A stretch of DNA of 64,000 bases from Candidatus Zixiibacteriota bacterium (GTDB lineage Bacteria > Zixibacteria > MSB-5A5 > GN15 > JACZUZ01). Made by a program: the position numbers and the translations under genes. This document shows positions 1 through 64,000 of this stretch, piece by piece. Within the stretch, counting starts at the first letter, position 1. Every line of letters begins with the position of its first letter. The DNA lies in assembly GCA_024280835.1 (NCBI GenBank), contig JAJRPJ010000018.1:69537-133536 (forward strand). The letters run 5' to 3'. Under the pieces are notes generated by a model, which was given only the letters and a program-made list of their open reading frames with translations, was not told the origin of the DNA and made no database searches.

Positions 1-774
1 GTCCATGCGACGATCAAGATTTGCATCAGCTGCAATCAATTCCGGTGTTTCGACAACGTAGGCGTGGGCTCGTTTCCGTCTGCGGAAAAACATCTCTTCC
101 AGTCTCGAATCGGAAGCGGCGCTCTTTAACTCGATATCGGCCAACAGGGCATAGCTCTTGTCTTCGGATAATTCGTAGATTGAAAAGCCATCAGCAGTCG
201 GAATGACTAGCTCAAAACCAGGCAGGCCATTTAGCTCCAAAACAAAGTCCAAGATCAACGCCCCGCGAAAGTCTGACGCGCGGTACATGGTTTCTTTGCG
301 AATAATTCTCTTGGGAGAAACAGGACTTGAGCCACTCAATTCAATAACTCGAACCCCATTGTTGTCCAAAAAGACTATTTCGTCGCTCTTATCATTATCG
401 ATATTGGCAACTTGGAACTGTGCGGCAGAGGACGGCAGGGGACTCACATAGGTTGGCGACGAATTGAAGCCGGTGGCTTTATCTTGCAGGAACCAACCTA
501 AGAATCGACGATGGTCACGTATTTTTGTCGGAAGATAGATAATCCCCACGTCGCCAAGACCATCACCGTTGAAATCACCGATCAGAGTTCCGAGTGTCCA
601 GCCCTCAACTGAAAGTTCGCGGACAACAAATTGTTCTTAATCCGCCGCTTCTGTCACAGATATAGCAGTCAACATCAGCCCGAGGAGAAGACAACCAATA
701 GCTCCTAGCTGTTTGTATAGGCGCCTCAAAGGTGGGCGCGAAGATTTGGAATGTGATTGTGATTGAAACAACAT
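1..774 (-). pseudogene. FG-GAP/VCBS-like repeat secreted protein (3' end off-window). The signal-peptide segment (774..640) and the repeat body (636..1) are separated by one in-frame TAA (639..637).
   Basis: The minus-strand frame is open from 636 to the window edge. Its translation EQFVVRELSVEGWTLGTLIGDFNGDGLGDVGIIYL...VANIDNDKSDEIVFLDNNG carries FG-GAP/VCBS-type loops. In the same frame upstream, ATG at 774 gives MLFQSQSHSKSSRPPLRRLYKQLGAIGCLLLGLMLTAISVTEAAD, a signal peptide with n/h/c regions, followed by TAA. Confidence 0.55.
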
Positions 775-980
775 AACTAAGAGAATATAATGTTTTGTAA
801 ACTTAATCAAAGAATTACACACTTAACTAAGTTCAAGGTCAATTTCCTGTTTTCTTCTAATTTCAGTAATCGTTTTCGATAACCATTTTCAATAAGCATC
901 GCTTGAACAACTACTATCTGGCGCTTCTTTTCATACGTCTTTATTGTCGCCATGGCGTCAATAAAACTTGTAATTAGGCC

Positions 981-2624
981 TTAATAAACTCTAGTTGGGC
1001 TATTCCACCAAAAACGGCTCAATCCTCTGTTTGTCCCTATCCAAAGATAATCACCGGCGAACTCAACCGCAGAGATATCATTCGACGCCAAACCATCAGT
1101 CTCGGTCAACCTCACATCGATGAATTTCTTTCTCTTGCCATCGCTATCACTATAGGGAATTAGCACAAGACCAGACCTAGTCCCGATGGCAACGAGTTCA
1201 TCGTTTATCGCCATTGAAGTATGATCGGTGAAGTAATTGATTTCGAGATAGGATTCACTCTCACCTGTTTGCAATCCGATTCTGACCAGACCTCCATCGG
1301 CCATTAACCAAATATCTGAGCCATGCACTCGTATTTCATAGACATATCCACTGAGAATCAACTCAGGGTCTGTCATCTTCTTCAATTTCAAAGTTTTGAC
1401 GTTTAAGCGATAGGCTCCATTCTCGGCGCCAATCCAGATATAGCGTGGTCTCGTTTTGCTAACTGTTCTTTTTTTGAGCTTGCTGGTGAAATACTCCGGC
1501 TCCAAAGCAAACACATGAAAGTTAGTCAGATAACTCCGTTGCAAAGAAACTGCTCCTGTTGTGTCGCTATATAATATGCCCAATCCTGATTCAGTGGCCA
1601 CAATGATAGTATCACCATAACCAATAGCGTCATTGACTTGTGTATTCGGTAGCCCGCTGGATTTGTCGTAATAGGCCAAAAGCGTGTGACTGTCTTTGCT
1701 GAACTCATGGAGCCCATATACTGAACCTGCAAATATCGACCTTTGAGATTCACTCAGAGAGGCAATATCAATTTCTGGGAAATTATAAGTGATGCCTTGT
1801 TCAATATAATCAAAGGCGCCTGTTCTTAGATCGAGTCTGGTTATACCATTTCGAACTAGTCCGCCACGTGTAATACCACCTTGCAATGAGGAGCCGAGAT
1901 ACCCGCCAACATAGAGGCTCTGATCCACTGCCAATAATGAGCTAACCTGGTCCTGCAATATACCAAAAGTCAAAAACTCTATATCACCACCATCGATTTC
2001 ACTACGCGCCAAGCCGAAACCTTGGATACTCATCCAGAGGTAGCCAAATTTGTCCCTATAGGGGGGATCGATAATAAATTGACGACCTACAGCATCCATC
2101 AGAATGCCGTCAGGAAAATATGTATAGCCATGTGGGGGATTGTGAATTGGTTCAAAATCTACATATGAGCCTGTAGCTCTAGGCATCGATTCTCTGGAGC
2201 TAGACACCCAATATCCAAAAACCCTTTCATAGAGAAAGACACCAAACTCTGTTTCCGCCCACAATTTTTCATCATCAAAAGATACAGCCATGCGGAGGAT
2301 AACTGTTCCGACTAGGCCGTTGTTCATGCTAAGTGGCTCAATAAATTCACGGTTGATAATGTCGTAGCGCAAGATGCCAGAAGGTCCACCGAAATAGGCA
2401 AAGAACTCAGTAGTCGTAATTGCAGTCGTATTGTTGTATGAACCAATAGTCAGAAAGTCTTTGGGATAAGTATCTAGTGATCTCCACTGCGCGTGGCTAA
2501 CCTTTGGAATCAACCAACAGCCCGCAGTAATAACTAGAGCTATTAACGCCACACGCAGATGTCGTAACTCTCTCACAGAATCGGACCAAAGCTTCTTCTG
2601 AAGATTTTTTCTATTGAAAACCAT
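981..2624 (-). CDS. Membrane-anchored beta-propeller protein with Reg_prop (two-component regulator propeller)-like blades
   Basis: 547-aa ORF starting at ATG 2624. N-terminal anchor LRVALIALVITAGCWLI. Recurrent blade motifs YLWIGTNRGLSRFW, IWLMADGGLVRI, IWIGAENGAYRL and ATESGLGILY. Confidence 0.6.
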   Translation of the reverse strand: MVFNRKNLQKKLWSDSVRELRHLRVALIALVITAGCWLIPKVSHAQWRSLDTYPKDFLTIGSYNNTTAITTTEFFAYFGGPSGILRYDIINREFIEPLSMNNGLVGTVILRMAVSFDDEKLWAETEFGVFLYERVFGYWVSSSRESMPRATGSYVDFEPIHNPPHGYTYFPDGILMDAVGRQFIIDPPYRDKFGYLWMSIQGFGLARSEIDGGDIEFLTFGILQDQVSSLLAVDQSLYVGGYLGSSLQGGITRGGLVRNGITRLDLRTGAFDYIEQGITYNFPEIDIASLSESQRSIFAGSVYGLHEFSKDSHTLLAYYDKSSGLPNTQVNDAIGYGDTIIVATESGLGILYSDTTGAVSLQRSYLTNFHVFALEPEYFTSKLKKRTVSKTRPRYIWIGAENGAYRLNVKTLKLKKMTDPELILSGYVYEIRVHGSDIWLMADGGLVRIGLQTGESESYLEINYFTDHTSMAINDELVAIGTRSGLVLIPYSDSDGKRKKFIDVRLTETDGLASNDISAVEFAGDYLWIGTNRGLSRFWWNSPTRVY

Positions 2625-2728
2625 GGATGCTAACGCTTCTGATTATTCCGCTCTGGTAAATTTGATTTGTTTATTTCTTGTGGCTTTTTCTTCGGTGGGT
2701 TGCTCTTTGGCGAGTTTCTCTTTGAAGA

Positions 2729-4009
2729 CTAAGCGTAAGACTCCAGCGCCACCAAAACTGTTTTCGTCATCAGAGCGACACCATAATATATAGCCTCTTC
2801 GTCCACAACGAAACGATCAGAATGCCAGCCTTCGGTAGCTCCGATTGATGGATTTCGAATTCCCAAACGCACTTGGGCGCCTGGAACATGCTCAAGATAA
2901 CAGGCAAAATCTTCCCCCCCGAGAACTTGATCGGTTTCTACAACACGGCCTTTACCAAATAGCGCCGTAAAAGATTCGGCGAAACACTGATTGACATGGG
3001 GTGTATTTGAAAGTGATGGATATTCTGCAATCACATCCACCGACCCTGTGGCGCCATAGGATTTACATATCCCGCTAACACAGCGTTTGATAGACTTCAG
3101 CGCGTTCTTGGCGTCAGCGTCATGCATCGCCCGCAAAGTCAAAGTCAGTTTGGCGTTGGCGGCAATGACGTTTCTAGCTGTTCCTGCCTCAATTTTTCCA
3201 ACTGTCACTGCAACTGGATGAAGCGGATCTATTTCGCGACTGACTATTCGCTGCAGGGTAGTGATTACTTCTGCTGCCACGACAATAGCGTCAACTCCTT
3301 CATAGGCCCGCGCCGCATGAGCCGAACTGCCAGTAATTGTGACGTCAATATCGGTTACCGAGGCCATCGTTGCGCCATCACGTAGACCAATCTTCCCAGT
3401 TTTGACCCGTGGGTCAACATGCAATCCAAGTATGCAACAAACAGTTGGGTTGATAAGCGCTCCCTCCTCAATTAGAGGTCTAGCGCCACCAGGCGGAGTT
3501 TCTTCGGCGGGCTGGAACAGAAAACGGACATTGCCAGAGATATGTTCATTTATTCCAGAAAGTAACTTTGCAGTTCCCAGAACTGTTGCCATGTGGGTGT
3601 CATGTCCACAGGCGTGCATTTTACCTGGCTTAGTTGACGCAAACGGCAAACCTGTTTTCTCCAGAATCGGCAGAGCGTCAATATCGGTGCGCACTGCAAT
3701 CGTTGGGCCTGATTTTGCGCCTGTCAGTTCGGTCAAAATTCCTGTGGGAGCTTTCAGAGAAAAAGGCTTCAGTCCAAACTTGGAGAGTTCTTTTTTGAGA
3801 TATTTTGTCGTCTCAAATTCATAATTGGATAATTCGGGATTGCGATGCAGATGCCGACGCACATCTACCAAATACGGATGTAGCGCCTTGGCCTCTTTGA
3901 GAATGAGTGAGTCCAGTTCGGCTGGGCTGAGAGATGTTTGCTTAGCTGATACTTGTTTTGCAGATATTTGTTTTACAGATACTTTGTTTCTTTTGGCCAC
4001 TCTCATCAT
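2729..4009 (-). CDS. M20D-family amidohydrolase (N-acyl-L-amino acid amidohydrolase / hippurate hydrolase-like)
   Basis: Family motifs HLHRNPELSNYEFETTKYL, MHACGHDTHMA and RFLFQPAEE, plus the C-terminal GGEDFA. Confidence 0.85.
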   Translation of the reverse strand: MMRVAKRNKVSVKQISAKQVSAKQTSLSPAELDSLILKEAKALHPYLVDVRRHLHRNPELSNYEFETTKYLKKELSKFGLKPFSLKAPTGILTELTGAKSGPTIAVRTDIDALPILEKTGLPFASTKPGKMHACGHDTHMATVLGTAKLLSGINEHISGNVRFLFQPAEETPPGGARPLIEEGALINPTVCCILGLHVDPRVKTGKIGLRDGATMASVTDIDVTITGSSAHAARAYEGVDAIVVAAEVITTLQRIVSREIDPLHPVAVTVGKIEAGTARNVIAANAKLTLTLRAMHDADAKNALKSIKRCVSGICKSYGATGSVDVIAEYPSLSNTPHVNQCFAESFTALFGKGRVVETDQVLGGEDFACYLEHVPGAQVRLGIRNPSIGATEGWHSDRFVVDEEAIYYGVALMTKTVLVALESYA

Positions 4010-4152
4010 CCTCTTTAGTCTTGCTACACTCTTGCGTCTTAGTTAGGTCTCGTTTTCTTTGCGCTCTCGCTCAGATTGAGAGCGAAATCTTGTAGCCAGC
4101 AAATGAGCGATACGTATTGGCTCTGGTGTGCGGAACCCACGTAGCATCCGAA

Positions 4153-4749
4153 TCACCAATTGTGTTGAATCATCCAAACCGATCTTGTATCCAGGAGATA
4201 TATATATATCGATTTGACACCCTCTTTGGCGCGTAGCGCAACGCCAATCTCTCGACTATCTCGCACAACTTTAGACTGCGAATGCTTCTGCCGCCTCACT
4301 CTCGGTTTCTCAGCTGGCGGAATCTTCCGTGAACAGCCGATTGTTGGTATATCATACATAATTCCAAGATGAGTTGCGATACCAATTCCGTTAATGCCGC
4401 TAATTCCTTCACCATGTACCATTATCAAATCTGGATGCGCTTCAATCTTATCCAGCGCCTGAGTGATAACCTGTCCCTCTCGAAAAGAGGATATCTCTGG
4501 ATTACGTGGGAAAGGAATCTCCGCTGATACCAAGCTACGCTCAATTTCAGTTAGAACTGGATAACGAAAAAGAACCGCGGCGCAGTAAACCCTGTGAGAA
4601 GATTCTCTAAAAGCACATTCTATCCCCAAAACTAGACCACTATCGGAAACGGAGCCATATAGGTCCGCTTTCGGCGCCAAAAAGCTCTCTTGAATCTGGA
4701 CGATTTCAGAATATCGTCTTGGCCATTTATGAATGTTTGCAGGTTTCAT
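4153..4749 (-). CDS. Endonuclease V-like protein, divergent
   Basis: The block IPFPRNPEISSFREGQVITQALDKIEAHPDLIMVHGEGISGINGIGIATHLGIMYDIPTIGCSRK is colinear with the EndoV core as I recall it (PYIPGFLSFRE...[24 protein letters not shown]...PTIGVAKK). Confidence 0.65.
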   Translation of the reverse strand: MKPANIHKWPRRYSEIVQIQESFLAPKADLYGSVSDSGLVLGIECAFRESSHRVYCAAVLFRYPVLTEIERSLVSAEIPFPRNPEISSFREGQVITQALDKIEAHPDLIMVHGEGISGINGIGIATHLGIMYDIPTIGCSRKIPPAEKPRVRRQKHSQSKVVRDSREIGVALRAKEGVKSIYIYLLDTRSVWMIQHNW

Positions 4750-4981
4750 ATGTATTTATTCTAAAGAGTTATTCTATGTGTATCATGTTCGATTGAGATT
4801 TGAAAGGACATCGCATTCTTCAATACCATAAACCTCATAAATTTGATTCTGTTTCCATTTCTGTGAAATCAATTTCTTGAAATCCTACGGTCTCACAGTT
4901 TATACACCTTTGGGAGAGAACATCGCCAATTCAAAACTGCGGTTATTCTACATTGAAATCTGCTAGCGATATAGGTTGACC

Positions 4982-5010
4982 TTGACAATTCAAACCAGAT
5001 GGGCTATCAT
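4982..5010 (+). promoter_or_regulatory. Sigma70-type promoter candidate upstream of mntH
   Basis: TTGACA (4982-4987), a 17-nt spacer, then TATCAT (5005-5010), about 100 nt upstream of ATG 5107. Confidence 0.45.
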
Positions 5011-5018
5011 CTTGCAAA

Positions 5019-5038
5019 TTGTTACCCTAAGGTAACAA
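5019..5038 (+). promoter_or_regulatory. Perfect 8-4-8 palindrome, candidate metalloregulator operator
   Basis: TTGTTACC-ctaa-GGTAACAA lies immediately downstream of the -10 element, placed to block transcription of the Mn/Fe transporter gene. Confidence 0.4.
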
Positions 5039-5106
5039 ACAGAGCGTGTCTGGCCCAGATATGCTGGGCTAACAATAAACGAGATTAGAGATGATAGATA
5101 TCAATA

Positions 5107-7002
5107 ATGAGTAGCGATGTACGCGGACAGGTGCCTGTTAAGAAGGGCAGTTGGTTTCGTCGCCTTTTTTCATTCCTTGGCCCAGCTTACCTTGTAAGTA
5201 TTGGCTATATGGACCCTGGCAACTGGGCGACTTCTATCGAAGGCGGCGCCAAGTTTGGCTATGCCTTGCTGTGGATAATCCTGATGTCCAACTTGATGGC
5301 TTTGGTCTTGCAGACACTCTCGGCTCGGTTGGGAATTGTCACTGGCTTCGACCTTGCACAAGGCTGTCGTCGTGAGTATCCAAAATCAGTTAACCTCTTC
5401 TTGTGGGTTCTGGCGGAAATCGCGATTGCCGCGACAGATCTTGCGGAGGTAATCGGAACAATAATCGGCCTCAACCTCCTTTTCGGTATGCCACTACTCT
5501 GGGGCGCAGCAATCACGGCATTCGATACATTCTTGTTGTTAGCTATTCTGCGTTTGGGAGTTCGGCGCATGGAGGCCTTTATTGTAATGCTAGTAGCGAC
5601 AATTGGGGGTTGCTTTGTGATAGAGATATTTTTTGCCGAGCCGAGCTGGCGGGGAATCGCCAGCGGCTTCATTCCTCACATTGACAGTTCGTCCCTGTAT
5701 ATCGCTATCGGAATCATCGGCGCAACAGTCATGCCCCACAACCTATACCTGCATTCGTCATTGGTGCAATCGCGTAAGATTTCCAAAACTTTTTCGGCAA
5801 GACTCGCGGCGTGTAAGTTTAACCTGATTGATACGACAATCGCTCTAAATGCCGCTTTCTTCGTCAACGCTTCTATTCTAGTGATGGCGGCGGCGGTGTT
5901 CTTCAGTCGTGGCATCGAAGTGACAGAGATTCAACAGGCGCATGAGCTATTGGCTCCGATACTGGGCAATAAAATAGCGCCTATCGCTTTTGCCATCGCT
6001 CTTCTTGCCGCTGGACAAAGCTCAACATTGACAGGAACCCTCAGCGGCCAAATTGTCATGGAAGGTTTTCTGAATATCAGACTCCGCCCTTGGCTGAGGC
6101 GTCTGCTAACACGCAGTATGGCTCTAATCCCAGCGGTGATCGTCATCGCACTTTATGGTAACGAGGGCATTTACGAAATGTTGATTCTTTCACAAGTTGT
6201 ACTCAGTCTGCAATTGCCCTTTGCGATTATTCCATTGATCCACTTCACATCTGACAAGAACAAAATGGGCCAATTCGCCAGCAAGCTCTGGCTCAAAATA
6301 GTGGCTTGGACTATCGCGGCGATTATCATCGCTCTTAACCTCAAGCTCGTTTTTGATGAACTAACTGGCTGGCTTTCCGATGAACCTCTCTGGGTCTGGT
6401 TTAGCACGATTCCAGTGACAGTGTTACTTCTCGCTGGCTTGTCATATATCACGTATCGTTCTTTCTCAAGAACCTCCACCAACTGGGTAGAAGCAGACCG
6501 CAAGACATTCGCGATCGAAAGTATCGCTAGCGAAATAAGGCCAGTCAAATACAGGCATATCGGCGTGGCGCTGGAGCATAGCGATGGTGACGCGGAAATC
6601 ATCTCTGCGGCTGTCTCTGTTATTTCCATGGCTAAACAACAATCTGTTTCCTTGACACTGATTCATGTTGTTGAAACTCCAGGCGCTCTTGTCCTTGGGT
6701 CTGAAAGCGACAGTTTACACTCGCGCGAGGATGAAGAGTATTTAGAGAGTTTGGCTGCTGAGATAGAAGAGCGCGATATTCTGGTGGACATAAGTATTAG
6801 CCAAGGAAATCCTGCCGAGGAAATCATCAAAGTAGTTGGTGAACTGAATATTGACTTCATGGTCTTCGGCGCACATGGTCATCAGGGATTAGGAGATATT
6901 GTCTTTGGTGAGACATCTTCACGAGTACGTCATGAGGTAGACATTCCCGTGCTTACAGTTCAGTTGAGCGCGCCAAAAATGGAACCGCCACAAAAATCCT
7001 AA
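5107..7002 (+). CDS. mntH: NRAMP-family divalent metal/H+ transporter fused to a C-terminal universal stress protein (USP) domain
   Basis: NRAMP signatures GYMDPGNWATSIEGGAKFGY and ATVMPHNLYLHSS, with multiple TM segments. The C-terminal ~140 aa (from ~6556) is USP-like: YRHIGVALEHSDGD...LTLIHVVE...FMVFGAHGHQGLGDIVFGETSSRVRHEVDIPVLTV. Confidence 0.9.
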   Translation: MSSDVRGQVPVKKGSWFRRLFSFLGPAYLVSIGYMDPGNWATSIEGGAKFGYALLWIILMSNLMALVLQTLSARLGIVTGFDLAQGCRREYPKSVNLFLWVLAEIAIAATDLAEVIGTIIGLNLLFGMPLLWGAAITAFDTFLLLAILRLGVRRMEAFIVMLVATIGGCFVIEIFFAEPSWRGIASGFIPHIDSSSLYIAIGIIGATVMPHNLYLHSSLVQSRKISKTFSARLAACKFNLIDTTIALNAAFFVNASILVMAAAVFFSRGIEVTEIQQAHELLAPILGNKIAPIAFAIALLAAGQSSTLTGTLSGQIVMEGFLNIRLRPWLRRLLTRSMALIPAVIVIALYGNEGIYEMLILSQVVLSLQLPFAIIPLIHFTSDKNKMGQFASKLWLKIVAWTIAAIIIALNLKLVFDELTGWLSDEPLWVWFSTIPVTVLLLAGLSYITYRSFSRTSTNWVEADRKTFAIESIASEIRPVKYRHIGVALEHSDGDAEIISAAVSVISMAKQQSVSLTLIHVVETPGALVLGSESDSLHSREDEEYLESLAAEIEERDILVDISISQGNPAEEIIKVVGELNIDFMVFGAHGHQGLGDIVFGETSSRVRHEVDIPVLTVQLSAPKMEPPQKS

Positions 7003-7015
7003 GCCTGTCACCCAA

Positions 7016-8155
7016 ATGCAACACATCGCTATCATCAATTCCAGGCAAGCTCTACGCCCGACAGGCGCCAGCGGATGGCTTCAAGCTACATCCGATGCAA
7101 TCAGAACACTTGCCACCGATAGCAATTGTGTATTTATCGCTTCACTTGATGAGATGACATATGAAATGACTCTGTACCAATTGGCTCAGGCCGGTGTCAC
7201 TATTGAAATCATTTTGACTAAGAATCAAATGAAAAAATGCGCAGAAGATGAAGAGTCACTCAATCGCTACCTTGCTTCTGAATTCAAATTGCAGACAAAG
7301 CGAACACGAATTCTGATTATCGAAGATGATGAAACACAGAAAAGTAATTCATCACATATCAGAGATAAAGCCATACTCCAGAGAGCCGATATGATAATCC
7401 CAATCTCGATTCGCTCGAAAGGTTTCTGGGAGGCTGAACTTAGTGGCGCCGCACACCGATCTACAAAAGTTGACCAACGTTTTCGAGTCCCCTACAAAAA
7501 AATCCAAACGACAATAAAACAGAATTACGAGAATCATCAAATCGATTTAGATACTGCAGCTTATCTAGAAAACTATTTGATTCATTGGACTCGGACTTCC
7601 AATCATCCTTGGCCGAGTGAAAAACGCTGGGAGTTTTATCGTGATTTATCCAACGCTCAAACATCCTATCCACGCTCAGCATTCTTCACACTACAGCGCA
7701 TCTTAAGTGAAAAACGAATCCGCGGCTCTGCCAGACACATGCCAAACTCTACCGCGATGGTCTCGCTAACAGCGGCCTCACTCTTTGAATCCGTGAGTCT
7801 GATGAAATACCGCGCCCGCTATCGAGAGATGACAATTGAACCTTTTGCAATCGCGATTCCACATGAATTCGCTGTATCCGTTGGCGCGCGAAGAATCAAA
7901 TACTGCTCAACCACTGAAATGAAATCATTCTCTAGAGAAGAAAAATTGTTTACTCACTCCAACGGCAGAACTAAACTCTCAGACTCAGAAAAATCGAAAG
8001 TTGCAGCATGGGAAAAAGAGCAAGAATGGAGGGTCTTGGGAGATATTGATTTGAAGAGTGTTTGGAGTGAGATTGTAGTATTGACAGAAAGTCAAACTCA
8101 GGCAGATGAAATTGAAAAGGTGTTTGGACTTAAAACACTTACAGTATTTGCTTAG
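7016..8155 (+). CDS. Hypothetical two-part protein (function unknown)
   Basis: 379-aa ORF 13 nt downstream of mntH on the same strand. No family is recognised with confidence; see the finding for this gene. Confidence 0.5.
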   Translation: MQHIAIINSRQALRPTGASGWLQATSDAIRTLATDSNCVFIASLDEMTYEMTLYQLAQAGVTIEIILTKNQMKKCAEDEESLNRYLASEFKLQTKRTRILIIEDDETQKSNSSHIRDKAILQRADMIIPISIRSKGFWEAELSGAAHRSTKVDQRFRVPYKKIQTTIKQNYENHQIDLDTAAYLENYLIHWTRTSNHPWPSEKRWEFYRDLSNAQTSYPRSAFFTLQRILSEKRIRGSARHMPNSTAMVSLTAASLFESVSLMKYRARYREMTIEPFAIAIPHEFAVSVGARRIKYCSTTEMKSFSREEKLFTHSNGRTKLSDSEKSKVAAWEKEQEWRVLGDIDLKSVWSEIVVLTESQTQADEIEKVFGLKTLTVFA

Positions 8156-8172
8156 CTTTTCAGGGCATGCAA

Positions 8173-9399
8173 CTATAACTCGTCGATTACCTCAAGGTAC
8201 CGACTTGCCCAGCGATTTCTCGAATGGTTATCACGAATATATTCGTGGTATCCCTGACCCAAACGATCGCCATCAATCTTGCCCGAACGTAATCTAAGAA
8301 TCAACTCACTCAAAGCGTCTGAATCACACGATTCGTATGTTAGCGCTCCACCAGCGCTGTCCAGCATGGCGCTAGCTTCACCATCGGGACAACCCAAGAT
8401 AATCGGTCGCCCAGAAGCCATATATTCGAACATCTTCGAAGGGACAGCCATGCGCGCTACGTCCACATCCTTGAGACATTCGACCAACACATCACTAGCG
8501 CGCAAGAAAAATGGAATATCATCAAGCGGCTGAATACCCGCGAATGAAACATTCGCTAATTTGTAGCGCTCGGTTAGTTCTTCAAGTTCGGCCTTCTTTT
8601 GGCCGTCACCAACGAAAACAAAATGGATATCTTTCTCATGCGCCAATTTCTTGGCGGTTTCAATGATTGTCTCCAGTGGCCTGACCAGTCCAAGTGTTCC
8701 AGAGTATGTGACTAGGAACTTATCCTTCCAGCCAAATCTCTTACGCACACCATTGGAGTGTCCAAAAATAAAGTCTTCGCCAACACCAGATTTCACAGTG
8801 ACGACACGCTTAGGCGATATCCCATATTCGTGCAGAAATTCACTGATTCCATCTGTGACAGAAACAATCTTGTCAGCACGTTTGTAGAGGAAACTCATCA
8901 CTCTACGAATAGATTTTGTGAATAGCGACTCATCAAGATTACCGAACTGAACGCCTGACTCTGGTTGCAAATCTCTTAACTCCAAAACGAAACGAGCTCT
9001 TTTTAAGCGGCTGATGAGATAACCAGCTACAGGAGTTGTCACGGGGGGGGAAGAGGCTATGACCAAATCAAATTTGCCTTTGAGGCGGAATGAATTGATC
9101 ACCGATGAAATCAAGAATGTTATGAAGCCTACCATCCTCCGTCTGGGATGGGCGTTTGAGGCTGGGAGAACGTATGAGCGCAACACATCAAGACCGTCGA
9201 GCTTTTCACGCACCAAGAACTTCCCTTTATAGCGCTCAGGGAGTATTCCATCAGGATAGTTAGGCATAGCCGTCAAGATAGTAACTTGATGACCGTGCTC
9301 CTGAAAGATTTTTGCAAATTCGAATAGGCGCCGAACAGCGCCTCTCTCTGGAGGAAAATATTGTGTTATTATTAGTATTCTCATATCATAAACGCCCAA
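8173..9399 (-). CDS. GT4-family glycosyltransferase (WbuB/WcaI-like); probable start ATG at 9384
   Basis: MRILIITQYFPPERGAVRRLFEFAKIFQEHGHQVTILT is a typical GT4 N-terminus. The C-terminal motif is PSKMFEYMASGRPIILG. Position 9399 is a TTG, whereas ATG 9384 begins MRILII. Confidence 0.85.
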   Translation of the reverse strand: MGVYDMRILIITQYFPPERGAVRRLFEFAKIFQEHGHQVTILTAMPNYPDGILPERYKGKFLVREKLDGLDVLRSYVLPASNAHPRRRMVGFITFLISSVINSFRLKGKFDLVIASSPPVTTPVAGYLISRLKRARFVLELRDLQPESGVQFGNLDESLFTKSIRRVMSFLYKRADKIVSVTDGISEFLHEYGISPKRVVTVKSGVGEDFIFGHSNGVRKRFGWKDKFLVTYSGTLGLVRPLETIIETAKKLAHEKDIHFVFVGDGQKKAELEELTERYKLANVSFAGIQPLDDIPFFLRASDVLVECLKDVDVARMAVPSKMFEYMASGRPIILGCPDGEASAMLDSAGGALTYESCDSDALSELILRLRSGKIDGDRLGQGYHEYIRDNHSRNRWASRYLEVIDEL

Positions 9400-9660
9400 C
9401 GATTGGCAAAGGTACCATCGAAGGCACTCAAAAGCAAGCCAATTCGTTTCTGGCGTAACCTATTTCCCTATAAAATGTTACAGAGCAACTTATGGCCCAA
9501 TATTGATGGATTCTATGTCCTTTGCAAAACAATCCGAATCGGACAATAAACCATGACTATAATCCGTCCATATATCCAGTTTATTGAAAGAGATTTTTTG
9601 AAGTGTAGCTTCAAAGGTTGAATTCAGCTTGGCGGCTAGAAGCGTAATTATGGTGGATAT

Positions 9661-9690
9661 CTGATTGCAACTGATTGCAACTGATTGCAA
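9661..9690. repeat. Perfect 3 x 10-bp direct tandem repeat (CTGATTGCAA)3
   Basis: Read directly from the sequence. It lies between the OmpA-family gene stop (9777) and the GT4 start. Confidence 0.95.
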
Positions 9691-9776
9691 TTTCACATTA
9701 TCATCGCAATAACTCTTTCTACACATAATAGACCAATTAATCAATAAAATTGTCGATTCTATCACCCTCTTGTGTA

Positions 9777-11267
9777 TTATTTCCTCTGGAAAAGAATTTC
9801 GATCCTTCGATTTTTCTGTCGGCCTTTCGAAGTAGCATTATCAGCAATAAAATTCGTTTCACCGCGTCCCCTAACGGTCATTCGCTTTGTTGAAATCCCC
9901 AATCCCTTGAGGTAATCTCGGACTCGGCGAGCGCGCTTCTCAGATAGGGTTCGGTTGACCTTTGCCGCGCCGATATTGTCGGTGTAACCAATAATTTCCA
10001 AGTGAACATTCGGCGCCGCTTTTAACATTAATGCCAGTTGCTTCAATTTCAACTTACTTTTCTTATCAACTTCAAATGACCCAGAGGCATAGTTGATATT
10101 GAGAATCATAGCCTGCGCGAATAGTGAAACATCCACACAGCCACGCTCATCTACTAACAAACCTGACGCAGTTTGAGGACAGTCATCCAAGCCATCCGCA
10201 ACACCGTCATCGTCGCTGTCTATCAAACATCCTTTATCATCGACATGAGCGCCCACTGGACTAGCTGGGCAGGCGTCCATGAAATCCGCAATGCCATCAA
10301 AATCACTATCAATAGGACAACCGTAAATATCAACTGCTCCAAGAGCCCCCGGTGGAGTTTGCGGACAATCATCAAGCCCGTCAAAAACTCCATCACCATC
10401 TGTGTCCATTGCGCAACCAAGCGAATTGACAATCGCTCCAACTACAGTAGACGGGCACTTGTCCAAATCGTCATCAACACCATCACCGTCGGAATCCCGA
10501 GCCGCACGACCTGACCTACTTGTCAAAGTCGGGGCTGTCTGTGACCATGTCTTATCACTATTCCAATGTTCCTTTTTTGTGGTTGAGCCGAAACTAACCT
10601 GCAGGCGAGTTGCCAAAGAAAGCGCCAAGCGCGGTCGTGAGCTATTGACGATATCAGCAAATTCAGCTCCTAGACTTGAGAGATAGTCAGCTCGTCCTTC
10701 CAGAGTCAGAGCCACTCGCGAACCCAAAGCAACTTCCAGCCCAGCGAATGTTGTCAAGACCAACTCCTGCGCGTCAAATTTTGTGGGTACGTTCTTGTCA
10801 CTTAGAGTGTCCAAGGTTATGCCAGTCTGAGGGTCTTGGAACTTCCAAAAATCAATTCCCACTCCAAATCCAATCAAGGGATTTATTCTATGTCGACCGT
10901 AAAGCGGGAAGTATTGCAAAGCGGCGCTTACCCTTTGTGAACTAAAGCCACTGACACGAAAAGGTTTTTCGGAATTGAATTGAAAAATTGAGGTGGCGCT
11001 TGAATCACTGTAGATTGTGGCTTTCAAATAGTCCATACGAAAACGCACTCGCTGACCGAGACGACGACCTAGGCTTATGATGAATCCTGGACTAGCTACA
11101 AAGTAAGGCTCGGTCGTACCACTCTCACCACCTGAGAGAGTTTGGGGCGCGTAACCCGCTCCAAAAGTGTAATTGTATTCCTCAGCTTGAGCTGGCGTAG
11201 CTAACGCTAGGCAAAGAACAAGAAGAGTTGCAGTAAATTTTTTATTGAATTTGTTTGGTGTAAACAT
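9777..11267 (-). CDS. OmpA-family outer-membrane protein with thrombospondin type-3-like Ca-binding repeats
   Basis: Signal peptide ...ALATPAQA. TSP3-like repeats DSDGDGVDDDLDKCP, DTDGDGVFDGLDDCPQT, DSDFDGIADFMDACP and DSDDDGVADGLDDCPQT. OmpA_C motifs LEIIGYTDNIGAAKVNRTLSEKRARRV and GRQKNRRIEI. Confidence 0.9.
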   Translation of the reverse strand: MFTPNKFNKKFTATLLVLCLALATPAQAEEYNYTFGAGYAPQTLSGGESGTTEPYFVASPGFIISLGRRLGQRVRFRMDYLKATIYSDSSATSIFQFNSEKPFRVSGFSSQRVSAALQYFPLYGRHRINPLIGFGVGIDFWKFQDPQTGITLDTLSDKNVPTKFDAQELVLTTFAGLEVALGSRVALTLEGRADYLSSLGAEFADIVNSSRPRLALSLATRLQVSFGSTTKKEHWNSDKTWSQTAPTLTSRSGRAARDSDGDGVDDDLDKCPSTVVGAIVNSLGCAMDTDGDGVFDGLDDCPQTPPGALGAVDIYGCPIDSDFDGIADFMDACPASPVGAHVDDKGCLIDSDDDGVADGLDDCPQTASGLLVDERGCVDVSLFAQAMILNINYASGSFEVDKKSKLKLKQLALMLKAAPNVHLEIIGYTDNIGAAKVNRTLSEKRARRVRDYLKGLGISTKRMTVRGRGETNFIADNATSKGRQKNRRIEILFQRK

Positions 11268-11318
11268 TGTTATGGGTTCTCAAAGATTTTGGAGAGTCTA
11301 TTTTGGGAGAGTCTTTTC

Positions 11319-12608
11319 TCAATTGTCTGTCTCAGCGCTTGGGCGATCTGGTCGAGGGGGAGCGCTGGACACTGCTTTACTAACAACAACGTTGCTAACA
11401 ACGACTTTGGGAGACATGGCTCCGATGATGAAGGAACCAAAACCGAGCATGCCCGCCAATAGGTATATCACAACACCCAGATATGGAATCGAAGTCAATA
11501 GAAGTAGTATGAAGAGACCAATGAATAGTCGAACGAGGATGACCCCAATACCTGCGCCGTTCTTTGACGAAACAATCAACGCTCCGATACCGCCAGCGGT
11601 ATAAATCGGCCCCAAAAGAGCTACGATGAAAACGATAATGATGAACAAAATTGCCGCAGTCAAAATCCCAACGAGAGTAATTGCCAATACCATAGTGGCA
11701 ACGATTCCAGCTGTTAGAGCTATTAATCCAAAGGCAAAACTGCGCAATGTTTCTTTTGTTACGGCTCTTGTACTGCGTTCAAAATGGCTCCGTGAAACTG
11801 TCAATGTCACTCCAGCTAAAGTGAAGAGCATGCTAAGAGTGAAGAAAAACTTAAATATGGTACCAAATGAAAATCCATCCGATGCGACCTCTTCATCGTC
11901 AAGTCGGACTACCTCGCCAACAATCACAGCGCCATCTTCTATCTCTAGCTCGACAGTTCCATGGACAATGAGATCACCGCCAATGTGTGCGGTTTTCAAA
12001 ATGCGTAAAGTCTTGTCTGCTTCTATTTCCAAGTCTTCAACTACGCTTCCTGATATTTCTGCTATTGATCCAACAAAGCACCGCAAACCACCAGAAACAC
12101 TGCCCTCCATAAATAGGCTATCACAGAAAACTGTCACATCACGAGAAAACAGAGCCTCTTCGTCTATTTCTACTTTTTGAGCAAACAGGTAACTTGAACC
12201 ACGTACGGTTCCACTCAAGAGAATCCTTCGACTAAATGAGAGTAATGAATGGGAGATATCCCCGTTGAGTGTGGCGCGTTCCGAGAAGAAGACTCCGACA
12301 CCCGAAATAGTTCCACTCATGCGGTAGACTCTGGAAAAGGCGAGAACATCACCATCGACATAACTATCAATTTCGCAAACACCTGCCGAAAGCAACAAGT
12401 CATCATCAATTCGTTCATCTTCAGCGAAAATCACCTTGTCGCCGCCACGAATAATTGTGGCCGAAACTGGCTGAACAACAATCAATCCAAGCAACAGGGC
12501 CACAGCAATTTTGGAGAAGTTGCTCAAAAAAACGAGAATCCTAGGGGACTGTGGTTTTCTATCTTTTAAGATTGTTGATTGCTGTCTCATTTGGATGGCT
12601 CTGCTCAA
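11319..12608 (-). CDS. Membrane protein with a bactofilin-like (polymer-forming cytoskeletal) beta-helical region and a polytopic C-terminal TM domain
   Basis: Repetitive segments such as GDVLAFSRVYRMSGTISGVGVFFSERATLNGDISHSLLSF...GSVSGGLRCFVGSIAEISGSVVEDLEIEA. These are followed by about 5 hydrophobic helices (LFTLAGVTLTV..., LIALTAGIVATMVLAITLVGILTAAILFIIIVFIVALL...). Confidence 0.5.
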   Translation of the reverse strand: MSRAIQMRQQSTILKDRKPQSPRILVFLSNFSKIAVALLLGLIVVQPVSATIIRGGDKVIFAEDERIDDDLLLSAGVCEIDSYVDGDVLAFSRVYRMSGTISGVGVFFSERATLNGDISHSLLSFSRRILLSGTVRGSSYLFAQKVEIDEEALFSRDVTVFCDSLFMEGSVSGGLRCFVGSIAEISGSVVEDLEIEADKTLRILKTAHIGGDLIVHGTVELEIEDGAVIVGEVVRLDDEEVASDGFSFGTIFKFFFTLSMLFTLAGVTLTVSRSHFERSTRAVTKETLRSFAFGLIALTAGIVATMVLAITLVGILTAAILFIIIVFIVALLGPIYTAGGIGALIVSSKNGAGIGVILVRLFIGLFILLLLTSIPYLGVVIYLLAGMLGFGSFIIGAMSPKVVVSNVVVSKAVSSAPPRPDRPSAETDN

Positions 12609-13144
12609 TTCTTCTCTGTCTCAATTCTAATGTACGATGGCCACATCAACCGAAGATATGTGAATCAGGCCAAGAAGTTCAATCTAAAATACACGCGTTC
12701 TTTTGGATTCACTGGTTATTCGGTACTCTCATCCCCAACGCTTTCTACAGCGGGCAATTCCAAGCTGTTTCAGAAAGCTGGTAGATATTTATTTACGTCT
12801 AAAGAAGACCGATAGTTGCCTCAGACAATCTGTCTTTGTTGAAGCTATCTAGGAAAAAATCAAAAAAATAGCCTCGGTCCAGTTGGCTATGTTTTCACAA
12901 TGAAACAGCCTTAGCCCCTAATCAAATTGTCCATGTGGGTAGTCATTTGAAACGACTCTTCAACAGCTATTCTCATTCAATTAAATCCGCAATAAAATCG
13001 TTGTCTCGCCGATATAAAGCATAGCAACAGTACATGTTAACCATTGAGGTTAGGGCGCTGAACTACGCGGTAGATTTTGCTCAAAATGGCTAAAACGTTC
13101 ACACCACTTTTCGCAGCGAGTACAATGCCTTCGGCAACGAAAAT

Positions 13145-14713
13145 ATGAATATCTTCTTTAACAGCTCGAAAACATTTCTGCCAAGAATAGACGCCATCTA
13201 CCTGCAAACGCGGGCTTTGGCGCTGACCACACTCCTTGGCTGGCTTGTGCTTGGTTTTGTTCCTGACGAAAAAACATTCTTGGCGGAGGTCATCCTGGCG
13301 GCCTTTGCACTCCACTTCCTTACGCTACTAACACTTAGTCGCCGCAAAACAAACCACATCAACAAACTCTATCTCACAGCCATCATTCTAGATACTATCG
13401 CTACATTGGTTTGGATAAGTTTTGACTCTGGTCTTTCCTCACCTTTCTACTTAGGGCTATATCTTATTGTTTCGTTTGCATCATACCTACTAACTCGTAG
13501 AGCGGCCCTCGTCACAACTGGCTTGATTAGTATCGCCTTTGTTGCTGTCCTGTGGCCAGAGATGCACTCGTTGCGTGATTGGTTAAGCGTTGCCCTGCGG
13601 CTTAGTCCTTGCTGGATTTTCGTCGCAGTGATTTCTCATGTCGCCGAGCATCTTCGTCGTTCAGAGACACGTATGCTCAACCTTTTCGACACACTCAATA
13701 AGCGCACATCCGAGTTAGAGAAAATTCAAGCCCAACTAGAGTCAATCTATGATAACTCTCGCATTTTGGCTGGTATTCTCGATGTCGATGAAGTCATTAA
13801 AGCGGTCATGCAAATTGTCAATAGTGTCTTAAAATACCCAGCTGCGGCTCTCTTGATGCGTCAAGGAGAAACCGGATTTCTCTTCCGTGGACGTGTTGTC
13901 GACGAAGAGATAAACCTTCTCTTGAAAACTGCGCCTGAGGACTCTGTCGATTTTCTGCAACGCGTTTGCAAACTCGGGTCGACTGTCTGCATTCCAGATA
14001 TTTTGAACCGTGATGACTACACGGCTCTGCGGCCAGATACACGTTCGGTGATGATGGCTCCAATGACAGTTCGTCGCAAGACATTGGGAATTCTTGTAGC
14101 CGAATCGACTGTCAAAGGCGCATTCTCTGAGCGCGATGAGAAAATGTTCTGGGTAGTTGCTCGCTCTGCGGCGATGGCCATCGACAATTCTTTGGTTCAT
14201 CAAGAAATGGAAGAATTAACCATTACAGATGATCTAACAGGGGCTTTCAACTATCGCTACTTCACAGACAAACTCGCCGAAGAGCAACGCCGAGCGGCCC
14301 GCTACGACCAACCACTATCGTTGATAATGCTTGATATCGATCATTTCAAAAAAATTAATGATACTTTTGGGCATGAAGCGGGAAATCTGATTCTCAAAGA
14401 ACTCTCCAGAGTGGCCTACAGTTGTGTGCGTGACACGGATGTTTTTGCTCGCTATGGAGGTGAGGAATTCAGTATTATCTTACCGCAGACAACGTTATCC
14501 GAGGCACAGCAAATTGCCAGTCGTATTCGTGAGTCAATTGAAAGAACACGGTTTCATGTCGGAGAGGGACTCGCGCGTCAAATGGTTACAGTCTCAGTTG
14601 GGCTAACAAGTTTCCCAGAAAACGGCAAATCGCAAGATGATTTGATCCAATTGGCCGACCAAGCGCTCTATCGCGCGAAAGGAAGTGGCCGTAATATAGT
14701 TCAGAGCATTTAG
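13145..14713 (+). CDS. Membrane-bound GAF-GGDEF diguanylate cyclase
   Basis: N-terminal TM helices; a GAF-like middle region (LAGILDVDEVIKAVMQIV...LGILVAES); a GGDEF domain with RYGGEEFSIILP; and an RxxD I-site (RDTD) five residues upstream of GGEEF. Confidence 0.9.
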   Translation: MNIFFNSSKTFLPRIDAIYLQTRALALTTLLGWLVLGFVPDEKTFLAEVILAAFALHFLTLLTLSRRKTNHINKLYLTAIILDTIATLVWISFDSGLSSPFYLGLYLIVSFASYLLTRRAALVTTGLISIAFVAVLWPEMHSLRDWLSVALRLSPCWIFVAVISHVAEHLRRSETRMLNLFDTLNKRTSELEKIQAQLESIYDNSRILAGILDVDEVIKAVMQIVNSVLKYPAAALLMRQGETGFLFRGRVVDEEINLLLKTAPEDSVDFLQRVCKLGSTVCIPDILNRDDYTALRPDTRSVMMAPMTVRRKTLGILVAESTVKGAFSERDEKMFWVVARSAAMAIDNSLVHQEMEELTITDDLTGAFNYRYFTDKLAEEQRRAARYDQPLSLIMLDIDHFKKINDTFGHEAGNLILKELSRVAYSCVRDTDVFARYGGEEFSIILPQTTLSEAQQIASRIRESIERTRFHVGEGLARQMVTVSVGLTSFPENGKSQDDLIQLADQALYRAKGSGRNIVQSI

Positions 14714-14769
14714 TTTGCTTACGCCCTCTTTATATAGACTTCTCACATAATAAACATAGATTTGTTGCT

Positions 14770-15804
14770 ATGCGCTTATCCAAAGACAGAGTCGGAGAAC
14801 TTTTCATCTCTGGTTATTTCGGCGAAACGCCGCCAAAGGAGCTACTCTTTCAAATTGAAAAACAGGCCCTAGGCGGAATTATTCTCTTTGCTGAAAACTG
14901 CACCAATCATGAAAAGCTACGTCGCTCAATTGAACAACTTCAAGCCCTGTCTGACAAACCTCTCTTTATCGCAATTGATCAAGAAGGTGGACGAGTCTGT
15001 CGCCTGAAAGGTCCTCCAATTGAATATTTGTCAGCCGAAAGCTATGGCGAAAACTCAACTCAGAACTTACAGGACTCATACGAGTTAAAGTCAGCTTTGG
15101 AACGCTATCGAGTTGATTTTGGTTTGGCCGCCGCCTACATGTCGGAGTTGGGAATAAATTTACTCTTGGGACCAGTTTGCGATTTACGACCACAATTCGA
15201 CAACCTCAAAGAATCATCAGCGCTTAGCGAAAGAACTTTCAGCGCCGACCCAGATATTGTTGGAGCTTTCGCCAAAGTAACTATCGAGGTAGGAAAGGAA
15301 AATAATCTTCTTTGCTGTCTCAAACACGCTCCAGGTCTTGGCTCAGTTCAAGCCGATCCACACTTCACACTAGGAGCCAGTCCGTTGTCCGCTCAAGAAT
15401 TCAGCCAACGAGATTTTTTGCCGTTCCGCACTGGTTGCTCTGCTGGAGCGAGCATGATTATGACATCGCACTTTCTAATTCGGGAGCATAGCTCTTTGCC
15501 AGTTACTTTCTCCAAAGAGATTGTCTCAACAGTAATTCGAAAAGAATTACCCAAGGATGTGACGCTCATTACTGACGACTTGAATATGGGCGCTCTCAAA
15601 ACATTTGGCAGCGCCGATGATGTTTGCCTGACAGCTTTCAATTGTGGGCATGACCTACTGCTAGCACGTTCCAACACAACTATCGACAAAGGTATTTCTG
15701 CCTTGTCTCTCGGACTTGATTCTGGAACGGTTTCCGATGAGAGATTTTCTGAGGCCTTAGGCAGGATAGACGCACTGCGAAATACTTTGGAGCCTGTGGC
15801 ATGA
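14770..15804 (+). CDS. nagZ: Beta-N-acetylhexosaminidase (GH3, NagZ-type)
   Basis: Motifs IAIDQEGGRVCRL and KHAPGLG. No signal peptide. Confidence 0.8.
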   Translation: MRLSKDRVGELFISGYFGETPPKELLFQIEKQALGGIILFAENCTNHEKLRRSIEQLQALSDKPLFIAIDQEGGRVCRLKGPPIEYLSAESYGENSTQNLQDSYELKSALERYRVDFGLAAAYMSELGINLLLGPVCDLRPQFDNLKESSALSERTFSADPDIVGAFAKVTIEVGKENNLLCCLKHAPGLGSVQADPHFTLGASPLSAQEFSQRDFLPFRTGCSAGASMIMTSHFLIREHSSLPVTFSKEIVSTVIRKELPKDVTLITDDLNMGALKTFGSADDVCLTAFNCGHDLLLARSNTTIDKGISALSLGLDSGTVSDERFSEALGRIDALRNTLEPVA

Positions 15805-17063
15805 CCAACCTTGAGACGCTATTGCGCCGCAAAACAGTAACAGTCCTCGGAATCAATACTGGTACATCTATCGATGGACTTGATCTTTCAATTGTGCGCA
15901 TTAGTCAAAAAGGTAACTCACAGATTACCCCACTGAAACACCGATCAGTTTCGTTTCCTGTAAAATTGCGCACCGAGCTAATGGACATAGCATCCCAGCC
16001 AACAACATCCTTGGAGCGCTTCTCTCTGCTCGACGAAGCTCTTGGAGAATTCATTGGGCGAGCGGCTGTCTCGTTCATCAAACTCTGCCACAAACATAGT
16101 ATTAAAGTTGATTTTATTGCCTCTCACGGGCAAACAGTGCGTCATCATCCCCAATTTACAAAGATTGCCGACATATCTGTCCGGTCAACACTACAAATCG
16201 GCTCTCCAGAGAGAATTGCGGCTGCAACACAGCGTCTTGTTGTTTCTCATTTTCGCCAAGCCGACACAGCTCTTGGAGGCGAAGGGGCTCCAATCACCAC
16301 TGAAGCGGTCCACCGTAGCCTAGGCACAGAGAAACAAAGTCGCCTGATAGTTAACATTGGCGGGATTGCGAATTTCTTCTATCTGCCAGCGAGAAAACAA
16401 ACAGAGGCTCCCCTTGCCGAAGATATTGGTCCAGGAAATTTACTTTTAGATCAGGTCACACAAACCCTCTTCGACAAGCCATTCGACAAATCTGGTTCCC
16501 TAGCAAAATCAGGAGTAGTTCATCAGCGTTTGCTGAAAAAGCTATTAGAGGGCAATTATTTTATTGGCAATCATACTCACAAAAACCAATCAACAGGCAG
16601 AGAGCAATATGGCGCCGAGGCAATCAAGAAGATTCTCAAATGCGCAAAAACGCTTAGAGTCGACAATAATTCTATTCTGACGACTCTCACTGAGTTAACC
16701 GCATTGAAGATATATCAACGACTGGCTCCCCTGTTGAGCGCTGACAAAAGCCTGCAAGGGATATACCTTACTGGTGGCGGCGCAAAGAACACTTTTCTAG
16801 TTAGGCGATTGCGTAATATCTTTTCTAAAACAGAGGCAAATGATTCTTGGAACGTTAGTTCTATTTCAACTCTTGGAATGAATCCTGATTCTTTTGAAGC
16901 AACCTGTTTTGCCGTCTTGGGCTGGATGTGTCTGTACGGCATTCCGACACAACTAACAACAAACACACTTAAGACTTCATCAACATCTAAGAGGTTGGCA
17001 AAAAGAAGCTATCAACTATCTCCAATACTTGGGCGAATTGTTCAGGCTCCAGTAGTCAAGTAA
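15801..17063 (+). CDS. anmK: Anhydro-N-acetylmuramic acid kinase
   Basis: Motifs LGINTGTSIDGLDLSIV, ASHGQTVRH and IYLTGGGAKN. The start overlaps the nagZ stop by 4 nt (ATGA). Confidence 0.8.
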   Translation: MTNLETLLRRKTVTVLGINTGTSIDGLDLSIVRISQKGNSQITPLKHRSVSFPVKLRTELMDIASQPTTSLERFSLLDEALGEFIGRAAVSFIKLCHKHSIKVDFIASHGQTVRHHPQFTKIADISVRSTLQIGSPERIAAATQRLVVSHFRQADTALGGEGAPITTEAVHRSLGTEKQSRLIVNIGGIANFFYLPARKQTEAPLAEDIGPGNLLLDQVTQTLFDKPFDKSGSLAKSGVVHQRLLKKLLEGNYFIGNHTHKNQSTGREQYGAEAIKKILKCAKTLRVDNNSILTTLTELTALKIYQRLAPLLSADKSLQGIYLTGGGAKNTFLVRRLRNIFSKTEANDSWNVSSISTLGMNPDSFEATCFAVLGWMCLYGIPTQLTTNTLKTSSTSKRLAKRSYQLSPILGRIVQAPVVK

Positions 17064-17077
17064 ATAGTACCAAACCA

Positions 17078-18418
17078 GTGAGCAAAGCTAGAATTATGAC
17101 TTTATCAGATTTTCGACATAAATTACGTGGTGAATTCGCACGACGCGCACGCTTAACAGCGCTGACATTGCTAGGCGCAGTTTTCATCACACAATTTGTT
17201 ACGCAATGCGCTCCAGGAGGAGTCAGCGTAGGTAATCGTGAAGCAGCTCATATACAGTTGCCGTTTGTGCGAGTCCTGCTTAGCGATGATGCGCAATCAG
17301 TTACTATCGGCGGTTTGCATTCCATCGCAATTGAATGTGTTCGAGGTGATGAGAAATTCGTCTACTATTCGCCACGTAGCATTCATGCGAAGTTCGCCCA
17401 CTCATCATTGTCATTGCTAAACTCAAGCGGTGAAGAAATCGAGTCAGGACTGGATGTTATCACTATTTCTTCTCGTAGCCAAAGACAACCATTACTGATA
17501 GACGGTAACAGCTACCGTGGCATGGCGCGACTGACCGCTGGAGACAAGGCTATCATCATCACAAATATATTGAATATTGACAAATATTTGATGGGAGTGG
17601 TTCCCCCTGAAATAGGCCCAGTCAAACTCAGAGACGTGGAGGCAATTAAAGCTCAGGCGATTTCGGCTCGGACATACACTATGGCGCACTTTGGCCAGTA
17701 TGGTGGTAGGAGCTATGATGTGACTGCCGAAGTTTCCGATCAACTTTACCGTGGGATGAGAGTTGAGAAAGACTTTATATCAGAAGCTGTGCTAGCCACT
17801 GCTGGCGAAGTGATTCGCTATAACGGTAATTTTATCAAAGCTTATTACCATTCAACTTGCGGCGGTCGAACAGACAATATAGAAAATGTTTGGCCAAAAG
17901 CGCCGGCGCCATATCTAAAGGGCGTTGATTGCCATGAATCATGTTCTCCATCAAAATACTACAACTGGCAGGAAACATTTACCGGTAAGCAACTCGCCAA
18001 GAGGCTATCCGACTTTGAAACCGCCTCTGGAGAAATCGTCACTATTGGACGAATTGACAGCATCTATATCGACAATAGCCAACCAGCCTCGCCAAGCAAG
18101 GGTCTCCGCACCCAAAAACTGATATTCCTGACAGACGCAGGTCGCTTCGTCTATGTACGAGATCGTATTCGATGGGTTGTACGACGTAGTTCAGACAAAA
18201 GTAAGATACTGCAGTCAGCCTATTTCACGCTTAGCGCGATTCAACAAAGTCCACGTGATGGAGTGACATCTGTAACCTTTAGCGGACACGGTTACGGACA
18301 CGGAGTTGGTCTGTGTCAAATGGGAGCTTTAGGTATGGCGCGCTCTAAGACTAACTACACTTATCAGGATATCATCAAACGCTATTACACCGCAGTCACA
18401 ATTGATAAACTCTACTAG
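17078..18418 (+). CDS. SpoIID/LytB-domain protein (lytic transglycosylase / amidase-enhancer family)
   Basis: Motifs YLMGVVPPEIGP...EAIKAQAISARTYT, YHSTCGGRTDNIENVW and GHGYGHGVGLCQMGALGMA. Confidence 0.85.
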   Translation: MSKARIMTLSDFRHKLRGEFARRARLTALTLLGAVFITQFVTQCAPGGVSVGNREAAHIQLPFVRVLLSDDAQSVTIGGLHSIAIECVRGDEKFVYYSPRSIHAKFAHSSLSLLNSSGEEIESGLDVITISSRSQRQPLLIDGNSYRGMARLTAGDKAIIITNILNIDKYLMGVVPPEIGPVKLRDVEAIKAQAISARTYTMAHFGQYGGRSYDVTAEVSDQLYRGMRVEKDFISEAVLATAGEVIRYNGNFIKAYYHSTCGGRTDNIENVWPKAPAPYLKGVDCHESCSPSKYYNWQETFTGKQLAKRLSDFETASGEIVTIGRIDSIYIDNSQPASPSKGLRTQKLIFLTDAGRFVYVRDRIRWVVRRSSDKSKILQSAYFTLSAIQQSPRDGVTSVTFSGHGYGHGVGLCQMGALGMARSKTNYTYQDIIKRYYTAVTIDKLY

Positions 18419-18473
18419 CTGGATTTGCTAGTAGAGTTTATCGGTGATAACTGCTTGTTACAAAATCTCTCAA

Positions 18474-19166
18474 TTAACGACGCTCAATATAGAACACTTT
18501 TCCGTCTGGATAATTAAGACGCAAGTGTAATCCAACAGCCAAGGCAGCTGATGTGAGTTTCAGAGGCGGTGTTTCTTCAGGCTCAAACAAGTCGACCATA
18601 GTGATGCTTGGAGCTTTGAAACCGATTCTCTTGAGATCAACCTTGATGAAAAATTCTCTTTCCTGAGTTTCTACTCTATCACCAAGTTCACCAGCAGGCG
18701 GGGCCATCAGGAAGATGACAACTTTCTTGGCTGAGCTATGCACAGTTACATCAATCATCGGATCACTGCAATAAACCGCAGACTTGATATCCTCTTCAGC
18801 TAGGAATGACTCTAAGAAAGTCAATTTGTTATGGTCAAACCCACTGGCAATATCAAATCCAAAGAAATTGAGAGTAGCGTTTTGCTTGTTGGTAGCAACA
18901 CCAACCAGTGAGTTACCAGCATTCGCAAGTTTCTTGATGCGAGTGTCTGTCGACTTCAAAACGCCAAAGACATGAGCGGGAAATTCGACAGTCTTGGTTT
19001 TGATAGTGTCAATCGAATTCAAAAGTGTCGATTTCGTTTTAAGAAAATTCGCCAATACCGAACAAGCAGCCATGTTCTCATCGAGCCGTGGAAGAATACC
19101 AACGACAGCCACCGAAACACCTGCTTTGTAGAGATCAATAATAGCTTGCTGCTCAGACTCAGGCAT
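18474..19166 (-). CDS. C-terminal fragment of a GH35/GH42-like beta-galactosidase (GH42 'domain M'-like); in frame with 19218..20660
   Basis: It shares a reading frame with the upstream ORF. The sequence across the stop reads KIDYDVRDSS*IEGLTNYKLVIIPSAEFMPESEQQAIIDLYKAGVSVAVVGILPRLDEN, which resembles the start of the GH42 trimerisation-domain pattern. Confidence 0.55.
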   Translation of the reverse strand: MPESEQQAIIDLYKAGVSVAVVGILPRLDENMAACSVLANFLKTKSTLLNSIDTIKTKTVEFPAHVFGVLKSTDTRIKKLANAGNSLVGVATNKQNATLNFFGFDIASGFDHNKLTFLESFLAEEDIKSAVYCSDPMIDVTVHSSAKKVVIFLMAPPAGELGDRVETQEREFFIKVDLKRIGFKAPSITMVDLFEPEETPPLKLTSAALAVGLHLRLNYPDGKVFYIERR

Positions 19167-19217
19167 GAACTCAGCTGATGGTATGATTACCAGTTTGTAA
19201 TTTGTGAGTCCCTCTAT

Positions 19218-20660
19218 TTAACTAGAGTCACGAACATCGTAGTCAATTTTTAGGCGGGACAAATCACGACAGATACCTGGAGCCGTTTCGTTGACCAAGC
19301 GCTGTATATACTCAAAGTCCTTTGGATTCGGCAATTGTGCAAACCACTGGTAGAGTCGATTGCCAACAACAGCTATTTTACTATCTGAAACTAATTCATC
19401 AAGGCCCATCTTTTGTGAGGACTCAACAATTCGTTTGACGAATTCGTAGCCTGGAGTGACTGAACCATCTCGCTTCAGCGGGGCTCCAAACCAATGATCA
19501 TGATCAGCAAACATTTTCATGTCAATGCCCTTGAATCCGGATCCGAGAGCCGAAGCCAACATGAAACGTCTCTCGCCATCACTAATTGGAGCCAGAGTTT
19601 CGCTTTGTTTAGGATCTTCAATAGCTCGACCAAATGGATAGGCCGAACTCCATGGCAATGAAGTCTCGCCACGCAAATAGCGACCACGGCGAACAACTTC
19701 GTTGTAACTGTCCTGATATGATATTTCACAACCAGAGAGATTCTGACTATCTGAGTAGCCAACATCATAGAACGGCACCAACCCCTTTTGCGTGAAAAAC
19801 TTCGAACGTGAATAAAGTGGCTGAACTGTGTATTGCTCGTAAATAGAACTTAGAGACTCAAAGTAACGCTTGATGAGATGCTCTTTGAAACGATACCAAT
19901 CGAACATTCTCGGAAGATTCTTGTGGTCGGCATGCTCAAATTCGCGCAGTGGCTCAACTTCATCAAAATCCTTGAATTTCGTTTTGTACGAGCTATTGAG
20001 GGACTTGAGGTCATCGTAACGTCCCATCAAGAATGGAGCAAACTCACGAGCCAACATATCTTCATTGTAATCAGATGCAGCGGGGTCAATCAATCCACCG
20101 AAACTAGGGCTATCATCAAGTTCAATTATCACTACGGGCCCGCGAGGATGGATGTAGTTGCGAGTCGCATCGACGAAAGTCTTGAAATAGTGCTTGAGTG
20201 AATTCTGGAAAGCAGGACTCATATAGCTGGCCAAATATCCAGCCTTTTTGATTCCAGGCGCTCCTTTGAGAGGAATCTCATCACCATTATGGTCACGGGC
20301 AAGTGAGCGTAAATCACTGGTGACAAACTCAGGAGTTCCGCCATTGGGCCAGTCATTTCCAATATATGGCCCAGGGCGCAAAATCACTTTGAATCCCAGT
20401 TCGCGAGCCAATTCAAGAAAGACTGTCAGATCCTTGCGTGAATCATCATAGCCAAGAAAGTCTATTTCTCGAGACTTATCCTGATGAAGATTCCAAGGCA
20501 CTGGTGTTGAAATGAGACGGATTCCTGCGCGCTTTAGGCGCTCGAAGCATATCGACCAATAGCGTTTTTCGAGTCTAAAATAATGTAGCTCAGCGGCAAA
20601 AGCATAGATATCCTCTTTGCCCAAGGATATTTTATTTTCAGAGATTTCAAACATATACAA
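19218..20660 (-). CDS. GH35/GH42-like (clan GH-A) beta-galactosidase-like TIM-barrel fragment, ended by an in-frame TAA; probable start ATG 20654
   Basis: AAELHYFRLEKRYW, TPVPWNLHQ and ILRPGPYIGNDWPNGGTPEF parallel the GH35 pattern as I recall it (HYfR...W, WN.HE, RPGPYIcAEWe.GG.P.W). Confidence 0.6.
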   Translation of the reverse strand: MYMFEISENKISLGKEDIYAFAAELHYFRLEKRYWSICFERLKRAGIRLISTPVPWNLHQDKSREIDFLGYDDSRKDLTVFLELARELGFKVILRPGPYIGNDWPNGGTPEFVTSDLRSLARDHNGDEIPLKGAPGIKKAGYLASYMSPAFQNSLKHYFKTFVDATRNYIHPRGPVVIIELDDSPSFGGLIDPAASDYNEDMLAREFAPFLMGRYDDLKSLNSSYKTKFKDFDEVEPLREFEHADHKNLPRMFDWYRFKEHLIKRYFESLSSIYEQYTVQPLYSRSKFFTQKGLVPFYDVGYSDSQNLSGCEISYQDSYNEVVRRGRYLRGETSLPWSSAYPFGRAIEDPKQSETLAPISDGERRFMLASALGSGFKGIDMKMFADHDHWFGAPLKRDGSVTPGYEFVKRIVESSQKMGLDELVSDSKIAVVGNRLYQWFAQLPNPKDFEYIQRLVNETAPGICRDLSRLKIDYDVRDSS

Positions 20661-20821
20661 CTCAGTCTTTCACTGGCTTTTGATGAATCATGTGAAACAG
20701 TCTTCTGCTGTTTGATATAAATTACACTATTTTGGCGCTAAAGTCAAATCGTCGCCCGTAACCCGCTGCCATCCAACACGTTACTGGCTCAGCGGCCTGT
20801 TCTTGGCATTCTTGGGGACGT

Positions 20822-20859
20822 AGACAAGAGAAGCCCTCGGCCATAAGGCCAAGGGCTTC
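20822..20859 (-). terminator. Candidate intrinsic terminator after the 296-aa gene (weak U-tract)
   Basis: On the minus strand: GAAGCCCTTGGCC-TTAT-GGCCGAGGGCTTC (13-bp stem with one G-U pair) followed by TCTTGTCT. Confidence 0.4.
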
Positions 20860-20906
20860 TAAAAGTACATTCTCTTGTTATTAAGCTTCTCTAATTGACA
20901 GTAGAG

Positions 20907-21797
20907 TTACTTCATCAAGAGCATCTTACGAGTCTGGACAAAATCACCGGCTGTCAACTTATAGAAGTACATGCCGCTAGCAACTTGTGAACCATTGTCA
21001 CTGTCGCCATCCCAAGTAACCTCCCAGGCGCCAGCTTCACGAGCGCCGTTGACCAAGGTCTTGACCGTCTGGCCAAGCACATTATAGACCTCAAGTGTCA
21101 CAAGTGACTTACTCGCCAATGTGTAATTGATTTTTGTGCTCGGGTTGAATGGGTTCGGATAGTTTTGAGATAATTCGAACGAAGTTGGCAAAACACTGCC
21201 ATCGTCGATTCTAATATCGGTAAATGTAACAACCTTGGTTCCTAAGAATGTGGGAATTACACTTCCTCCTAAAGCGTCGCCAATAACAAAATCACCTGCA
21301 GGTGGGATAAACGTCGAATCAAGTGTCACTGTGCTTCCTTCCACCCATGAATTACCAGCGGCCAAGCTCAGGTATATTCTCGCCATCAATCGATTCGAAC
21401 CAGCTGGAACACCGCCAGTAAATGAGAACCCACCAACGATTACCGCGCCGACACTATCTGCGGTGGCATCTGACGTTGGAAGAGTAGTCCAGGCTCCACC
21501 GGGTGCGAAAACGCCTTGATAGACTAATGAATCGAATTGCCAGTCAGAGGTCGAGCGTGGTGGAGCGGCTGAGCTGGTAAAGTGACGATCCCAGGTAATG
21601 CCAAACGTGGATCCAGTCATGTTTGCACCGCTGTTTGTAAGAAAAACATTAACAACAAAACTCTGAATTCCAGACGGGTTTGGGGTAACATCAATGGTTA
21701 AGTAGACACTGTCCGCCAAGCTTGGCTGAGCTTTCACACTAGAGCCAAACCCCAGCGTCAAAACCAATACAGATACAATCATTAAAATACGTTTCAT
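20907..21797 (-). CDS. Secreted protein with a cohesin-like(?) beta-sandwich and a T9SS (Por) C-terminal sorting domain
   Basis: Signal peptide MKRILMIVSVLVLTLGFGSSVKA. Cohesin-like motif VYLTIDVTPNPSGIQSFVVNVFLTNSGANMTGSTFGITWD. CTD motif FELSQNYPNPFNPSTKINY...GMYFYKLTAGDFVQTRKMLLMK-stop. SD sequence AAGGAAGGA. Confidence 0.8.
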   Translation of the reverse strand: MKRILMIVSVLVLTLGFGSSVKAQPSLADSVYLTIDVTPNPSGIQSFVVNVFLTNSGANMTGSTFGITWDRHFTSSAAPPRSTSDWQFDSLVYQGVFAPGGAWTTLPTSDATADSVGAVIVGGFSFTGGVPAGSNRLMARIYLSLAAGNSWVEGSTVTLDSTFIPPAGDFVIGDALGGSVIPTFLGTKVVTFTDIRIDDGSVLPTSFELSQNYPNPFNPSTKINYTLASKSLVTLEVYNVLGQTVKTLVNGAREAGAWEVTWDGDSDNGSQVASGMYFYKLTAGDFVQTRKMLLMK

Positions 21798-22270
21798 TCG
21801 TTTGATCCTTCCTTTGTTCTTTGCTACAAAATAGACTTAATCATTATTTATATTTTCACAGTACTATAACAGAATCCGATGGATCCCACTCCGCCAAAAT
21901 TATTCGACGCAATATCAGGAAAGTACGCATCAATTATCGTTGAGTCAATACACCCTCCGCACTCATTTTGACAAATCGATATGGTGGATTGTCATTATCG
22001 ATCTTTCAATTTTCTTTATCAAACCGTAAGTATGGCGTGAGGACATGTAACATAGTGGCGACTATAGTTTCTTGGGGAACATCCGCCGCCAGAGACAATC
22101 GCTTAAGAATAGTCAACATGCGGTTGTTTCGTCAAGCAAAAAAGATTATTTGCCAAGATTTCTATGATTTCTTGTAGTTTTCCTAGCGATTTCGACTAAT
22201 TTCCACTTGCTGAATCGATCATGGCAATAGAACCAGTTTTCCTCATCAAACTTACCTGACTCATCAGAAT

Positions 22271-22315
22271 ACAACAAAAAGGAAGGCCGATTTGATTAAA
22301 TCAAATCGGCCTTCC
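22271..22315 (-). terminator. Rho-independent terminator after the BNR-dockerin gene
   Basis: On the minus strand: GGAAGGCCGATTTGA-TTTAA-TCAAATCGGCCTTCC (perfect 15-bp stem) followed by TTTTTGTTGT, 87 nt after the stop at 22402. Confidence 0.8.
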
Positions 22316-22401
22316 CACTGTAATGTATTACAGTCTAGCTCATAACATTGAGCGTCAACTGAATGGGTATCATTGCTACAATACCCTTTTTGTAATTCCT
22401 A

Positions 22402-25203
22402 CTAAATCCCTGCATTTCCACAAGCTGGCGCTGGGCCAGGAGGAGAGGCAAAAATACGCGCTATTCCAGCGGTTACATCAGCGATGTTAAAGGTGTTATC
22501 GCTGTTGAAATCGGCCTCATCCTGACAGGATGGAGCTGGTCCAGGCGGGGAAGCGAAGATACGAGCAATACCAGCGGTAACATCAGCGATGTTGAAAGTA
22601 TTGTCGTGGTTGAAATCACCAGGAGTAACACAACAGCCAAGAGTAAAGGCTGGAGTTACTGGTGGCTCAAGGGTCTTCGCAGTAGCGACACAAGCGTCAA
22701 AGGCAGCTTGATCACCAATACCTGTGACCATAATGAACCACATGTAGAGTGAATCATCGCTGTCGATTGTGTACGCGCCGCTATTAAGCACCATGTGCAA
22801 ATCGACTTCTGCGCTATCTGGAGCTGGGCTGGAGAACTTAGAGAAGCCACTAAGATCGTGCAGGGCTGTATCCAGTTTCGCATGATCCCAGTCGGCGCTA
22901 ACATATGTGGCATTGTCACGAGTGTACATACCATAGAAGCCAACACCCATTCCACCACTTCCACCAACTGTATAATCAGGCAAACCGTTGGTAGATGTTG
23001 GAATATAGATGGACGCCGCATAGCGCTCATCATTCGGCAAGATTGCTGTATTACCTGTATCCTGACCCCATTCTCCACCCTGTAAAGAGATGAGGAAGTT
23101 GCTGGCGTCTATGTTCGATGTGTTACGTGAACCTGAATCAGATGGTACATCCCAATCCCAGCCATAGGCACAAAAGACACTGTCAAGCGAAGAGGCTGAG
23201 TTGTTGTAATAACAAACACGAGCCAAAACGATTTTCCAGTTAGGATCATTGAAGAGTGATGCTTTCGGAGCAAAATAGTCAACTTGGAAGCAGAGAGTAG
23301 AATCCTGCGTCGTGAATTGACCTGAATTTCCGAGAGACCAGTCTACATTGGAAATGTCGTCGCTTGACGGAGATGTCAAAGGACGGAACTGGAAGCTATC
23401 AACAATGCTCGTGCTGAACATTGAAGAAACAACGATGTTGTTACCAGCTACTGGATACGAAACGATAGGTGAACCATCAAACAAGTAGTTGTCGGCGTTT
23501 CCAGTCGTATCAACTTCAGATGAAGCGGGAACATTCTGGAAGTCCATGGTCAAACCACCAGCTCCACCATTGTTCTGCAAAGCAGTACCACCAGTATTCG
23601 CAAATACTAGGCAGTTAGCCAAGGTATCAGTTTTGCGAAGCTCAAGATTAGCAATTGTATAGTCAATTGCGAGGTTGAGTGGTGAGTTGGCAAAGTTACC
23701 AGTCACTTCAATGTCAGCGTGAGCGTGCTGAACGGTCGTCTCAAGGAGAGCATTCAAAGTCAAAGATAGACCGATAAAGTTCGGGTCACCCTCAGAAATC
23801 GATCCAGAGGCGACGCCTGTTAGGGCAACGTTACCAGGAGGAGTCTGATTGGTGATGGTAATGGTGTAGGTCGCAGCAGCGTTACCAACATTAGTTAATG
23901 TCCAAGCAAGGGTTGAATCTGTGCCTGGAGGAGTAAATGCTGGATCTTCTACTGCTTGGCCAACAGGAATTGAGCTAGCCAAGAGCGGATTCGAAATTTT
24001 CTCAACACAACCAAAACGGAAGACTTTGAGTGAACTGTTTGTCCACGCACCTTCAGCTTGGATAGCTGAACCCGGATCGGAATCATTAACATACTGCACA
24101 AAGATATAGTTAGGACCAACGTAGCCACCGATGTTGCCACTCAAATCCGCAATAGCGTCGAAAGTGTCACCATTGAAATCGATATCAATACCATAGCGAA
24201 TCGCGCTATGCCACATATCTGAATCACAATCAGGATTAAGACCACCTGGAATTGTGTCACAGTTAGGTGTATATGTATCGGTTAGATTACGTTTCTGATC
24301 CCAGTTTAAACCAGCGTTATCAGAAACAGTGACGTAGATATCACCGTTCGATGCGCCTGCTGTTGCACCAGTTGAAGCTCTCTCAGCACAATCATCCTCA
24401 AGACCTGCCGGGACGTCGTTGAACTGAGTAAATGTGACATACAACTTGCTGTCACACTCTGAAATCTGAGGGTTGGTAGCGTTCAAGTTGAAGGCGCCAA
24501 CACCACACTCGGTCTGATCCCAAACAAAGTCATGGACAACACGAATCTTGTCACTGATAGGATCATAATGGAAGAGACGACCCGCAGCGCTGAATTGGCC
24601 ATCATAGCCTTCCCACTTTATCGCCTGCCAGACGACATGGAAGTTGTCAGCTTGATCATAAAGAACATCAAGCTTGGCTCCCGCAGAAAAGTCGAATACT
24701 GGGTGACCTTCATGAACCAATGAATCAGGACGCATGGTGACGTTTGTCAACTGTCCCCATGTAGCGCCCGCATCGGTTGACTCCATGTAATACAAGTCAT
24801 TGTCATTCTGACCAATGCCCCCATTAGGGCGCGAAATGACCCCACCAAATTGTGTTCCATCACCACGTCCAAAAGAAGCGGCGATAACTACTTTTTGTGA
24901 ACCAACTTTACGAGAGGCGGTCATTGCTGGGCTGAGGTTGAATCCACCAAAGCCAACCAATATCGGAGTCTCCCATACACCAGAAGCTGCAGTACTGTCT
25001 ATTGACGCCGCTCTAACCTTACGGACATAAAAAGCTTCGCCGTCTGCGTCAGTACGATCACTATGAATCAACAAATGTGTGACTTCAAGTCCGGTGCCAT
25101 CGTTTGTATAAGCAACACGAGGCCACAAAACCGCAGTCGCGTTACCTGCCAAAAGAGGAAGGGTGATTAGGGTATCGACAATCACACCAGTAAAGTCAGC
25201 CAA
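22402..25203 (-). CDS. BNR/Asp-box beta-propeller protein with a C-terminal twin dockerin (3' part of a frameshifted gene)
   Basis: Asp-boxes STDAGATW and SDNAGLNW. C-terminal GDFNHDNTFNIADVTAGIARIFASPPGPAPSC...DFNSDNTFNIADVTAGIARIFASPPGPAPAC. There is no signal peptide, the annotated start is only a TTG, and the frame stays open upstream of it. Confidence 0.75.
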   Translation of the reverse strand: MADFTGVIVDTLITLPLLAGNATAVLWPRVAYTNDGTGLEVTHLLIHSDRTDADGEAFYVRKVRAASIDSTAASGVWETPILVGFGGFNLSPAMTASRKVGSQKVVIAASFGRGDGTQFGGVISRPNGGIGQNDNDLYYMESTDAGATWGQLTNVTMRPDSLVHEGHPVFDFSAGAKLDVLYDQADNFHVVWQAIKWEGYDGQFSAAGRLFHYDPISDKIRVVHDFVWDQTECGVGAFNLNATNPQISECDSKLYVTFTQFNDVPAGLEDDCAERASTGATAGASNGDIYVTVSDNAGLNWDQKRNLTDTYTPNCDTIPGGLNPDCDSDMWHSAIRYGIDIDFNGDTFDAIADLSGNIGGYVGPNYIFVQYVNDSDPGSAIQAEGAWTNSSLKVFRFGCVEKISNPLLASSIPVGQAVEDPAFTPPGTDSTLAWTLTNVGNAAATYTITITNQTPPGNVALTGVASGSISEGDPNFIGLSLTLNALLETTVQHAHADIEVTGNFANSPLNLAIDYTIANLELRKTDTLANCLVFANTGGTALQNNGGAGGLTMDFQNVPASSEVDTTGNADNYLFDGSPIVSYPVAGNNIVVSSMFSTSIVDSFQFRPLTSPSSDDISNVDWSLGNSGQFTTQDSTLCFQVDYFAPKASLFNDPNWKIVLARVCYYNNSASSLDSVFCAYGWDWDVPSDSGSRNTSNIDASNFLISLQGGEWGQDTGNTAILPNDERYAASIYIPTSTNGLPDYTVGGSGGMGVGFYGMYTRDNATYVSADWDHAKLDTALHDLSGFSKFSSPAPDSAEVDLHMVLNSGAYTIDSDDSLYMWFIMVTGIGDQAAFDACVATAKTLEPPVTPAFTLGCCVTPGDFNHDNTFNIADVTAGIARIFASPPGPAPSCQDEADFNSDNTFNIADVTAGIARIFASPPGPAPACGNAGI

Positions 25204-25829
25204 TATTGGAGTGAAGTTATAGAAAGCCCAAGAATCGAACCTTCCGCCAGCTCCAAAGCTGGATCCCAGTGATGTGCATTGACCACTAGGCCAGTAGCGC
25301 CGCGGGAAGCAATAGATGTGTAACCAGAACGGTTCGGTGGAATAAGGTCACCACCAATATCAACACCACCTGTACCGTCAGTAAGGCCACCAGTGATTGG
25401 GTCATAACCCTCATACTTGACATTACGACCGCCTGTAGCGGAGTTGTTGTCCTGATTCATCCAAGTAAAGTTTAGACCATGATCTGGCTCACTAGTAGCA
25501 ATGAGCCTGTTCATCGAACCATTACGTTGGTAATCATAGAATGTACAGCCAATCGTCAAACCTCTAACCGCATCTTCGATTCCAGGCGTACAACCAAGAC
25601 TTGAAGAGCTAGAGGTTGCGCCGATGTACGAACCCTGAGTGCGGTCTGCGCCCATAAAGCCACCGGCTTGTACTTGACCGTCAGAAGGCAAGGCATACTT
25701 CACCGTATTAATTGCTTTCAAACGAATTTTTTCTTTTGTGTCGTTGTCGATGCCGTACGATGACTGCACTCCGACGAGGGCCACAAGCGATAACGTAAGG
25801 GAAATCTTAGTTAAGATATTCCTATTCAT
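25182..25829 (-). CDS. 5' part of the same gene: signal peptide plus the start of the propeller (probable start ATG 25829)
   Basis: MNRNILTKISLTLSLVALVGVQSSYG is preceded by a GGAG SD. The ORF ends 22 nt inside the next ORF in another frame. Confidence 0.6.
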   Translation of the reverse strand: MNRNILTKISLTLSLVALVGVQSSYGIDNDTKEKIRLKAINTVKYALPSDGQVQAGGFMGADRTQGSYIGATSSSSSLGCTPGIEDAVRGLTIGCTFYDYQRNGSMNRLIATSEPDHGLNFTWMNQDNNSATGGRNVKYEGYDPITGGLTDGTGGVDIGGDLIPPNRSGYTSIASRGATGLVVNAHHWDPALELAEGSILGLSITSLQYWLTLLV

Positions 25830-27110
25830 TAACTCGCTCCTTTCATTAAGATTTAAAAACGATCTACTTATTTCCTGAACTTTTTTCTTAATTCGACACA
25901 TTCTTTTATAACAAAAACGAAACCTATTACACGTACCTGTTGTATCATCTTTGTTTGAAGCTCTGACTTCACTGAGCTACTCGAGCGCTACGCCTGTCCG
26001 TACCGACAAACCGAATGTGATTGATAGCGATCGAAGACTTAGATTTCGTGTGCTTCCCTTTTCTCCTCCCTCCTACACTGCTAGCGTAGGGAAATCGGCC
26101 CTATAAGGGGGCCAGTCCAAAAACTCTTAGATAATTTACTGTTTCTTAATTTTTTTTCGATCAGTTGTTACTGTGCATTTACGAGAGGTAATTCTACACT
26201 TACAGCAAACTTAGATGGTATCTCACAATAGTTATAGAAAGTTTCTTCGGTTTGCAACATAATGAGCTCGCAACCCAAGCCCGCCTCTATTGTAAGGCGA
26301 ATAACAAATCCCACCATCTTTCTAAGTATTAACTCACGTTGAACTTGATGTCCATACACGAGCTATATTACAGATGTGCAAAAAAATAGGTAGTTTTGGC
26401 TGGTCTCAATGGTTAATCGGCCCAAAGAAACCCGCACTTAGAAAGTAGAACTCTAGGACGGCGATGTCAAGAAGTATTGAGGCAAACCTGGCGCAAAATC
26501 TGCGACAAACTGCTAAAAAGGCGCTTTTATCGCCCCTGATGAGATGGAGCAATAGACAATTGCCTGTTTTGAAACAAATAGTCCCGATTGCCGAGTTCAC
26601 CGTGCATATGAATATATGTAACCTCTAGGCAACAAAGACAAAAAATGCTTCCCCGCTACGCTGATGGGTTCAAATACAATGCTTGAACAGTTATCTATCT
26701 AATGCAATTAGCCAAAGACTTAGATGAAAATATCGATTCAACAGCATTAAACCTACAAGACTAATACTAATGTGCGTTGAAACTCACTGGCAGAATCAAA
26801 GCCCAGAGCCAATACTTTTCGTTGGCGCCTGAAGAAAGACAACGCCTTACGCATTAGCGCTTTAGTAGAAATCTCAATTCAATTCGTGGGCTAACTGCGC
26901 TATCACATAGAAGTAGATTGTAATATTCACAACTGGAGAGGCCGCTCGCGAAACAAATGACATTCAAGACAATGACATTCGAAGCAATGCCACTCACAAT
27001 CACTAATGGGCCGCACTACTCTGATAGACTCGTGGCTACATATAATCTAGCTTTTTTTGCAACAATATCACTAGTCGATAGACCACTAATCATGGCAATC
27101 GCTCTAACAC

Positions 27111-27153
27111 AAGAAAAAGCGTCGATCTCGTTATGAATCAACGAGATCGACGC
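27111..27153 (-). terminator. Rho-independent terminator closing the 28-kb operon
   Basis: On the minus strand: GCGTCGATCTCGTT-GATTCAT-AACGAGATCGACGC (perfect 14-bp stem) followed by TTTTTCTT, 75 nt after the stop at 27228. Confidence 0.85.
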
Positions 27154-27227
27154 TTTGTGAAGACTTTATAAGGGCTCTTTAGGTGACATCAGCCCCTCCT
27201 ACAATTGATCGGCTATTGCCTTCTAGA

Positions 27228-30200
27228 TCAATTTGGTGGAGGCGGGCCACTCTTGAACAGATAGTTTATTAAGAACGATATATCTGTGACATTAACCTTG
27301 CCATTGAAATCGACATCAGCTGCATCAGGTGAAGCTGGGAATCTTCCAGAACGGAAGATAAAGTCGATTAGGAACACCGCATCGGTCAGATCTACTCTAG
27401 TATCACTATTTGAATCACCGCGTAAGAAGCCTTGAATCTGGAAAACTGTCCTAATTGTATCAGCGGCCCCTGCTGGATCGGTGACATAGAACTCCATAAA
27501 TGTTGTCGTTCCAGTATCTGACGGGAAGGGGTTGTAGATAAATGTACCCGCTCCATTTCCAGAGTCTATTAACGCCGCGCCAGATGGTGTCGGTGTTGAG
27601 GTTATTGCCAGCAAATCGAGATCTGCATCTGTCGCTTGCAAAGGAAGCACAAGTGGGGTTCCAGCAACAATCAGAGTTGTATCTGTCAAAGTCGTCAACC
27701 AAATTGGATTTTGGTTACCTGCTTCTATGACATCAATCTGTACCAATGTCGTTTCTGGTAGTATTCCATCTGTAGCGATAAAGCGAACGATATAACTCCC
27801 CGACTGAGTGAAATCAGGAGTGAAAGTAAACTGTAATTGATTGCTTGAACCACCGATGTTTGTAAAGGAGGCATTGAGCGGTAGGTTTTCACCAGTAACA
27901 ATCGGGAAAGTCAATGTAGTCGCCGCATCAGGATCATTGGCCTGGACAACAAAGCTAACAGTGTCACCTTCAAGAACCGTAACCGGCGAAGGTAACGCAT
28001 CAAATACTGGAGCGAGATTGATATCCATAACTATGAACTGCTTGTTATTTAATTGATCACTAAGAGTCGTATCAATCGCATCAACTGCAGTGAAGCTAAC
28101 CACATAGAAACTTCCAGGATTCGGGGCTCCTTGAGTAAAGTCTGGAGCAAATGTCATCACACCAACACCATTTCCAGAGTCCACAAATGTAAGATTCGGG
28201 ACGAAGCTCAATGTGTCCATTGTTAATGTGGCGAACGTGGCGTCGCCATCGAAGGCACGAATTACATATTGCAACACCTGACCTTCGTCGACTGTCTGAT
28301 TTTGCACAAACGGATCAGGTAAGAGAATAGGTACGACATTACTGTCGGTGACAGTAAAGATTATCAACATTGAATCCCTCAGCGCTGGGTCGAATTGATC
28401 GGTAGCAAAGAAGAGGACGTCATAGACCCCAGCTTCAAGATTCTGGGTCAACCAATTGATAGTACCTGATCCATCACCATTATCTGCAAATGTTACTTGG
28501 GCAGGTAGCGGAGTCAGCGGAACCATCGAAATGATTGGAATTGTTGAATCTGGATCTGTGGCCACTATTGTAAGATTGATTAGTTCTGTTTCAATAACTG
28601 GTTGCACCATGAATGTATCAAGTGGTAATTGTGGCGCTTGATTACCAGCGTCAATTACTGTAATCACCAAAGAGACTGAAGTAGTCAGGAATCCATCATC
28701 GACTGTCAGGAAGATAATAAATGCGCCTGATTGTACAAAGTTTGGTGCGAACGTCAGCGAACCTGTGCCGTCACCATTATCTACAAATGACGCACCAAGT
28801 GGCAACAATGAATCAACCGTCAAGGTCGGAATCGAACCATCAGGATCGGAGGCAACAATTGTATAATCTAGAATCTGACCTTCGACAACATTTGTATCAA
28901 CCGCCACATCAAAGACTGGGGCTTGATTACCAGCGTCATTAACTTGTATCAGCAATAATTTACGATCATTATCGACACCATCGAAGGCGATGAAGGCCAC
29001 GGCATATAACTGCGCAGCGCCACCAGAGCCGCCTTGGGTGAAACTAGGAGTGAAAGTCAATGCTCCAGCTCCATTGCCACTATCGATAAAGACAGCGTTC
29101 TCTGGCAAGTCCCGGGCAGACAAACTAGGGAATCCTCCATCAGGATCACTAGCGGCAACACGAACAGTAATTGTATTACCTTCAAGAACAGTCACTGGAC
29201 TTGGAGTGATTGAGTCAATCACCGGTGGAATATTATCAGGCACAATCGTGATAATAACATCCATCGTCGACGACAATGGCGGTATACCTTCATCAACAGC
29301 AAAGAAGCGAATCGTATCAACACCAGCTTGCAGACTATCTGGAGTCCAAGAGAAGGATCCAGTGTTATCCAAGTTGTCAGTGAAACTTGAATTCTGAGGC
29401 GGATTGGCGACAGACATTGTAATTCTGTTTCCTATATTTTGATCCGTGGAATCCACAGCGCTAACACTAAAAGAAACAGTACGGCCAATGAGAACACCTA
29501 CTGGATCAACCTGAGCTATTATCGGCGGCTGGTTGGATTCTAGGGTAGCAACTTGCACGCTCAACTGGGTTGTTACTGAAGGTATCCCATCGTCTGTGGC
29601 AAAGACTGTGAATGAACCAATACCAGCGTGCAAGAATGACGGACTGTAAGTCAAAACACCAACTCCATTGCCGCTATCTACAAAAACACTATTTGGTAAG
29701 CTGGTTGTCACCGTCAATGTCGGTGGCAAAATCCCGTCTGGATCTACCGCTGTAATGACCAAGGTCAAAACACTACCCTCAGCAATTGAGGTATCAGCTA
29801 TCTGCGTGATAACTGGCCCTTGATTACCTGTTTCGGTAACAGTGATTGAAATCGTTTGACTGTCGATAGCCAAGGCCGCGTCAGTGACTGTAAATGTAAC
29901 ACTGTAAACTCCAGCTTGAATGAAGTCTGGTGTCCAATCGAATTGACCAGTTCCATCGAGATTGTCGATGAATGTAGCGCCAGTCGGCAGGAGTGAAGTC
30001 GTCAGCGTTGGAATACCTTCTGGGTCAGAGCCGAAAACCAAGAAACTCAGCGAAGCGCCTTCACTTATAGCTTGATCTGTCAGAGTGGCAAGAACTGGTG
30101 GCTGGTTGCCGGCGTCAACGACTGTCAGAACCACAATCTCACTGTCTATTGCTAGGCCAGCATCTGTCGCAAAGAACGTAATGTTATAGACACCGTTATC

Positions 30201-33200
30201 AGCAAATCCTGGAGTCCAATCAAACGATCCCGCGCCATTTCCGCTATCGATGAAGGTAGCGCCTGTTGGCAGGGTAGAGGTTGACAGCGCTGGAATCGAT
30301 TCAGCGTCGGTAGCTATAACACCAAAATTGAGATTTGCATTCTCAACTACTGATTGCGGACCAATCAGCGCCAGAACTGGCGGCTGGTTTCCTACGTCAG
30401 TAACAGTAACGCTGATTATCTCAATAGCCACGGAACCAGAATCGTCAGTGGCGGTGAAAGTGACACTATAAACACCAGCGTCAGTAAAACTCGGCGTCCA
30501 ACTAAAGGCGCCAGTTCCATCAGCGTTATCTACAAACGATGCTCCTGATGGTAAAGCAGAAGTTGTTAGAGCTGGAATTGACTCACCGTCGGTAGCTACA
30601 ACTATGAAATTCAAGTTCACATTTTCGAAGACATTCTTGGCTCCAATAGCAGCCAGTACTGGGGTCTGATTTCCTGCTTCAGCGACAGTAATTGTGATAA
30701 GTTCACTATCGACCGCCAAAGCCGCATCAGTAGCGAAGAACGTAATTGATGCAACACCTGATTGACTAAAACCAGGAGTCCAATCAAAGACACCCGTTCC
30801 ATCGCCATTGTCGGTGAATATTGCGCCAGCTGGAAGTAAAGAAGTCGTCAATATAGGAATCGACTCAGCATCAGTAGCGCTAATTGGTAATGTTACAATG
30901 ACACCCTCGGGAGTTGTTTGTGAGCCAATCAAAGCCAAAACTGGTAATTGATTACCACCATCAATAACAGTGACTACCACAACCTCACTATCAACAGCGG
31001 CGCTGCCATCAGTGGCAAAGAACGTAATATTGAATGTGCCTGCGTCCGTAAAGCCCGGTGTCCAGCTAAAGGCTCCAGTTCCATCAGCATTATCAGTAAA
31101 AGTAGCGCCAGCAGGCAGAATCGAAGTTGTCAATGACGGAATTGATTCTGCATCAGTTGCGGAAACCGCAAAGCCCAAGAGAACATTTTCTGTGGTTGAT
31201 TGCGGGCCAATCGCGGCCAGCACAGGAAGTTGATTTCCAGCATCGGTAACCGTGATAGCCACAACTTCGCTATCTATCGCCAGTGAATCATCAGTTACAA
31301 AGAAAGTCACACTATAAACACCAGCGGCTGTGAAGACAGGAGTCCAGTTCAATGTTGCAGTTCCATTGCCATTATCTAGGAATGTGGCGCCAGTTGGTAG
31401 CGCCGATGAAGTTAACGCTAGTAATCCACCTTCGGCATCAGTAGCTGTTAGCGCAACAACTAGGGCTGCGCCCTCGGCGATGCTTTGCGCGCCAATTGCC
31501 GCCAGAACTGGAAGTTGGTTGCCAGCTTCGGTGACAGTGACGACAACGATTTCGCTATCAACCGCCAAAGCCGCATCGGTGGCAAAGAAAGTTATATTGT
31601 AAGAACCTGATTGAACGAAACTCGGCGTCCAACTTAGTGAACCAGTGCCATCAGCATTGTCAAGGAATGTCGCTCCCAACGGTAGCGCTGAGGTCGTCAA
31701 GACCGGAATTGATTCTGCGTCTGTCGCTGTTAGAGCAACATTCAGCGCTAATCCTTCAATTACATTTTGTGCGCCAATCGCCGCTAAGACTGGCAATTGA
31801 TTGCCGGACTCTGTAACCGTGATAGTGACTATTTCACTATCAACCGCCAAAGCCGCATCAGTCGCATAAAAAGTCACGCCATACACACCAGCTTGTACAA
31901 AGCTCGGGGTCCAAGTGAAGGCGCCTGTGCCATCACCATTGTCGGTGAATAGCGCGCCTGTCGGCAAAGCTGTTGTCGATAGAGCGGGTATTGATTCGGC
32001 GTCGGTCGCTGAGACACCAAATGCGATAATTGCGTTCTCGGCCGCTCCCTGCGCGCCGATTGCCGTCAAAACTGGCAATTGATTACCTGATTCAGTGACG
32101 GTGATTGAAACTACTTCACTGTCAACAGCCAAGACCACATCAGTGGCATAGAAAGTGACACTATAAACTCCCGCTTGCAAGAACGTTGGGGTCCAGGCCA
32201 AGGCGCCTGTGCCATCGGCGTTATCAAGGAATGTCGCTCCCAACGGTAGCGCTGAGGTCGTCAAGGTAGGAATTGATTCTGCGTCTGTGGCGGATACGGC
32301 CACATTGAGCGCCACGCCCTCAGCGACAGTTTGCGCTCCGATTGCCGCTAGAACTGGTAATTGGTTGCCAGCTTCAGTAACTGTTATCACCACGACCTCG
32401 CTATCAACAGCCAATGAATCGTCAGTAGCATAGAAGGTCACATTGAATAGACCAGCTTGAGTGAAGCTAGGTGTCCAGCTTAGTGTTCCTGTTCCATTGA
32501 GATTATCAACAAAAGTCGCCCCAGTTGGCAGAGCCGAAGTCGACAAAGCCGGAATTGATTCAACATCTGTCGCTGAGACAGGAACGTTCAATGCTGCGCC
32601 TTCGGTAATTGCCTGCGGACCAATTGCCGCCAAAACTGGAGGCAAGTTTGAAGTTTGATATGTATAGGCTCCAACCAAAGTATTTGAAGCCAGGCCCGAA
32701 CTGGTGTTGGTCATAGCCACATCAGCGAGACCAATTAATCCAGCTGGAGTCACGCCAGTCAAAGAGAATGGCGAAGTGACTGTGACACCGGTCAATGCTG
32801 AACCGGCAATTGTCGCCCCAGAGCCAGCGATATCAAAACCAGTTCCACTAATAGTAACAGTAGCCCCACCAGATGAGGCGCCATTGTTTGGAGTAATTCC
32901 GGTCAAAAGTGGCGCACTGATAATCGATGTATTAACTGTTGAAATCGCTGAGACTTGTGAAAAACTGCCCGAGCCATCTTCGGCGATAATCAAATAATTA
33001 TAGGAGTTCACACCATCAACTGTAGCGTCCACAAAGAAACTGTCAGCAACACCTGCATCAGTCAGTAAGCCAGCGGGATTGTCCAGACGGAAGAATGAAC
33101 CATTCGAGGTAGCGACCTGACGGTAAACGTGATAGGTGAGACTCGGTTGAGGTGTCCAAGTCACTACGACTGTCGATGCGGAAACGACACGGAGGTTCAA

Positions 33201-33647
33201 GCCCGTCGGTTGCGCTGGCCATGTGACTGGCGCCAGCAGGATATTCTCCTGCTGGAATGAGTTGTTCGGTATTAATTTACTCAGACGGAAGCCCTGATTA
33301 TTGGTAGTATTCAGGAAATAGTAATCATAGGGGTTTCCTGGTGCTTTAGTCAGGTAGTTCTGGAAGTCATCGAACCAATTACCAGCGTCATAACCAGCTC
33401 CAACTGAAGTTATGATTCTTAGTTCATCGTCTGTGCCATTGGTGAACCCGAAGAATGTCATTTGACCATTAGCGGGAACACTCAAGTCTGCGTTTTGCAC
33501 TGTGCCAAAAATTGAACCCTGCGCAAATGCTGAAAGCGGAGCAAACATCATCATCGCAAACACAAAGACAGAAGCTAACAAACAAAATCGTCTGCGCTCT
33601 GTGGGCTTAGTTCGTGTCATCTTTCTTCCTATAATTTCTTCCATCAT
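27228..33647 (-). CDS. Giant secreted adhesin-like protein: head domain + IPT/TIG + 18 cadherin-like/He_PIG repeats + C-terminal dockerin
   Basis: Signal peptide ...FAPLSAFA (alternative start ATG 33620 with AGGAAG SD). Head domain GSIFGTVQNADLSVPANG...NWFDDFQNYL...NNSFQQENI. IPT-like segment PLLTGITPNNGASSGGATVTISGTGF. 18 repeats carrying the (F/L)xWTPxFxQ(A/S)GxYxVTFxATD motif. C-terminal GDSNSDTRVDLTDAVFLIDFIF...DVDFNGKVNVTDISFLINYLFKSGPPPPN. Confidence 0.9.
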   Translation of the reverse strand: MMEEIIGRKMTRTKPTERRRFCLLASVFVFAMMMFAPLSAFAQGSIFGTVQNADLSVPANGQMTFFGFTNGTDDELRIITSVGAGYDAGNWFDDFQNYLTKAPGNPYDYYFLNTTNNQGFRLSKLIPNNSFQQENILLAPVTWPAQPTGLNLRVVSASTVVVTWTPQPSLTYHVYRQVATSNGSFFRLDNPAGLLTDAGVADSFFVDATVDGVNSYNYLIIAEDGSGSFSQVSAISTVNTSIISAPLLTGITPNNGASSGGATVTISGTGFDIAGSGATIAGSALTGVTVTSPFSLTGVTPAGLIGLADVAMTNTSSGLASNTLVGAYTYQTSNLPPVLAAIGPQAITEGAALNVPVSATDVESIPALSTSALPTGATFVDNLNGTGTLSWTPSFTQAGLFNVTFYATDDSLAVDSEVVVITVTEAGNQLPVLAAIGAQTVAEGVALNVAVSATDAESIPTLTTSALPLGATFLDNADGTGALAWTPTFLQAGVYSVTFYATDVVLAVDSEVVSITVTESGNQLPVLTAIGAQGAAENAIIAFGVSATDAESIPALSTTALPTGALFTDNGDGTGAFTWTPSFVQAGVYGVTFYATDAALAVDSEIVTITVTESGNQLPVLAAIGAQNVIEGLALNVALTATDAESIPVLTTSALPLGATFLDNADGTGSLSWTPSFVQSGSYNITFFATDAALAVDSEIVVVTVTEAGNQLPVLAAIGAQSIAEGAALVVALTATDAEGGLLALTSSALPTGATFLDNGNGTATLNWTPVFTAAGVYSVTFFVTDDSLAIDSEVVAITVTDAGNQLPVLAAIGPQSTTENVLLGFAVSATDAESIPSLTTSILPAGATFTDNADGTGAFSWTPGFTDAGTFNITFFATDGSAAVDSEVVVVTVIDGGNQLPVLALIGSQTTPEGVIVTLPISATDAESIPILTTSLLPAGAIFTDNGDGTGVFDWTPGFSQSGVASITFFATDAALAVDSELITITVAEAGNQTPVLAAIGAKNVFENVNLNFIVVATDGESIPALTTSALPSGASFVDNADGTGAFSWTPSFTDAGVYSVTFTATDDSGSVAIEIISVTVTDVGNQPPVLALIGPQSVVENANLNFGVIATDAESIPALSTSTLPTGATFIDSGNGAGSFDWTPGFADNGVYNITFFATDAGLAIDSEIVVLTVVDAGNQPPVLATLTDQAISEGASLSFLVFGSDPEGIPTLTTSLLPTGATFIDNLDGTGQFDWTPDFIQAGVYSVTFTVTDAALAIDSQTISITVTETGNQGPVITQIADTSIAEGSVLTLVITAVDPDGILPPTLTVTTSLPNSVFVDSGNGVGVLTYSPSFLHAGIGSFTVFATDDGIPSVTTQLSVQVATLESNQPPIIAQVDPVGVLIGRTVSFSVSAVDSTDQNIGNRITMSVANPPQNSSFTDNLDNTGSFSWTPDSLQAGVDTIRFFAVDEGIPPLSSTMDVIITIVPDNIPPVIDSITPSPVTVLEGNTITVRVAASDPDGGFPSLSARDLPENAVFIDSGNGAGALTFTPSFTQGGSGGAAQLYAVAFIAFDGVDNDRKLLLIQVNDAGNQAPVFDVAVDTNVVEGQILDYTIVASDPDGSIPTLTVDSLLPLGASFVDNGDGTGSLTFAPNFVQSGAFIIFLTVDDGFLTTSVSLVITVIDAGNQAPQLPLDTFMVQPVIETELINLTIVATDPDSTIPIISMVPLTPLPAQVTFADNGDGSGTINWLTQNLEAGVYDVLFFATDQFDPALRDSMLIIFTVTDSNVVPILLPDPFVQNQTVDEGQVLQYVIRAFDGDATFATLTMDTLSFVPNLTFVDSGNGVGVMTFAPDFTQGAPNPGSFYVVSFTAVDAIDTTLSDQLNNKQFIVMDINLAPVFDALPSPVTVLEGDTVSFVVQANDPDAATTLTFPIVTGENLPLNASFTNIGGSSNQLQFTFTPDFTQSGSYIVRFIATDGILPETTLVQIDVIEAGNQNPIWLTTLTDTTLIVAGTPLVLPLQATDADLDLLAITSTPTPSGAALIDSGNGAGTFIYNPFPSDTGTTTFMEFYVTDPAGAADTIRTVFQIQGFLRGDSNSDTRVDLTDAVFLIDFIFRSGRFPASPDAADVDFNGKVNVTDISFLINYLFKSGPPPPN
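27468..32648 (-). repeat. Array of 18 tandem ~94-110-aa cadherin-like/He_PIG coding repeats
   Basis: Counted from the recurring ...NQ(L/A/P)PV(L/I)...A(T/S)D...LPxGA(T/S)FxDNxDGTGxFxWTPxF...VTFxATD...DSExVxITV unit. The first ~10 repeats are well conserved and the last ~8 are divergent. Confidence 0.8.
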
Positions 33648-34729
33648 AAACTTCCTGTAAATGAACCGTTAGTATTAAATGTAGCTGAAGGGTTTATCGA
33701 TCCTGTTGTCCCGCATTCGGGCCATGAACCACCTGTAAATATCCATGAGACTAAATATGTCACATCGGCAATATTAACTTTGTTGTCGCCATTGGCATCG
33801 GCTTGATCACGACACTCAGGCGCAGAGCCGCCAGTGAAAATAAACGAAATTAGAAAAGTAATATCTGCAATATTGCTTTTTCCGTCCTTGTTTGCGTCTC
33901 CTGCAGTTTGACAGCATCCCGAACTCCCAAAAACAGAAATCTCGGAACGACTCGAATAAACGCCAGCCGCATTTTCTCCAATAATCAGATAATCAAATTC
34001 TGTGGAACCGTCGACTGCGGTATCAATATAGACACTATCAGCGATGCCCTGATCCGATAATGCGCCTGACGGGTTATCGATCCGGAAAAATGAACCAGCC
34101 GCTGTTTGGGCTCGTCTGTAAATGTGATATGTCAATGACGAGTCATAATCCCAGCGTAGATTTACTTGGCTGACGCTTACATTGGTGACGGTTAGTCCAG
34201 TTGGTTGTGACGGCCATAACACTGGAGTAAGTGTAATATTTTCTTGCTGAAAAGAATTATTCGGAATCATACCGCTGAGCTGCACACCTTCATTGCTTGT
34301 GGCGTGCAAAAAGTAATAAGCATATAGAGCCCCTGGTGATTCAGCGAGATAGTTTTGGAAATCATCGAACCAATTACCATTGTCATATCCTGCGCCGATT
34401 GAAATATCGGTACGAATTTCAGCGTCGGAGCCATTGATGAATCCGAAGAAAGAAACAGAGCCATTTACTGGAATAGATAAATCAGCTTTTTCTACATTGC
34501 CGAAAATAGATCCCTGAGCCAAAGCCCAAGACGGCACAACAGAAACAAGTAGCAAAGCGCAAATGCAATATTTTGCGCATAAACTCGCGCAATATGCACA
34601 TTTATTACTTAAGAGATGGTTGCTCAATAACTGATTGCCTTCAAGCTGACCGTTTGAACCAAACACAGCAATAGCCCTTGCCTGAGCAAGGACTTGAATT
34701 TCACTTATCTGTTGGTTTCTCTGTCTCAT
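33644..34729 (-). CDS. Secreted head-domain + dockerin protein (paralog of the 2139-aa N-terminus without the repeat array)
   Basis: Signal peptide CALLLVSVVPSWALA, then GSIFGNVEKADLSIPVNG...NWFDDFQNYL...NNSFQQENI, colinear with the 2139-aa head. Dockerin CCQTAGDANKDGKSNIADITFLISFIFTGGSAPEC..DANGDNKVNIADVTYLVSWIFTGGSWPEC. The stop overlaps the next ATG (ATGA). The true start is uncertain because the N-terminal extension is odd. Confidence 0.8.
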   Translation of the reverse strand: MRQRNQQISEIQVLAQARAIAVFGSNGQLEGNQLLSNHLLSNKCAYCASLCAKYCICALLLVSVVPSWALAQGSIFGNVEKADLSIPVNGSVSFFGFINGSDAEIRTDISIGAGYDNGNWFDDFQNYLAESPGALYAYYFLHATSNEGVQLSGMIPNNSFQQENITLTPVLWPSQPTGLTVTNVSVSQVNLRWDYDSSLTYHIYRRAQTAAGSFFRIDNPSGALSDQGIADSVYIDTAVDGSTEFDYLIIGENAAGVYSSRSEISVFGSSGCCQTAGDANKDGKSNIADITFLISFIFTGGSAPECRDQADANGDNKVNIADVTYLVSWIFTGGSWPECGTTGSINPSATFNTNGSFTGSL

Positions 34730-34774
34730 CTATCTTCTGTTATTTGCCTCTAATTGAGTCAATTCAGCTACCTG

Positions 34775-37700
34775 TTAAGGGCTGGGGAAACTCCCATTAG
34801 CGGCGGCATTCGCCTGATATGGTTTTCCTGGCGTGACTGGGAAGTTAGTTCCGAATCCAGCTGAGAAACGCGACTGATAGCTCTGCGAGCCAGCCACGAA
34901 ATTATTCACTGTATTGAGCGTTCCAGGGACATTATTGATAATGTCCTGAGCTACAGAGAAGTCCACTTGACGCTCAAATGGTATCATCAGGAAGTTGAAA
35001 TCGTTGGTCGCCGTCGTAATTATCGGATAGCTAACCGCGCCAGGAGCAGGAATCGCCCCAGCTATACTAAAGACAGTATTCACCGATGCATTTACCTGAT
35101 ATATACCGCCAACGCTTACTGCAAAATTCACTCCAAAACCAGCGGCAAAGCGAGATTCAAAGCTTTGCGAGGCCGCCACAAAATTGTTCAAAGTCAGCAC
35201 ATTGCTTGAACCGATGGCCGAAATTAGCTGGTCGGCGGTGGTGATACCTGTATTGGCAAATGGTATGGCAATCAAATTGAAGTTCGTAGTCGAAGTCACT
35301 ACTATTTGATAGTCAAATTCGCCAACACGATTTGAGAGCGCCGAACGTCTACCAAAACCATCAACAGCTTCAATCACATAGAAGTACTGAACTAATGTGT
35401 CACCGATGACATTACCCCCGCCGATATTGTTGTCTGTAAAGGTAATCGTGGCTGTTCCTGTAAAGCCAATCGAATCCAAAGCAGTCGGAGTGAAATAGGC
35501 GCTTGTGCCACGATAGATTACATAATGATCTACAGTTGTCGCCAAACCGCCTGTATCGAGCGTGATTGGTGACCAATCTAGTTGCATAGCATCCAAAGCA
35601 ATCAACGCGCTCAAATCAGCAACAGCTAATGGCGGCGCGGCATTGCCAGCCTCAACAACTGTGATACTCACAACTTCGCTGTCAACAGCTAGCGAATCAT
35701 CTGTAGCAAAGAAGGTCACCGAATAGATTCCAGCTTGCGTGAAATCAGGAGTCCAAGTCAATGAGCCAGTCCCGTTGAGATTGTCGGTGAAGACTGCTCC
35801 GATTGGAAGCGCAGTGGTCGTTAGAATCGGTGTCGACTCTTGATCAGTTGCCGAAACGGGGAAGTTCAAAGTAACATTTTCACTAACAGACTGAGAACCA
35901 ATGAAGGCCAATATCGGTAATTGATTGCCCACTTCCACAACAGTGATAGTAACAGTCTCACCGCTTGCCGCCAGTGAATCATCGGTGGCGAAGAAGTTGA
36001 TATTGTAAATTCCTGCTTGCGTAAATGTTGGCGTCCAGTTGAATGTCCCTGTGCCATCACCATTGTCATTGAATGTGGCGCCAGATGGTAGCGCCGAAGT
36101 TGTCAGGGCTGGGATTGATTCTGCGTCACTGGCGCTGACTATGAAACTCAGCAATGTATTCTCTGGTATTGATTGCGCTCCAATAGCAACCAAGACAGGC
36201 GACTGATTGCCAGCTTCAATAACTGTGATTGTGACAATTTCACTATCAACAGCAGTCGAGGCGTCAGTGGCAAAGAAAGTGACATTATAGACACCAGACT
36301 GTAAGAATGTCGGTGTCCAAGAAAGAGCTCCTGTTCCATCGGCATTATCGACGAATGTTGCTCCAGTCGGCAGAGCCGAAGTAGACAATGTTGGGGTTGA
36401 TTCTGCGTCCGTTGCGCTAATGGCAACATTCAAAGCATTATTCTCAAGAATTGATTGAGCGCCTATCGTCACTAACACTGGTAGTTGGTTGCCAGATTCG
36501 GTAACCGTGATTACAACAACTTCACTGTCAACGGCCAGAACTGCATCAGTGGCAAAGAAAGTCACAGAATAAATACCCGCTTGAGTGAATGTCGGTGTCC
36601 AACTAAAGGCGGCTGTACCATCGGCGTTATCTACGAACGTTGCTCCCAATGGCAATGCGCTAGAAGTCAACACTGGGATTGTTTCGGCGTCGGTGGCGCT
36701 GAGAGCCAAATTCAAAGCGACATTTTCAGAAACCGTTTGTGCGCCAATAGCCGCCAAAACTGGTAATTGGTTGCCCACTTCTGTAACAGTGATTGTAACA
36801 ATCTCACTGTCTACAGCTAGGGAAACATCGGTAGCATAGAAGGTTACTGAATAAACTCCTGATTGAGTAAAGGTTGGAGTCCAGTTGAAAGCTCCTGTGC
36901 CGTCGCCATTGTCAATGAAGCTTGCGCCAGTTGGCAGGGCAGTAGTAGTCAGCGTTGGAATTGATTCAGCGTCAGTTGCCGAAAGAGCAAAACCAAGAGC
37001 GACATTCTCAGCAACTGTTTGCGCGCCAATTGCAGCGAGAACCGGCAATTGGTTACCAGCTTCGATAACAGTGATTGCAACTACTTCAGAATCTGTCAGA
37101 ACACCATCAGATGCGCCAAAGGTCACTGAATAGACACCAGCTTGCACGAATGTAGGATTCCAGCTGAATGCACCTGTGCCATCACCATTGTCAATGAAAC
37201 TTGCTCCAGCGGGAAGAGCGCTGGTTGTCAGAGGTGGAATTGTGCCGTCCGCATCAGTAACGCTGACCACAAAATTCAAGGCCGCGCCTTCAGTTACGGA
37301 TTTCGCACCGATAAGCGCTATGACTGGCGCTTGGTTGCCAGCTTCACTGACACTAATAGTAACTATTTCACTGTCTGAGACGATTCCATCCGAGGCAAAG
37401 AATGTTACAACATAAGTTCCACTCTGCGTGAAATTCGGAGTCCAATCAAGGCCACCAGTTCCATCACCGTTGTCGGTGAAAGTTGCTCCTAGAGGAACAT
37501 TGGTAGCCGACAAAGTCGGGATTGTCGCATCAGCATCAGTGGCAGAAATCCCAAAGTTCAGATTCGCGCCCTCACTAACACCCTTAGGACCGATAGCCGC
37601 CAGAACAGGAGCTTGGTTGCCAGCCGAGTTGACAGTGATAGAAACTACTTCGCTGTCGATTAGTAATCCATCTGAGACAAAGAACGTAACTGAGTAAACT

Positions 37701-40700
37701 CCAGCTTGAACGAAACTTGGAGACCAATCAAATGTTCCAGAGCCAGTTCCGTTGTCAACAAAAGTTGCTCCAGTTGGTAGAGTCGATGTTGTCAGTGTTG
37801 GAATTGTCGCATCAGGGTCAACGGCGGTTATCGCAAAATTCAAGTTCGCGCCCTCATTGACACTCTGGGCGCCAATAGCGCTCAAGACTGGAATCTGATT
37901 TCCCGCTTCATTGACAGTGATAGAAACTGTTTCACTGTCGATCGCCACACCATCAGAAGCTGTGAAGATTACAAAATAGACTCCGTTCTGAGTGAAGTTT
38001 GGTATCCAAGCAAAGTTAGCGGTTCCGTTGCCATTGTCGGTTAGAATTGCACCGAGCGGCAAACCAGTGGCTCCAAAGAACGGTATTGTACCGTCAGCGT
38101 CTAACGCTGAGAGGCCAAAGGCTAAACTTATGTTTTCAGTTGTTGTGCGTGGACCGATTGTCGCCAGCACAGGAATCTGGTTGCCAGATTCGCTAATTGA
38201 GACAGTCACGATTTCACTATCAAGCGCCACGCCATCACTTGCAAAGAAGGTGATTGAATAAACGCCCGACTGAGTGAAATTCGGAGTCCAATTGAAAGTA
38301 CCAGTTCCATCTGCATTGTCGACAAAAGCCGCGCCAATCGGCAATGTGCCAACACTAAGCGCTGGGATTGTCGCATCTGGATCTGTTGCTGAGACTCCAA
38401 ATGTTAGATTCAGTCCCTCTGTCGATGACTGTGAGCCAATCGCCGCCAAAACAGGAGCCTGATTACCAGATTCAGCAACAGTGATTTGAACTACTTCGGA
38501 ATCAACTAAGACACCATCAGATGCGAAGAATGTCACTGAGTAGATACCCGCTTGTGTGAAGTCAGGTGTCCAAGCAAATGACGCTGTGCCATTATTATTG
38601 TCAGTGTATACAGCGCCAATTGGCAAGGCCGAGCTGGTTAGCGCTGGGAATGTGCCATCTGGGTCACTGGAGTTGACTGTGAAACTCAAGAGAGCGTTTT
38701 CTGCAATCGCCTGTGCGCCAATCGCCGCCAAGACTGGTGATTGATTACCTGATTCCAAGACAGTGATGTTGACAATCTCTACATCATCCAGTATGCCATC
38801 GGAGGCAACGAAGGTCACACTATAGACACCAGCTTGAGTAAAATCAGGAGTCCAACTAAACGTTCCTGTGCCGTCACCATTGTCAATGAATGTAGCTCCT
38901 GATGGTAATGAATTGGCTGTCAAAGCCGGAATCGTTGCATCAGGATCACTAGTAGAAATTATGAAACTAAGCAAATTGTTTTCAGTTATTGAACGTGGTC
39001 CAATACTTGCCAGAACTGGAGCCTGATTGCCAGCGTCACCAACTGAGATTGAAACGATTTCACTATCATTAACAATTCCGTCTGAGGCGCGGAAGACAAT
39101 ACTATATAGTCCCGCCTGTGTGAAATCTGGCGCCCAACTGAACGAACCTGTTCCGTCAAGATTATCTGTAAAGGTCGCCCCTAGAGGTAGCGCCGAAGTT
39201 GTCAATGCTGGAATTGTGCCATCGGCATCTGTGGCGCTAGCGCCAAAGCTTAGCAAAATACCTTCGGTAGTTGTCTGAGCGCCAATTGCCGCCAAGACTG
39301 GCGCTTGATTACCAGCGCTATTAACTGTGATTGTCACTTGTTCGCTGTCTATCACTAGACCATCAGATGCAAAGAAAGTTACGACATAGATTCCAGCTTG
39401 CGTAAAGTCTGGTGTCCAATCAAAAGCGCCTGTGCCGTTGGTGTTATCTGTGAATGTCGCACCACTCGGCAAAGCCGAGGTTGTCAGCGCTGGAATTGAA
39501 CCATCAGGATCCGAGGCAGAAACCGCAACTGCCAGCGCCACACCCTCATTGGTTGTCCGTGGGCCAATTGCCGCCAGAGTCGGCGCTTGGTTACCAGCTT
39601 CAAGAACTGTGATTGTGACCACTTCGCTATCGATTGCTACACCGTCAGAGGCCCGGAAGGTCACACTAAATCCACCTGCTTGAGTAAAGTCAGGAGTCCA
39701 GTTGAATGCACCTGTGCCATCGCCATTGTCCACAAAGGTGGCTCCAAGCGGTAAAGTTGTCGTATTCAATGATGGAATAGTTCCGTCGGCATCAGCGGCA
39801 TTGATAGAGAATGCCAACGTAGCGCCTTCTGTGACGTTTTGTGAGCCGATTAGCGTCAACACTGGCGCTTGATTGCCAGCGTCGTTAATTGTGATAGTCA
39901 CAACTTCACTGTCAATAGCCACGCCATCAGAAGCGGTGAAGACTACTATATAGCTACCCGCTTGTGTAAAGTCTGGCGTCCAATCGAAGGTGGCTGTACC
40001 GTTTAGATTATCTGTCAAACTTGCGCCAGTAGGTAACCCAACTGCAGCTAGCGCAGGAATTGTCGCATCGGCATCTGTTGCGCTAAGCGCAAAGTTAAGA
40101 TTGACACCCTCATTACTATTTTGTGGGCCAATGAGAGCCAAAATAGGAACTTGATTCCCTGCAGAGTTGATAGTGATAGAAACTACTTCACTATCGACAA
40201 CTACGCCGTCATTGGCGGCAAAAGTAACCAGATAGATTCCAGCTTGCGTAAAGTCTGGAGTCCAGCTAAATGTACCTGTTCCGTCAAGATTATCTGTGAA
40301 TGTGGCTCCGCTCGGTAGTGGTAAGCCACTAAGTGTCGGAATTGTGCCATCGAGATCGGAGCTAGAAATTCCAAAGCTCAACGTGACGCCCTCATTGGCG
40401 CTTTGCGAACCTATCGCTGCCAGAACTGGCGGCTGGTTACCTGCCTCATTGACAGTCACAGAAACTACTTCACTGTCAATCGCGACTCCATCCGAGGCAA
40501 ACACTGTCATTGAATAACTGCCACTTTGCGTGAATGTCGGCGTCCAATTCAATGAAGCTGTGCCATTAAGATTGTCTGTGAAACTCGCTCCTGCCGGAAC
40601 CCCAGTGGCAGTCAACGCAGGGATTGTTCCATCAGGGTCAGTGGCGCTCGCTCCGAAAGTCAGATTAGCGCCTTCAACTATGCTTTGCGGTCCGATAAGA

Positions 40701-43700
40701 GCCAAAACTGGATTCTGATTGCCAGCGTCGAAGACAGTGACAGTGACGATTTCGCTATCAACTGCCAAAGAATCATCGGTAGCAAAGAACGTGATATTGA
40801 ATGTTCCCGCTTGAGTGAAATCAGGAGTCCAAGACAGCGATCCTGTTCCGTCAAGATTATCTGTAAAAGTCGCCCCAAGTGGTAGGCCGATAGTTGTCAG
40901 AGTTGGCGCGATTCCGTCGGTGTCACTGGCTGAAACTGCGATTGCTAAGGCTAATCCTTCGGTAATACTTTGCGCGCCGATGCCTGCAAGAATCGGCAGT
41001 TGGTTACCCGCTTCAGTGACTGTAATAGTTACTATTTCACTGTCGATCAATGCTCCATCAGAAGCAAAGAAAGTGACCGCAAAAGAACCACTCTGAACGA
41101 ATGTCGGCGACCAACTGAAACTTCCTGTTCCGTCAAGATTGTCTGTAAAACTTGCTCCAAGCGGCAATAGTGAAGTCGAAAGAGCTGGTATTGTCAGGTC
41201 GACATCAGACGCCGAAACTGCAAAGCCAAGCGCTACGCCTTCGGTGACACTTTGCGCGCCAATCGTCGCAAGAATTGGGGCTTGGTTACCGAGTTCGTTG
41301 ACAGTGATGAGAACTATTTCGCTATCAAGTGTGACACCATCAGAAGCAAAAACTGTGACTGAGTAACTTCCACTCTGCGTAAAGTCTGGCGTCCAATTGA
41401 AGGCGCCCGTTCCGTCACCATTGTCTGTAAACGTTGCTCCAGTCGGAATCGGAGCTATACTCAATGCTGGGATTGTGCTATCTGGATCCAAGGCCGAAAC
41501 TGCGAAAGACAACAAGATTCCCTCATTGGTTCCCTGTGGGCCAACTGCGGCCAGAACAGGAATCTGATTGCCTGCGTCAATGACTGTAATTGAAACAATC
41601 TCACTATCAGTCACTAGACCGTCAGTCGCTCTAATAGTGACTGAATAGACTCCCGCCTGCGTAAAGAGCGGAGTCCAAGTCAAACTAGCTGTGCCGTCAA
41701 GATTATCTACGAACGCAGCGCCAAGCGGCAAACCAACTGCGCTCAAACCAGGGATTGTCGCGTCGGCGTCGATGGCAGTGATACTAACAGATAGTAAGGC
41801 GCCTTCTGTGATTGACTGAGCGCCAATGGCGGCCAGAACTGGAGGCTGGTTACCGGCTTCATTGACAACAACCGAAACAATTTCGCTGTCAGATATTAGG
41901 CCGTCACCAGCGAAGAAAGTAATCGAATATGCTCCGCTCTGGGTGAAGTCTGGAGTCCAGTCGAATGTTGCTGTTCCGTCGCCATTATCAATTAGAGTTG
42001 CGCCAAGTGGCAAAGCCGAAGATGTGAAGCTCGGAGTTGTGCCATCTGGGTCTGAAGCGGAAAGACCAAAGTTCAGCAGAGCGCCTTCATTGGTTGACCG
42101 AGCGCCAATCGCGGCTAGGACAGGTGTTTGATTACCTGATTCGAGTACGGTAATCGCAACAATCTGACTATCTTTGAGAATACCATCAGAAGCAAAGAAA
42201 GTTACAGTATAACTGCCACTTTGTGTGAAATCAGGCGACCAAGACAAAGTTCCTGTTCCATTACCATTGTCAACAAAACTTGCTCCACCTGGTAGTACGG
42301 TCGAAGTCAAAACTGGTGTTGTGCCATCAGGGTCAGATGCATTGATTCCGAAAGCCAGCGAAGCTCCTTCAGTGACTGATTGTGCGCCAATAGCCACCAT
42401 AATCGGAGATTGGTTGCCGGCTTCATTAATACTGATAGTGACAACTTCACTATCAACCAAAGCGCCATCAGAAGCGAAGAAAGTTATTGCATACGTTCCG
42501 CTTTGTGTGAAGTCCGGTGTCCAGTCGAATACACCTGTGCCATTTGCATTATCTATATAGGATGCTCCGATCGGTAAACCAGAGGCAGTTAGTGTCGGTG
42601 TTGTTGCATCTGGATCTGAAGCCGCAGTTGCGAAATTGAGATTGACACCTTCAAGAGTTGCCTTTGAGCCGATTGAAACCAGAATCGGCGCTTGGTTGCC
42701 AGACTCGTTGACACTGACAGTAACAATTTCACTGTCGGAACTAAGTCCGTCAGTAGCTATAAAGGTTACAAAGTAAGTACCACTTTGAACAAATGTCGGC
42801 GACCAATCAAAGACACCTGTTCCGTCGAGATTGTCGATGAATGTTGCGCCAGTCGGCAAAGAAGTGACACTCAATGTCGGAATCGTTACATCTGGATCTG
42901 ACGCGGATATTCCAAAGTTAAGATTGGCGCCTTCAAGAACACCTCGCGCGCCGATTGTCGCTAGAACTGGCGGTTGGTTGCCGGCTTCAAGAACCGTGAT
43001 GACAACTGTTTCACTATCGGTGATGACACCATCAGAGGCGCGGAAAACAATATTGTAAGTACCACCTTGAGCAAAATCTGGATTCCAGCTAAATGAACCA
43101 GTTCCATTGCCATTATCGGCAAAGATTGCGCCACTCGGCAACGCTGATGTTGTCAGCACTGGAGTTGTTCCGTCTGGATCAGTTGCGCCAACTCCGAAAG
43201 CCAAACTAAGTCCTTCGGTCGTTGACTGAGCGCCAATCGCCGACAGAACAGGCGCTTGGTTACCAACTTCAATTACTGTAATCGAAACAATTTCGCTATC
43301 CAAGAGAATTCCATCGGAGGCCTTAAAGGTAACCGAGTAGACACCCGCTTGAGTGAAGCCCGGAGTCCAAGACAAGGTTCCAGTTCCATCAAAATTGTCT
43401 GCGAAGGTTGCCCCTATTGGTAATGAGGTGACGCTCAAGCCCGGAATGGTCGCATCAGGATCTGAGGCAGTCACTACCAACGAAAGCAGAACCCCTTCTG
43501 TCGTAAATTGCGAACCAATGGTCGCCAACAATGGCGACTGATTGCCAACTTCATTGACTGTGATAGTGACAATTTCGCTATCGGAGAGGAGTCCGTCATT
43601 AGCGAAGAAAGTTATGTTGTAGATTCCGTTTTGCGTGAAGCTCGGTGTCCAATCAAAGGCTGCCGTGCCATCGCCGTTGTCTATATATATAGCGCCTGTC

Positions 43701-46700
43701 GGAAGAGGCCCTGTTGTTAGAGTTGGAGTGGTGGCGTCAGGGTCTGTAGCGCTAGTGACAAAAGATAGCGCAATTCCTTCATTAACATTTTGCGAACCGA
43801 TAACCGCCAAAACCGGTGACTGGTTACCAGACTCTGTCACAGTGATGATAATAATTTCACTATCAACTATGGCTCCATCACTTGCACGGAAAGTCACATT
43901 GTAACTTCCACCTTGAACAAAAGTCGGGGTCCAATCGAACGATCCTGTACCGTTGCCATTATCAACAAAGGTAGCGCCAGCCGGCAAACCAACAATACTC
44001 AAAGCTGGATTGATGTTATCAGGATCTGTCGCCGAAATCGCGACACTCAACAGGACGCCCTCAGAAACACTTTGTGAACCAATAGTCGCCAACACTGGTG
44101 GTTGATTACCCGCCTCGTTAATTGTAATCGAGACTATTTCACTGTCATTCAATAATCCATCAGAGGAGAAGAAAGTCACACTGTAAGTGCCACTCTGAGT
44201 AAAACTAGGAGTCCAATTAAATGCAGCAGTGCCGTCTCCGGTGTCTGTATAGACAGCGCCGATCGGTAGTGGAGTTGTGGTCATAGCAGGGAAGGTTCCA
44301 TCAGCGTCACTTGAGGTGACAACAAAGCTCATCGTCGCGCCTTCAAGAGCGCTCTTGGCGCCGATTGCCAATTGCACTGGCCGCTGATTACCTGCTTCAA
44401 GTACAGTAATCGAAACAGTCTCGCTATCCGAAACTGTTCCATCGGAGGCCACAAAAATAATCAAGAATGTACCAGACTGTGTGAAGTCTGGTGTCCAATC
44501 AAATACACCTGTTCCATCACTGTTGTCTGTATAACTGGCTCCAGTTGGTAAAGACAATGCGCTCAACAGCGGAATTGTTCCGTCAGGATCAGTCGCTGAG
44601 CTGGAGAAGTTTAGATTTACACCTTCGGTGGTTGACCGTGAACCAATCGTCGCCAATAGTGGAATTTGATTTCCAGCCTCTGTGACTGTTATCAATACAA
44701 CCTCACTATCATTCAAAACTCCATCGGAAGCAAAGAATGTCACACTATAAACGCCAGCTTGAACAAAACTTGGTGTCCAAGAGAACGACGCGGTTCCGTC
44801 AAGATTGTCTACAAATGTAGCGCCAGCTGGAAGCGAAGTAGCGCTAAGATTCGGCGTGGTCAAGTCTGGATCATTACCAGTGACGGTGAAGGCCAACACA
44901 ACATTTTCTGTTACGCTCTGCGCTCCGATTGCCGCCAAAACTGGAGCCTGGTTGCCAGCGCTATTTATTGTAATCGCCACAATTTCGCTATCATTGGCGA
45001 ATCCATCAGAGGCAAAGAAGGTGACATTGTATGTGCCACTCTGTGCGAAAGTTGGTGTCCAGTTAAATGTTCCAGTTCCATTGGCGTTGTCTGTGAAAGT
45101 TGCGCCAGCCGGCAATGAAGAAGCAGTTAACGCCGGGAAACCACCATCAGGGTCACTGGCTGAAGTTGCAAATGTTAGCAGAGCGCCCTCAGATCCGCTT
45201 TGCGGCCCGATAGCAGCTAGTACTGGAGCTTGATTTCCAGATTCAGTAACAGTGATGGTAACAACCTCAGAGTCAACTGCCAGAGAATCATCAGTTGAGA
45301 AGAAGGTGACACTGTATATGCCCGTTTGAACAAAGCTTGGCGTCCAGTCAAAGACTCCTGTGCCATTGCCATTGTCGACAAAAGTTGCGCCAGACGGCAA
45401 AGCAGTTGTAGTCAAAGCCGGCAAGCCGCCCTCGGGATCAGTTGCTGTGACAGGCACATTTAGATTTATTCCTTCGGCAACAGTCTGCGCGCCAATACTC
45501 GCTAGAATTGGCAACTGATTACCGGCTTCGATGACTGTGATTGCGACAACTTCACTGTCTGTAGCAATGCCGTCAGTTGCGCTAAAAGTCAGATTGACAA
45601 CACCACTTTGGGTCAAATCTGGGGTCCATGAGAATGTTCCAGTTCCGTCAAGATTGTCGACAAACGAAGCGCCAGTCGGTAAAGGCAAAGCGCTGAATGT
45701 CGGAATTGTCGCATCTAGGTCTGAAGCGGCAATACTGAAACTCAAGAGAGTTCCTTCAAGAATTGATTGTGCCCCAATCGCGGCCAAAACAGGCGTTTGA
45801 TTTCCCGCATCAGTGACTGTAATAGTGACGACCTCGGAATCAACAGCCAGCGAGTCATCAGTAGCAAAGAACGTGACAGTATAATTGCCACTCTGCGTAA
45901 AGTCTGGTATCCAACTAAATGTTCCTGTACCATTGGCATTATCGAGATACGATGCGCCAGCAGGAATTCCTGTAGCGCTCATAGTGGGTGAGGCGCCTTC
46001 AATATCTGTCGCGGAAGTTCCGAACGTCAGATTAATATTTTCTGTGACAATCTGCGCTCCAATACTTGCCAGGACAGGAAGCTGATTCCCCGCATCTACG
46101 ATTGTGACTGTTACAATTTCACTATCAGTTGCAAACCCATCAGCGGCAAAGAATGTAATATTAAACACACCGCTTTGAACGAAACCAGGTGTCCAGTCCA
46201 ATGTACCAGTTCCATCGAGGTTGTCTGTGAAGGCCGCTCCAGAAGGCAATGTCGAAACACTTAGCGCTGGAGTTGTCTGGTCGAGATCACTGGCTGACAC
46301 ATTCACCAACAATTGCAACCCTTCGGCGCCGGCTTGTGCCCCAATCACCGCCAAGACCGGTAATTGATTCCCAGCGTCATTAACAGTAATAGTGACTATT
46401 TCGCTATCTGATAGCGCACCATCATTGGCGAAGAAGGTCACATTGTATGCTCCCGCTTGAACAAAACTCGGAGTCCAGCTGAGTGTCCCTGTTCCATCAG
46501 TGTTATCAGTAAAGCTCGCTCCAAGCGGCAAACCAGTGACGCTAAGCGCTGGTATTGTTAGGTCAGGATCAGCGGCATTGATGCTCACAGACAGTAGAGC
46601 GCCCTCTATTACAGATTGGGCTCCAATTGCTGATAGAATCGGCGCCTGATTTCCGGCTTCATTAACTGTAATAGAAACAGTCTCACTATCGGCGGTCAAA

Positions 46701-49700
46701 GAATCATCTGTGGCGATGAATATCACCAAGTAACTTCCACTTTGTGTGAATGTCGGTGTCCAATCGAATGTGGCAGTGCCGTTGCCATTGTCGATAAAAG
46801 CAGCTCCCGTCGGCGCGTTTGAAACGCTGAGCGCTGGAACGGGACCGTCTAAATTCGTAGCCGTTAGCGGCAAATTCAAATTGATACCCTCAGTAACACT
46901 TTGCGGTCCAATAATCGCCAAAACTGGTAGCTGATTTCCCGCATCGACAACTGTGATTGAAACTATTTCGCTGTCGTTCAATAAACCATCGGAAGTAAAG
47001 AAGGTCACATTGTATACACCAGACTGAATGAAGTTCGGTGTCCAATTCAGTGAACCAGTACCGTTAAGATTGTCTGTATAAGTAGCGCCAGTTGGCAATC
47101 CAGTGGCGCTAAGCGTCGGAATCGTCGCATCAGGGTCTATTGCAGAAGTTGCGAATGACAGCGCTGCACCTTCAGTCACACTCTGTGAACCAATTGCAGT
47201 CAAGACAGGGGCTTGATTACCTGCTTCGGTAATTGTGATGGTGACGACTTCGCTATCGATGACTGTGCCGTCGCTTGCAGAGAAAGTAACTATATAGGCG
47301 CCTGCTTGTACGAATGTCGGTGACCAATCAAATGTTCCACTACCATCGGCATTGTCGATAAAGGTTGCTCCCGCAGGTAAAGGGGAGGCACTGACACTTG
47401 GAATTGTACCGTCTGGGTCGGTAGAGTTTATATTGAAATTCAGATTCAAACCCTCGGCCACTCCTTGTGCGCCAATAGCGCTCAAAACTGGCGACTGATT
47501 GCCAGCTTCAAGAACAGTGATTTCGACGATTTCTGAATCGGCCAGCACACCATCGGTGGATATGAACGTCACATTGAAAATTCCCGCCTGATTGAAAGCT
47601 GGCGTCCATGAGAATGATCCCGTGCCGTTCGTGTTATCTGTATAGCTGGCGCCAACTGGAAGGTTTGTTGCATTCAGTGTTGGGATTGTTCCATCTGGGT
47701 CGCTGGCTGATGTCGCAAAAGCCAAGACCGCTCCTTCAGATACAGACTTGATACCAATTGCAGCCTGAACTGGCGCCTGATTCCCTGATTCAAAAACATT
47801 GATACTTACGATTTCAGAATCCGTAGCCAGACCATCACCAGCAAAGAAAGTCACACTATAAGAGCCAGCTTGAGTAAAATCTGGTGTCCAACTGAATGAA
47901 CCAGTCCCATCAGCATTATCAATATATGTAGCGCCGCTTGGTAGCGCAGAGGTCGTCATAACTGCGATCGTAGAATCCGAATCGGTGGCCGCTGTCGCAA
48001 AGGAGAGGTTCACACCTTCTGTAACTGACTGACCGCCAATAAGCGACAGCGCTGGAGTATGATTGCCAAACTCAGTAACTGTAATAGAGACAATCTCTGA
48101 ATCTAATCCACCGGAACCATCTGCTGCAAAGAACGTGACTGAAAAAGCGCCAGACTGGTTGAATAGTGGCGTCCATGAGAAACTACCCGTTCCATCACCA
48201 TTATCAGTGAAACTTGCTACGCTCGGCAATGCGTTAGTTGTCAACACTGGTATTGGTCCATCTGCATCTGCCGCAGAAACGATAAATGCCAGATTGCTTC
48301 CCTCGACAATCGCTTGCGGGCCAATGGCCGTCAGAATTGGCGCTTGATTAACATTGGTAACGGTTATAGCAACTATCTCAGAATCAGTAGCGGCGCCATC
48401 AGTTGCAAAGAAAGTCACATTATAAAGGCCAGCTTGAGTAAAGTCTGGTGTCCAACTGAATGATCCTGTGCCATTCAAATTATCCGTGTAACTAGAACCA
48501 AGTGGCAATCCTGTTGCGCTCAATGTCGGTGTGGTGCCATCGGCATCACTTGCAGTTGTTCCAAATGATAGAAGCACATTCTCATTGACGGCTTGTGCGC
48601 CGATAGCCGCTTGTACTGGAGCTTGATTAACATTGGTAACGGTTATAGCAACTATCTCAGAATCAGTAGCGGCGCCATCAGTTGCAAAGAACGTCACATT
48701 ATAAAGTCCAGCTTGAGTGAAGTCTGGCGTCCAGCTGAATGAACCCGTGCCATTCAGATTATCTGTGTAACTAGAACCAAGTGGCAATCCTGTTGCGCTT
48801 AGTGTCGGTGTGGTGCCATCGGCATCACTAGCGGTTGTTCCAAAGGATAGAAGTACATTCTCATTAACTGCTTGTGCGCCAATCAAAGCCAATACCGGAG
48901 CTTGATTAACATTCGTAACTGTAATAGCAACAATCTCAGAATCGGTAGCGGCGCCATCACTAGCGAAGAAGGTCACATTGAAGATTCCAGCTTGAGTAAA
49001 GTCTGGCGTCCAGCTGAATGAACCAGTGCCATTCAGATTATCTGTATAACTAGAACCAAGTGGTAATCCTGTTGCGCTCAATGTCGGTGTGGTGCCATCG
49101 GCATCACTGGCGGTTGTTCCGAATGCTAGAAGTACATTCTCATTGACTGCCTGTGGGCCGATAGCCGCTTGTACTGGAGCTTGATTCACATTGGTAACTG
49201 TAATAGCTACCACTTCAGAATCAGTAGCGGCGCCATCAGTTGCAAAGAAAGTCACATTGAACACACCAGCTTGAGTAAAGTCTGGTGTCCAACTGAATGA
49301 TCCTGTGCCATTCAAATTATCCGTGTAACTAGAACCAAGTGGTAATCCTGTTGCGCTCAATGTCGGTGTGGTGCCATCGGCATCACTGGCTGTTGTGCCA
49401 AAGGATAATAGTACGTTTTCATTGACTGCCTGTGGGCCGATAGCCGCTTGTACTGGAGCTTGATTCACATTGGTAACTGTAATAGCTACCACTTCAGAAT
49501 CAGTAGCGGCGCCATCAGTTGCAAAGAAAGTCACATTGAAGATTCCAGCTTGAGTGAAGTCTGGTGTCCAGCTGAATGATCCTGTGCCATTCAGATTATC
49601 TGTATAACTAGAACCAAGTGGCAATCCTGTTGCGCTTAGAGTCGGTGTTGTGCCATCGGCATCACTAGCTGTTGTGACAAAGGATAATAGTACGTTTTCA

Positions 49701-50377
49701 TTGACTGCCTGTGGGCCGATAGCCGCTTGTACTGGAGCTTGATTCACATTGGTAACTGTAATAGCTACCACTTCAGAATCTGTAGCGGCGCCATCAGTTG
49801 CAAAGAAGGTCACATTGAACACACCAGCTTGAGTAAAGTCTGGTGTCCAACTGAATGATCCTGTGCCATTCAGATTATCTGTGTAACTAGAACCAAGCGG
49901 CAATCCTGTCGCGCTTAGAGTCGGTGTGGTTCCATCGGCATCACTAGCTGTTGTGCCAAAGGATAATAGTACGTTTTCGTTGACTGCTTGCGAACCAATC
50001 AAAGCCAAAATTGGAGCCTGATTGACATTGGTAACTGTAATAGCAACCACTTCACTATCGACAGCCAGCGAATCGTCAGTCGCGAAGAAAGTCACACTAT
50101 AAACACCTGATTGCAAGAACGTCGGTGTCCAAGACAACGAACCAGTGCCGTTAAGATTATCTGTAAAGACCGCCCCAGTCGGCAGGGCGGAAGTTGTCAG
50201 CGCTGGAATTGATTCGATATCACTAGCAGAGATTACAACCGAGAGCAGAACGTTCTCAGATGTAGCTTGTGCGCCAATCGGACTTAGCACGGGCAAATTG
50301 TTCGCCTGCGCTAAAGCCTTTGCCGAAATCAAACAAAACACCAGCCCTGTTAAAAGCGCTATTTTTTTGATAAACAT
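34775..50377 (-). CDS. Giant (5,200 aa) secreted protein: ~52 cadherin-like/He_PIG repeats + FN3-like domain + two unknown C-terminal modules. No dockerin and no T9SS CTD.
   Basis: One uninterrupted 15.6-kb ORF. Signal peptide MFIKKIALLTGLVFCLISAKALA. Repeat unit as in the 2139-aa protein. C-terminal tail (289 aa) LDWSPITLD...HYVIYRG...YFYVIEAVDGFGRRS (FN3-like) followed by duplicated modules. Confidence 0.9.
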   Translation of the reverse strand: MFIKKIALLTGLVFCLISAKALAQANNLPVLSPIGAQATSENVLLSVVISASDIESIPALTTSALPTGAVFTDNLNGTGSLSWTPTFLQSGVYSVTFFATDDSLAVDSEVVAITVTNVNQAPILALIGSQAVNENVLLSFGTTASDADGTTPTLSATGLPLGSSYTDNLNGTGSFSWTPDFTQAGVFNVTFFATDGAATDSEVVAITVTNVNQAPVQAAIGPQAVNENVLLSFVTTASDADGTTPTLSATGLPLGSSYTDNLNGTGSFSWTPDFTQAGIFNVTFFATDGAATDSEVVAITVTNVNQAPVQAAIGPQAVNENVLLSFGTTASDADGTTPTLSATGLPLGSSYTDNLNGTGSFSWTPDFTQAGVFNVTFFATDGAATDSEVVAITVTNVNQAPVQAAIGPQAVNENVLLAFGTTASDADGTTPTLSATGLPLGSSYTDNLNGTGSFSWTPDFTQAGIFNVTFFASDGAATDSEIVAITVTNVNQAPVLALIGAQAVNENVLLSFGTTASDADGTTPTLSATGLPLGSSYTDNLNGTGSFSWTPDFTQAGLYNVTFFATDGAATDSEIVAITVTNVNQAPVQAAIGAQAVNENVLLSFGTTASDADGTTPTLSATGLPLGSSYTDNLNGTGSFSWTPDFTQAGLYNVTFFATDGAATDSEIVAITVTNVNQAPILTAIGPQAIVEGSNLAFIVSAADADGPIPVLTTNALPSVASFTDNGDGTGSFSWTPLFNQSGAFSVTFFAADGSGGLDSEIVSITVTEFGNHTPALSLIGGQSVTEGVNLSFATAATDSDSTIAVMTTSALPSGATYIDNADGTGSFSWTPDFTQAGSYSVTFFAGDGLATDSEIVSINVFESGNQAPVQAAIGIKSVSEGAVLAFATSASDPDGTIPTLNATNLPVGASYTDNTNGTGSFSWTPAFNQAGIFNVTFISTDGVLADSEIVEITVLEAGNQSPVLSAIGAQGVAEGLNLNFNINSTDPDGTIPSVSASPLPAGATFIDNADGSGTFDWSPTFVQAGAYIVTFSASDGTVIDSEVVTITITEAGNQAPVLTAIGSQSVTEGAALSFATSAIDPDATIPTLSATGLPTGATYTDNLNGTGSLNWTPNFIQSGVYNVTFFTSDGLLNDSEIVSITVVDAGNQLPVLAIIGPQSVTEGINLNLPLTATNLDGPVPALSVSNAPTGAAFIDNGNGTATFDWTPTFTQSGSYLVIFIATDDSLTADSETVSITVNEAGNQAPILSAIGAQSVIEGALLSVSINAADPDLTIPALSVTGLPLGASFTDNTDGTGTLSWTPSFVQAGAYNVTFFANDGALSDSEIVTITVNDAGNQLPVLAVIGAQAGAEGLQLLVNVSASDLDQTTPALSVSTLPSGAAFTDNLDGTGTLDWTPGFVQSGVFNITFFAADGFATDSEIVTVTIVDAGNQLPVLASIGAQIVTENINLTFGTSATDIEGASPTMSATGIPAGASYLDNANGTGTFSWIPDFTQSGNYTVTFFATDDSLAVDSEVVTITVTDAGNQTPVLAAIGAQSILEGTLLSFSIAASDLDATIPTFSALPLPTGASFVDNLDGTGTFSWTPDLTQSGVVNLTFSATDGIATDSEVVAITVIEAGNQLPILASIGAQTVAEGINLNVPVTATDPEGGLPALTTTALPSGATFVDNGNGTGVFDWTPSFVQTGIYSVTFFSTDDSLAVDSEVVTITVTESGNQAPVLAAIGPQSGSEGALLTFATSASDPDGGFPALTASSLPAGATFTDNANGTGTFNWTPTFAQSGTYNVTFFASDGFANDSEIVAITINSAGNQAPVLAAIGAQSVTENVVLAFTVTGNDPDLTTPNLSATSLPAGATFVDNLDGTASFSWTPSFVQAGVYSVTFFASDGVLNDSEVVLITVTEAGNQIPLLATIGSRSTTEGVNLNFSSSATDPDGTIPLLSALSLPTGASYTDNSDGTGVFDWTPDFTQSGTFLIIFVASDGTVSDSETVSITVLEAGNQRPVQLAIGAKSALEGATMSFVVTSSDADGTFPAMTTTPLPIGAVYTDTGDGTAAFNWTPSFTQSGTYSVTFFSSDGLLNDSEIVSITINEAGNQPPVLATIGSQSVSEGVLLSVAISATDPDNINPALSIVGLPAGATFVDNGNGTGSFDWTPTFVQGGSYNVTFRASDGAIVDSEIIIITVTESGNQSPVLAVIGSQNVNEGIALSFVTSATDPDATTPTLTTGPLPTGAIYIDNGDGTAAFDWTPSFTQNGIYNITFFANDGLLSDSEIVTITVNEVGNQSPLLATIGSQFTTEGVLLSLVVTASDPDATIPGLSVTSLPIGATFADNFDGTGTLSWTPGFTQAGVYSVTFKASDGILLDSEIVSITVIEVGNQAPVLSAIGAQSTTEGLSLAFGVGATDPDGTTPVLTTSALPSGAIFADNGNGTGSFSWNPDFAQGGTYNIVFRASDGVITDSETVVITVLEAGNQPPVLATIGARGVLEGANLNFGISASDPDVTIPTLSVTSLPTGATFIDNLDGTGVFDWSPTFVQSGTYFVTFIATDGLSSDSEIVTVSVNESGNQAPILVSIGSKATLEGVNLNFATAASDPDATTPTLTASGLPIGASYIDNANGTGVFDWTPDFTQSGTYAITFFASDGALVDSEVVTISINEAGNQSPIMVAIGAQSVTEGASLAFGINASDPDGTTPVLTSTVLPGGASFVDNGNGTGTLSWSPDFTQSGSYTVTFFASDGILKDSQIVAITVLESGNQTPVLAAIGARSTNEGALLNFGLSASDPDGTTPSFTSSALPLGATLIDNGDGTATFDWTPDFTQSGAYSITFFAGDGLISDSEIVSVVVNEAGNQPPVLAAIGAQSITEGALLSVSITAIDADATIPGLSAVGLPLGAAFVDNLDGTASLTWTPLFTQAGVYSVTIRATDGLVTDSEIVSITVIDAGNQIPVLAAVGPQGTNEGILLSFAVSALDPDSTIPALSIAPIPTGATFTDNGDGTGAFNWTPDFTQSGSYSVTVFASDGVTLDSEIVLITVNELGNQAPILATIGAQSVTEGVALGFAVSASDVDLTIPALSTSLLPLGASFTDNLDGTGSFSWSPTFVQSGSFAVTFFASDGALIDSEIVTITVTEAGNQLPILAGIGAQSITEGLALAIAVSASDTDGIAPTLTTIGLPLGATFTDNLDGTGSLSWTPDFTQAGTFNITFFATDDSLAVDSEIVTVTVFDAGNQNPVLALIGPQSIVEGANLTFGASATDPDGTIPALTATGVPAGASFTDNLNGTASLNWTPTFTQSGSYSMTVFASDGVAIDSEVVSVTVNEAGNQPPVLAAIGSQSANEGVTLSFGISSSDLDGTIPTLSGLPLPSGATFTDNLDGTGTFSWTPDFTQAGIYLVTFAANDGVVVDSEVVSITINSAGNQVPILALIGPQNSNEGVNLNFALSATDADATIPALAAVGLPTGASLTDNLNGTATFDWTPDFTQAGSYIVVFTASDGVAIDSEVVTITINDAGNQAPVLTLIGSQNVTEGATLAFSINAADADGTIPSLNTTTLPLGATFVDNGDGTGAFNWTPDFTQAGGFSVTFRASDGVAIDSEVVTITVLEAGNQAPTLAAIGPRTTNEGVALAVAVSASDPDGSIPALTTSALPSGATFTDNTNGTGAFDWTPDFTQAGIYVVTFFASDGLVIDSEQVTITVNSAGNQAPVLAAIGAQTTTEGILLSFGASATDADGTIPALTTSALPLGATFTDNLDGTGSFSWAPDFTQAGLYSIVFRASDGIVNDSEIVSISVGDAGNQAPVLASIGPRSITENNLLSFIISTSDPDATIPALTANSLPSGATFIDNGDGTGTFSWTPDFTQAGVYSVTFVASDGILDDVEIVNITVLESGNQSPVLAAIGAQAIAENALLSFTVNSSDPDGTFPALTSSALPIGAVYTDNNNGTASFAWTPDFTQAGIYSVTFFASDGVLVDSEVVQITVAESGNQAPVLAAIGSQSSTEGLNLTFGVSATDPDATIPALSVGTLPIGAAFVDNADGTGTFNWTPNFTQSGVYSITFFASDGVALDSEIVTVSISESGNQIPVLATIGPRTTTENISLAFGLSALDADGTIPFFGATGLPLGAILTDNGNGTANFAWIPNFTQNGVYFVIFTASDGVAIDSETVSITVNEAGNQIPVLSAIGAQSVNEGANLNFAITAVDPDATIPTLTTSTLPTGATFVDNGTGSGTFDWSPSFVQAGVYSVTFFVSDGLLIDSEVVSITVNSAGNQAPVLAAIGPKGVSEGANLNFGISATDADATIPTLSATNVPLGATFTDNGDGTGGLDWTPNFTQSGTYVVTFFASDGIVSDSEIVTISVSEAGNQAPVIALIGAKSVTEGAALNFVVSVTDADGTIPPLTTSALPAGASFIDNGDGTGAFSWNPTFVQAGVYSVTFGASDGVLTDSEVVAITVIEAGNQLPVLAAIGAQTVAENVALGFALSATDAESIPTLTTTALPTGASFIDNGDGTGAFNWTPTFTQSGVYSVTFYATDVSLAVDSEIVTITVTEVGNQLPVLAAIGAQTVSENVALNLALSATDAETIPVLTSSALPLGATFVDNADGTAAFSWTPTFTQAGIYSVTFFATDAVLAVDSEVVVITVTESGNQLPVLVTIGAQSILENNALNVAISATDAESTPTLSTSALPTGATFVDNADGTGALSWTPTFLQSGVYNVTFFATDASTAVDSEIVTITVIEAGNQSPVLVAIGAQSIPENTLLSFIVSASDAESIPALTTSALPSGATFNDNGDGTGTFNWTPTFTQAGIYNINFFATDDSLAASGETVTITVVEVGNQLPILAFIGSQSVSENVTLNFPVSATDQESTPILTTTALPIGAVFTDNLNGTGSLTWTPDFTQAGIYSVTFFATDDSLAVDSEVVSITVVEAGNAAPPLAVADLSALIALDAMQLDWSPITLDTGGLATTVDHYVIYRGTSAYFTPTALDSIGFTGTATITFTDNNIGGGNVIGDTLVQYFYVIEAVDGFGRRSALSNRVGEFDYQIVVTSTTNFNLIAIPFANTGITTADQLISAIGSSNVLTLNNFVAASQSFESRFAAGFGVNFAVSVGGIYQVNASVNTVFSIAGAIPAPGAVSYPIITTATNDFNFLMIPFERQVDFSVAQDIINNVPGTLNTVNNFVAGSQSYQSRFSAGFGTNFPVTPGKPYQANAAANGSFPSP
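35645..50302 (-). repeat. Array of ~52 tandem 91-97-aa cadherin-like/He_PIG coding repeats (aa 26-4911)
   Basis: Periodicity was read from the protein. The count is estimated from length (4,886 aa at about 94 aa per unit). Confidence 0.85.
48356..50029 (-). repeat. Six near-identical 279-bp (93-aa) tandem copies at the 5' end of the giant gene (repeats 2-7)
   Basis: The unit NVNQAPVQAAIGPQAVNENVLLSFGTTASDADGTTPTLSATGLPLGSSYTDNLNGTGSFSWTPDFTQAG(V/I/L)(F/Y)NVTFFATDGAATDSE(V/I)VAITVT occurs six times. 49142-49260 is letter-identical to 49421-49539, and the first 81 nt recur at 49700. Confidence 0.95.
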
Positions 50378-50417
50378 ATGCTTGATATATCTCCCTGATG
50401 CCTCTCGACTATTGAAA

Positions 50418-53129
50418 CTACTTCAGCAGAATCATTTTCTTTGTATCACGTTTCGTAGCGCCGACCATTAGTCGATATAGATAAATGCCTGTCGCCACTG
50501 AACTACCATTTGAATCACGTCCGTTCCACTCCACTGTATATTCACCTGGAGCCTTAGGACTTTCAACTAAGGTATTAACCCTTTGGCCAAGAATATTGAA
50601 AATATCCAAACGTACGTCCTGAACCTTACCACCATCTGCATCAACACCAATCGAATACGAAATTGTGGTGGTGGGATTAAATGGATTCGGATAGTTTTGT
50701 TTCAAAGCGAACGTTTCCGGCAAAACAACTTCCGCCAGCGCTTCTGTTTCAATTCTAGCGCCATTCGGGCTCGCGAGCGTAACATTGCTCAGCGTAATAT
50801 CGTCTTCAACGGAATTCGCTGACATCAAAGCCGGAATCCGCAGTATCTCAGATAGACCTTGTGGAATCAGAGTCTCTGTGTTCCAAGGCGAACTATTGTA
50901 AATCACCACTCGCATTGTTCCTGCACGGTCATTGTTATAGCGCAAACGGTACTTACTAGATATGTCGGTCAATTCTGGCGGTAGTACAGAGACTGTGGAA
51001 GGATTATAGTCGATATGGAACTCTATTCCAGCGACATCCTCTGGGAAATCTCCGAACATTGAAACATTGCTCCATTCGCCAGTCTTAATATCAGCTGGGT
51101 CTAATTCAACACTAGCCAACTGCCCACCTGAAACTGGGGCTGGTCCTGGGATAATCGGTAATCCAAAAATGAGATTGTTGATACCGACAAGATCGATAAC
51201 ATCGACTGTATCGTTCAATGATACATCGGCTGTGGCGAACTGACGCGCTGGCAAACCGAAGTTTCCTATGATATAGGCCACGACATTAACAAGATCAGCA
51301 ACATCAACAAGCTTATCGAGGTTTACATCACCGAAACGATCGACATCAATAATTCCTGGAAGCGTCAGCAATTGCACAGAACCAATTGCAGGATTTGGAT
51401 CAATTGACTCTCTACCATTCAGAAGAATCATATCGTAAGTTCCTGGCAAAGCTGTCGAATCAATGCGTAGCACAATTTGCAGAACCGCAGAACTAGCATC
51501 AGGTATGATCGCTTCATTATTGAGACCAAGTGTCACAACACGAATCAAACTGTCATTCATCGCCAACCAATCGACAATGAAGGTTCCTGTTCTGGTGGTT
51601 GTGATAATTGAATCTATTTCGATTTGACGATGTGGATACATCAAGTCAAACTGCACACCAAAAACGCTGTCTTTCAAACTGATCAAATCAATCGGAAACA
51701 AAACTGGATTGAATCCTGGAATTCCACCTGCTGGTGACATTTCTCTCACCGAAGTGGTAAAGAGCTGATCAAACTCAAGCTTTTCGACTGTGATAGTAAC
51801 CGAAACAGTATTAGAAGCATTGCCACCAGGATTATCAGTCGCGTTAAAAGAGACTACAAACGAACCAGATTGATTCAAAGTCGGCGTCCAACTAAACGAC
51901 CCACTAGCGGCAGCCGCGCTGGGAGTTGAATTGAAAGTGGCCCCTGATGGCAGATTCGACGCTGTGATAGTGATAACATGTGAAGCGGTGTCGTCAGTTC
52001 CATTAACGCTAAACGACACCAGCTCACCTTGCTTGACTGTAATTACACTAGGTGTAACTTGAGAAATAACAGGCCCATGCCCAGCAGTCTGTATTGCTGT
52101 ATAAGTACAATTCCCATTTCCGTCACAAACTCCAGGGAGTTTGAAACCAGTTGGAGGAGAAGTACACTGAGTTGATGATGTACAAGTCGGGATGGCTGTA
52201 TAAACACATTTGTTACCCACACATGCCACCGTAAAACCACTAATTGGCGCACAATTGCTAGCTCCTGTACACTCTACATTATCAAGCAGCGTATCTATCT
52301 TGAAAAATCCACTCGCCAATACTGGCACCTGCGAAAGAGACAAAACCTCTTGCGTGGTATCAAATGTAACCACCCAGTTTTGAGCGGTAGCAACCAGAGC
52401 GCAAGAAAGTTGAACAGGAGGAAACACTGTTGTATCTATTACTGGTAAATGAAGCAATGTCACTGGGCTGAGTGTCCCGACTGGTAAGTTCGTAGGTCTG
52501 ACCACAAACTTGACGCGCGCGATTTCACTGTTTCCGCCAAGAATAGAATCCAGAGCAACTGTTTCACCAGCAATTTTCGAGAGCCATTGAATCTTCAGAA
52601 TACTACTATCACGAACCTTTACCGAATTTGAACGAAACAAATCAATCGTATCAATGACTTGGAAACCGTTAACAAAGATGGTTCGAGTCAAAGCTCCACG
52701 ACCCGTTTCACGAATATCCAACCTGTCGACTATGACCGTGTCAACTGTGGTATCTGGTGGGATGACAGTATTATTTATGCTAGTGTCAATTACGGTATCT
52801 GAAAAAAGAAGCGGAATCAGTAAAGTTGAGTCATACCGAACATTCGCAGTCAGCCCCAAGAATGTAGAATCAGCCTTCAAGAATAGCGGCATCTCAACAG
52901 TGTCACCTGGCATACCTTGAAAACTAAGAATTCGCATCGTATCTGGCACGAAGGTGTTATAATTGACGCCTTCGACACATTCGAATATCTGCGCATTCGA
53001 CACTCGCGGCATAAATAGGGCAAGTAGGATTACTAATAGGGGTAACAGCGTTTGTCGCAGTCTCATTTTATACCTCAAAGTATCAGTCATGGTGTCTTCG
53101 TATTTATTGTTTCCGTTGATGACAGTCAT
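50418..53129 (-). CDS. Scaffoldin-like protein: cohesin-like 1, Cys-rich linker, He_PIG, cohesin-like 2, dockerin, cohesin-like 3, T9SS CTD (probable start ATG 53066)
   Basis: Signal peptide MRLRQTLLPLLVILLALFMPRVSNA. Cohesin-like motifs GMPGDTVEMPLFLKADSTFLGLTANVRYDSTLL, VLFPIDLISLKDSVFGVQFDLMYPHRQIEI and FPEDVAGIEFHIDYNPSTVSV. Dockerin GDVNLDKLVDVADLVNVVAYIIG...ADVSLNDTVDVIDLVGINNLIFG. CTD FALKQNYPNPFNPTTTISY...GIYLYRLMVGATKRDTKKMILLK-stop. Confidence 0.85.
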   Translation of the reverse strand: MTVINGNNKYEDTMTDTLRYKMRLRQTLLPLLVILLALFMPRVSNAQIFECVEGVNYNTFVPDTMRILSFQGMPGDTVEMPLFLKADSTFLGLTANVRYDSTLLIPLLFSDTVIDTSINNTVIPPDTTVDTVIVDRLDIRETGRGALTRTIFVNGFQVIDTIDLFRSNSVKVRDSSILKIQWLSKIAGETVALDSILGGNSEIARVKFVVRPTNLPVGTLSPVTLLHLPVIDTTVFPPVQLSCALVATAQNWVVTFDTTQEVLSLSQVPVLASGFFKIDTLLDNVECTGASNCAPISGFTVACVGNKCVYTAIPTCTSSTQCTSPPTGFKLPGVCDGNGNCTYTAIQTAGHGPVISQVTPSVITVKQGELVSFSVNGTDDTASHVITITASNLPSGATFNSTPSAAAASGSFSWTPTLNQSGSFVVSFNATDNPGGNASNTVSVTITVEKLEFDQLFTTSVREMSPAGGIPGFNPVLFPIDLISLKDSVFGVQFDLMYPHRQIEIDSIITTTRTGTFIVDWLAMNDSLIRVVTLGLNNEAIIPDASSAVLQIVLRIDSTALPGTYDMILLNGRESIDPNPAIGSVQLLTLPGIIDVDRFGDVNLDKLVDVADLVNVVAYIIGNFGLPARQFATADVSLNDTVDVIDLVGINNLIFGLPIIPGPAPVSGGQLASVELDPADIKTGEWSNVSMFGDFPEDVAGIEFHIDYNPSTVSVLPPELTDISSKYRLRYNNDRAGTMRVVIYNSSPWNTETLIPQGLSEILRIPALMSANSVEDDITLSNVTLASPNGARIETEALAEVVLPETFALKQNYPNPFNPTTTISYSIGVDADGGKVQDVRLDIFNILGQRVNTLVESPKAPGEYTVEWNGRDSNGSSVATGIYLYRLMVGATKRDTKKMILLK

Positions 53130-53177
53130 CAGTTTAACGGCTTACGTATTTGAGTGTCAATCTTCATCATATTCATA

Positions 53178-55280
53178 TTACTTCAAAAGCGTCATTTTTC
53201 TTGATTGTGCATATCCGTTGGCAGTCAAACGATAAAAGTACATTCCGCTAGCAACTGTCGAACCCTGTTCATCAGCTCCATCCCAGCGTGCGACATAGTC
53301 GCCAGACTCAAATGTTCCTTGAGCCAATGTCCGGACAGTTCTACCGAGGATATCATAAATGACCAATTTGACATTGGCCTGATTCGACAACGAATAACGT
53401 ATCTCAGTTGTCGGGTTAAACGGATTAGGATAGTTTTGCTCAAGCTCAAATGCTGTTGGCAAAACCACTGAGCCAGACTTCACCAAATTCGCTTGAAGGG
53501 TAGCGCCTTGTGCGCTCGCTAACTCTACAGCGACAAGCTCTAGCTTTTCAAAATCAACGCTGCTATTCGTCGAAACGAACAGAGCCTCGGAAAGACTCGC
53601 CGAGTTTTCATTTGAAGATCGATCGTAAGTAACGCTCTTATAGATCAAGGCCCTAAGAGTATCACCACTCTGATGTAATTTGACCTCATAACCATTCGGC
53701 AGACCGCCTTCATCAAACTTCAGTGACCGAAGAACACCATCAGCTTGAGCGACAAACGTCAACAATGCGCCGCCAACAGTGGTAGCGCTCGTTTCATACT
53801 CATTATTAGAGCTGAAACGGACAACGGCTTGATTTTCTTGACGTTCAAAAAGCACATTAATTTCGGTTGAGTATCCAGGTGCAATTCTTGGATTTGCAGC
53901 GCCATCGCCAAGAACTATCGAGAGCAATGTCACAAGATCAGCAATGGATGCCACAATACCGTCAGAGTTGACATCCGAATTGGCAAATTGCTCCGCGTTG
54001 AATCCAGACCTCACTGGATCAATAAAGTAATTTGTGAATCGAAGAGCATCGGCGACCTCAAAAGGCACGCCATTGAGATTGATGTCGCCACGTGTAATAT
54101 CTGACTGATTGACTATTTTAACACCACCGCTAGTGAACACTATGGAGTCTGAGACAATTACGCTGCCCGCCGTATCTATTAGTGTATTTGAGGCTGGTGG
54201 AGCAAAAGGACCAAAGCCAAAAATTACTGGCAGAAATAGACCCGCCAAATTGTTTTCAGAAGACACAAAGAAATTGATGGTGAATAAAATCCCGTCGCCT
54301 GGAGGGATAACTCCCGCTCCATTTGGACTTGATGTATTTGCGATGCCTACAACTTTCAAATCACCAGGGGACGGAGATCCCAACTGAAAGGTTAGTGACT
54401 CGAAATCTGAGGTCCTGGCAGTCTCATTGAAAATAGATATGAATGCCATCACACTTGGGTCATAATGCAATTCAAACTCGAACCCAGAAATCGACTTACG
54501 GTTTGTTAGTAAAACTGGGATTGAAACGACTTCACCTGGAAACGCTGTGTCAACTGCAATAGTAACCGAAAACGGAGCCCCAATCGAAACTACTACTGTA
54601 GCGCTAGCGCTAACAGAAAGCCCCCACTGGTCTGTGGCCGTTAGCACAATTGTATTCGAACCACTATCTGCTTGCTCTGGCGCCCACTTCAAATCTGCTG
54701 GGGCAGGACCGTCTGCGTTGCGCAACAAAAGTCCAGTTGGAGCTGCAGCCATTGACCACGTTATCTTGTCTTGATCAGGATCAAAAACTGTCGGCTGGAT
54801 GTTCACTGTATCCCCAACCTCGACAAAAACAGAATCAACTAATGTAATAATTGGAGCGCGGTTCCTGTTTTGAACGTGGACTACCAGAGCTTCTGAACTT
54901 TGCGATGTTCCGTCGGAGGCGACAAACATCACCGTAAAAGGTGAACCAGCTGAAGAAAGAGGCCCAAGATATTCGGAGGTCCATGAGAAATTCGCTGTGC
55001 CATCACCGTTATCGCTAAAGATCGAACCAATCGGACGCTCAATAGTTGCTAATGACAGAGGATCGCCATCGGCGTCCGCAACACGGACAGTCACTGAGAC
55101 TGTCTGGCCTTCGCTGAGATATACATCCCCCAACGGTTCAATTACTGGCGGACTGGCAGCGCTTACCTGATTTGTAACTAGTAACGAACCCACAGACAAG
55201 AATACCAAAACAACCGCAAGCATAGCCGCAAACCTAGTCAGCCCAGAAAACTTCATCTCACAGATATGAGATGAGGTCAA
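53178..55280 (-). CDS. Scaffoldin-like protein: 2 He_PIG repeats, cohesin, dockerin, X module, T9SS CTD (probable start ATG 55256)
   Basis: Signal peptide MKFSGLTRFAAMLAVVLVFLSVGSLLVTNQVSA. Cohesin FSVTIAVDTAFPGEVVSIPVLLTNRKSISGFEFELHYDPSVMAFISI...GDGILFTINFFV...FTSGGVKIV. Dockerin GDINLNGVPFEVADALRFTNYFI...SDVNSDGIVASIADLVTLLSIVLG. CTD FELEQNYPNPFNPTTEIRY...GMYFYRLTANGYAQSRKMTLLK-stop. Confidence 0.85.
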   Translation of the reverse strand: MTSSHICEMKFSGLTRFAAMLAVVLVFLSVGSLLVTNQVSAASPPVIEPLGDVYLSEGQTVSVTVRVADADGDPLSLATIERPIGSIFSDNGDGTANFSWTSEYLGPLSSAGSPFTVMFVASDGTSQSSEALVVHVQNRNRAPIITLVDSVFVEVGDTVNIQPTVFDPDQDKITWSMAAAPTGLLLRNADGPAPADLKWAPEQADSGSNTIVLTATDQWGLSVSASATVVVSIGAPFSVTIAVDTAFPGEVVSIPVLLTNRKSISGFEFELHYDPSVMAFISIFNETARTSDFESLTFQLGSPSPGDLKVVGIANTSSPNGAGVIPPGDGILFTINFFVSSENNLAGLFLPVIFGFGPFAPPASNTLIDTAGSVIVSDSIVFTSGGVKIVNQSDITRGDINLNGVPFEVADALRFTNYFIDPVRSGFNAEQFANSDVNSDGIVASIADLVTLLSIVLGDGAANPRIAPGYSTEINVLFERQENQAVVRFSSNNEYETSATTVGGALLTFVAQADGVLRSLKFDEGGLPNGYEVKLHQSGDTLRALIYKSVTYDRSSNENSASLSEALFVSTNSSVDFEKLELVAVELASAQGATLQANLVKSGSVVLPTAFELEQNYPNPFNPTTEIRYSLSNQANVKLVIYDILGRTVRTLAQGTFESGDYVARWDGADEQGSTVASGMYFYRLTANGYAQSRKMTLLK

Positions 55281-56390
55281 TCCAGTCAGCTGTCCAGTTG
55301 GACGCAGATTGTTTGATTTGTTCGATAGGAGTTGTTCGATTCGAGTTTTCAGCGCAATCGCTCTTTTCTATTCTTTCGTTACTACTCTTGCTTTGTAAGC
55401 AGTAGCTGCGTAATCAATAACATTGTAATCACTTGGCGATAACTATCAGGGTCAGTGCAGCTTCGCCAGCTTCTATTCTCTTTGCTATAATCTCTATTTT
55501 GGACTCCTGCCAGAGAGAACCTTCGTACGACAAACGCTCTGGTTAGCAATAATCAAATCCAGAGCGACTTACGGCAAATCCTCCAATTCCGTTTGAGCAA
55601 TAAGCAGACCAATCTGCCATACTATCGAAGGTGGAAGAGTATCCTGTTCAATTGTCGCACAACCATTTCGGATCATGGGTAGGTTCAAAACCCGAAATAC
55701 GATTATAAACGGAAAATCCTTGTCCAATAATCGCTTAAGTCAGAAAAACGGCCTTTCCCACTGATAAACGATGGCCGATAATGGCCAAACAACAGGTTGA
55801 AGCTCGTTTCCTCGTTAGCTGAGTCCTTCTGACGACATTAGGTATACGTGAGGCGGTAAGGTATGAAACGCAAGTAATACAGATTATTACACTGTCATAC
55901 GCAAGACACGCAAACAATTGCGCGTTTAGCTAACGTCTATGCTGCATTGCTTTACTCCATTTGCAATCTTCGACGTTGCTTCGGCGCCTAAACTTCCAGT
56001 CTCGGTTACGATACACATCAATATCACCCTCAGGTGGTGGCCTATTCCCTACTTATTGTGACACTAGAACCAGGATTCCTGATAGGATCTTGCTGACGGA
56101 TGTGCGAGGGAAATCGTATCCAACTGACCTGCGAATAATATACTACTTATCCACATTTTCGTCAAAGGTTTTCGCGCCTCTTTCAGGACTAAATTGACTC
56201 ATTTATCCATTTGACACTGTAGGTCTTAACTATATTTCACCAACCTCTTTTTCACAGACAATGTCAGTCGACATTTGTCAATAAACCAGCAGGTTCGCTC
56301 TTAGCTATTTCTTAGCTATTAAGGAGTTAATCTTCAGATGGGGGAAAACGACGGTAAGGCAGTGATACTATGAATCATCGTGAGACGCTT

Positions 56391-56434
56391 AAAATAAAAG
56401 TCCCAACCGAGGGAGGAAATCCTCCCTCGGACGG
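56391..56434 (-). terminator. Rho-independent terminator after the 893-aa gene
   Basis: On the minus strand: TCCCGTCCGAGGGAGG-ATTT-CCTCCCTCGGTTGGGA (10-bp perfect core plus outer pairs) followed by CTTTTATTTT, 20 nt after the stop at 56454. Confidence 0.75.
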
Positions 56435-56453
56435 GAAATAAAGCAAGAAATGA

Positions 56454-59135
56454 CTATTTTACAAGAGCCAATTTCCGTGTTGCTGTGTACTTGCCACCAG
56501 CAGCAGAAACCTTATAGAAATAGATTCCTGTTGACTGACTAGCAAGATCAACATCAATACTTACCAAACCGGCTTCATGCTCACCAGTGATATCACGTAC
56601 GAGCTGACCAGCGACGTTATAAATACGAACTGAGTATTTAGCGGCTTCTGGGAGATCGAAAGTGATCTTGGTGTTAGGATTGAATGGGTTCGGGTAATTC
56701 TGGTAAACGGCAAAACTGGTAGGAATGACGACGTCGAGACCAGGTGACAAAGCGACACCATTGTAGTCTGCGGCTTCGACAGAAACCAATGTACCTTCGG
56801 AAGAGACGACATTACCAGCGGCAATGACTTCTGAACCAACGTTGAATACCAGTGCGTGGGTGTTGCCATCGACAACACCAACTTCGATGTCCATATTGGT
56901 GGCAAGAAGAGTTACATCAACTTCACCCTCAAATACGAACAACGCAGCGCCCATCTCAACGCTTGAAGAAACAACACCACTCTTAGAAGTGATGGAGATA
57001 GCTTCGGCGTTATGAGCGAGTTTCGGTAAAGGAAGAGCATCACCGACGATGACACGGATCAAATACACCAAGTCAGCGACAGTTAACGGAATTCCATCAC
57101 CATTAACTTCAGATGCGGCAATCGAACCCTCAATGTGGGTACCGAAAGCTGAGAGACCAGAAACAAAATAGTTGGTCAACATTGTCGCATCCGCGATCTC
57201 GTTTGAGAGACCGTTCAAGTTGATATCACCGCGTGCATCAATTTCTTCCGCACAGATAATTCTGATACCACCGTTTTTGTAATCAACAAAACGGATCGGA
57301 GCGCCTTTAGGCGTAGCAACATCACAATCATCCGGTGCGCCTGTGAAGGTCGGGAATGACTGATCAGCGCCAGTGATATTCGAACGGAAACCACTGACGA
57401 CGTTATTCATGTCTGTACCGATGTAGTCAAAGACGTTACGGCTGACATAAAGGGTGTCACCACCAGATGACGACAGTGAGTTATCACCGCAGTCAATCCA
57501 GCACCAGCGAATCGCTGCAAACTGACATTCGAGATTACGATCGTTTGAGACCAAGAATGTCAAACAAGCAAAGTCATCACCAACGACCAACAAATTGTTG
57601 TTCGGGTGAGCCATGCCATCATTCTGCTCAGCAAGACCGATTACACGAAGCTTACCTGAAGGACAACCACCTGTGCAGTTACCATTCGGGCCGAAGCGAT
57701 AGGTAAAGTACTCCCACGCGTAATCCGCGAAAATATTACCTTCCGTCGCGCCAACAAATGAAAGCGCGCTGTTATCATAAGAAATCAAGAAATCAAAACC
57801 ACCAAGTTCATTCGAACCGCCGTCATAGTTAAGGCAAACCTCAACCTGATGGCCCTGCAAAGAACCACCCAATGGGTCGGTCTTGTCAGTCTGGTCAATG
57901 CTGACACAGAAAGGCTCGGTGAACAATACAGTGATTGTCATGGTGCACTCGACTGTTTCAATACCATCTGTAACTGAGAGGGTAATGTCATAGTCAGTAT
58001 CAGCGCCAGCAGCGTCGGAATTGTCAGCAGCAAATGTGACAGCGCCTGTTGTAGGATCAACAGACACGGTACCAACTGGAACTGGTGCAACACTTACGAG
58101 TGAGTAAACCAAAGCATCACAAGCGTCAGCATCGGAACCGTTAGCGGCCGGAGAAGTACCAGAGTTGCCTTTGGCAACTGCGATATTCGGTGGGCAAACG
58201 AGAGCCGGAGTGCTATTTGTGACTTCAACATTAACAACACAGTCAGCGTTCGGGCCATCTGGCTCGGCGCCATTGACTGTAATTGTGATAGAACCATTCT
58301 CACCAGCGCCTGGAACGTATGAAACGTTACCAGAACCGTCAACAGAAACAGTACCTGTACCGGTAGTTGTCGCTGAATAGGTAATTGGCTGATTTTCTGG
58401 ATCTGGATCGGTGAGCGTAATCGAGAAATTCAAAGCATCACAATGATTGGTGCTTTCTGATGTTGTATTGCCAGCATCACAAACCGGATCTTGATCCGGA
58501 ATTACAAAAGCAGTGACACAAAGAGCGTTGTCGCGTGAACCGCCAACACTAAGATCACCACCACCACCTGACCAGCCAGTTGCGGCGGCAGGTGACATCA
58601 ACCACTCACCACTTGGTGGGAAGAAAGCGGAGTCAATACAAAGAATACCGCCGTCAATACCAGGAAGAGTGAATGAGAATTTAAGACCATCGGATAAGGC
58701 AATTGGGCCATAACCGGTTCCAGCCGCTCCAGAGGATACACCACCGGAGAGCCATGTGCTTGGCAATGAGCCACTGAAAGCATCAGCGCCCAATGTCAAT
58801 TTAGCGCCACCAAAATCCCATGTGGCATTGTTACCCCAGACACCAACGCCTATAGCAGGCGGTGTTACCCATGTGATGTTAGTAAGTGAGCCATCTGGGC
58901 TATAGATAATAAAGCCCATCGTGGCGCCAGTTACATTAACATCAGACTCAAACTGCACTGTGTACTCATAGGTACTGGCATGTCCGACTTGGAAATCAAG
59001 TCCGTTTCCAGATATATCTGGGAAAGTTGGCCCGTTTGTTATTGACACCGCAGCGCCAGTCTGAGCCAAAGCATTTGACCCAAGAGCAAATAACATACAA
59101 GAAGCCAATACAAGAGTAAGTAATTTACGACTCAT
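56454..59135 (-). CDS. Scaffoldin-like protein: N-terminal domain, Ig/cadherin-like modules, cohesin-like, dockerin, X module, T9SS CTD
   Basis: AGGAG SD. Signal peptide MSRKLLTLVLASCMLFALGSNALA. Cohesin-like HQVEVCLNYDGGSNELGGFDFLISYDNSALSFVGATEG...FVDYKNGGIRII. Dockerin GDINLNGLSNEIADATMLTNYFVSG...SEVNGDGIPLTVADLVYLIRVIVG. CTD FAVYQNYPNPFNPNTKITF...GIYFYKVSAAGGKYTATRKLALVK-stop. Confidence 0.85.
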   Translation of the reverse strand: MSRKLLTLVLASCMLFALGSNALAQTGAAVSITNGPTFPDISGNGLDFQVGHASTYEYTVQFESDVNVTGATMGFIIYSPDGSLTNITWVTPPAIGVGVWGNNATWDFGGAKLTLGADAFSGSLPSTWLSGGVSSGAAGTGYGPIALSDGLKFSFTLPGIDGGILCIDSAFFPPSGEWLMSPAAATGWSGGGGDLSVGGSRDNALCVTAFVIPDQDPVCDAGNTTSESTNHCDALNFSITLTDPDPENQPITYSATTTGTGTVSVDGSGNVSYVPGAGENGSITITVNGAEPDGPNADCVVNVEVTNSTPALVCPPNIAVAKGNSGTSPAANGSDADACDALVYSLVSVAPVPVGTVSVDPTTGAVTFAADNSDAAGADTDYDITLSVTDGIETVECTMTITVLFTEPFCVSIDQTDKTDPLGGSLQGHQVEVCLNYDGGSNELGGFDFLISYDNSALSFVGATEGNIFADYAWEYFTYRFGPNGNCTGGCPSGKLRVIGLAEQNDGMAHPNNNLLVVGDDFACLTFLVSNDRNLECQFAAIRWCWIDCGDNSLSSSGGDTLYVSRNVFDYIGTDMNNVVSGFRSNITGADQSFPTFTGAPDDCDVATPKGAPIRFVDYKNGGIRIICAEEIDARGDINLNGLSNEIADATMLTNYFVSGLSAFGTHIEGSIAASEVNGDGIPLTVADLVYLIRVIVGDALPLPKLAHNAEAISITSKSGVVSSSVEMGAALFVFEGEVDVTLLATNMDIEVGVVDGNTHALVFNVGSEVIAAGNVVSSEGTLVSVEAADYNGVALSPGLDVVIPTSFAVYQNYPNPFNPNTKITFDLPEAAKYSVRIYNVAGQLVRDITGEHEAGLVSIDVDLASQSTGIYFYKVSAAGGKYTATRKLALVK

Positions 59136-59721
59136 CTCGTACTCCTACTTTTAAGTGTATGGATTATTTGACTATTTGATTTCATTCGCAAGAATGCACG
59201 CATGCATACTGACGAATCAGCCATGTATGAGAAGACAGTGAGAGCCACAAACCGCCCTTGCCCAACATGATTGGTGATTTCAAATTGTCGCATAATCATT
59301 ATTAAGTTTCTCTTGAGTGCGTATTACAGTTCACAAATAAATCAAAAGATATAATCTCATGTTTTATTTGCAATTGTTTGTCTTCTGCAGATTTGTAAGA
59401 AATCTTTCAGAAGGAAATCTCGTGTTTGATAATACAGAGAGCCACCGATTATCAAACAGTAAGACAAAACCTACCTCTTCTTAAGCGTTTCCTCCTCTTT
59501 TTTCAAACGTGTTAGCGATTGAATGTCGGAAATGAAGCGAGAGGAAAACTCCCTGCAGTTGAATAGAAGACATACTATCCATGGAAAACATCCCACAAAT
59601 AGAAGCCATATTCTTCCGCTGACGTACACCCCGACGTTTCTTATTCATTTTTCTTTTTCTTTTCGCTTAAATCGTAATGCTTAACTATCACTTTGTTGTT
59701 TGCTTTTAGACAGTCACCAAG

Positions 59722-60927
59722 CTATTGGAGGCAACATCCATTTGGCCCAGACCCACCTGTAAATATCCAAGCAATCATATATGTGATGTCTGCAATGTTG
59801 AATTTGCAATCACCATTGGGATCCGCCCCCAGATTGCTTTCAACTCCACCACAAGTTGGAGCAGCCCCGCCAGTAAATACCCGAGCAATCATAAACGTTA
59901 CATCCGCGATATTTTTCTTATTGTCATCATTGACATCACCGCAAATACACTGAGGTTGTGCAAGAATCGTCAACGAACCGTCTGACAAAAACACTTTCGT
60001 AGTATCCAAATGACCGACAAGAATAGTGTCAATAGAGGTTGAATCAAACGGTGGGGTCGGTACGCGAATATAACTCAAGCAATTAAATGGAGAGAAAGGA
60101 TTCCATTGTTCGCAAAACCAGAAGGCGGTATCCTCAACTGAATCGGTCACAATACCAATTGAGTTTCCCAGCTCATCAGAGAATGAGAAATTATTCAAAG
60201 TAGAGGAAACAATCCGCATTGTCACTGTACGGTCTGTCGCTGTATCATCTAGGATAACATCAGCTAACAGCTTGATAAGCACACCGTCCGTCTGCGGTCC
60301 AAAACCAGGAGTTTGTGGCAAAGCCGCCTGATTTGCCAAGGCTGATATCTTAATATCAAAACCCTGACCTCCAAGTGAACGAGCGTCAACAAACTCCCAA
60401 CCCGACATTAGCGTCCCAGAGGTATCGAAACTACCGAGAATAATTTCCAAATCCGCAACATGCAGAAAATCATAGGGATTAGTTGTAAACCAATCGTATC
60501 CCAAAGTAGTGTCGGCAACTTCTATAGAGTCCAAACAATTTGGTGGCACAGCGCCAATCGGATTCTGACATGACCAATAACGAATAGTATCGAAAACTTG
60601 AATCGAGTCAGTGCAGGCCGGAAAAGCCCCCGCCAAACAGAGCCAGAGAGTGGTATCGGGAATAGTGTCTATATTGGTTTTGAAAACGATCACGTCAGGT
60701 CTGTCAAGCTGTATCCAGAGCTCAACACCTGCGACCGTATCAGAGAAGTTGTCGACAAAGATGGATATGACAGCGTTTTGGGTGTTCGGCAATGCAACAG
60801 TGTCAATCACATCCACAACTAAAGCTGGCTGCGCCTCAACTCGGGTGACTCCCAAAGTGAACGTTAGCCCTAAGGTCGCCAATAAGGCGCAAAACCCTGC
60901 GGATAGTGAGTGGTTCATTCGTCTCAT
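59722..60927 (-). CDS. Secreted adaptor-like protein: cohesin-like module + C-terminal Cys-bracketed dockerin
   Basis: AGGAGA SD. Signal peptide ...LGLTFTLGVTRVEA. Cohesin-like VVDVIDTVALPNTQNAVISIFVDNFSDTVAGVELWIQLDRPDVIVF...GVLIKLLADV...VFLSDGSLTIL. Dockerin CICGDVNDDNKKNIADVTFMIARVFTGGAAPTC...DPNGDCKFNIADITYMIAWIFTGGSGPNGCC. Confidence 0.75.
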   Translation of the reverse strand: MRRMNHSLSAGFCALLATLGLTFTLGVTRVEAQPALVVDVIDTVALPNTQNAVISIFVDNFSDTVAGVELWIQLDRPDVIVFKTNIDTIPDTTLWLCLAGAFPACTDSIQVFDTIRYWSCQNPIGAVPPNCLDSIEVADTTLGYDWFTTNPYDFLHVADLEIILGSFDTSGTLMSGWEFVDARSLGGQGFDIKISALANQAALPQTPGFGPQTDGVLIKLLADVILDDTATDRTVTMRIVSSTLNNFSFSDELGNSIGIVTDSVEDTAFWFCEQWNPFSPFNCLSYIRVPTPPFDSTSIDTILVGHLDTTKVFLSDGSLTILAQPQCICGDVNDDNKKNIADVTFMIARVFTGGAAPTCGGVESNLGADPNGDCKFNIADITYMIAWIFTGGSGPNGCCLQ

Positions 60928-61898
60928 TGTTATCAGTTCTCCTAATTAAACTTCACTGTGATTTGCAACAAGTCAGTGAAACAGGTCATGACAAGTCGAC
61001 AGACAACTATTGCTAGTATCGACAATTGTCACTTCCACTCGAGAAGGCAGAATTACCTGCCATTTTTTATTCTAAAATAATAGAAATGTTTCTCGCAGTT
61101 TCAACATTTCAGGCTATGCGCTACTTGCTGACAACGCCACTACACATCGTCAATACACATTTACCGCCTCGAGACACCACTCGCTTCAGCGTCTCTAGCG
61201 GATGAGCAACAAATCTCATGCCACAAAAACAAGCGCAAGCCAATGAACCCGAAGAGGGTTGGGTTAAAATGCAGCTACTACCGTCTGTTGCAATCTGCAA
61301 CTACAATACCGAATATCGCAGTCGCCAGTAAAGAAGTAATTAGAGTTTAGATAAAACTTAGATAATTCAATGAATCGGAATGATACTTACAACCAATAAT
61401 TGCGTAAACTGAGTTTCTTTTAATGTCCTGTCGCAAATTGAATGTAAGGTCTACTTCTGAGGGTTATTTGTACCAATCGTCCAAAGGAGAATATAGAGCC
61501 GTTTAACCGAATTGTCAACAGTTGTCTGTCCTGACTGCTTGGCAGAACATACTATTGGTATAGAACTCCTCACGGCAAGCGCCATAAACTCTATGTTGAA
61601 CTTGAATCAAAGCCTTGTTGCATCACGCTATATTGCAGCTAACACTCAATCGTTCATTGAGTTTCACTCACTGCTCCTACATCAAGTTTCTTGTGTATGC
61701 CTCACTTTACCTTTCCACTAATGCAAGAGGCAGAACTATTCGCTTTGCTCATAGTTTGTTAAGTGTATATGTGGTCCGAGAAAGAATGTGATTATCTGAT
61801 TATGGTTTTGAAGTCCGATCAAAACCTTTCCAATAAGCGAGCCTTTTCATGAACAGCGCTATTTATATCTTCTACTCCCGCTCAACTGCCACCGAGTC

Positions 61899-62873
61899 TT
61901 GTCGATATACCTTATAGAAGGGGATTCCCCTGCAAACAACTGGACTATACAACTATTTAGCTACACCGAGACATTCGGAAAGGGCAAAAGTATGCAATCG
62001 GTTTCACAGTCTGAAATCACAGCCAACCGGCAAATGGATCAAATTATTAACTCATTGGGTGAGTTGCCGTCCTCGCCAGCAGTAATTAATCTCGTCTTGA
62101 AAATGACTTCTGACTTCAACTCTGATATAAAAGCGCTTTCAAAAGCGCTTTCGGCAGATCAAACTCTAACTGCCAAGATACTGAAACTCTCGAATTCCTC
62201 GTTTTACGGTAGGGCGCAAGGTGTAGCGACTCTTGAGGAAGCTGTTATGATTCTCGGCTTCTTCACTTTACGATCTTTGGTTATCGCGACTTCAACACAT
62301 GCGCTTTTCAAAGATGACATTCCAAACAGCCCTGAGAGACAACTCTGGGTGCATTCTTTGGCAACTGGAATTGCTTCTAGAATAATTGCCCAAAAGACTC
62401 CAGGCGCTAATGTAGAAGAGGCATTTATTGGCGGCCTAATGCATGATATAGGGAAATTGATATTCTTGCAGAAGATGCCAGAAATGTACCTCGAAATCGT
62501 AAATAAAGTCGAATCTGGAAGCTCTACATTTAGTGAAACCGAGCTAGAATCCTTTGGCTTTACTCATTCCTCTCTCGGTTCAATCTTGATGATTAAATGG
62601 TCGTTTCCCCAAGAACTGATTGATGGAGTCGCCGATCACCACAAACCAGAGAAGTCTTGCTCTATCGAATCAGATTCATCACTGGCGGCGATAATTAACC
62701 TAGCCAATGCCATGGCAAAGAGCATTGGGGCCGATTTTGGTCAGGCTCCCCCTGAGAGTCTAACCGAGCTACAATCCGCCAAATTTTTGGAGATTGACGA
62801 CGAAGCGATTGTGGCTATACTTGCAGAATTGCAGGATTCTTTTGAAGAGGAAAAGTCCATTTTCGAGAGCTAA
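61899..62873 (+). CDS. HDOD-domain signalling protein (probable start ATG 61992)
   Basis: LPSSPAVINLVLKMTSDFNSDIKALSKALSADQTLTAKILKLSNSSFYG...TLEEAVMILGF...WVHSLATGIASRIIA...AFIGGLMHDIGKLIFL. Position 61899 is a TTG, whereas ATG 61992 follows GGAAAGGG. Confidence 0.85.
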   Translation: MSIYLIEGDSPANNWTIQLFSYTETFGKGKSMQSVSQSEITANRQMDQIINSLGELPSSPAVINLVLKMTSDFNSDIKALSKALSADQTLTAKILKLSNSSFYGRAQGVATLEEAVMILGFFTLRSLVIATSTHALFKDDIPNSPERQLWVHSLATGIASRIIAQKTPGANVEEAFIGGLMHDIGKLIFLQKMPEMYLEIVNKVESGSSTFSETELESFGFTHSSLGSILMIKWSFPQELIDGVADHHKPEKSCSIESDSSLAAIINLANAMAKSIGADFGQAPPESLTELQSAKFLEIDDEAIVAILAELQDSFEEEKSIFES

Positions 62874-63172
62874 TCTCCGGCGCATGATTCTGTCTACACT
62901 ATTTCACTCGCAATATCGCCTTTTGATTGCCAGATGATGAAAATGCGCCTCAGAATCTACCCGTAACACCATACAACATAGATATAAACAGTAGTTTTCC
63001 TATTTACGAGAAGGAAGCAAATTCCTATAAATTATCACGTTTTCTTGCAATAATTCTGGACATTACGGTCTAAATATCCGTAATATGCTCGTGGAATGAA
63101 GTTTTATAGCATATCCATAGTCAAATGGGCCGATAATTCTGTTGGCTGCGAGTTAAACTAGGAGGAAATGGA

Positions 63173-64000
63173 ATGAGAAAATCTCTAACAATGCGTTTAC
63201 CAATCTTGGCGCTAATTGCGGTTTCATTGCTTATTGGAGGAGTCGCAAGCGCTCAAACGAAAGTGGATGTTAGTGGCCAAGTTCGCTTTCGCAAGGAAGT
63301 TGACCGTCGAAATTTTAATTCGTTCTACAAGGCGGAGACATATTCTTTTCTTCGCACCCGTATCAATATTAACGCTGAAGTGAATGAGAACGCTCATGCT
63401 TTCATTCAATTTCAGGACAGCCGTATTATTGGCGATAAGACTGTTTTTGGAGGCAACCAAAGTGGTGGTCTCAATGATGGTAAGAACGTTGATATTCACC
63501 AAGCCTATCTCAAGCTCGACAATATCTTTGGTGAGGGTTGGGGAGCTCAATTAGGACGCTTTGAGGTTAACTTCGGTAATCAACGCGTATTCGGCGCAGT
63601 TGGTTGGGATAACGTCGGTCGGTCATGGGAAGGCGCGAGCCATTGGTATACCAATTCATCGGTGAAAATCACTGGTTGGGCGCTGAAGGCTGTTGAAGCG
63701 ATGAATATGACTGGTAATCGTGATTTTGATTTGTATGGTTATAGTGTTGATCTCAAGAAAGCCAACGCTAGTTTCTTTGCAATTCTTGAACGTAACGCCA
63801 AACGTGATGTTGCAGGCAAGAAGATGTTGAATCGTTTCAACCTTGGTGGTTTTGTTAAGCACACTAAGAATCAACTCGACTTTATGGCCAATGCTGTTTA
63901 TCAGGGTGGAACTATTTCTGTTGGCGCTTTGGAGTTGCTGGACATCAAAGCCTATATGGTGACAGGTGAAGTCGGATTCACTTTCTCAGGCAAGAGCAAA
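63173..64000 (+). CDS. Alginate-export-family (AlgE-like) outer-membrane beta-barrel, 5' partial (runs off the window; absent from the ORF track)
   Basis: AGGAGG SD at 63160-63165, then ATG 63173. Open frame to the window end: MRKSLTMRLPILALIAVSLLIGGVASAQTKVDVSGQVRFRKE...FLRTRININAEVNENAHAFIQFQDSRIIG...DIHQAYLKLDNIFGEGWGAQLGRFEVNFGNQRVFGAVGWDNVGRSWEGA. This matches the Alginate_exp pattern as I recall it (RlR...vq.qdsr.wG...lhqAyl...lGRqel.yG.qRl.g...W.N.gRsfdG). Confidence 0.7.
   Translation, partial: MRKSLTMRLPILALIAVSLLIGGVASAQTKVDVSGQVRFRKEVDRRNFNSFYKAETYSFLRTRININAEVNENAHAFIQFQDSRIIGDKTVFGGNQSGGLNDGKNVDIHQAYLKLDNIFGEGWGAQLGRFEVNFGNQRVFGAVGWDNVGRSWEGASHWYTNSSVKITGWALKAVEAMNMTGNRDFDLYGYSVDLKKANASFFAILERNAKRDVAGKKMLNRFNLGGFVKHTKNQLDFMANAVYQGGTISVGALELLDIKAYMVTGEVGFTFSGKSK

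Follow-up and report, generated by a model that had tools for sequence, protein, structure and literature searches.

A cohesin–dockerin–cohesin-like cassette ahead of the T9SS sorting domain in three paralogous proteins of a Candidatus Zixiibacteriota bacterium

Three paralogous proteins of a Candidatus Zixiibacteriota bacterium, named p903, p700 and p893 after their lengths in residues, share the module order cohesin, dockerin, X and T9SS type A C-terminal domain (CTD), and are best explained as Sec-exported, T9SS-sorted surface proteins whose C-terminal halves form one conserved supermodule. They are encoded by neighbouring genes on the minus strand of a 64,000-nt stretch of contig JAJRPJ010000018.1 (GCA_024280835.1), hereafter the window. 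A first-pass annotation made from the sequence alone had listed the three ORFs and proposed the shared order; both were confirmed, the ORF coordinates exactly. The identity of the modules and the existence of the cassette throughout a family are very probable, and much firmer than the mechanism discussed below.

Cohesin–dockerin pairing is the textbook example of self-assembly, known from the cellulosomes of Gram-positive bacteria, and is widely used in synthetic biology. What is new here is that a large group of uncultured diderms (Zixibacteria, Ignavibacteria and Calditrichaeota) has joined a cohesin to an atypical dockerin and a second, degenerate cohesin in a fixed unit directly before a T9SS tail, a cassette that is largely missed by standard domain databases and that co-occurs with canonical terminal dockerins on proteins without a secretion tail. 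If the reading proposed below is true, it would give T9SS bacteria a general route to multi-protein surface structures and a means of surface display for proteins that have no outer-membrane export signal of their own; it would also provide a natural single-chain cohesin–dockerin unit, and protein engineering might gain new orthogonal pairs. The annotation of entries such as "T9SS type A sorting domain-containing protein" and "FlgD Ig-like domain containing protein" in these phyla should change.

Modules of p700, p893 and p903

Judged by sequence, the similarity of p700 to p893 (blastp E 4e-33, residues 62-700 aligned with 238-893) and to p903 (E 2e-26, 199-700 with 414-903) is far beyond chance and indicates that the three are paralogs. 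The cassette proteins and the dockerin-bearing neighbours described below, with their modules, lie on the minus strand.

p700 (53178..55280, 700 aa) is read from a TTG, and an in-frame ATG at codon 9 opens a signal-peptide-like stretch (MKFSGLTRFAAMLAVVLVFLSVG). Its passenger region (54585..55151) consists of Ig-like domains above the Pfam thresholds, Big_9/Cadherin_5 at residues 44-133 and He_PIG at 144-232. The cohesin (54108..54575, residues 236-391) is recognized by Pfam Cohesin (PF00963; 38.3 bits, threshold 24.1) and over the same residues by an external cohesin HMM (2e-19). Its AlphaFold2 (AF2) model has the nine-stranded jelly-roll beta-sandwich of the cohesin fold and superposes on solved type I cohesins in Foldseek, with TM scores of 0.75-0.86 (target-normalised) and rmsd values of 2.3-3.2 A. 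The model of the whole 465-residue cassette has a mean pLDDT of 87 and a pTM of 0.68, and Foldseek ranks a cohesin dyad first for it, with 426 aligned columns. The dockerin (53904..54095, residues 396-459) is identified by an external dockerin HMM covering exactly these residues (8e-22), by the Doc-X profile and by AF2, and scores 16.0 bits against Pfam Dockerin_1 (threshold 22.9). It has two predicted Ca loops of 13 residues each, GDINLNGVPFEVAD and SDVNSDGIVASIAD, and three predicted helices (19-30, 39-43 and 56-67 in the AF2 Doc-X model) with pLDDT of about 90 or higher. The X module (53481..53864, residues 473-600), a nine-strand cohesin-like beta-sandwich according to AF2 and Foldseek, is detected by an external X HMM at residues 497-600 (1e-5), and the CTD (53181..53432, residues 617-700) matches TIGR04183 (41.2 bits against 23) and PF18962 (30.1 against 27).

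p893 (56454..59135, 893 aa) has a signal-peptide-like N-terminus and is identical to database protein P0047. Its cohesin (57243..57914, residues 408-631; external cohesin HMM 2e-76) contains a Cys-containing insertion of ~70 residues, as in most family members, and scores 18.2 bits against Pfam Cohesin, below the 24.1 threshold. The dockerin (57036..57242, residues 632-700), which has 13-residue loops, is matched by the external dockerin HMM (9e-35) and has no match to Pfam Dockerin_1. The X module (56748..56996, residues 714-796; external X HMM 3e-21) and the CTD (56457..56696, residues 814-893; TIGR04183 45.7 bits, PF18962 42.1 bits) complete the protein.

In p903 (50418..53129, 903 aa), the module before the dockerin, "cohesin-like 2" of the first-pass annotation (51351..51764, residues 456-593), has no direct match to Pfam or the external cohesin HMM and is assigned by homology to the modules of relatives: it falls inside the p700–p903 blastp alignment, and the homologous modules of P0167 and P0179 (41-48% identical) score 35.6 and 28.8 bits for Pfam Cohesin. 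The p903 dockerin (51162..51341, residues 597-656) has canonical 12-residue loops; it scores 22.1 bits for Pfam Dockerin_1 against a threshold of 22.9, matches the external dockerin HMM (1e-3) and is linked to the family dockerin by hhalign (96%, E 9e-9). The CTD (50421..50693, residues 813-903) scores 26.2 bits for TIGR04183 against 23.

The module ranges proposed at first pass, converted to residues, nearly coincide with the borders given by HMMs for cohesin, dockerin and X that were trained on unrelated family members only. In p700, proposed ranges of 236-390 for the cohesin, 397-458 for the dockerin and 610-700 for the CTD compare with HMM borders of 236-391 and 396-459 for the first two; in p893, 405-628, 633-699 and 806-893 compare with 408-631 and 632-700; in p903, 594-656 for the dockerin and 670-800 for the X position compare with 597-656 and 689-796. 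The remaining ranges proposed for p903 were 455-593 for the cohesin and 805-903 for the CTD. The assignment of the modules as cohesins and dockerins, which was to fall if neither HMMs nor structures matched, stands, since they are homologues by profile and by predicted structure, the latter modelled for p700. Pfam alone gives a partial picture, with Cohesin above threshold in p700 only and Dockerin_1 below threshold in all three proteins.

The TIGR04183 cutoff of 23 is passed by p903, p700 and p893, each match ending within 10 residues of the C-terminus. No T9SS machinery gene was found among the scanned ORFs of the window. Proteins with a type A CTD may be released instead of staying on the cell; the description of these proteins as cell-anchored is for this reason an assumption.

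The X module

The first-pass annotation had left X unassigned in p700 and p893 while naming a cohesin at the same position in p903. The wording of this contrast needs correction, because one homologous cohesin-like module is present in all three: the post-dockerin module of p903 (50724..51101, residues 677-802; "cohesin-like 3") aligns with the family X by hhalign (97%, E 2.5e-11) and is detected by the external X HMM at residues 689-796 (7.5e-5). The cohesin in p903 is borne out by this alignment, by the profile of the module, which matches solved cohesins (5g5d_A, 1e-3), and by relatives: the p903 module itself scores 12.9 bits for Pfam Cohesin, below threshold, and P0169, P0170, P0173 and P0174 score 29-44 bits at the same position. 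Over the pre- and post-dockerin positions together, homologous modules of p903-type relatives pass with 28.7-44.4 bits. For the p700 X, the best Foldseek matches are cohesins, CBM2 and CBM3 (E 3e-5, TM 0.4-0.49), so that the model resembles cohesins weakly, with TM below 0.5. No match was obtained by hhalign between X of the p700/p893 type and the family cohesin. X is a divergent, degenerate cohesin-like sandwich, and because p903-type relatives pass the Pfam Cohesin threshold at this position, the cassette can be written Coh-Doc-Coh-like-CTD.

The internal dockerin

The family profile matches 28 solved cohesins (best 2xdh, 3.5e-7; 3ul4, 4e-7), and the seven PDB matches of the Doc-X profile are all dockerins (4dh2_B, 2e-4; 3ul4_B, 0.023; and others). 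This homology to solved dockerins is accompanied by the three-helix fold in the AF2 model of p700. No dockerin chain appears among the top 50 Foldseek matches of Doc-X, a list dominated by the larger X module. The internal dockerins of p700, p893 and p903 do not reach the 22.9 bits of Dockerin type I (PF00404); the duplication and the Asp/Asn ligand pattern of dockerins are present in all three. The first loop has 13 residues in 206 of the 215 internal dockerins of the family, and in HMMER alignments with solved dockerins each loop carries one inserted residue. Taken with the fixed spacing to both neighbours, these loops suggest that the internal dockerin is a distinct class.

Between orthologs the dockerin is the most conserved module: its identities are 89, 94 (p893) and 95%, while the other modules range from 44 to 87% and the neighbouring HDOD protein reaches 67%. 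Its putative recognition positions hardly vary in the family alignments, so that every cassette could be compatible with every other. This bears on the proposal, made at first pass, that CTD-anchored molecules are linked to one another by the dockerin of one and the cohesin or X of the next, giving head-to-tail polymers or homo- or heterotypic lattices on the outer membrane. Polymerisation of this kind, which we consider unlikely while giving it real weight, agrees with the presence of both module types on each protein, with the conservation of the dockerin and with the frequency of tandem cassette genes and multi-cassette proteins. A trans plug, however, requires neither near-invariant short connectors nor obligate Doc-X pairing, AF2 predicts a compact monomeric unit, and the separate canonical terminal dockerins, present both in this locus and in the family, appear to be the actual plugs. 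Given the connectors, the pairing, the conservation and the predicted rigidity of Doc-X, polymerisation is somewhat disfavoured relative to a dockerin core packed in cis. Dockerins have two symmetric faces, and one that uses the first face for cis packing could offer the second to a trans partner. Their dual binding mode has been reviewed (PMC12484212).

A family-wide unit before the CTD

The cassette profile retrieves 4,271 cluster representatives at E<=1e-3 and 1,191 at E<=1e-30; in the best 150, the match mostly covers the full profile and ends about 85-90 residues short of the C-terminus. These 150 together with earlier matches form a set of 160 relatives, 84 of which are single Coh-Doc-X-CTD proteins, many others carrying arrays of the cassette unit. 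Complete cassette ORFs are found in MAGs of Ignavibacteria, Calditrichaeota and Zixibacteria, tandem cassette genes and multi-cassette proteins are common, and the passengers are many and varied (Ig-like repeats, VWA, a peptidase-like domain). In most members Pfam misses the cohesin or the dockerin. In 136 of 139 cassettes, 13-15 residues separate the last cohesin strand from the dockerin; the connectors measure ~8 residues between cohesin and dockerin and a median of 12 (5-95%: 7.5-16) between dockerin and X. Scaffoldin linkers, unlike these connectors, are long and variable. X is the next module after the dockerin in 170 of 219 cases. P0009 and P0043 have Doc-X repeats without a cohesin, and P0016 and P0028 have extra cohesins (coh x4) without an adjacent dockerin. 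The argument of the first-pass annotation that the conserved order is functional gains from these data, since the order holds far beyond three paralogs with connector lengths nearly invariant. The cassette is a generic pre-CTD module of Zixibacteria, Ignavibacteria and Calditrichaeota.

Dockerin-bearing neighbours in the locus

Three proteins of the window that lack a CTD carry canonical class A dockerins near their C-termini. p401 (59722..60927) is secreted and has its dockerin at residues 329-389 (59761-59943; Dockerin_1 18.9 bits, threshold 22.9). p361 (33644..34729) has one at residues 275-331 (33737-33907), above threshold at 30.9 bits against 22.9. p2139 (27228..33647), a giant Ig-repeat protein with Big_9, He_PIG and PKD repeats, has one at residues 2077-2130 (27258-27419; 40.2 bits, above threshold). 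The locus as a whole encodes giant Ig-repeat proteins. Among relatives, nine CTD-less proteins have a dockerin no more than 15 residues from the C-terminus, and at least seven of the nine dockerins are canonical. Homologues of p401 (blastp 1.5e-51, 2.8e-35) stand directly upstream of p893-like genes (2.8e-158, 1.9e-154) in loci L001, L002 and L007, and the order p401-like then p893-like occurs in four genomes of two phyla. p401 is a candidate trans ligand or adaptor, and the class A terminal dockerins of CTD-less locus proteins would be more obvious trans ligands than the internal dockerins.

These neighbours also bear on the idea that the cassette is purely a structural spacer or stalk before the CTD, its folds co-opted as a rigid Ca2+-stabilised unit without trans recognition and likened to the Ig-like domains that precede the CTDs of other T9SS cargo. 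The constant place of the cassette immediately ahead of the CTD with every kind of passenger, the predicted rigidity, the degenerate X and the failure of Pfam to recognize the cohesin or dockerin in most members would all suit such a role. It would leave unexplained, however, the canonical terminal dockerins of the CTD-less neighbours, which need a cohesin partner, the cross-phylum pairing of p401-like and p893-like genes, and the relatives in which several additional cohesins have no dockerin counterparts; we therefore regard it as improbable.

Proposed mechanism

Our preferred, still tentative, reading is that p903, p700 and p893 serve as anchoring scaffoldins on the outer membrane; with a dockerin core packed in cis, they would take terminal dockerins in trans for non-cellulosomal display. 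By analogy to characterised cargo, the CTD would route each protein through the T9SS and the protein would stay attached to, or associated with, the outer membrane. The internal dockerin would be packed in cis on X and on the end of the upstream cohesin rather than serve as a free plug, and this packing would give a rigid stalk, probably stabilised by Ca2+. We infer the cis packing from the confidence of the AlphaFold models, the constant connectors and the way conservation is distributed. The AF2 model of Doc-X (235 residues) has a pTM of 0.81; by our own arithmetic, this value and the 0.68 of the cassette exceed what rigidity of the largest single domain alone would give, and Doc-X is predicted to form a rigid unit on the basis of pTM values from alignments of only 32-46 sequences. 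The high conservation of the dockerin would fit a universal trans partner common to all cassettes equally well. The exposed cohesin face would receive the canonical C-terminal dockerins of p401, p361 and p2139, as the gene neighbourhood and the architecture suggest, and CTD-less multi-cassette "adaptor" relatives are proposed as further carriers of such dockerins.

Against anchoring scaffoldins of this kind, the CTD-less dockerin proteins would have to cross the outer membrane to meet a surface cohesin, a step that is left unexplained. One conceivable answer is that the cassette cohesins catch the class A dockerins of p401, p361 and p2139 in the periplasm and that the CTD partner takes the complex, already folded, across the T9SS translocon and displays it on the cell surface. 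Giant proteins equipped with nothing but a Sec signal and a dockerin could in this way leave a diderm cell, and the persistence of p401-like genes beside p893-like genes in different phyla would make sense. In a limited search, the literature yielded no account of T9SS co-export via cohesin and dockerin, and we hold such hitch-hiking to be very improbable. Alternatively, the proteins may be released after CTD cleavage and the cassette may re-attach them, or bridge cells or substrates in aggregates or biofilms. The fact that type A cargo can leave the cell, the adhesin-like passengers (Ig, cadherin-like, VWA) and the giant Ig-repeat proteins of the locus speak for release, which we nevertheless think quite improbable; it overlaps with the anchoring-scaffoldin reading because the same cohesin–dockerin contacts would serve in both.

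Comparison with known systems

The classical type II X-dockerin dyad (C. thermocellum CipA XDoc, A. cellulolyticus XDoc) has an Ig-like X module, whereas X here is a nine-strand cohesin-like sandwich. In both, the dockerin has a beta-sandwich as its constant neighbour, a pairing predicted to be rigid here, and the XDoc structures 2b59 and 4wi0 are among the Foldseek matches. In the dyad, X precedes the dockerin and the pair ends the protein; here the order is Doc-X and a secretion tail follows. Membership of the type II dyad is ruled out by the Doc-X order together with the cohesin-like X. With order reversed and X cohesin-like, Doc-X would work like the dyad without being a member of it, as a unit predicted with a pTM of 0.81.

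The contrast drawn at first pass between scaffoldins that carry cohesins and enzymes that carry dockerins was overstated, since most scaffoldins also carry a dockerin, and adaptor scaffoldins and archaeal proteins combine the two modules (PMC12484212, PMC9012536). Clostridial and ruminococcal anchoring and adaptor scaffoldins (A. cellulolyticus ScaB, R. flavefaciens ScaC and ScaH; PMC12484212) are likewise non-catalytic proteins with one or more cohesins and a dockerin, and they also share nearby genes for dockerin-tagged partners and, on the reading proposed above, a C-terminal cell-surface anchor and hierarchical assembly. They differ in using SLH domains or a sortase signal where the diderm proteins have a T9SS CTD. 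Here, moreover, the dockerin is internal, flanked on either side by a cohesin-like module at a short, constant distance, and has 13-residue loops, and the cassette accompanies hundreds of unrelated passengers. A cellulosomal setting is not indicated: no CBM was found in p903, p700 or p893 with Pfam and TIGRFAM, and neither a CBM nor a dockerin-tagged glycoside hydrolase was found in the window, where the only glycoside-hydrolase-like ORF scanned (19218-20660, GH35/42-like) has no dockerin. The dockerin-bearing neighbours in the window are Ig-repeat proteins or proteins without a recognised type.

Archaeal non-cellulosomal proteins, such as those of ANME and of Archaeoglobus fulgidus, also combine cohesin and dockerin on one polypeptide outside a cellulose-degrading context. 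Of all solved structures, the A. fulgidus cohesin 2xdh agrees best in sequence with the family profile; in ANME proteins one dockerin occurs with up to five cohesins (PMC9012536). Their setting is an S-layer or pseudo-periplasmic one, and a T9SS tail, a fixed tri-module cassette and a second degenerate cohesin are undescribed for them. Ca. Stygibacter (Cloacimonadota), like the present organism an uncultured bacterium of the FCB group, has a predicted CTD-anchored scaffoldin-like protein that combines cohesins with a T9SS CTD, and its secreted partners carry C-terminal dockerins (PMC8542988). That protein has tandem cohesins and CBMs, no internal dockerin and hydrolase partners (PMC8542988), whereas the unit described here is Coh-Doc-Coh-like and its partners in the window are Ig-repeat proteins or proteins of uncharacterised type.

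Three cassette proteins of one surface-protein island

Three paralogous minus-strand surface proteins, p903, p700 and p893, share a cassette made of a cohesin, an internal dockerin, an X module (a cohesin-like sandwich) and a T9SS type A CTD. The identity and order of these modules are conserved across a whole family, in which connectors are fixed, dockerins fall into two classes and gene order is conserved. The ORFs, read from the sequence, encode 903 aa (p903, 50418–53129), 700 aa (p700, 53178–55280) and 893 aa (p893, 56454–59135), exactly the coordinates and lengths of the first-pass annotation. The paralogy that it claimed for the cassette regions is borne out by blastp, which aligns p700 with p893 at E 4e-33 (residues 62–700/238–893) and with p903 at E 2e-26 (residues 199–700/414–903). 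Converted to residues, its nucleotide ranges place the cohesin, dockerin and CTD of p700 at 236–390, 397–458 and 610–700, and those of p893 at 405–628, 633–699 and 806–893, with X between dockerin and CTD in both; in p903 the cohesin spans 455–593, the dockerin 594–656, the X position 670–800 and the CTD 805–903. As proposed there, all three end in a T9SS CTD: TIGR04183 scores 26.2 bits in p903, 41.2 in p700 and 45.7 in p893 (cutoff 23), every match lying at the extreme C-terminus. Signal-peptide-like N-termini are also readable from the three sequences, and p893 is identical to the database protein P0047.

The longest ORF of p700 has a TTG start; a more typical signal peptide begins at an ATG in the same frame, eight codons further on (MKFSGLTRF...). 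In p903, residues 47–350, presumably the region earlier named 'cohesin-like 1', are kept in the relatives P0166 and P0177 and in the ortholog at the cassette locus L001, and are followed by Cys-rich repeats (CxxxxxC...C.YT). A cohesin assignment for this N-terminal region is not supported, a shallow profile having given no cohesin match in the PDB.

Cohesin and internal dockerin

PDB searches with the three proteins as single sequences returned FlgD/CTD matches and weak cohesin matches only, so that profiles were needed. Pfam Cohesin passes its threshold of 24.1 bits in p700 (38.3), stays below it in p893 (18.2) and has no match at the pre-dockerin module of p903. Pfam alone sees only part of the cassette; cohesin identity is settled by profile and model matches. 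A profile of 13 cassette sequences matches 28 solved cohesins, the best being the non-cellulosomal Archaeoglobus cohesin 2xdh (3.5e-7) and 3ul4 (4e-7). The AlphaFold2 model of p700 residues 236–700 has a mean pLDDT of 87, and its first domain resembles type I cohesins (Foldseek TM 0.75–0.86, rmsd 2.3–3.2 Å). A cohesin HMM built from other family members only detects p893 at 2e-76 and p700 at 2e-19. The pre-dockerin module of p903 is the weakest case: this HMM gives no direct match, hhalign relates the module weakly (15%) to the family cohesin, and its profile matches no solved cohesin in the PDB. Its putative assignment rests on closer p903 relatives, in which the homologous module passes Pfam Cohesin (P0167, 35.6 bits; P0179, 28.8 bits).

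The internal dockerins score below the Pfam Dockerin_1 threshold (22.9) in p700 (16.0 bits) and p903 (22.1), and that of p893 has no Dockerin_1 match. A Doc-X profile of 32 sequences searched against the whole PDB gives seven matches, all of them dockerins (best 4dh2_B, 2e-4), and the dockerin region of the p700 AlphaFold model has the three helices expected. The loops of p700 and p893 are 13 residues long, GDINLNGxxxE[IV]AD and SDVNxDGxxx[ST][IV]AD, with one inserted residue each and the Asp/Asn ligand positions retained; Pfam misses these dockerins because of that extra residue. A 13-residue first loop is found in 206 of 215 family dockerins. The p903 loops are canonical (12 residues), and its dockerin is homologous to those of the family (hhalign 96%, E 9e-9). 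The modules named in the first-pass annotation thus stand as cohesin and dockerin homologs by profile, but the Pfam thresholds are largely not reached, with Cohesin passing in p700 only and Dockerin_1 in none of the internal dockerins.

The X module

X has no Pfam or NCBIfam coverage in p700, p893 or p903. The structural statements derive from two AlphaFold models, with p700 as the modelled protein, built from alignments of 46 and 32 sequences. In the model, the X of p700 is a nine-strand sandwich. The best Foldseek match of the whole-cassette model is the cohesin dyad 3l8q, which aligns over 426 columns and therefore places its cohesin 1 on the cohesin and its cohesin 2 on X. The top matches of the Doc-X model are almost all cohesins, together with CBM2 and CBM3, at E ~3e-5 and a TM of only 0.4–0.49.

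By hhalign, X and the post-dockerin module of p903 are homologous (97%, E 2.5e-11); the profile of the latter matches solved cohesins weakly (5g5d_A, 1e-3), and the same module passes Pfam Cohesin with 29–44 bits in the p903 relatives P0169, P0170, P0173 and P0174. The profile of the p700/p893-type X gives no match to the family cohesin profile (hhalign probability <1%). The putative link between X and cohesins is reached solely via the p903-type subfamily and predicted structure. Since hhalign, PDB-profile and relatives' Pfam matches agree, the name 'cohesin-like 3' was correct for p903, and the X of p700 and p893, previously kept apart as an unassigned module, represents the same domain in a more degenerate form.

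A family-wide cassette

An exhaustive profile search of 1.84 billion cluster representatives yielded 4,271 matches at E<=1e-3, with 1,191 at E<=1e-30. Among the best 150 representatives profile coverage is mostly full, and the match typically stops 85–90 residues short of the C-terminus. A second, word-indexed homologue search with the profile added four proteins. Architectures were parsed with module HMMs in the best 160 relatives, a set made up of the 150 top representatives and matches obtained earlier. A single Coh-Doc-X with the CTD motif occurs in 84 of these and one lacking the strict motif in 22; they also comprise many two- or three-cassette proteins, extra-cohesin proteins and cohesin-free Doc-X repeats. 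Passengers of the cassette include Big_9, PKD, HYR, He_PIG, VWA, a peptidase_C39-like domain and LTD, and Pfam detected no cohesin or dockerin in the passenger-bearing relatives at E<=1e-5.

Source names of the relatives are generic, and point to Zixibacteria wherever an organism is named. Complete Coh-Doc-X-CTD ORFs are also present in Ignavibacteria MAGs (L004–L006) and one Calditrichaeota MAG (L007). In the genome scan with the Doc-X alignment the QNYPNPFN tail motif dominates, and about 11 of 80 loci are informative. Judged by sequence, the cassette is a widespread family, more than a local curiosity. Tandem cassette genes are frequent: L009 (OY760907.1, a Zixibacteria chromosome) has three adjacent ORFs, and L002 and L024 have two apiece. 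An array of paralogs like that of the window is therefore a recurrent arrangement.

Constraints on the internal dockerin

The distance from the last-strand motif of the cohesin to the dockerin GD[IV]N is 13–15 residues in 136 of 139 scorable cassettes (exactly 14 in 115), which in the p700 model corresponds to a connector of ~8 residues past the last strand. Dockerin and X are separated by a median of 12 residues (5–95%: 7.5–16). A cohesin precedes 195 of 219 dockerins and a detectable X follows 170, most of the remainder being followed by X-like sequence under the HMM threshold. Solved cohesin-dockerin complexes provide the geometry for judging the reach of such a connector, and with ~8 residues the dockerin seems unable to get to the canonical binding face of the cohesin that precedes it.

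The AlphaFold pTM is 0.81 for the 235 residues of Doc-X, of which ~30 are disordered, and 0.68 for the cassette with its four domains; rough arithmetic for independent domains would predict ~0.54 and ~0.43. The pTM values exceed these estimates, which suggests that AlphaFold treats Doc-X, and probably also Coh-Doc-X, as a single rigid body. When the window is compared with the syntenic locus of Zixiibacteriota Dive100_bin1.56, the dockerin proves to be the best-conserved module of each of the three proteins. Identities of dockerin, cohesin, X and CTD are 89, 58, 44 and 69% in p700, 94, 82, 66 and 63% in p893, and 95, 87, 71 and 84% in p903, against 67% for the adjacent HDOD protein. The internal dockerin may form a rigid stalk in cis together with X and the end of the cohesin. 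The first-pass annotation considered polymers alongside self-capping in cis. Polymers, in which the dockerin of one cassette binds another cassette in trans, are a possible reading, as invariant recognition positions would also suit a universal trans interaction and a dockerin presents two symmetric faces.

A second dockerin class and conserved gene order

The same minus-strand island encodes p2139, p361 and p401, which have a signal peptide, no CTD and a canonical 12-residue terminal dockerin (Dockerin_1: p2139, with Ig repeats, 40.2 bits; p361, 30.9; p401, 18.9). Nine CTD-less relatives with cassettes or extra cohesins terminate within 15 residues of a dockerin, and at least seven of the nine end dockerins are canonical with G-x-P-x-C-type tails. 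By their sequences these relatives look like adaptor scaffoldins.

From CTD homology, p700, p893 and p903 are predicted to be exported by T9SS and kept at the surface, and a cohesin face may take the canonical terminal dockerins of neighboring CTD-less proteins. A purely structural role for the cassette is less likely, because these terminal dockerins need partners. As a route by which the CTD-less dockerin proteins would cross the outer membrane, co-export with a CTD-bearing cohesin partner is an improbable reading.

Gene order is HDOD, p401-like, p893-like, p700-like, p903-like and giant protein in L001; p401-like, p893-like and p700-like in L002 (Zixibacteria); and p401-like and p893-like in L007 (Calditrichaeota). 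At these loci blastp gives 2.8e-35 and 1.5e-51 with p401 and 1.9e-154 and 2.8e-158 with p893; the p700 match is 3.7e-83. Both Zixibacteria and Calditrichaeota thus have the p401-like/p893-like pair. In p401 (59722–60927, minus) the first 290 residues are Cys-rich and 86% identical between the two Zixibacteria genomes, above any cassette protein or HDOD. A cohesin assignment for this domain is not supported: its start has a cohesin-like strand pattern, but the family HMM is not significant and a shallow profile matches no PDB cohesin.

Two giant secreted Ig-repeat proteins (He_PIG/Big_9-type) without a T9SS CTD lie in the island. One is p2139 (27228–33647, minus), with its canonical dockerin at the end; the other, of 5200 aa (34775–50377, minus), ends in two copies of a ~120-residue domain, and none of the cassette HMMs (cohesin, dockerin, X) matches it. 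At its downstream end (20907–25901, minus) the island encodes a 296-aa T9SS-CTD protein (20907–21797) and two ORFs, of 933 and 239 aa, that Pfam does not match.

The intergenic region between p893 and p700

The 1,173 nt separating p893 and p700 (55281–56453, minus) contain no conserved ORF. The gap can be aligned to its syntenic counterpart in a Zixibacteria MAG, although the HDOD protein of that MAG is only 67% identical; the two gaps share exact stretches of 39, 20 and 19 nt, and some windows reach 80–90% identity. Three blocks are conserved, at about 56200–56090, 55930–55840 and 55740–55680. A terminator-like hairpin, CCGAGGGAGG-ATTT-CCTCCCTCGG followed by a T run, opens the gap after p893, and a conserved promoter-like site, TTGACG-17-TATATT, lies at 56165–56137. 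A long 5' leader of p700, or a non-coding RNA for this gene, is the candidate function of the region, which Rfam does not match. Metagenome scans gave no further copies, and among all fetched loci blastn located it in L001 alone.

Comparison with known systems

A limited literature search found no description of a fixed Coh-Doc-Coh-like unit preceding a T9SS CTD, nor of a 13-residue-loop dockerin class. Complex cellulosomes routinely include adaptor scaffoldins, and scaffoldins that bear a dockerin along with their cohesins (PMC12484212). Some archaeal and ANME proteins that have no cellulolytic context contain a dockerin and several cohesins (PMC9012536), and for Cloacimonadota a scaffoldin-like protein anchored by a CTD has been predicted, together with hydrolases that carry dockerins (PMC8542988). 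The window yielded neither a CBM nor a glycoside hydrolase tagged with a dockerin, and for this reason the cassette system is not a cellulosome. Among dockerins joined to a supporting module, the type II X-Doc dyad is the closest analogue. The cassette proteins may act as anchoring or adaptor scaffoldins do, with an X-Doc-like dyad built in.
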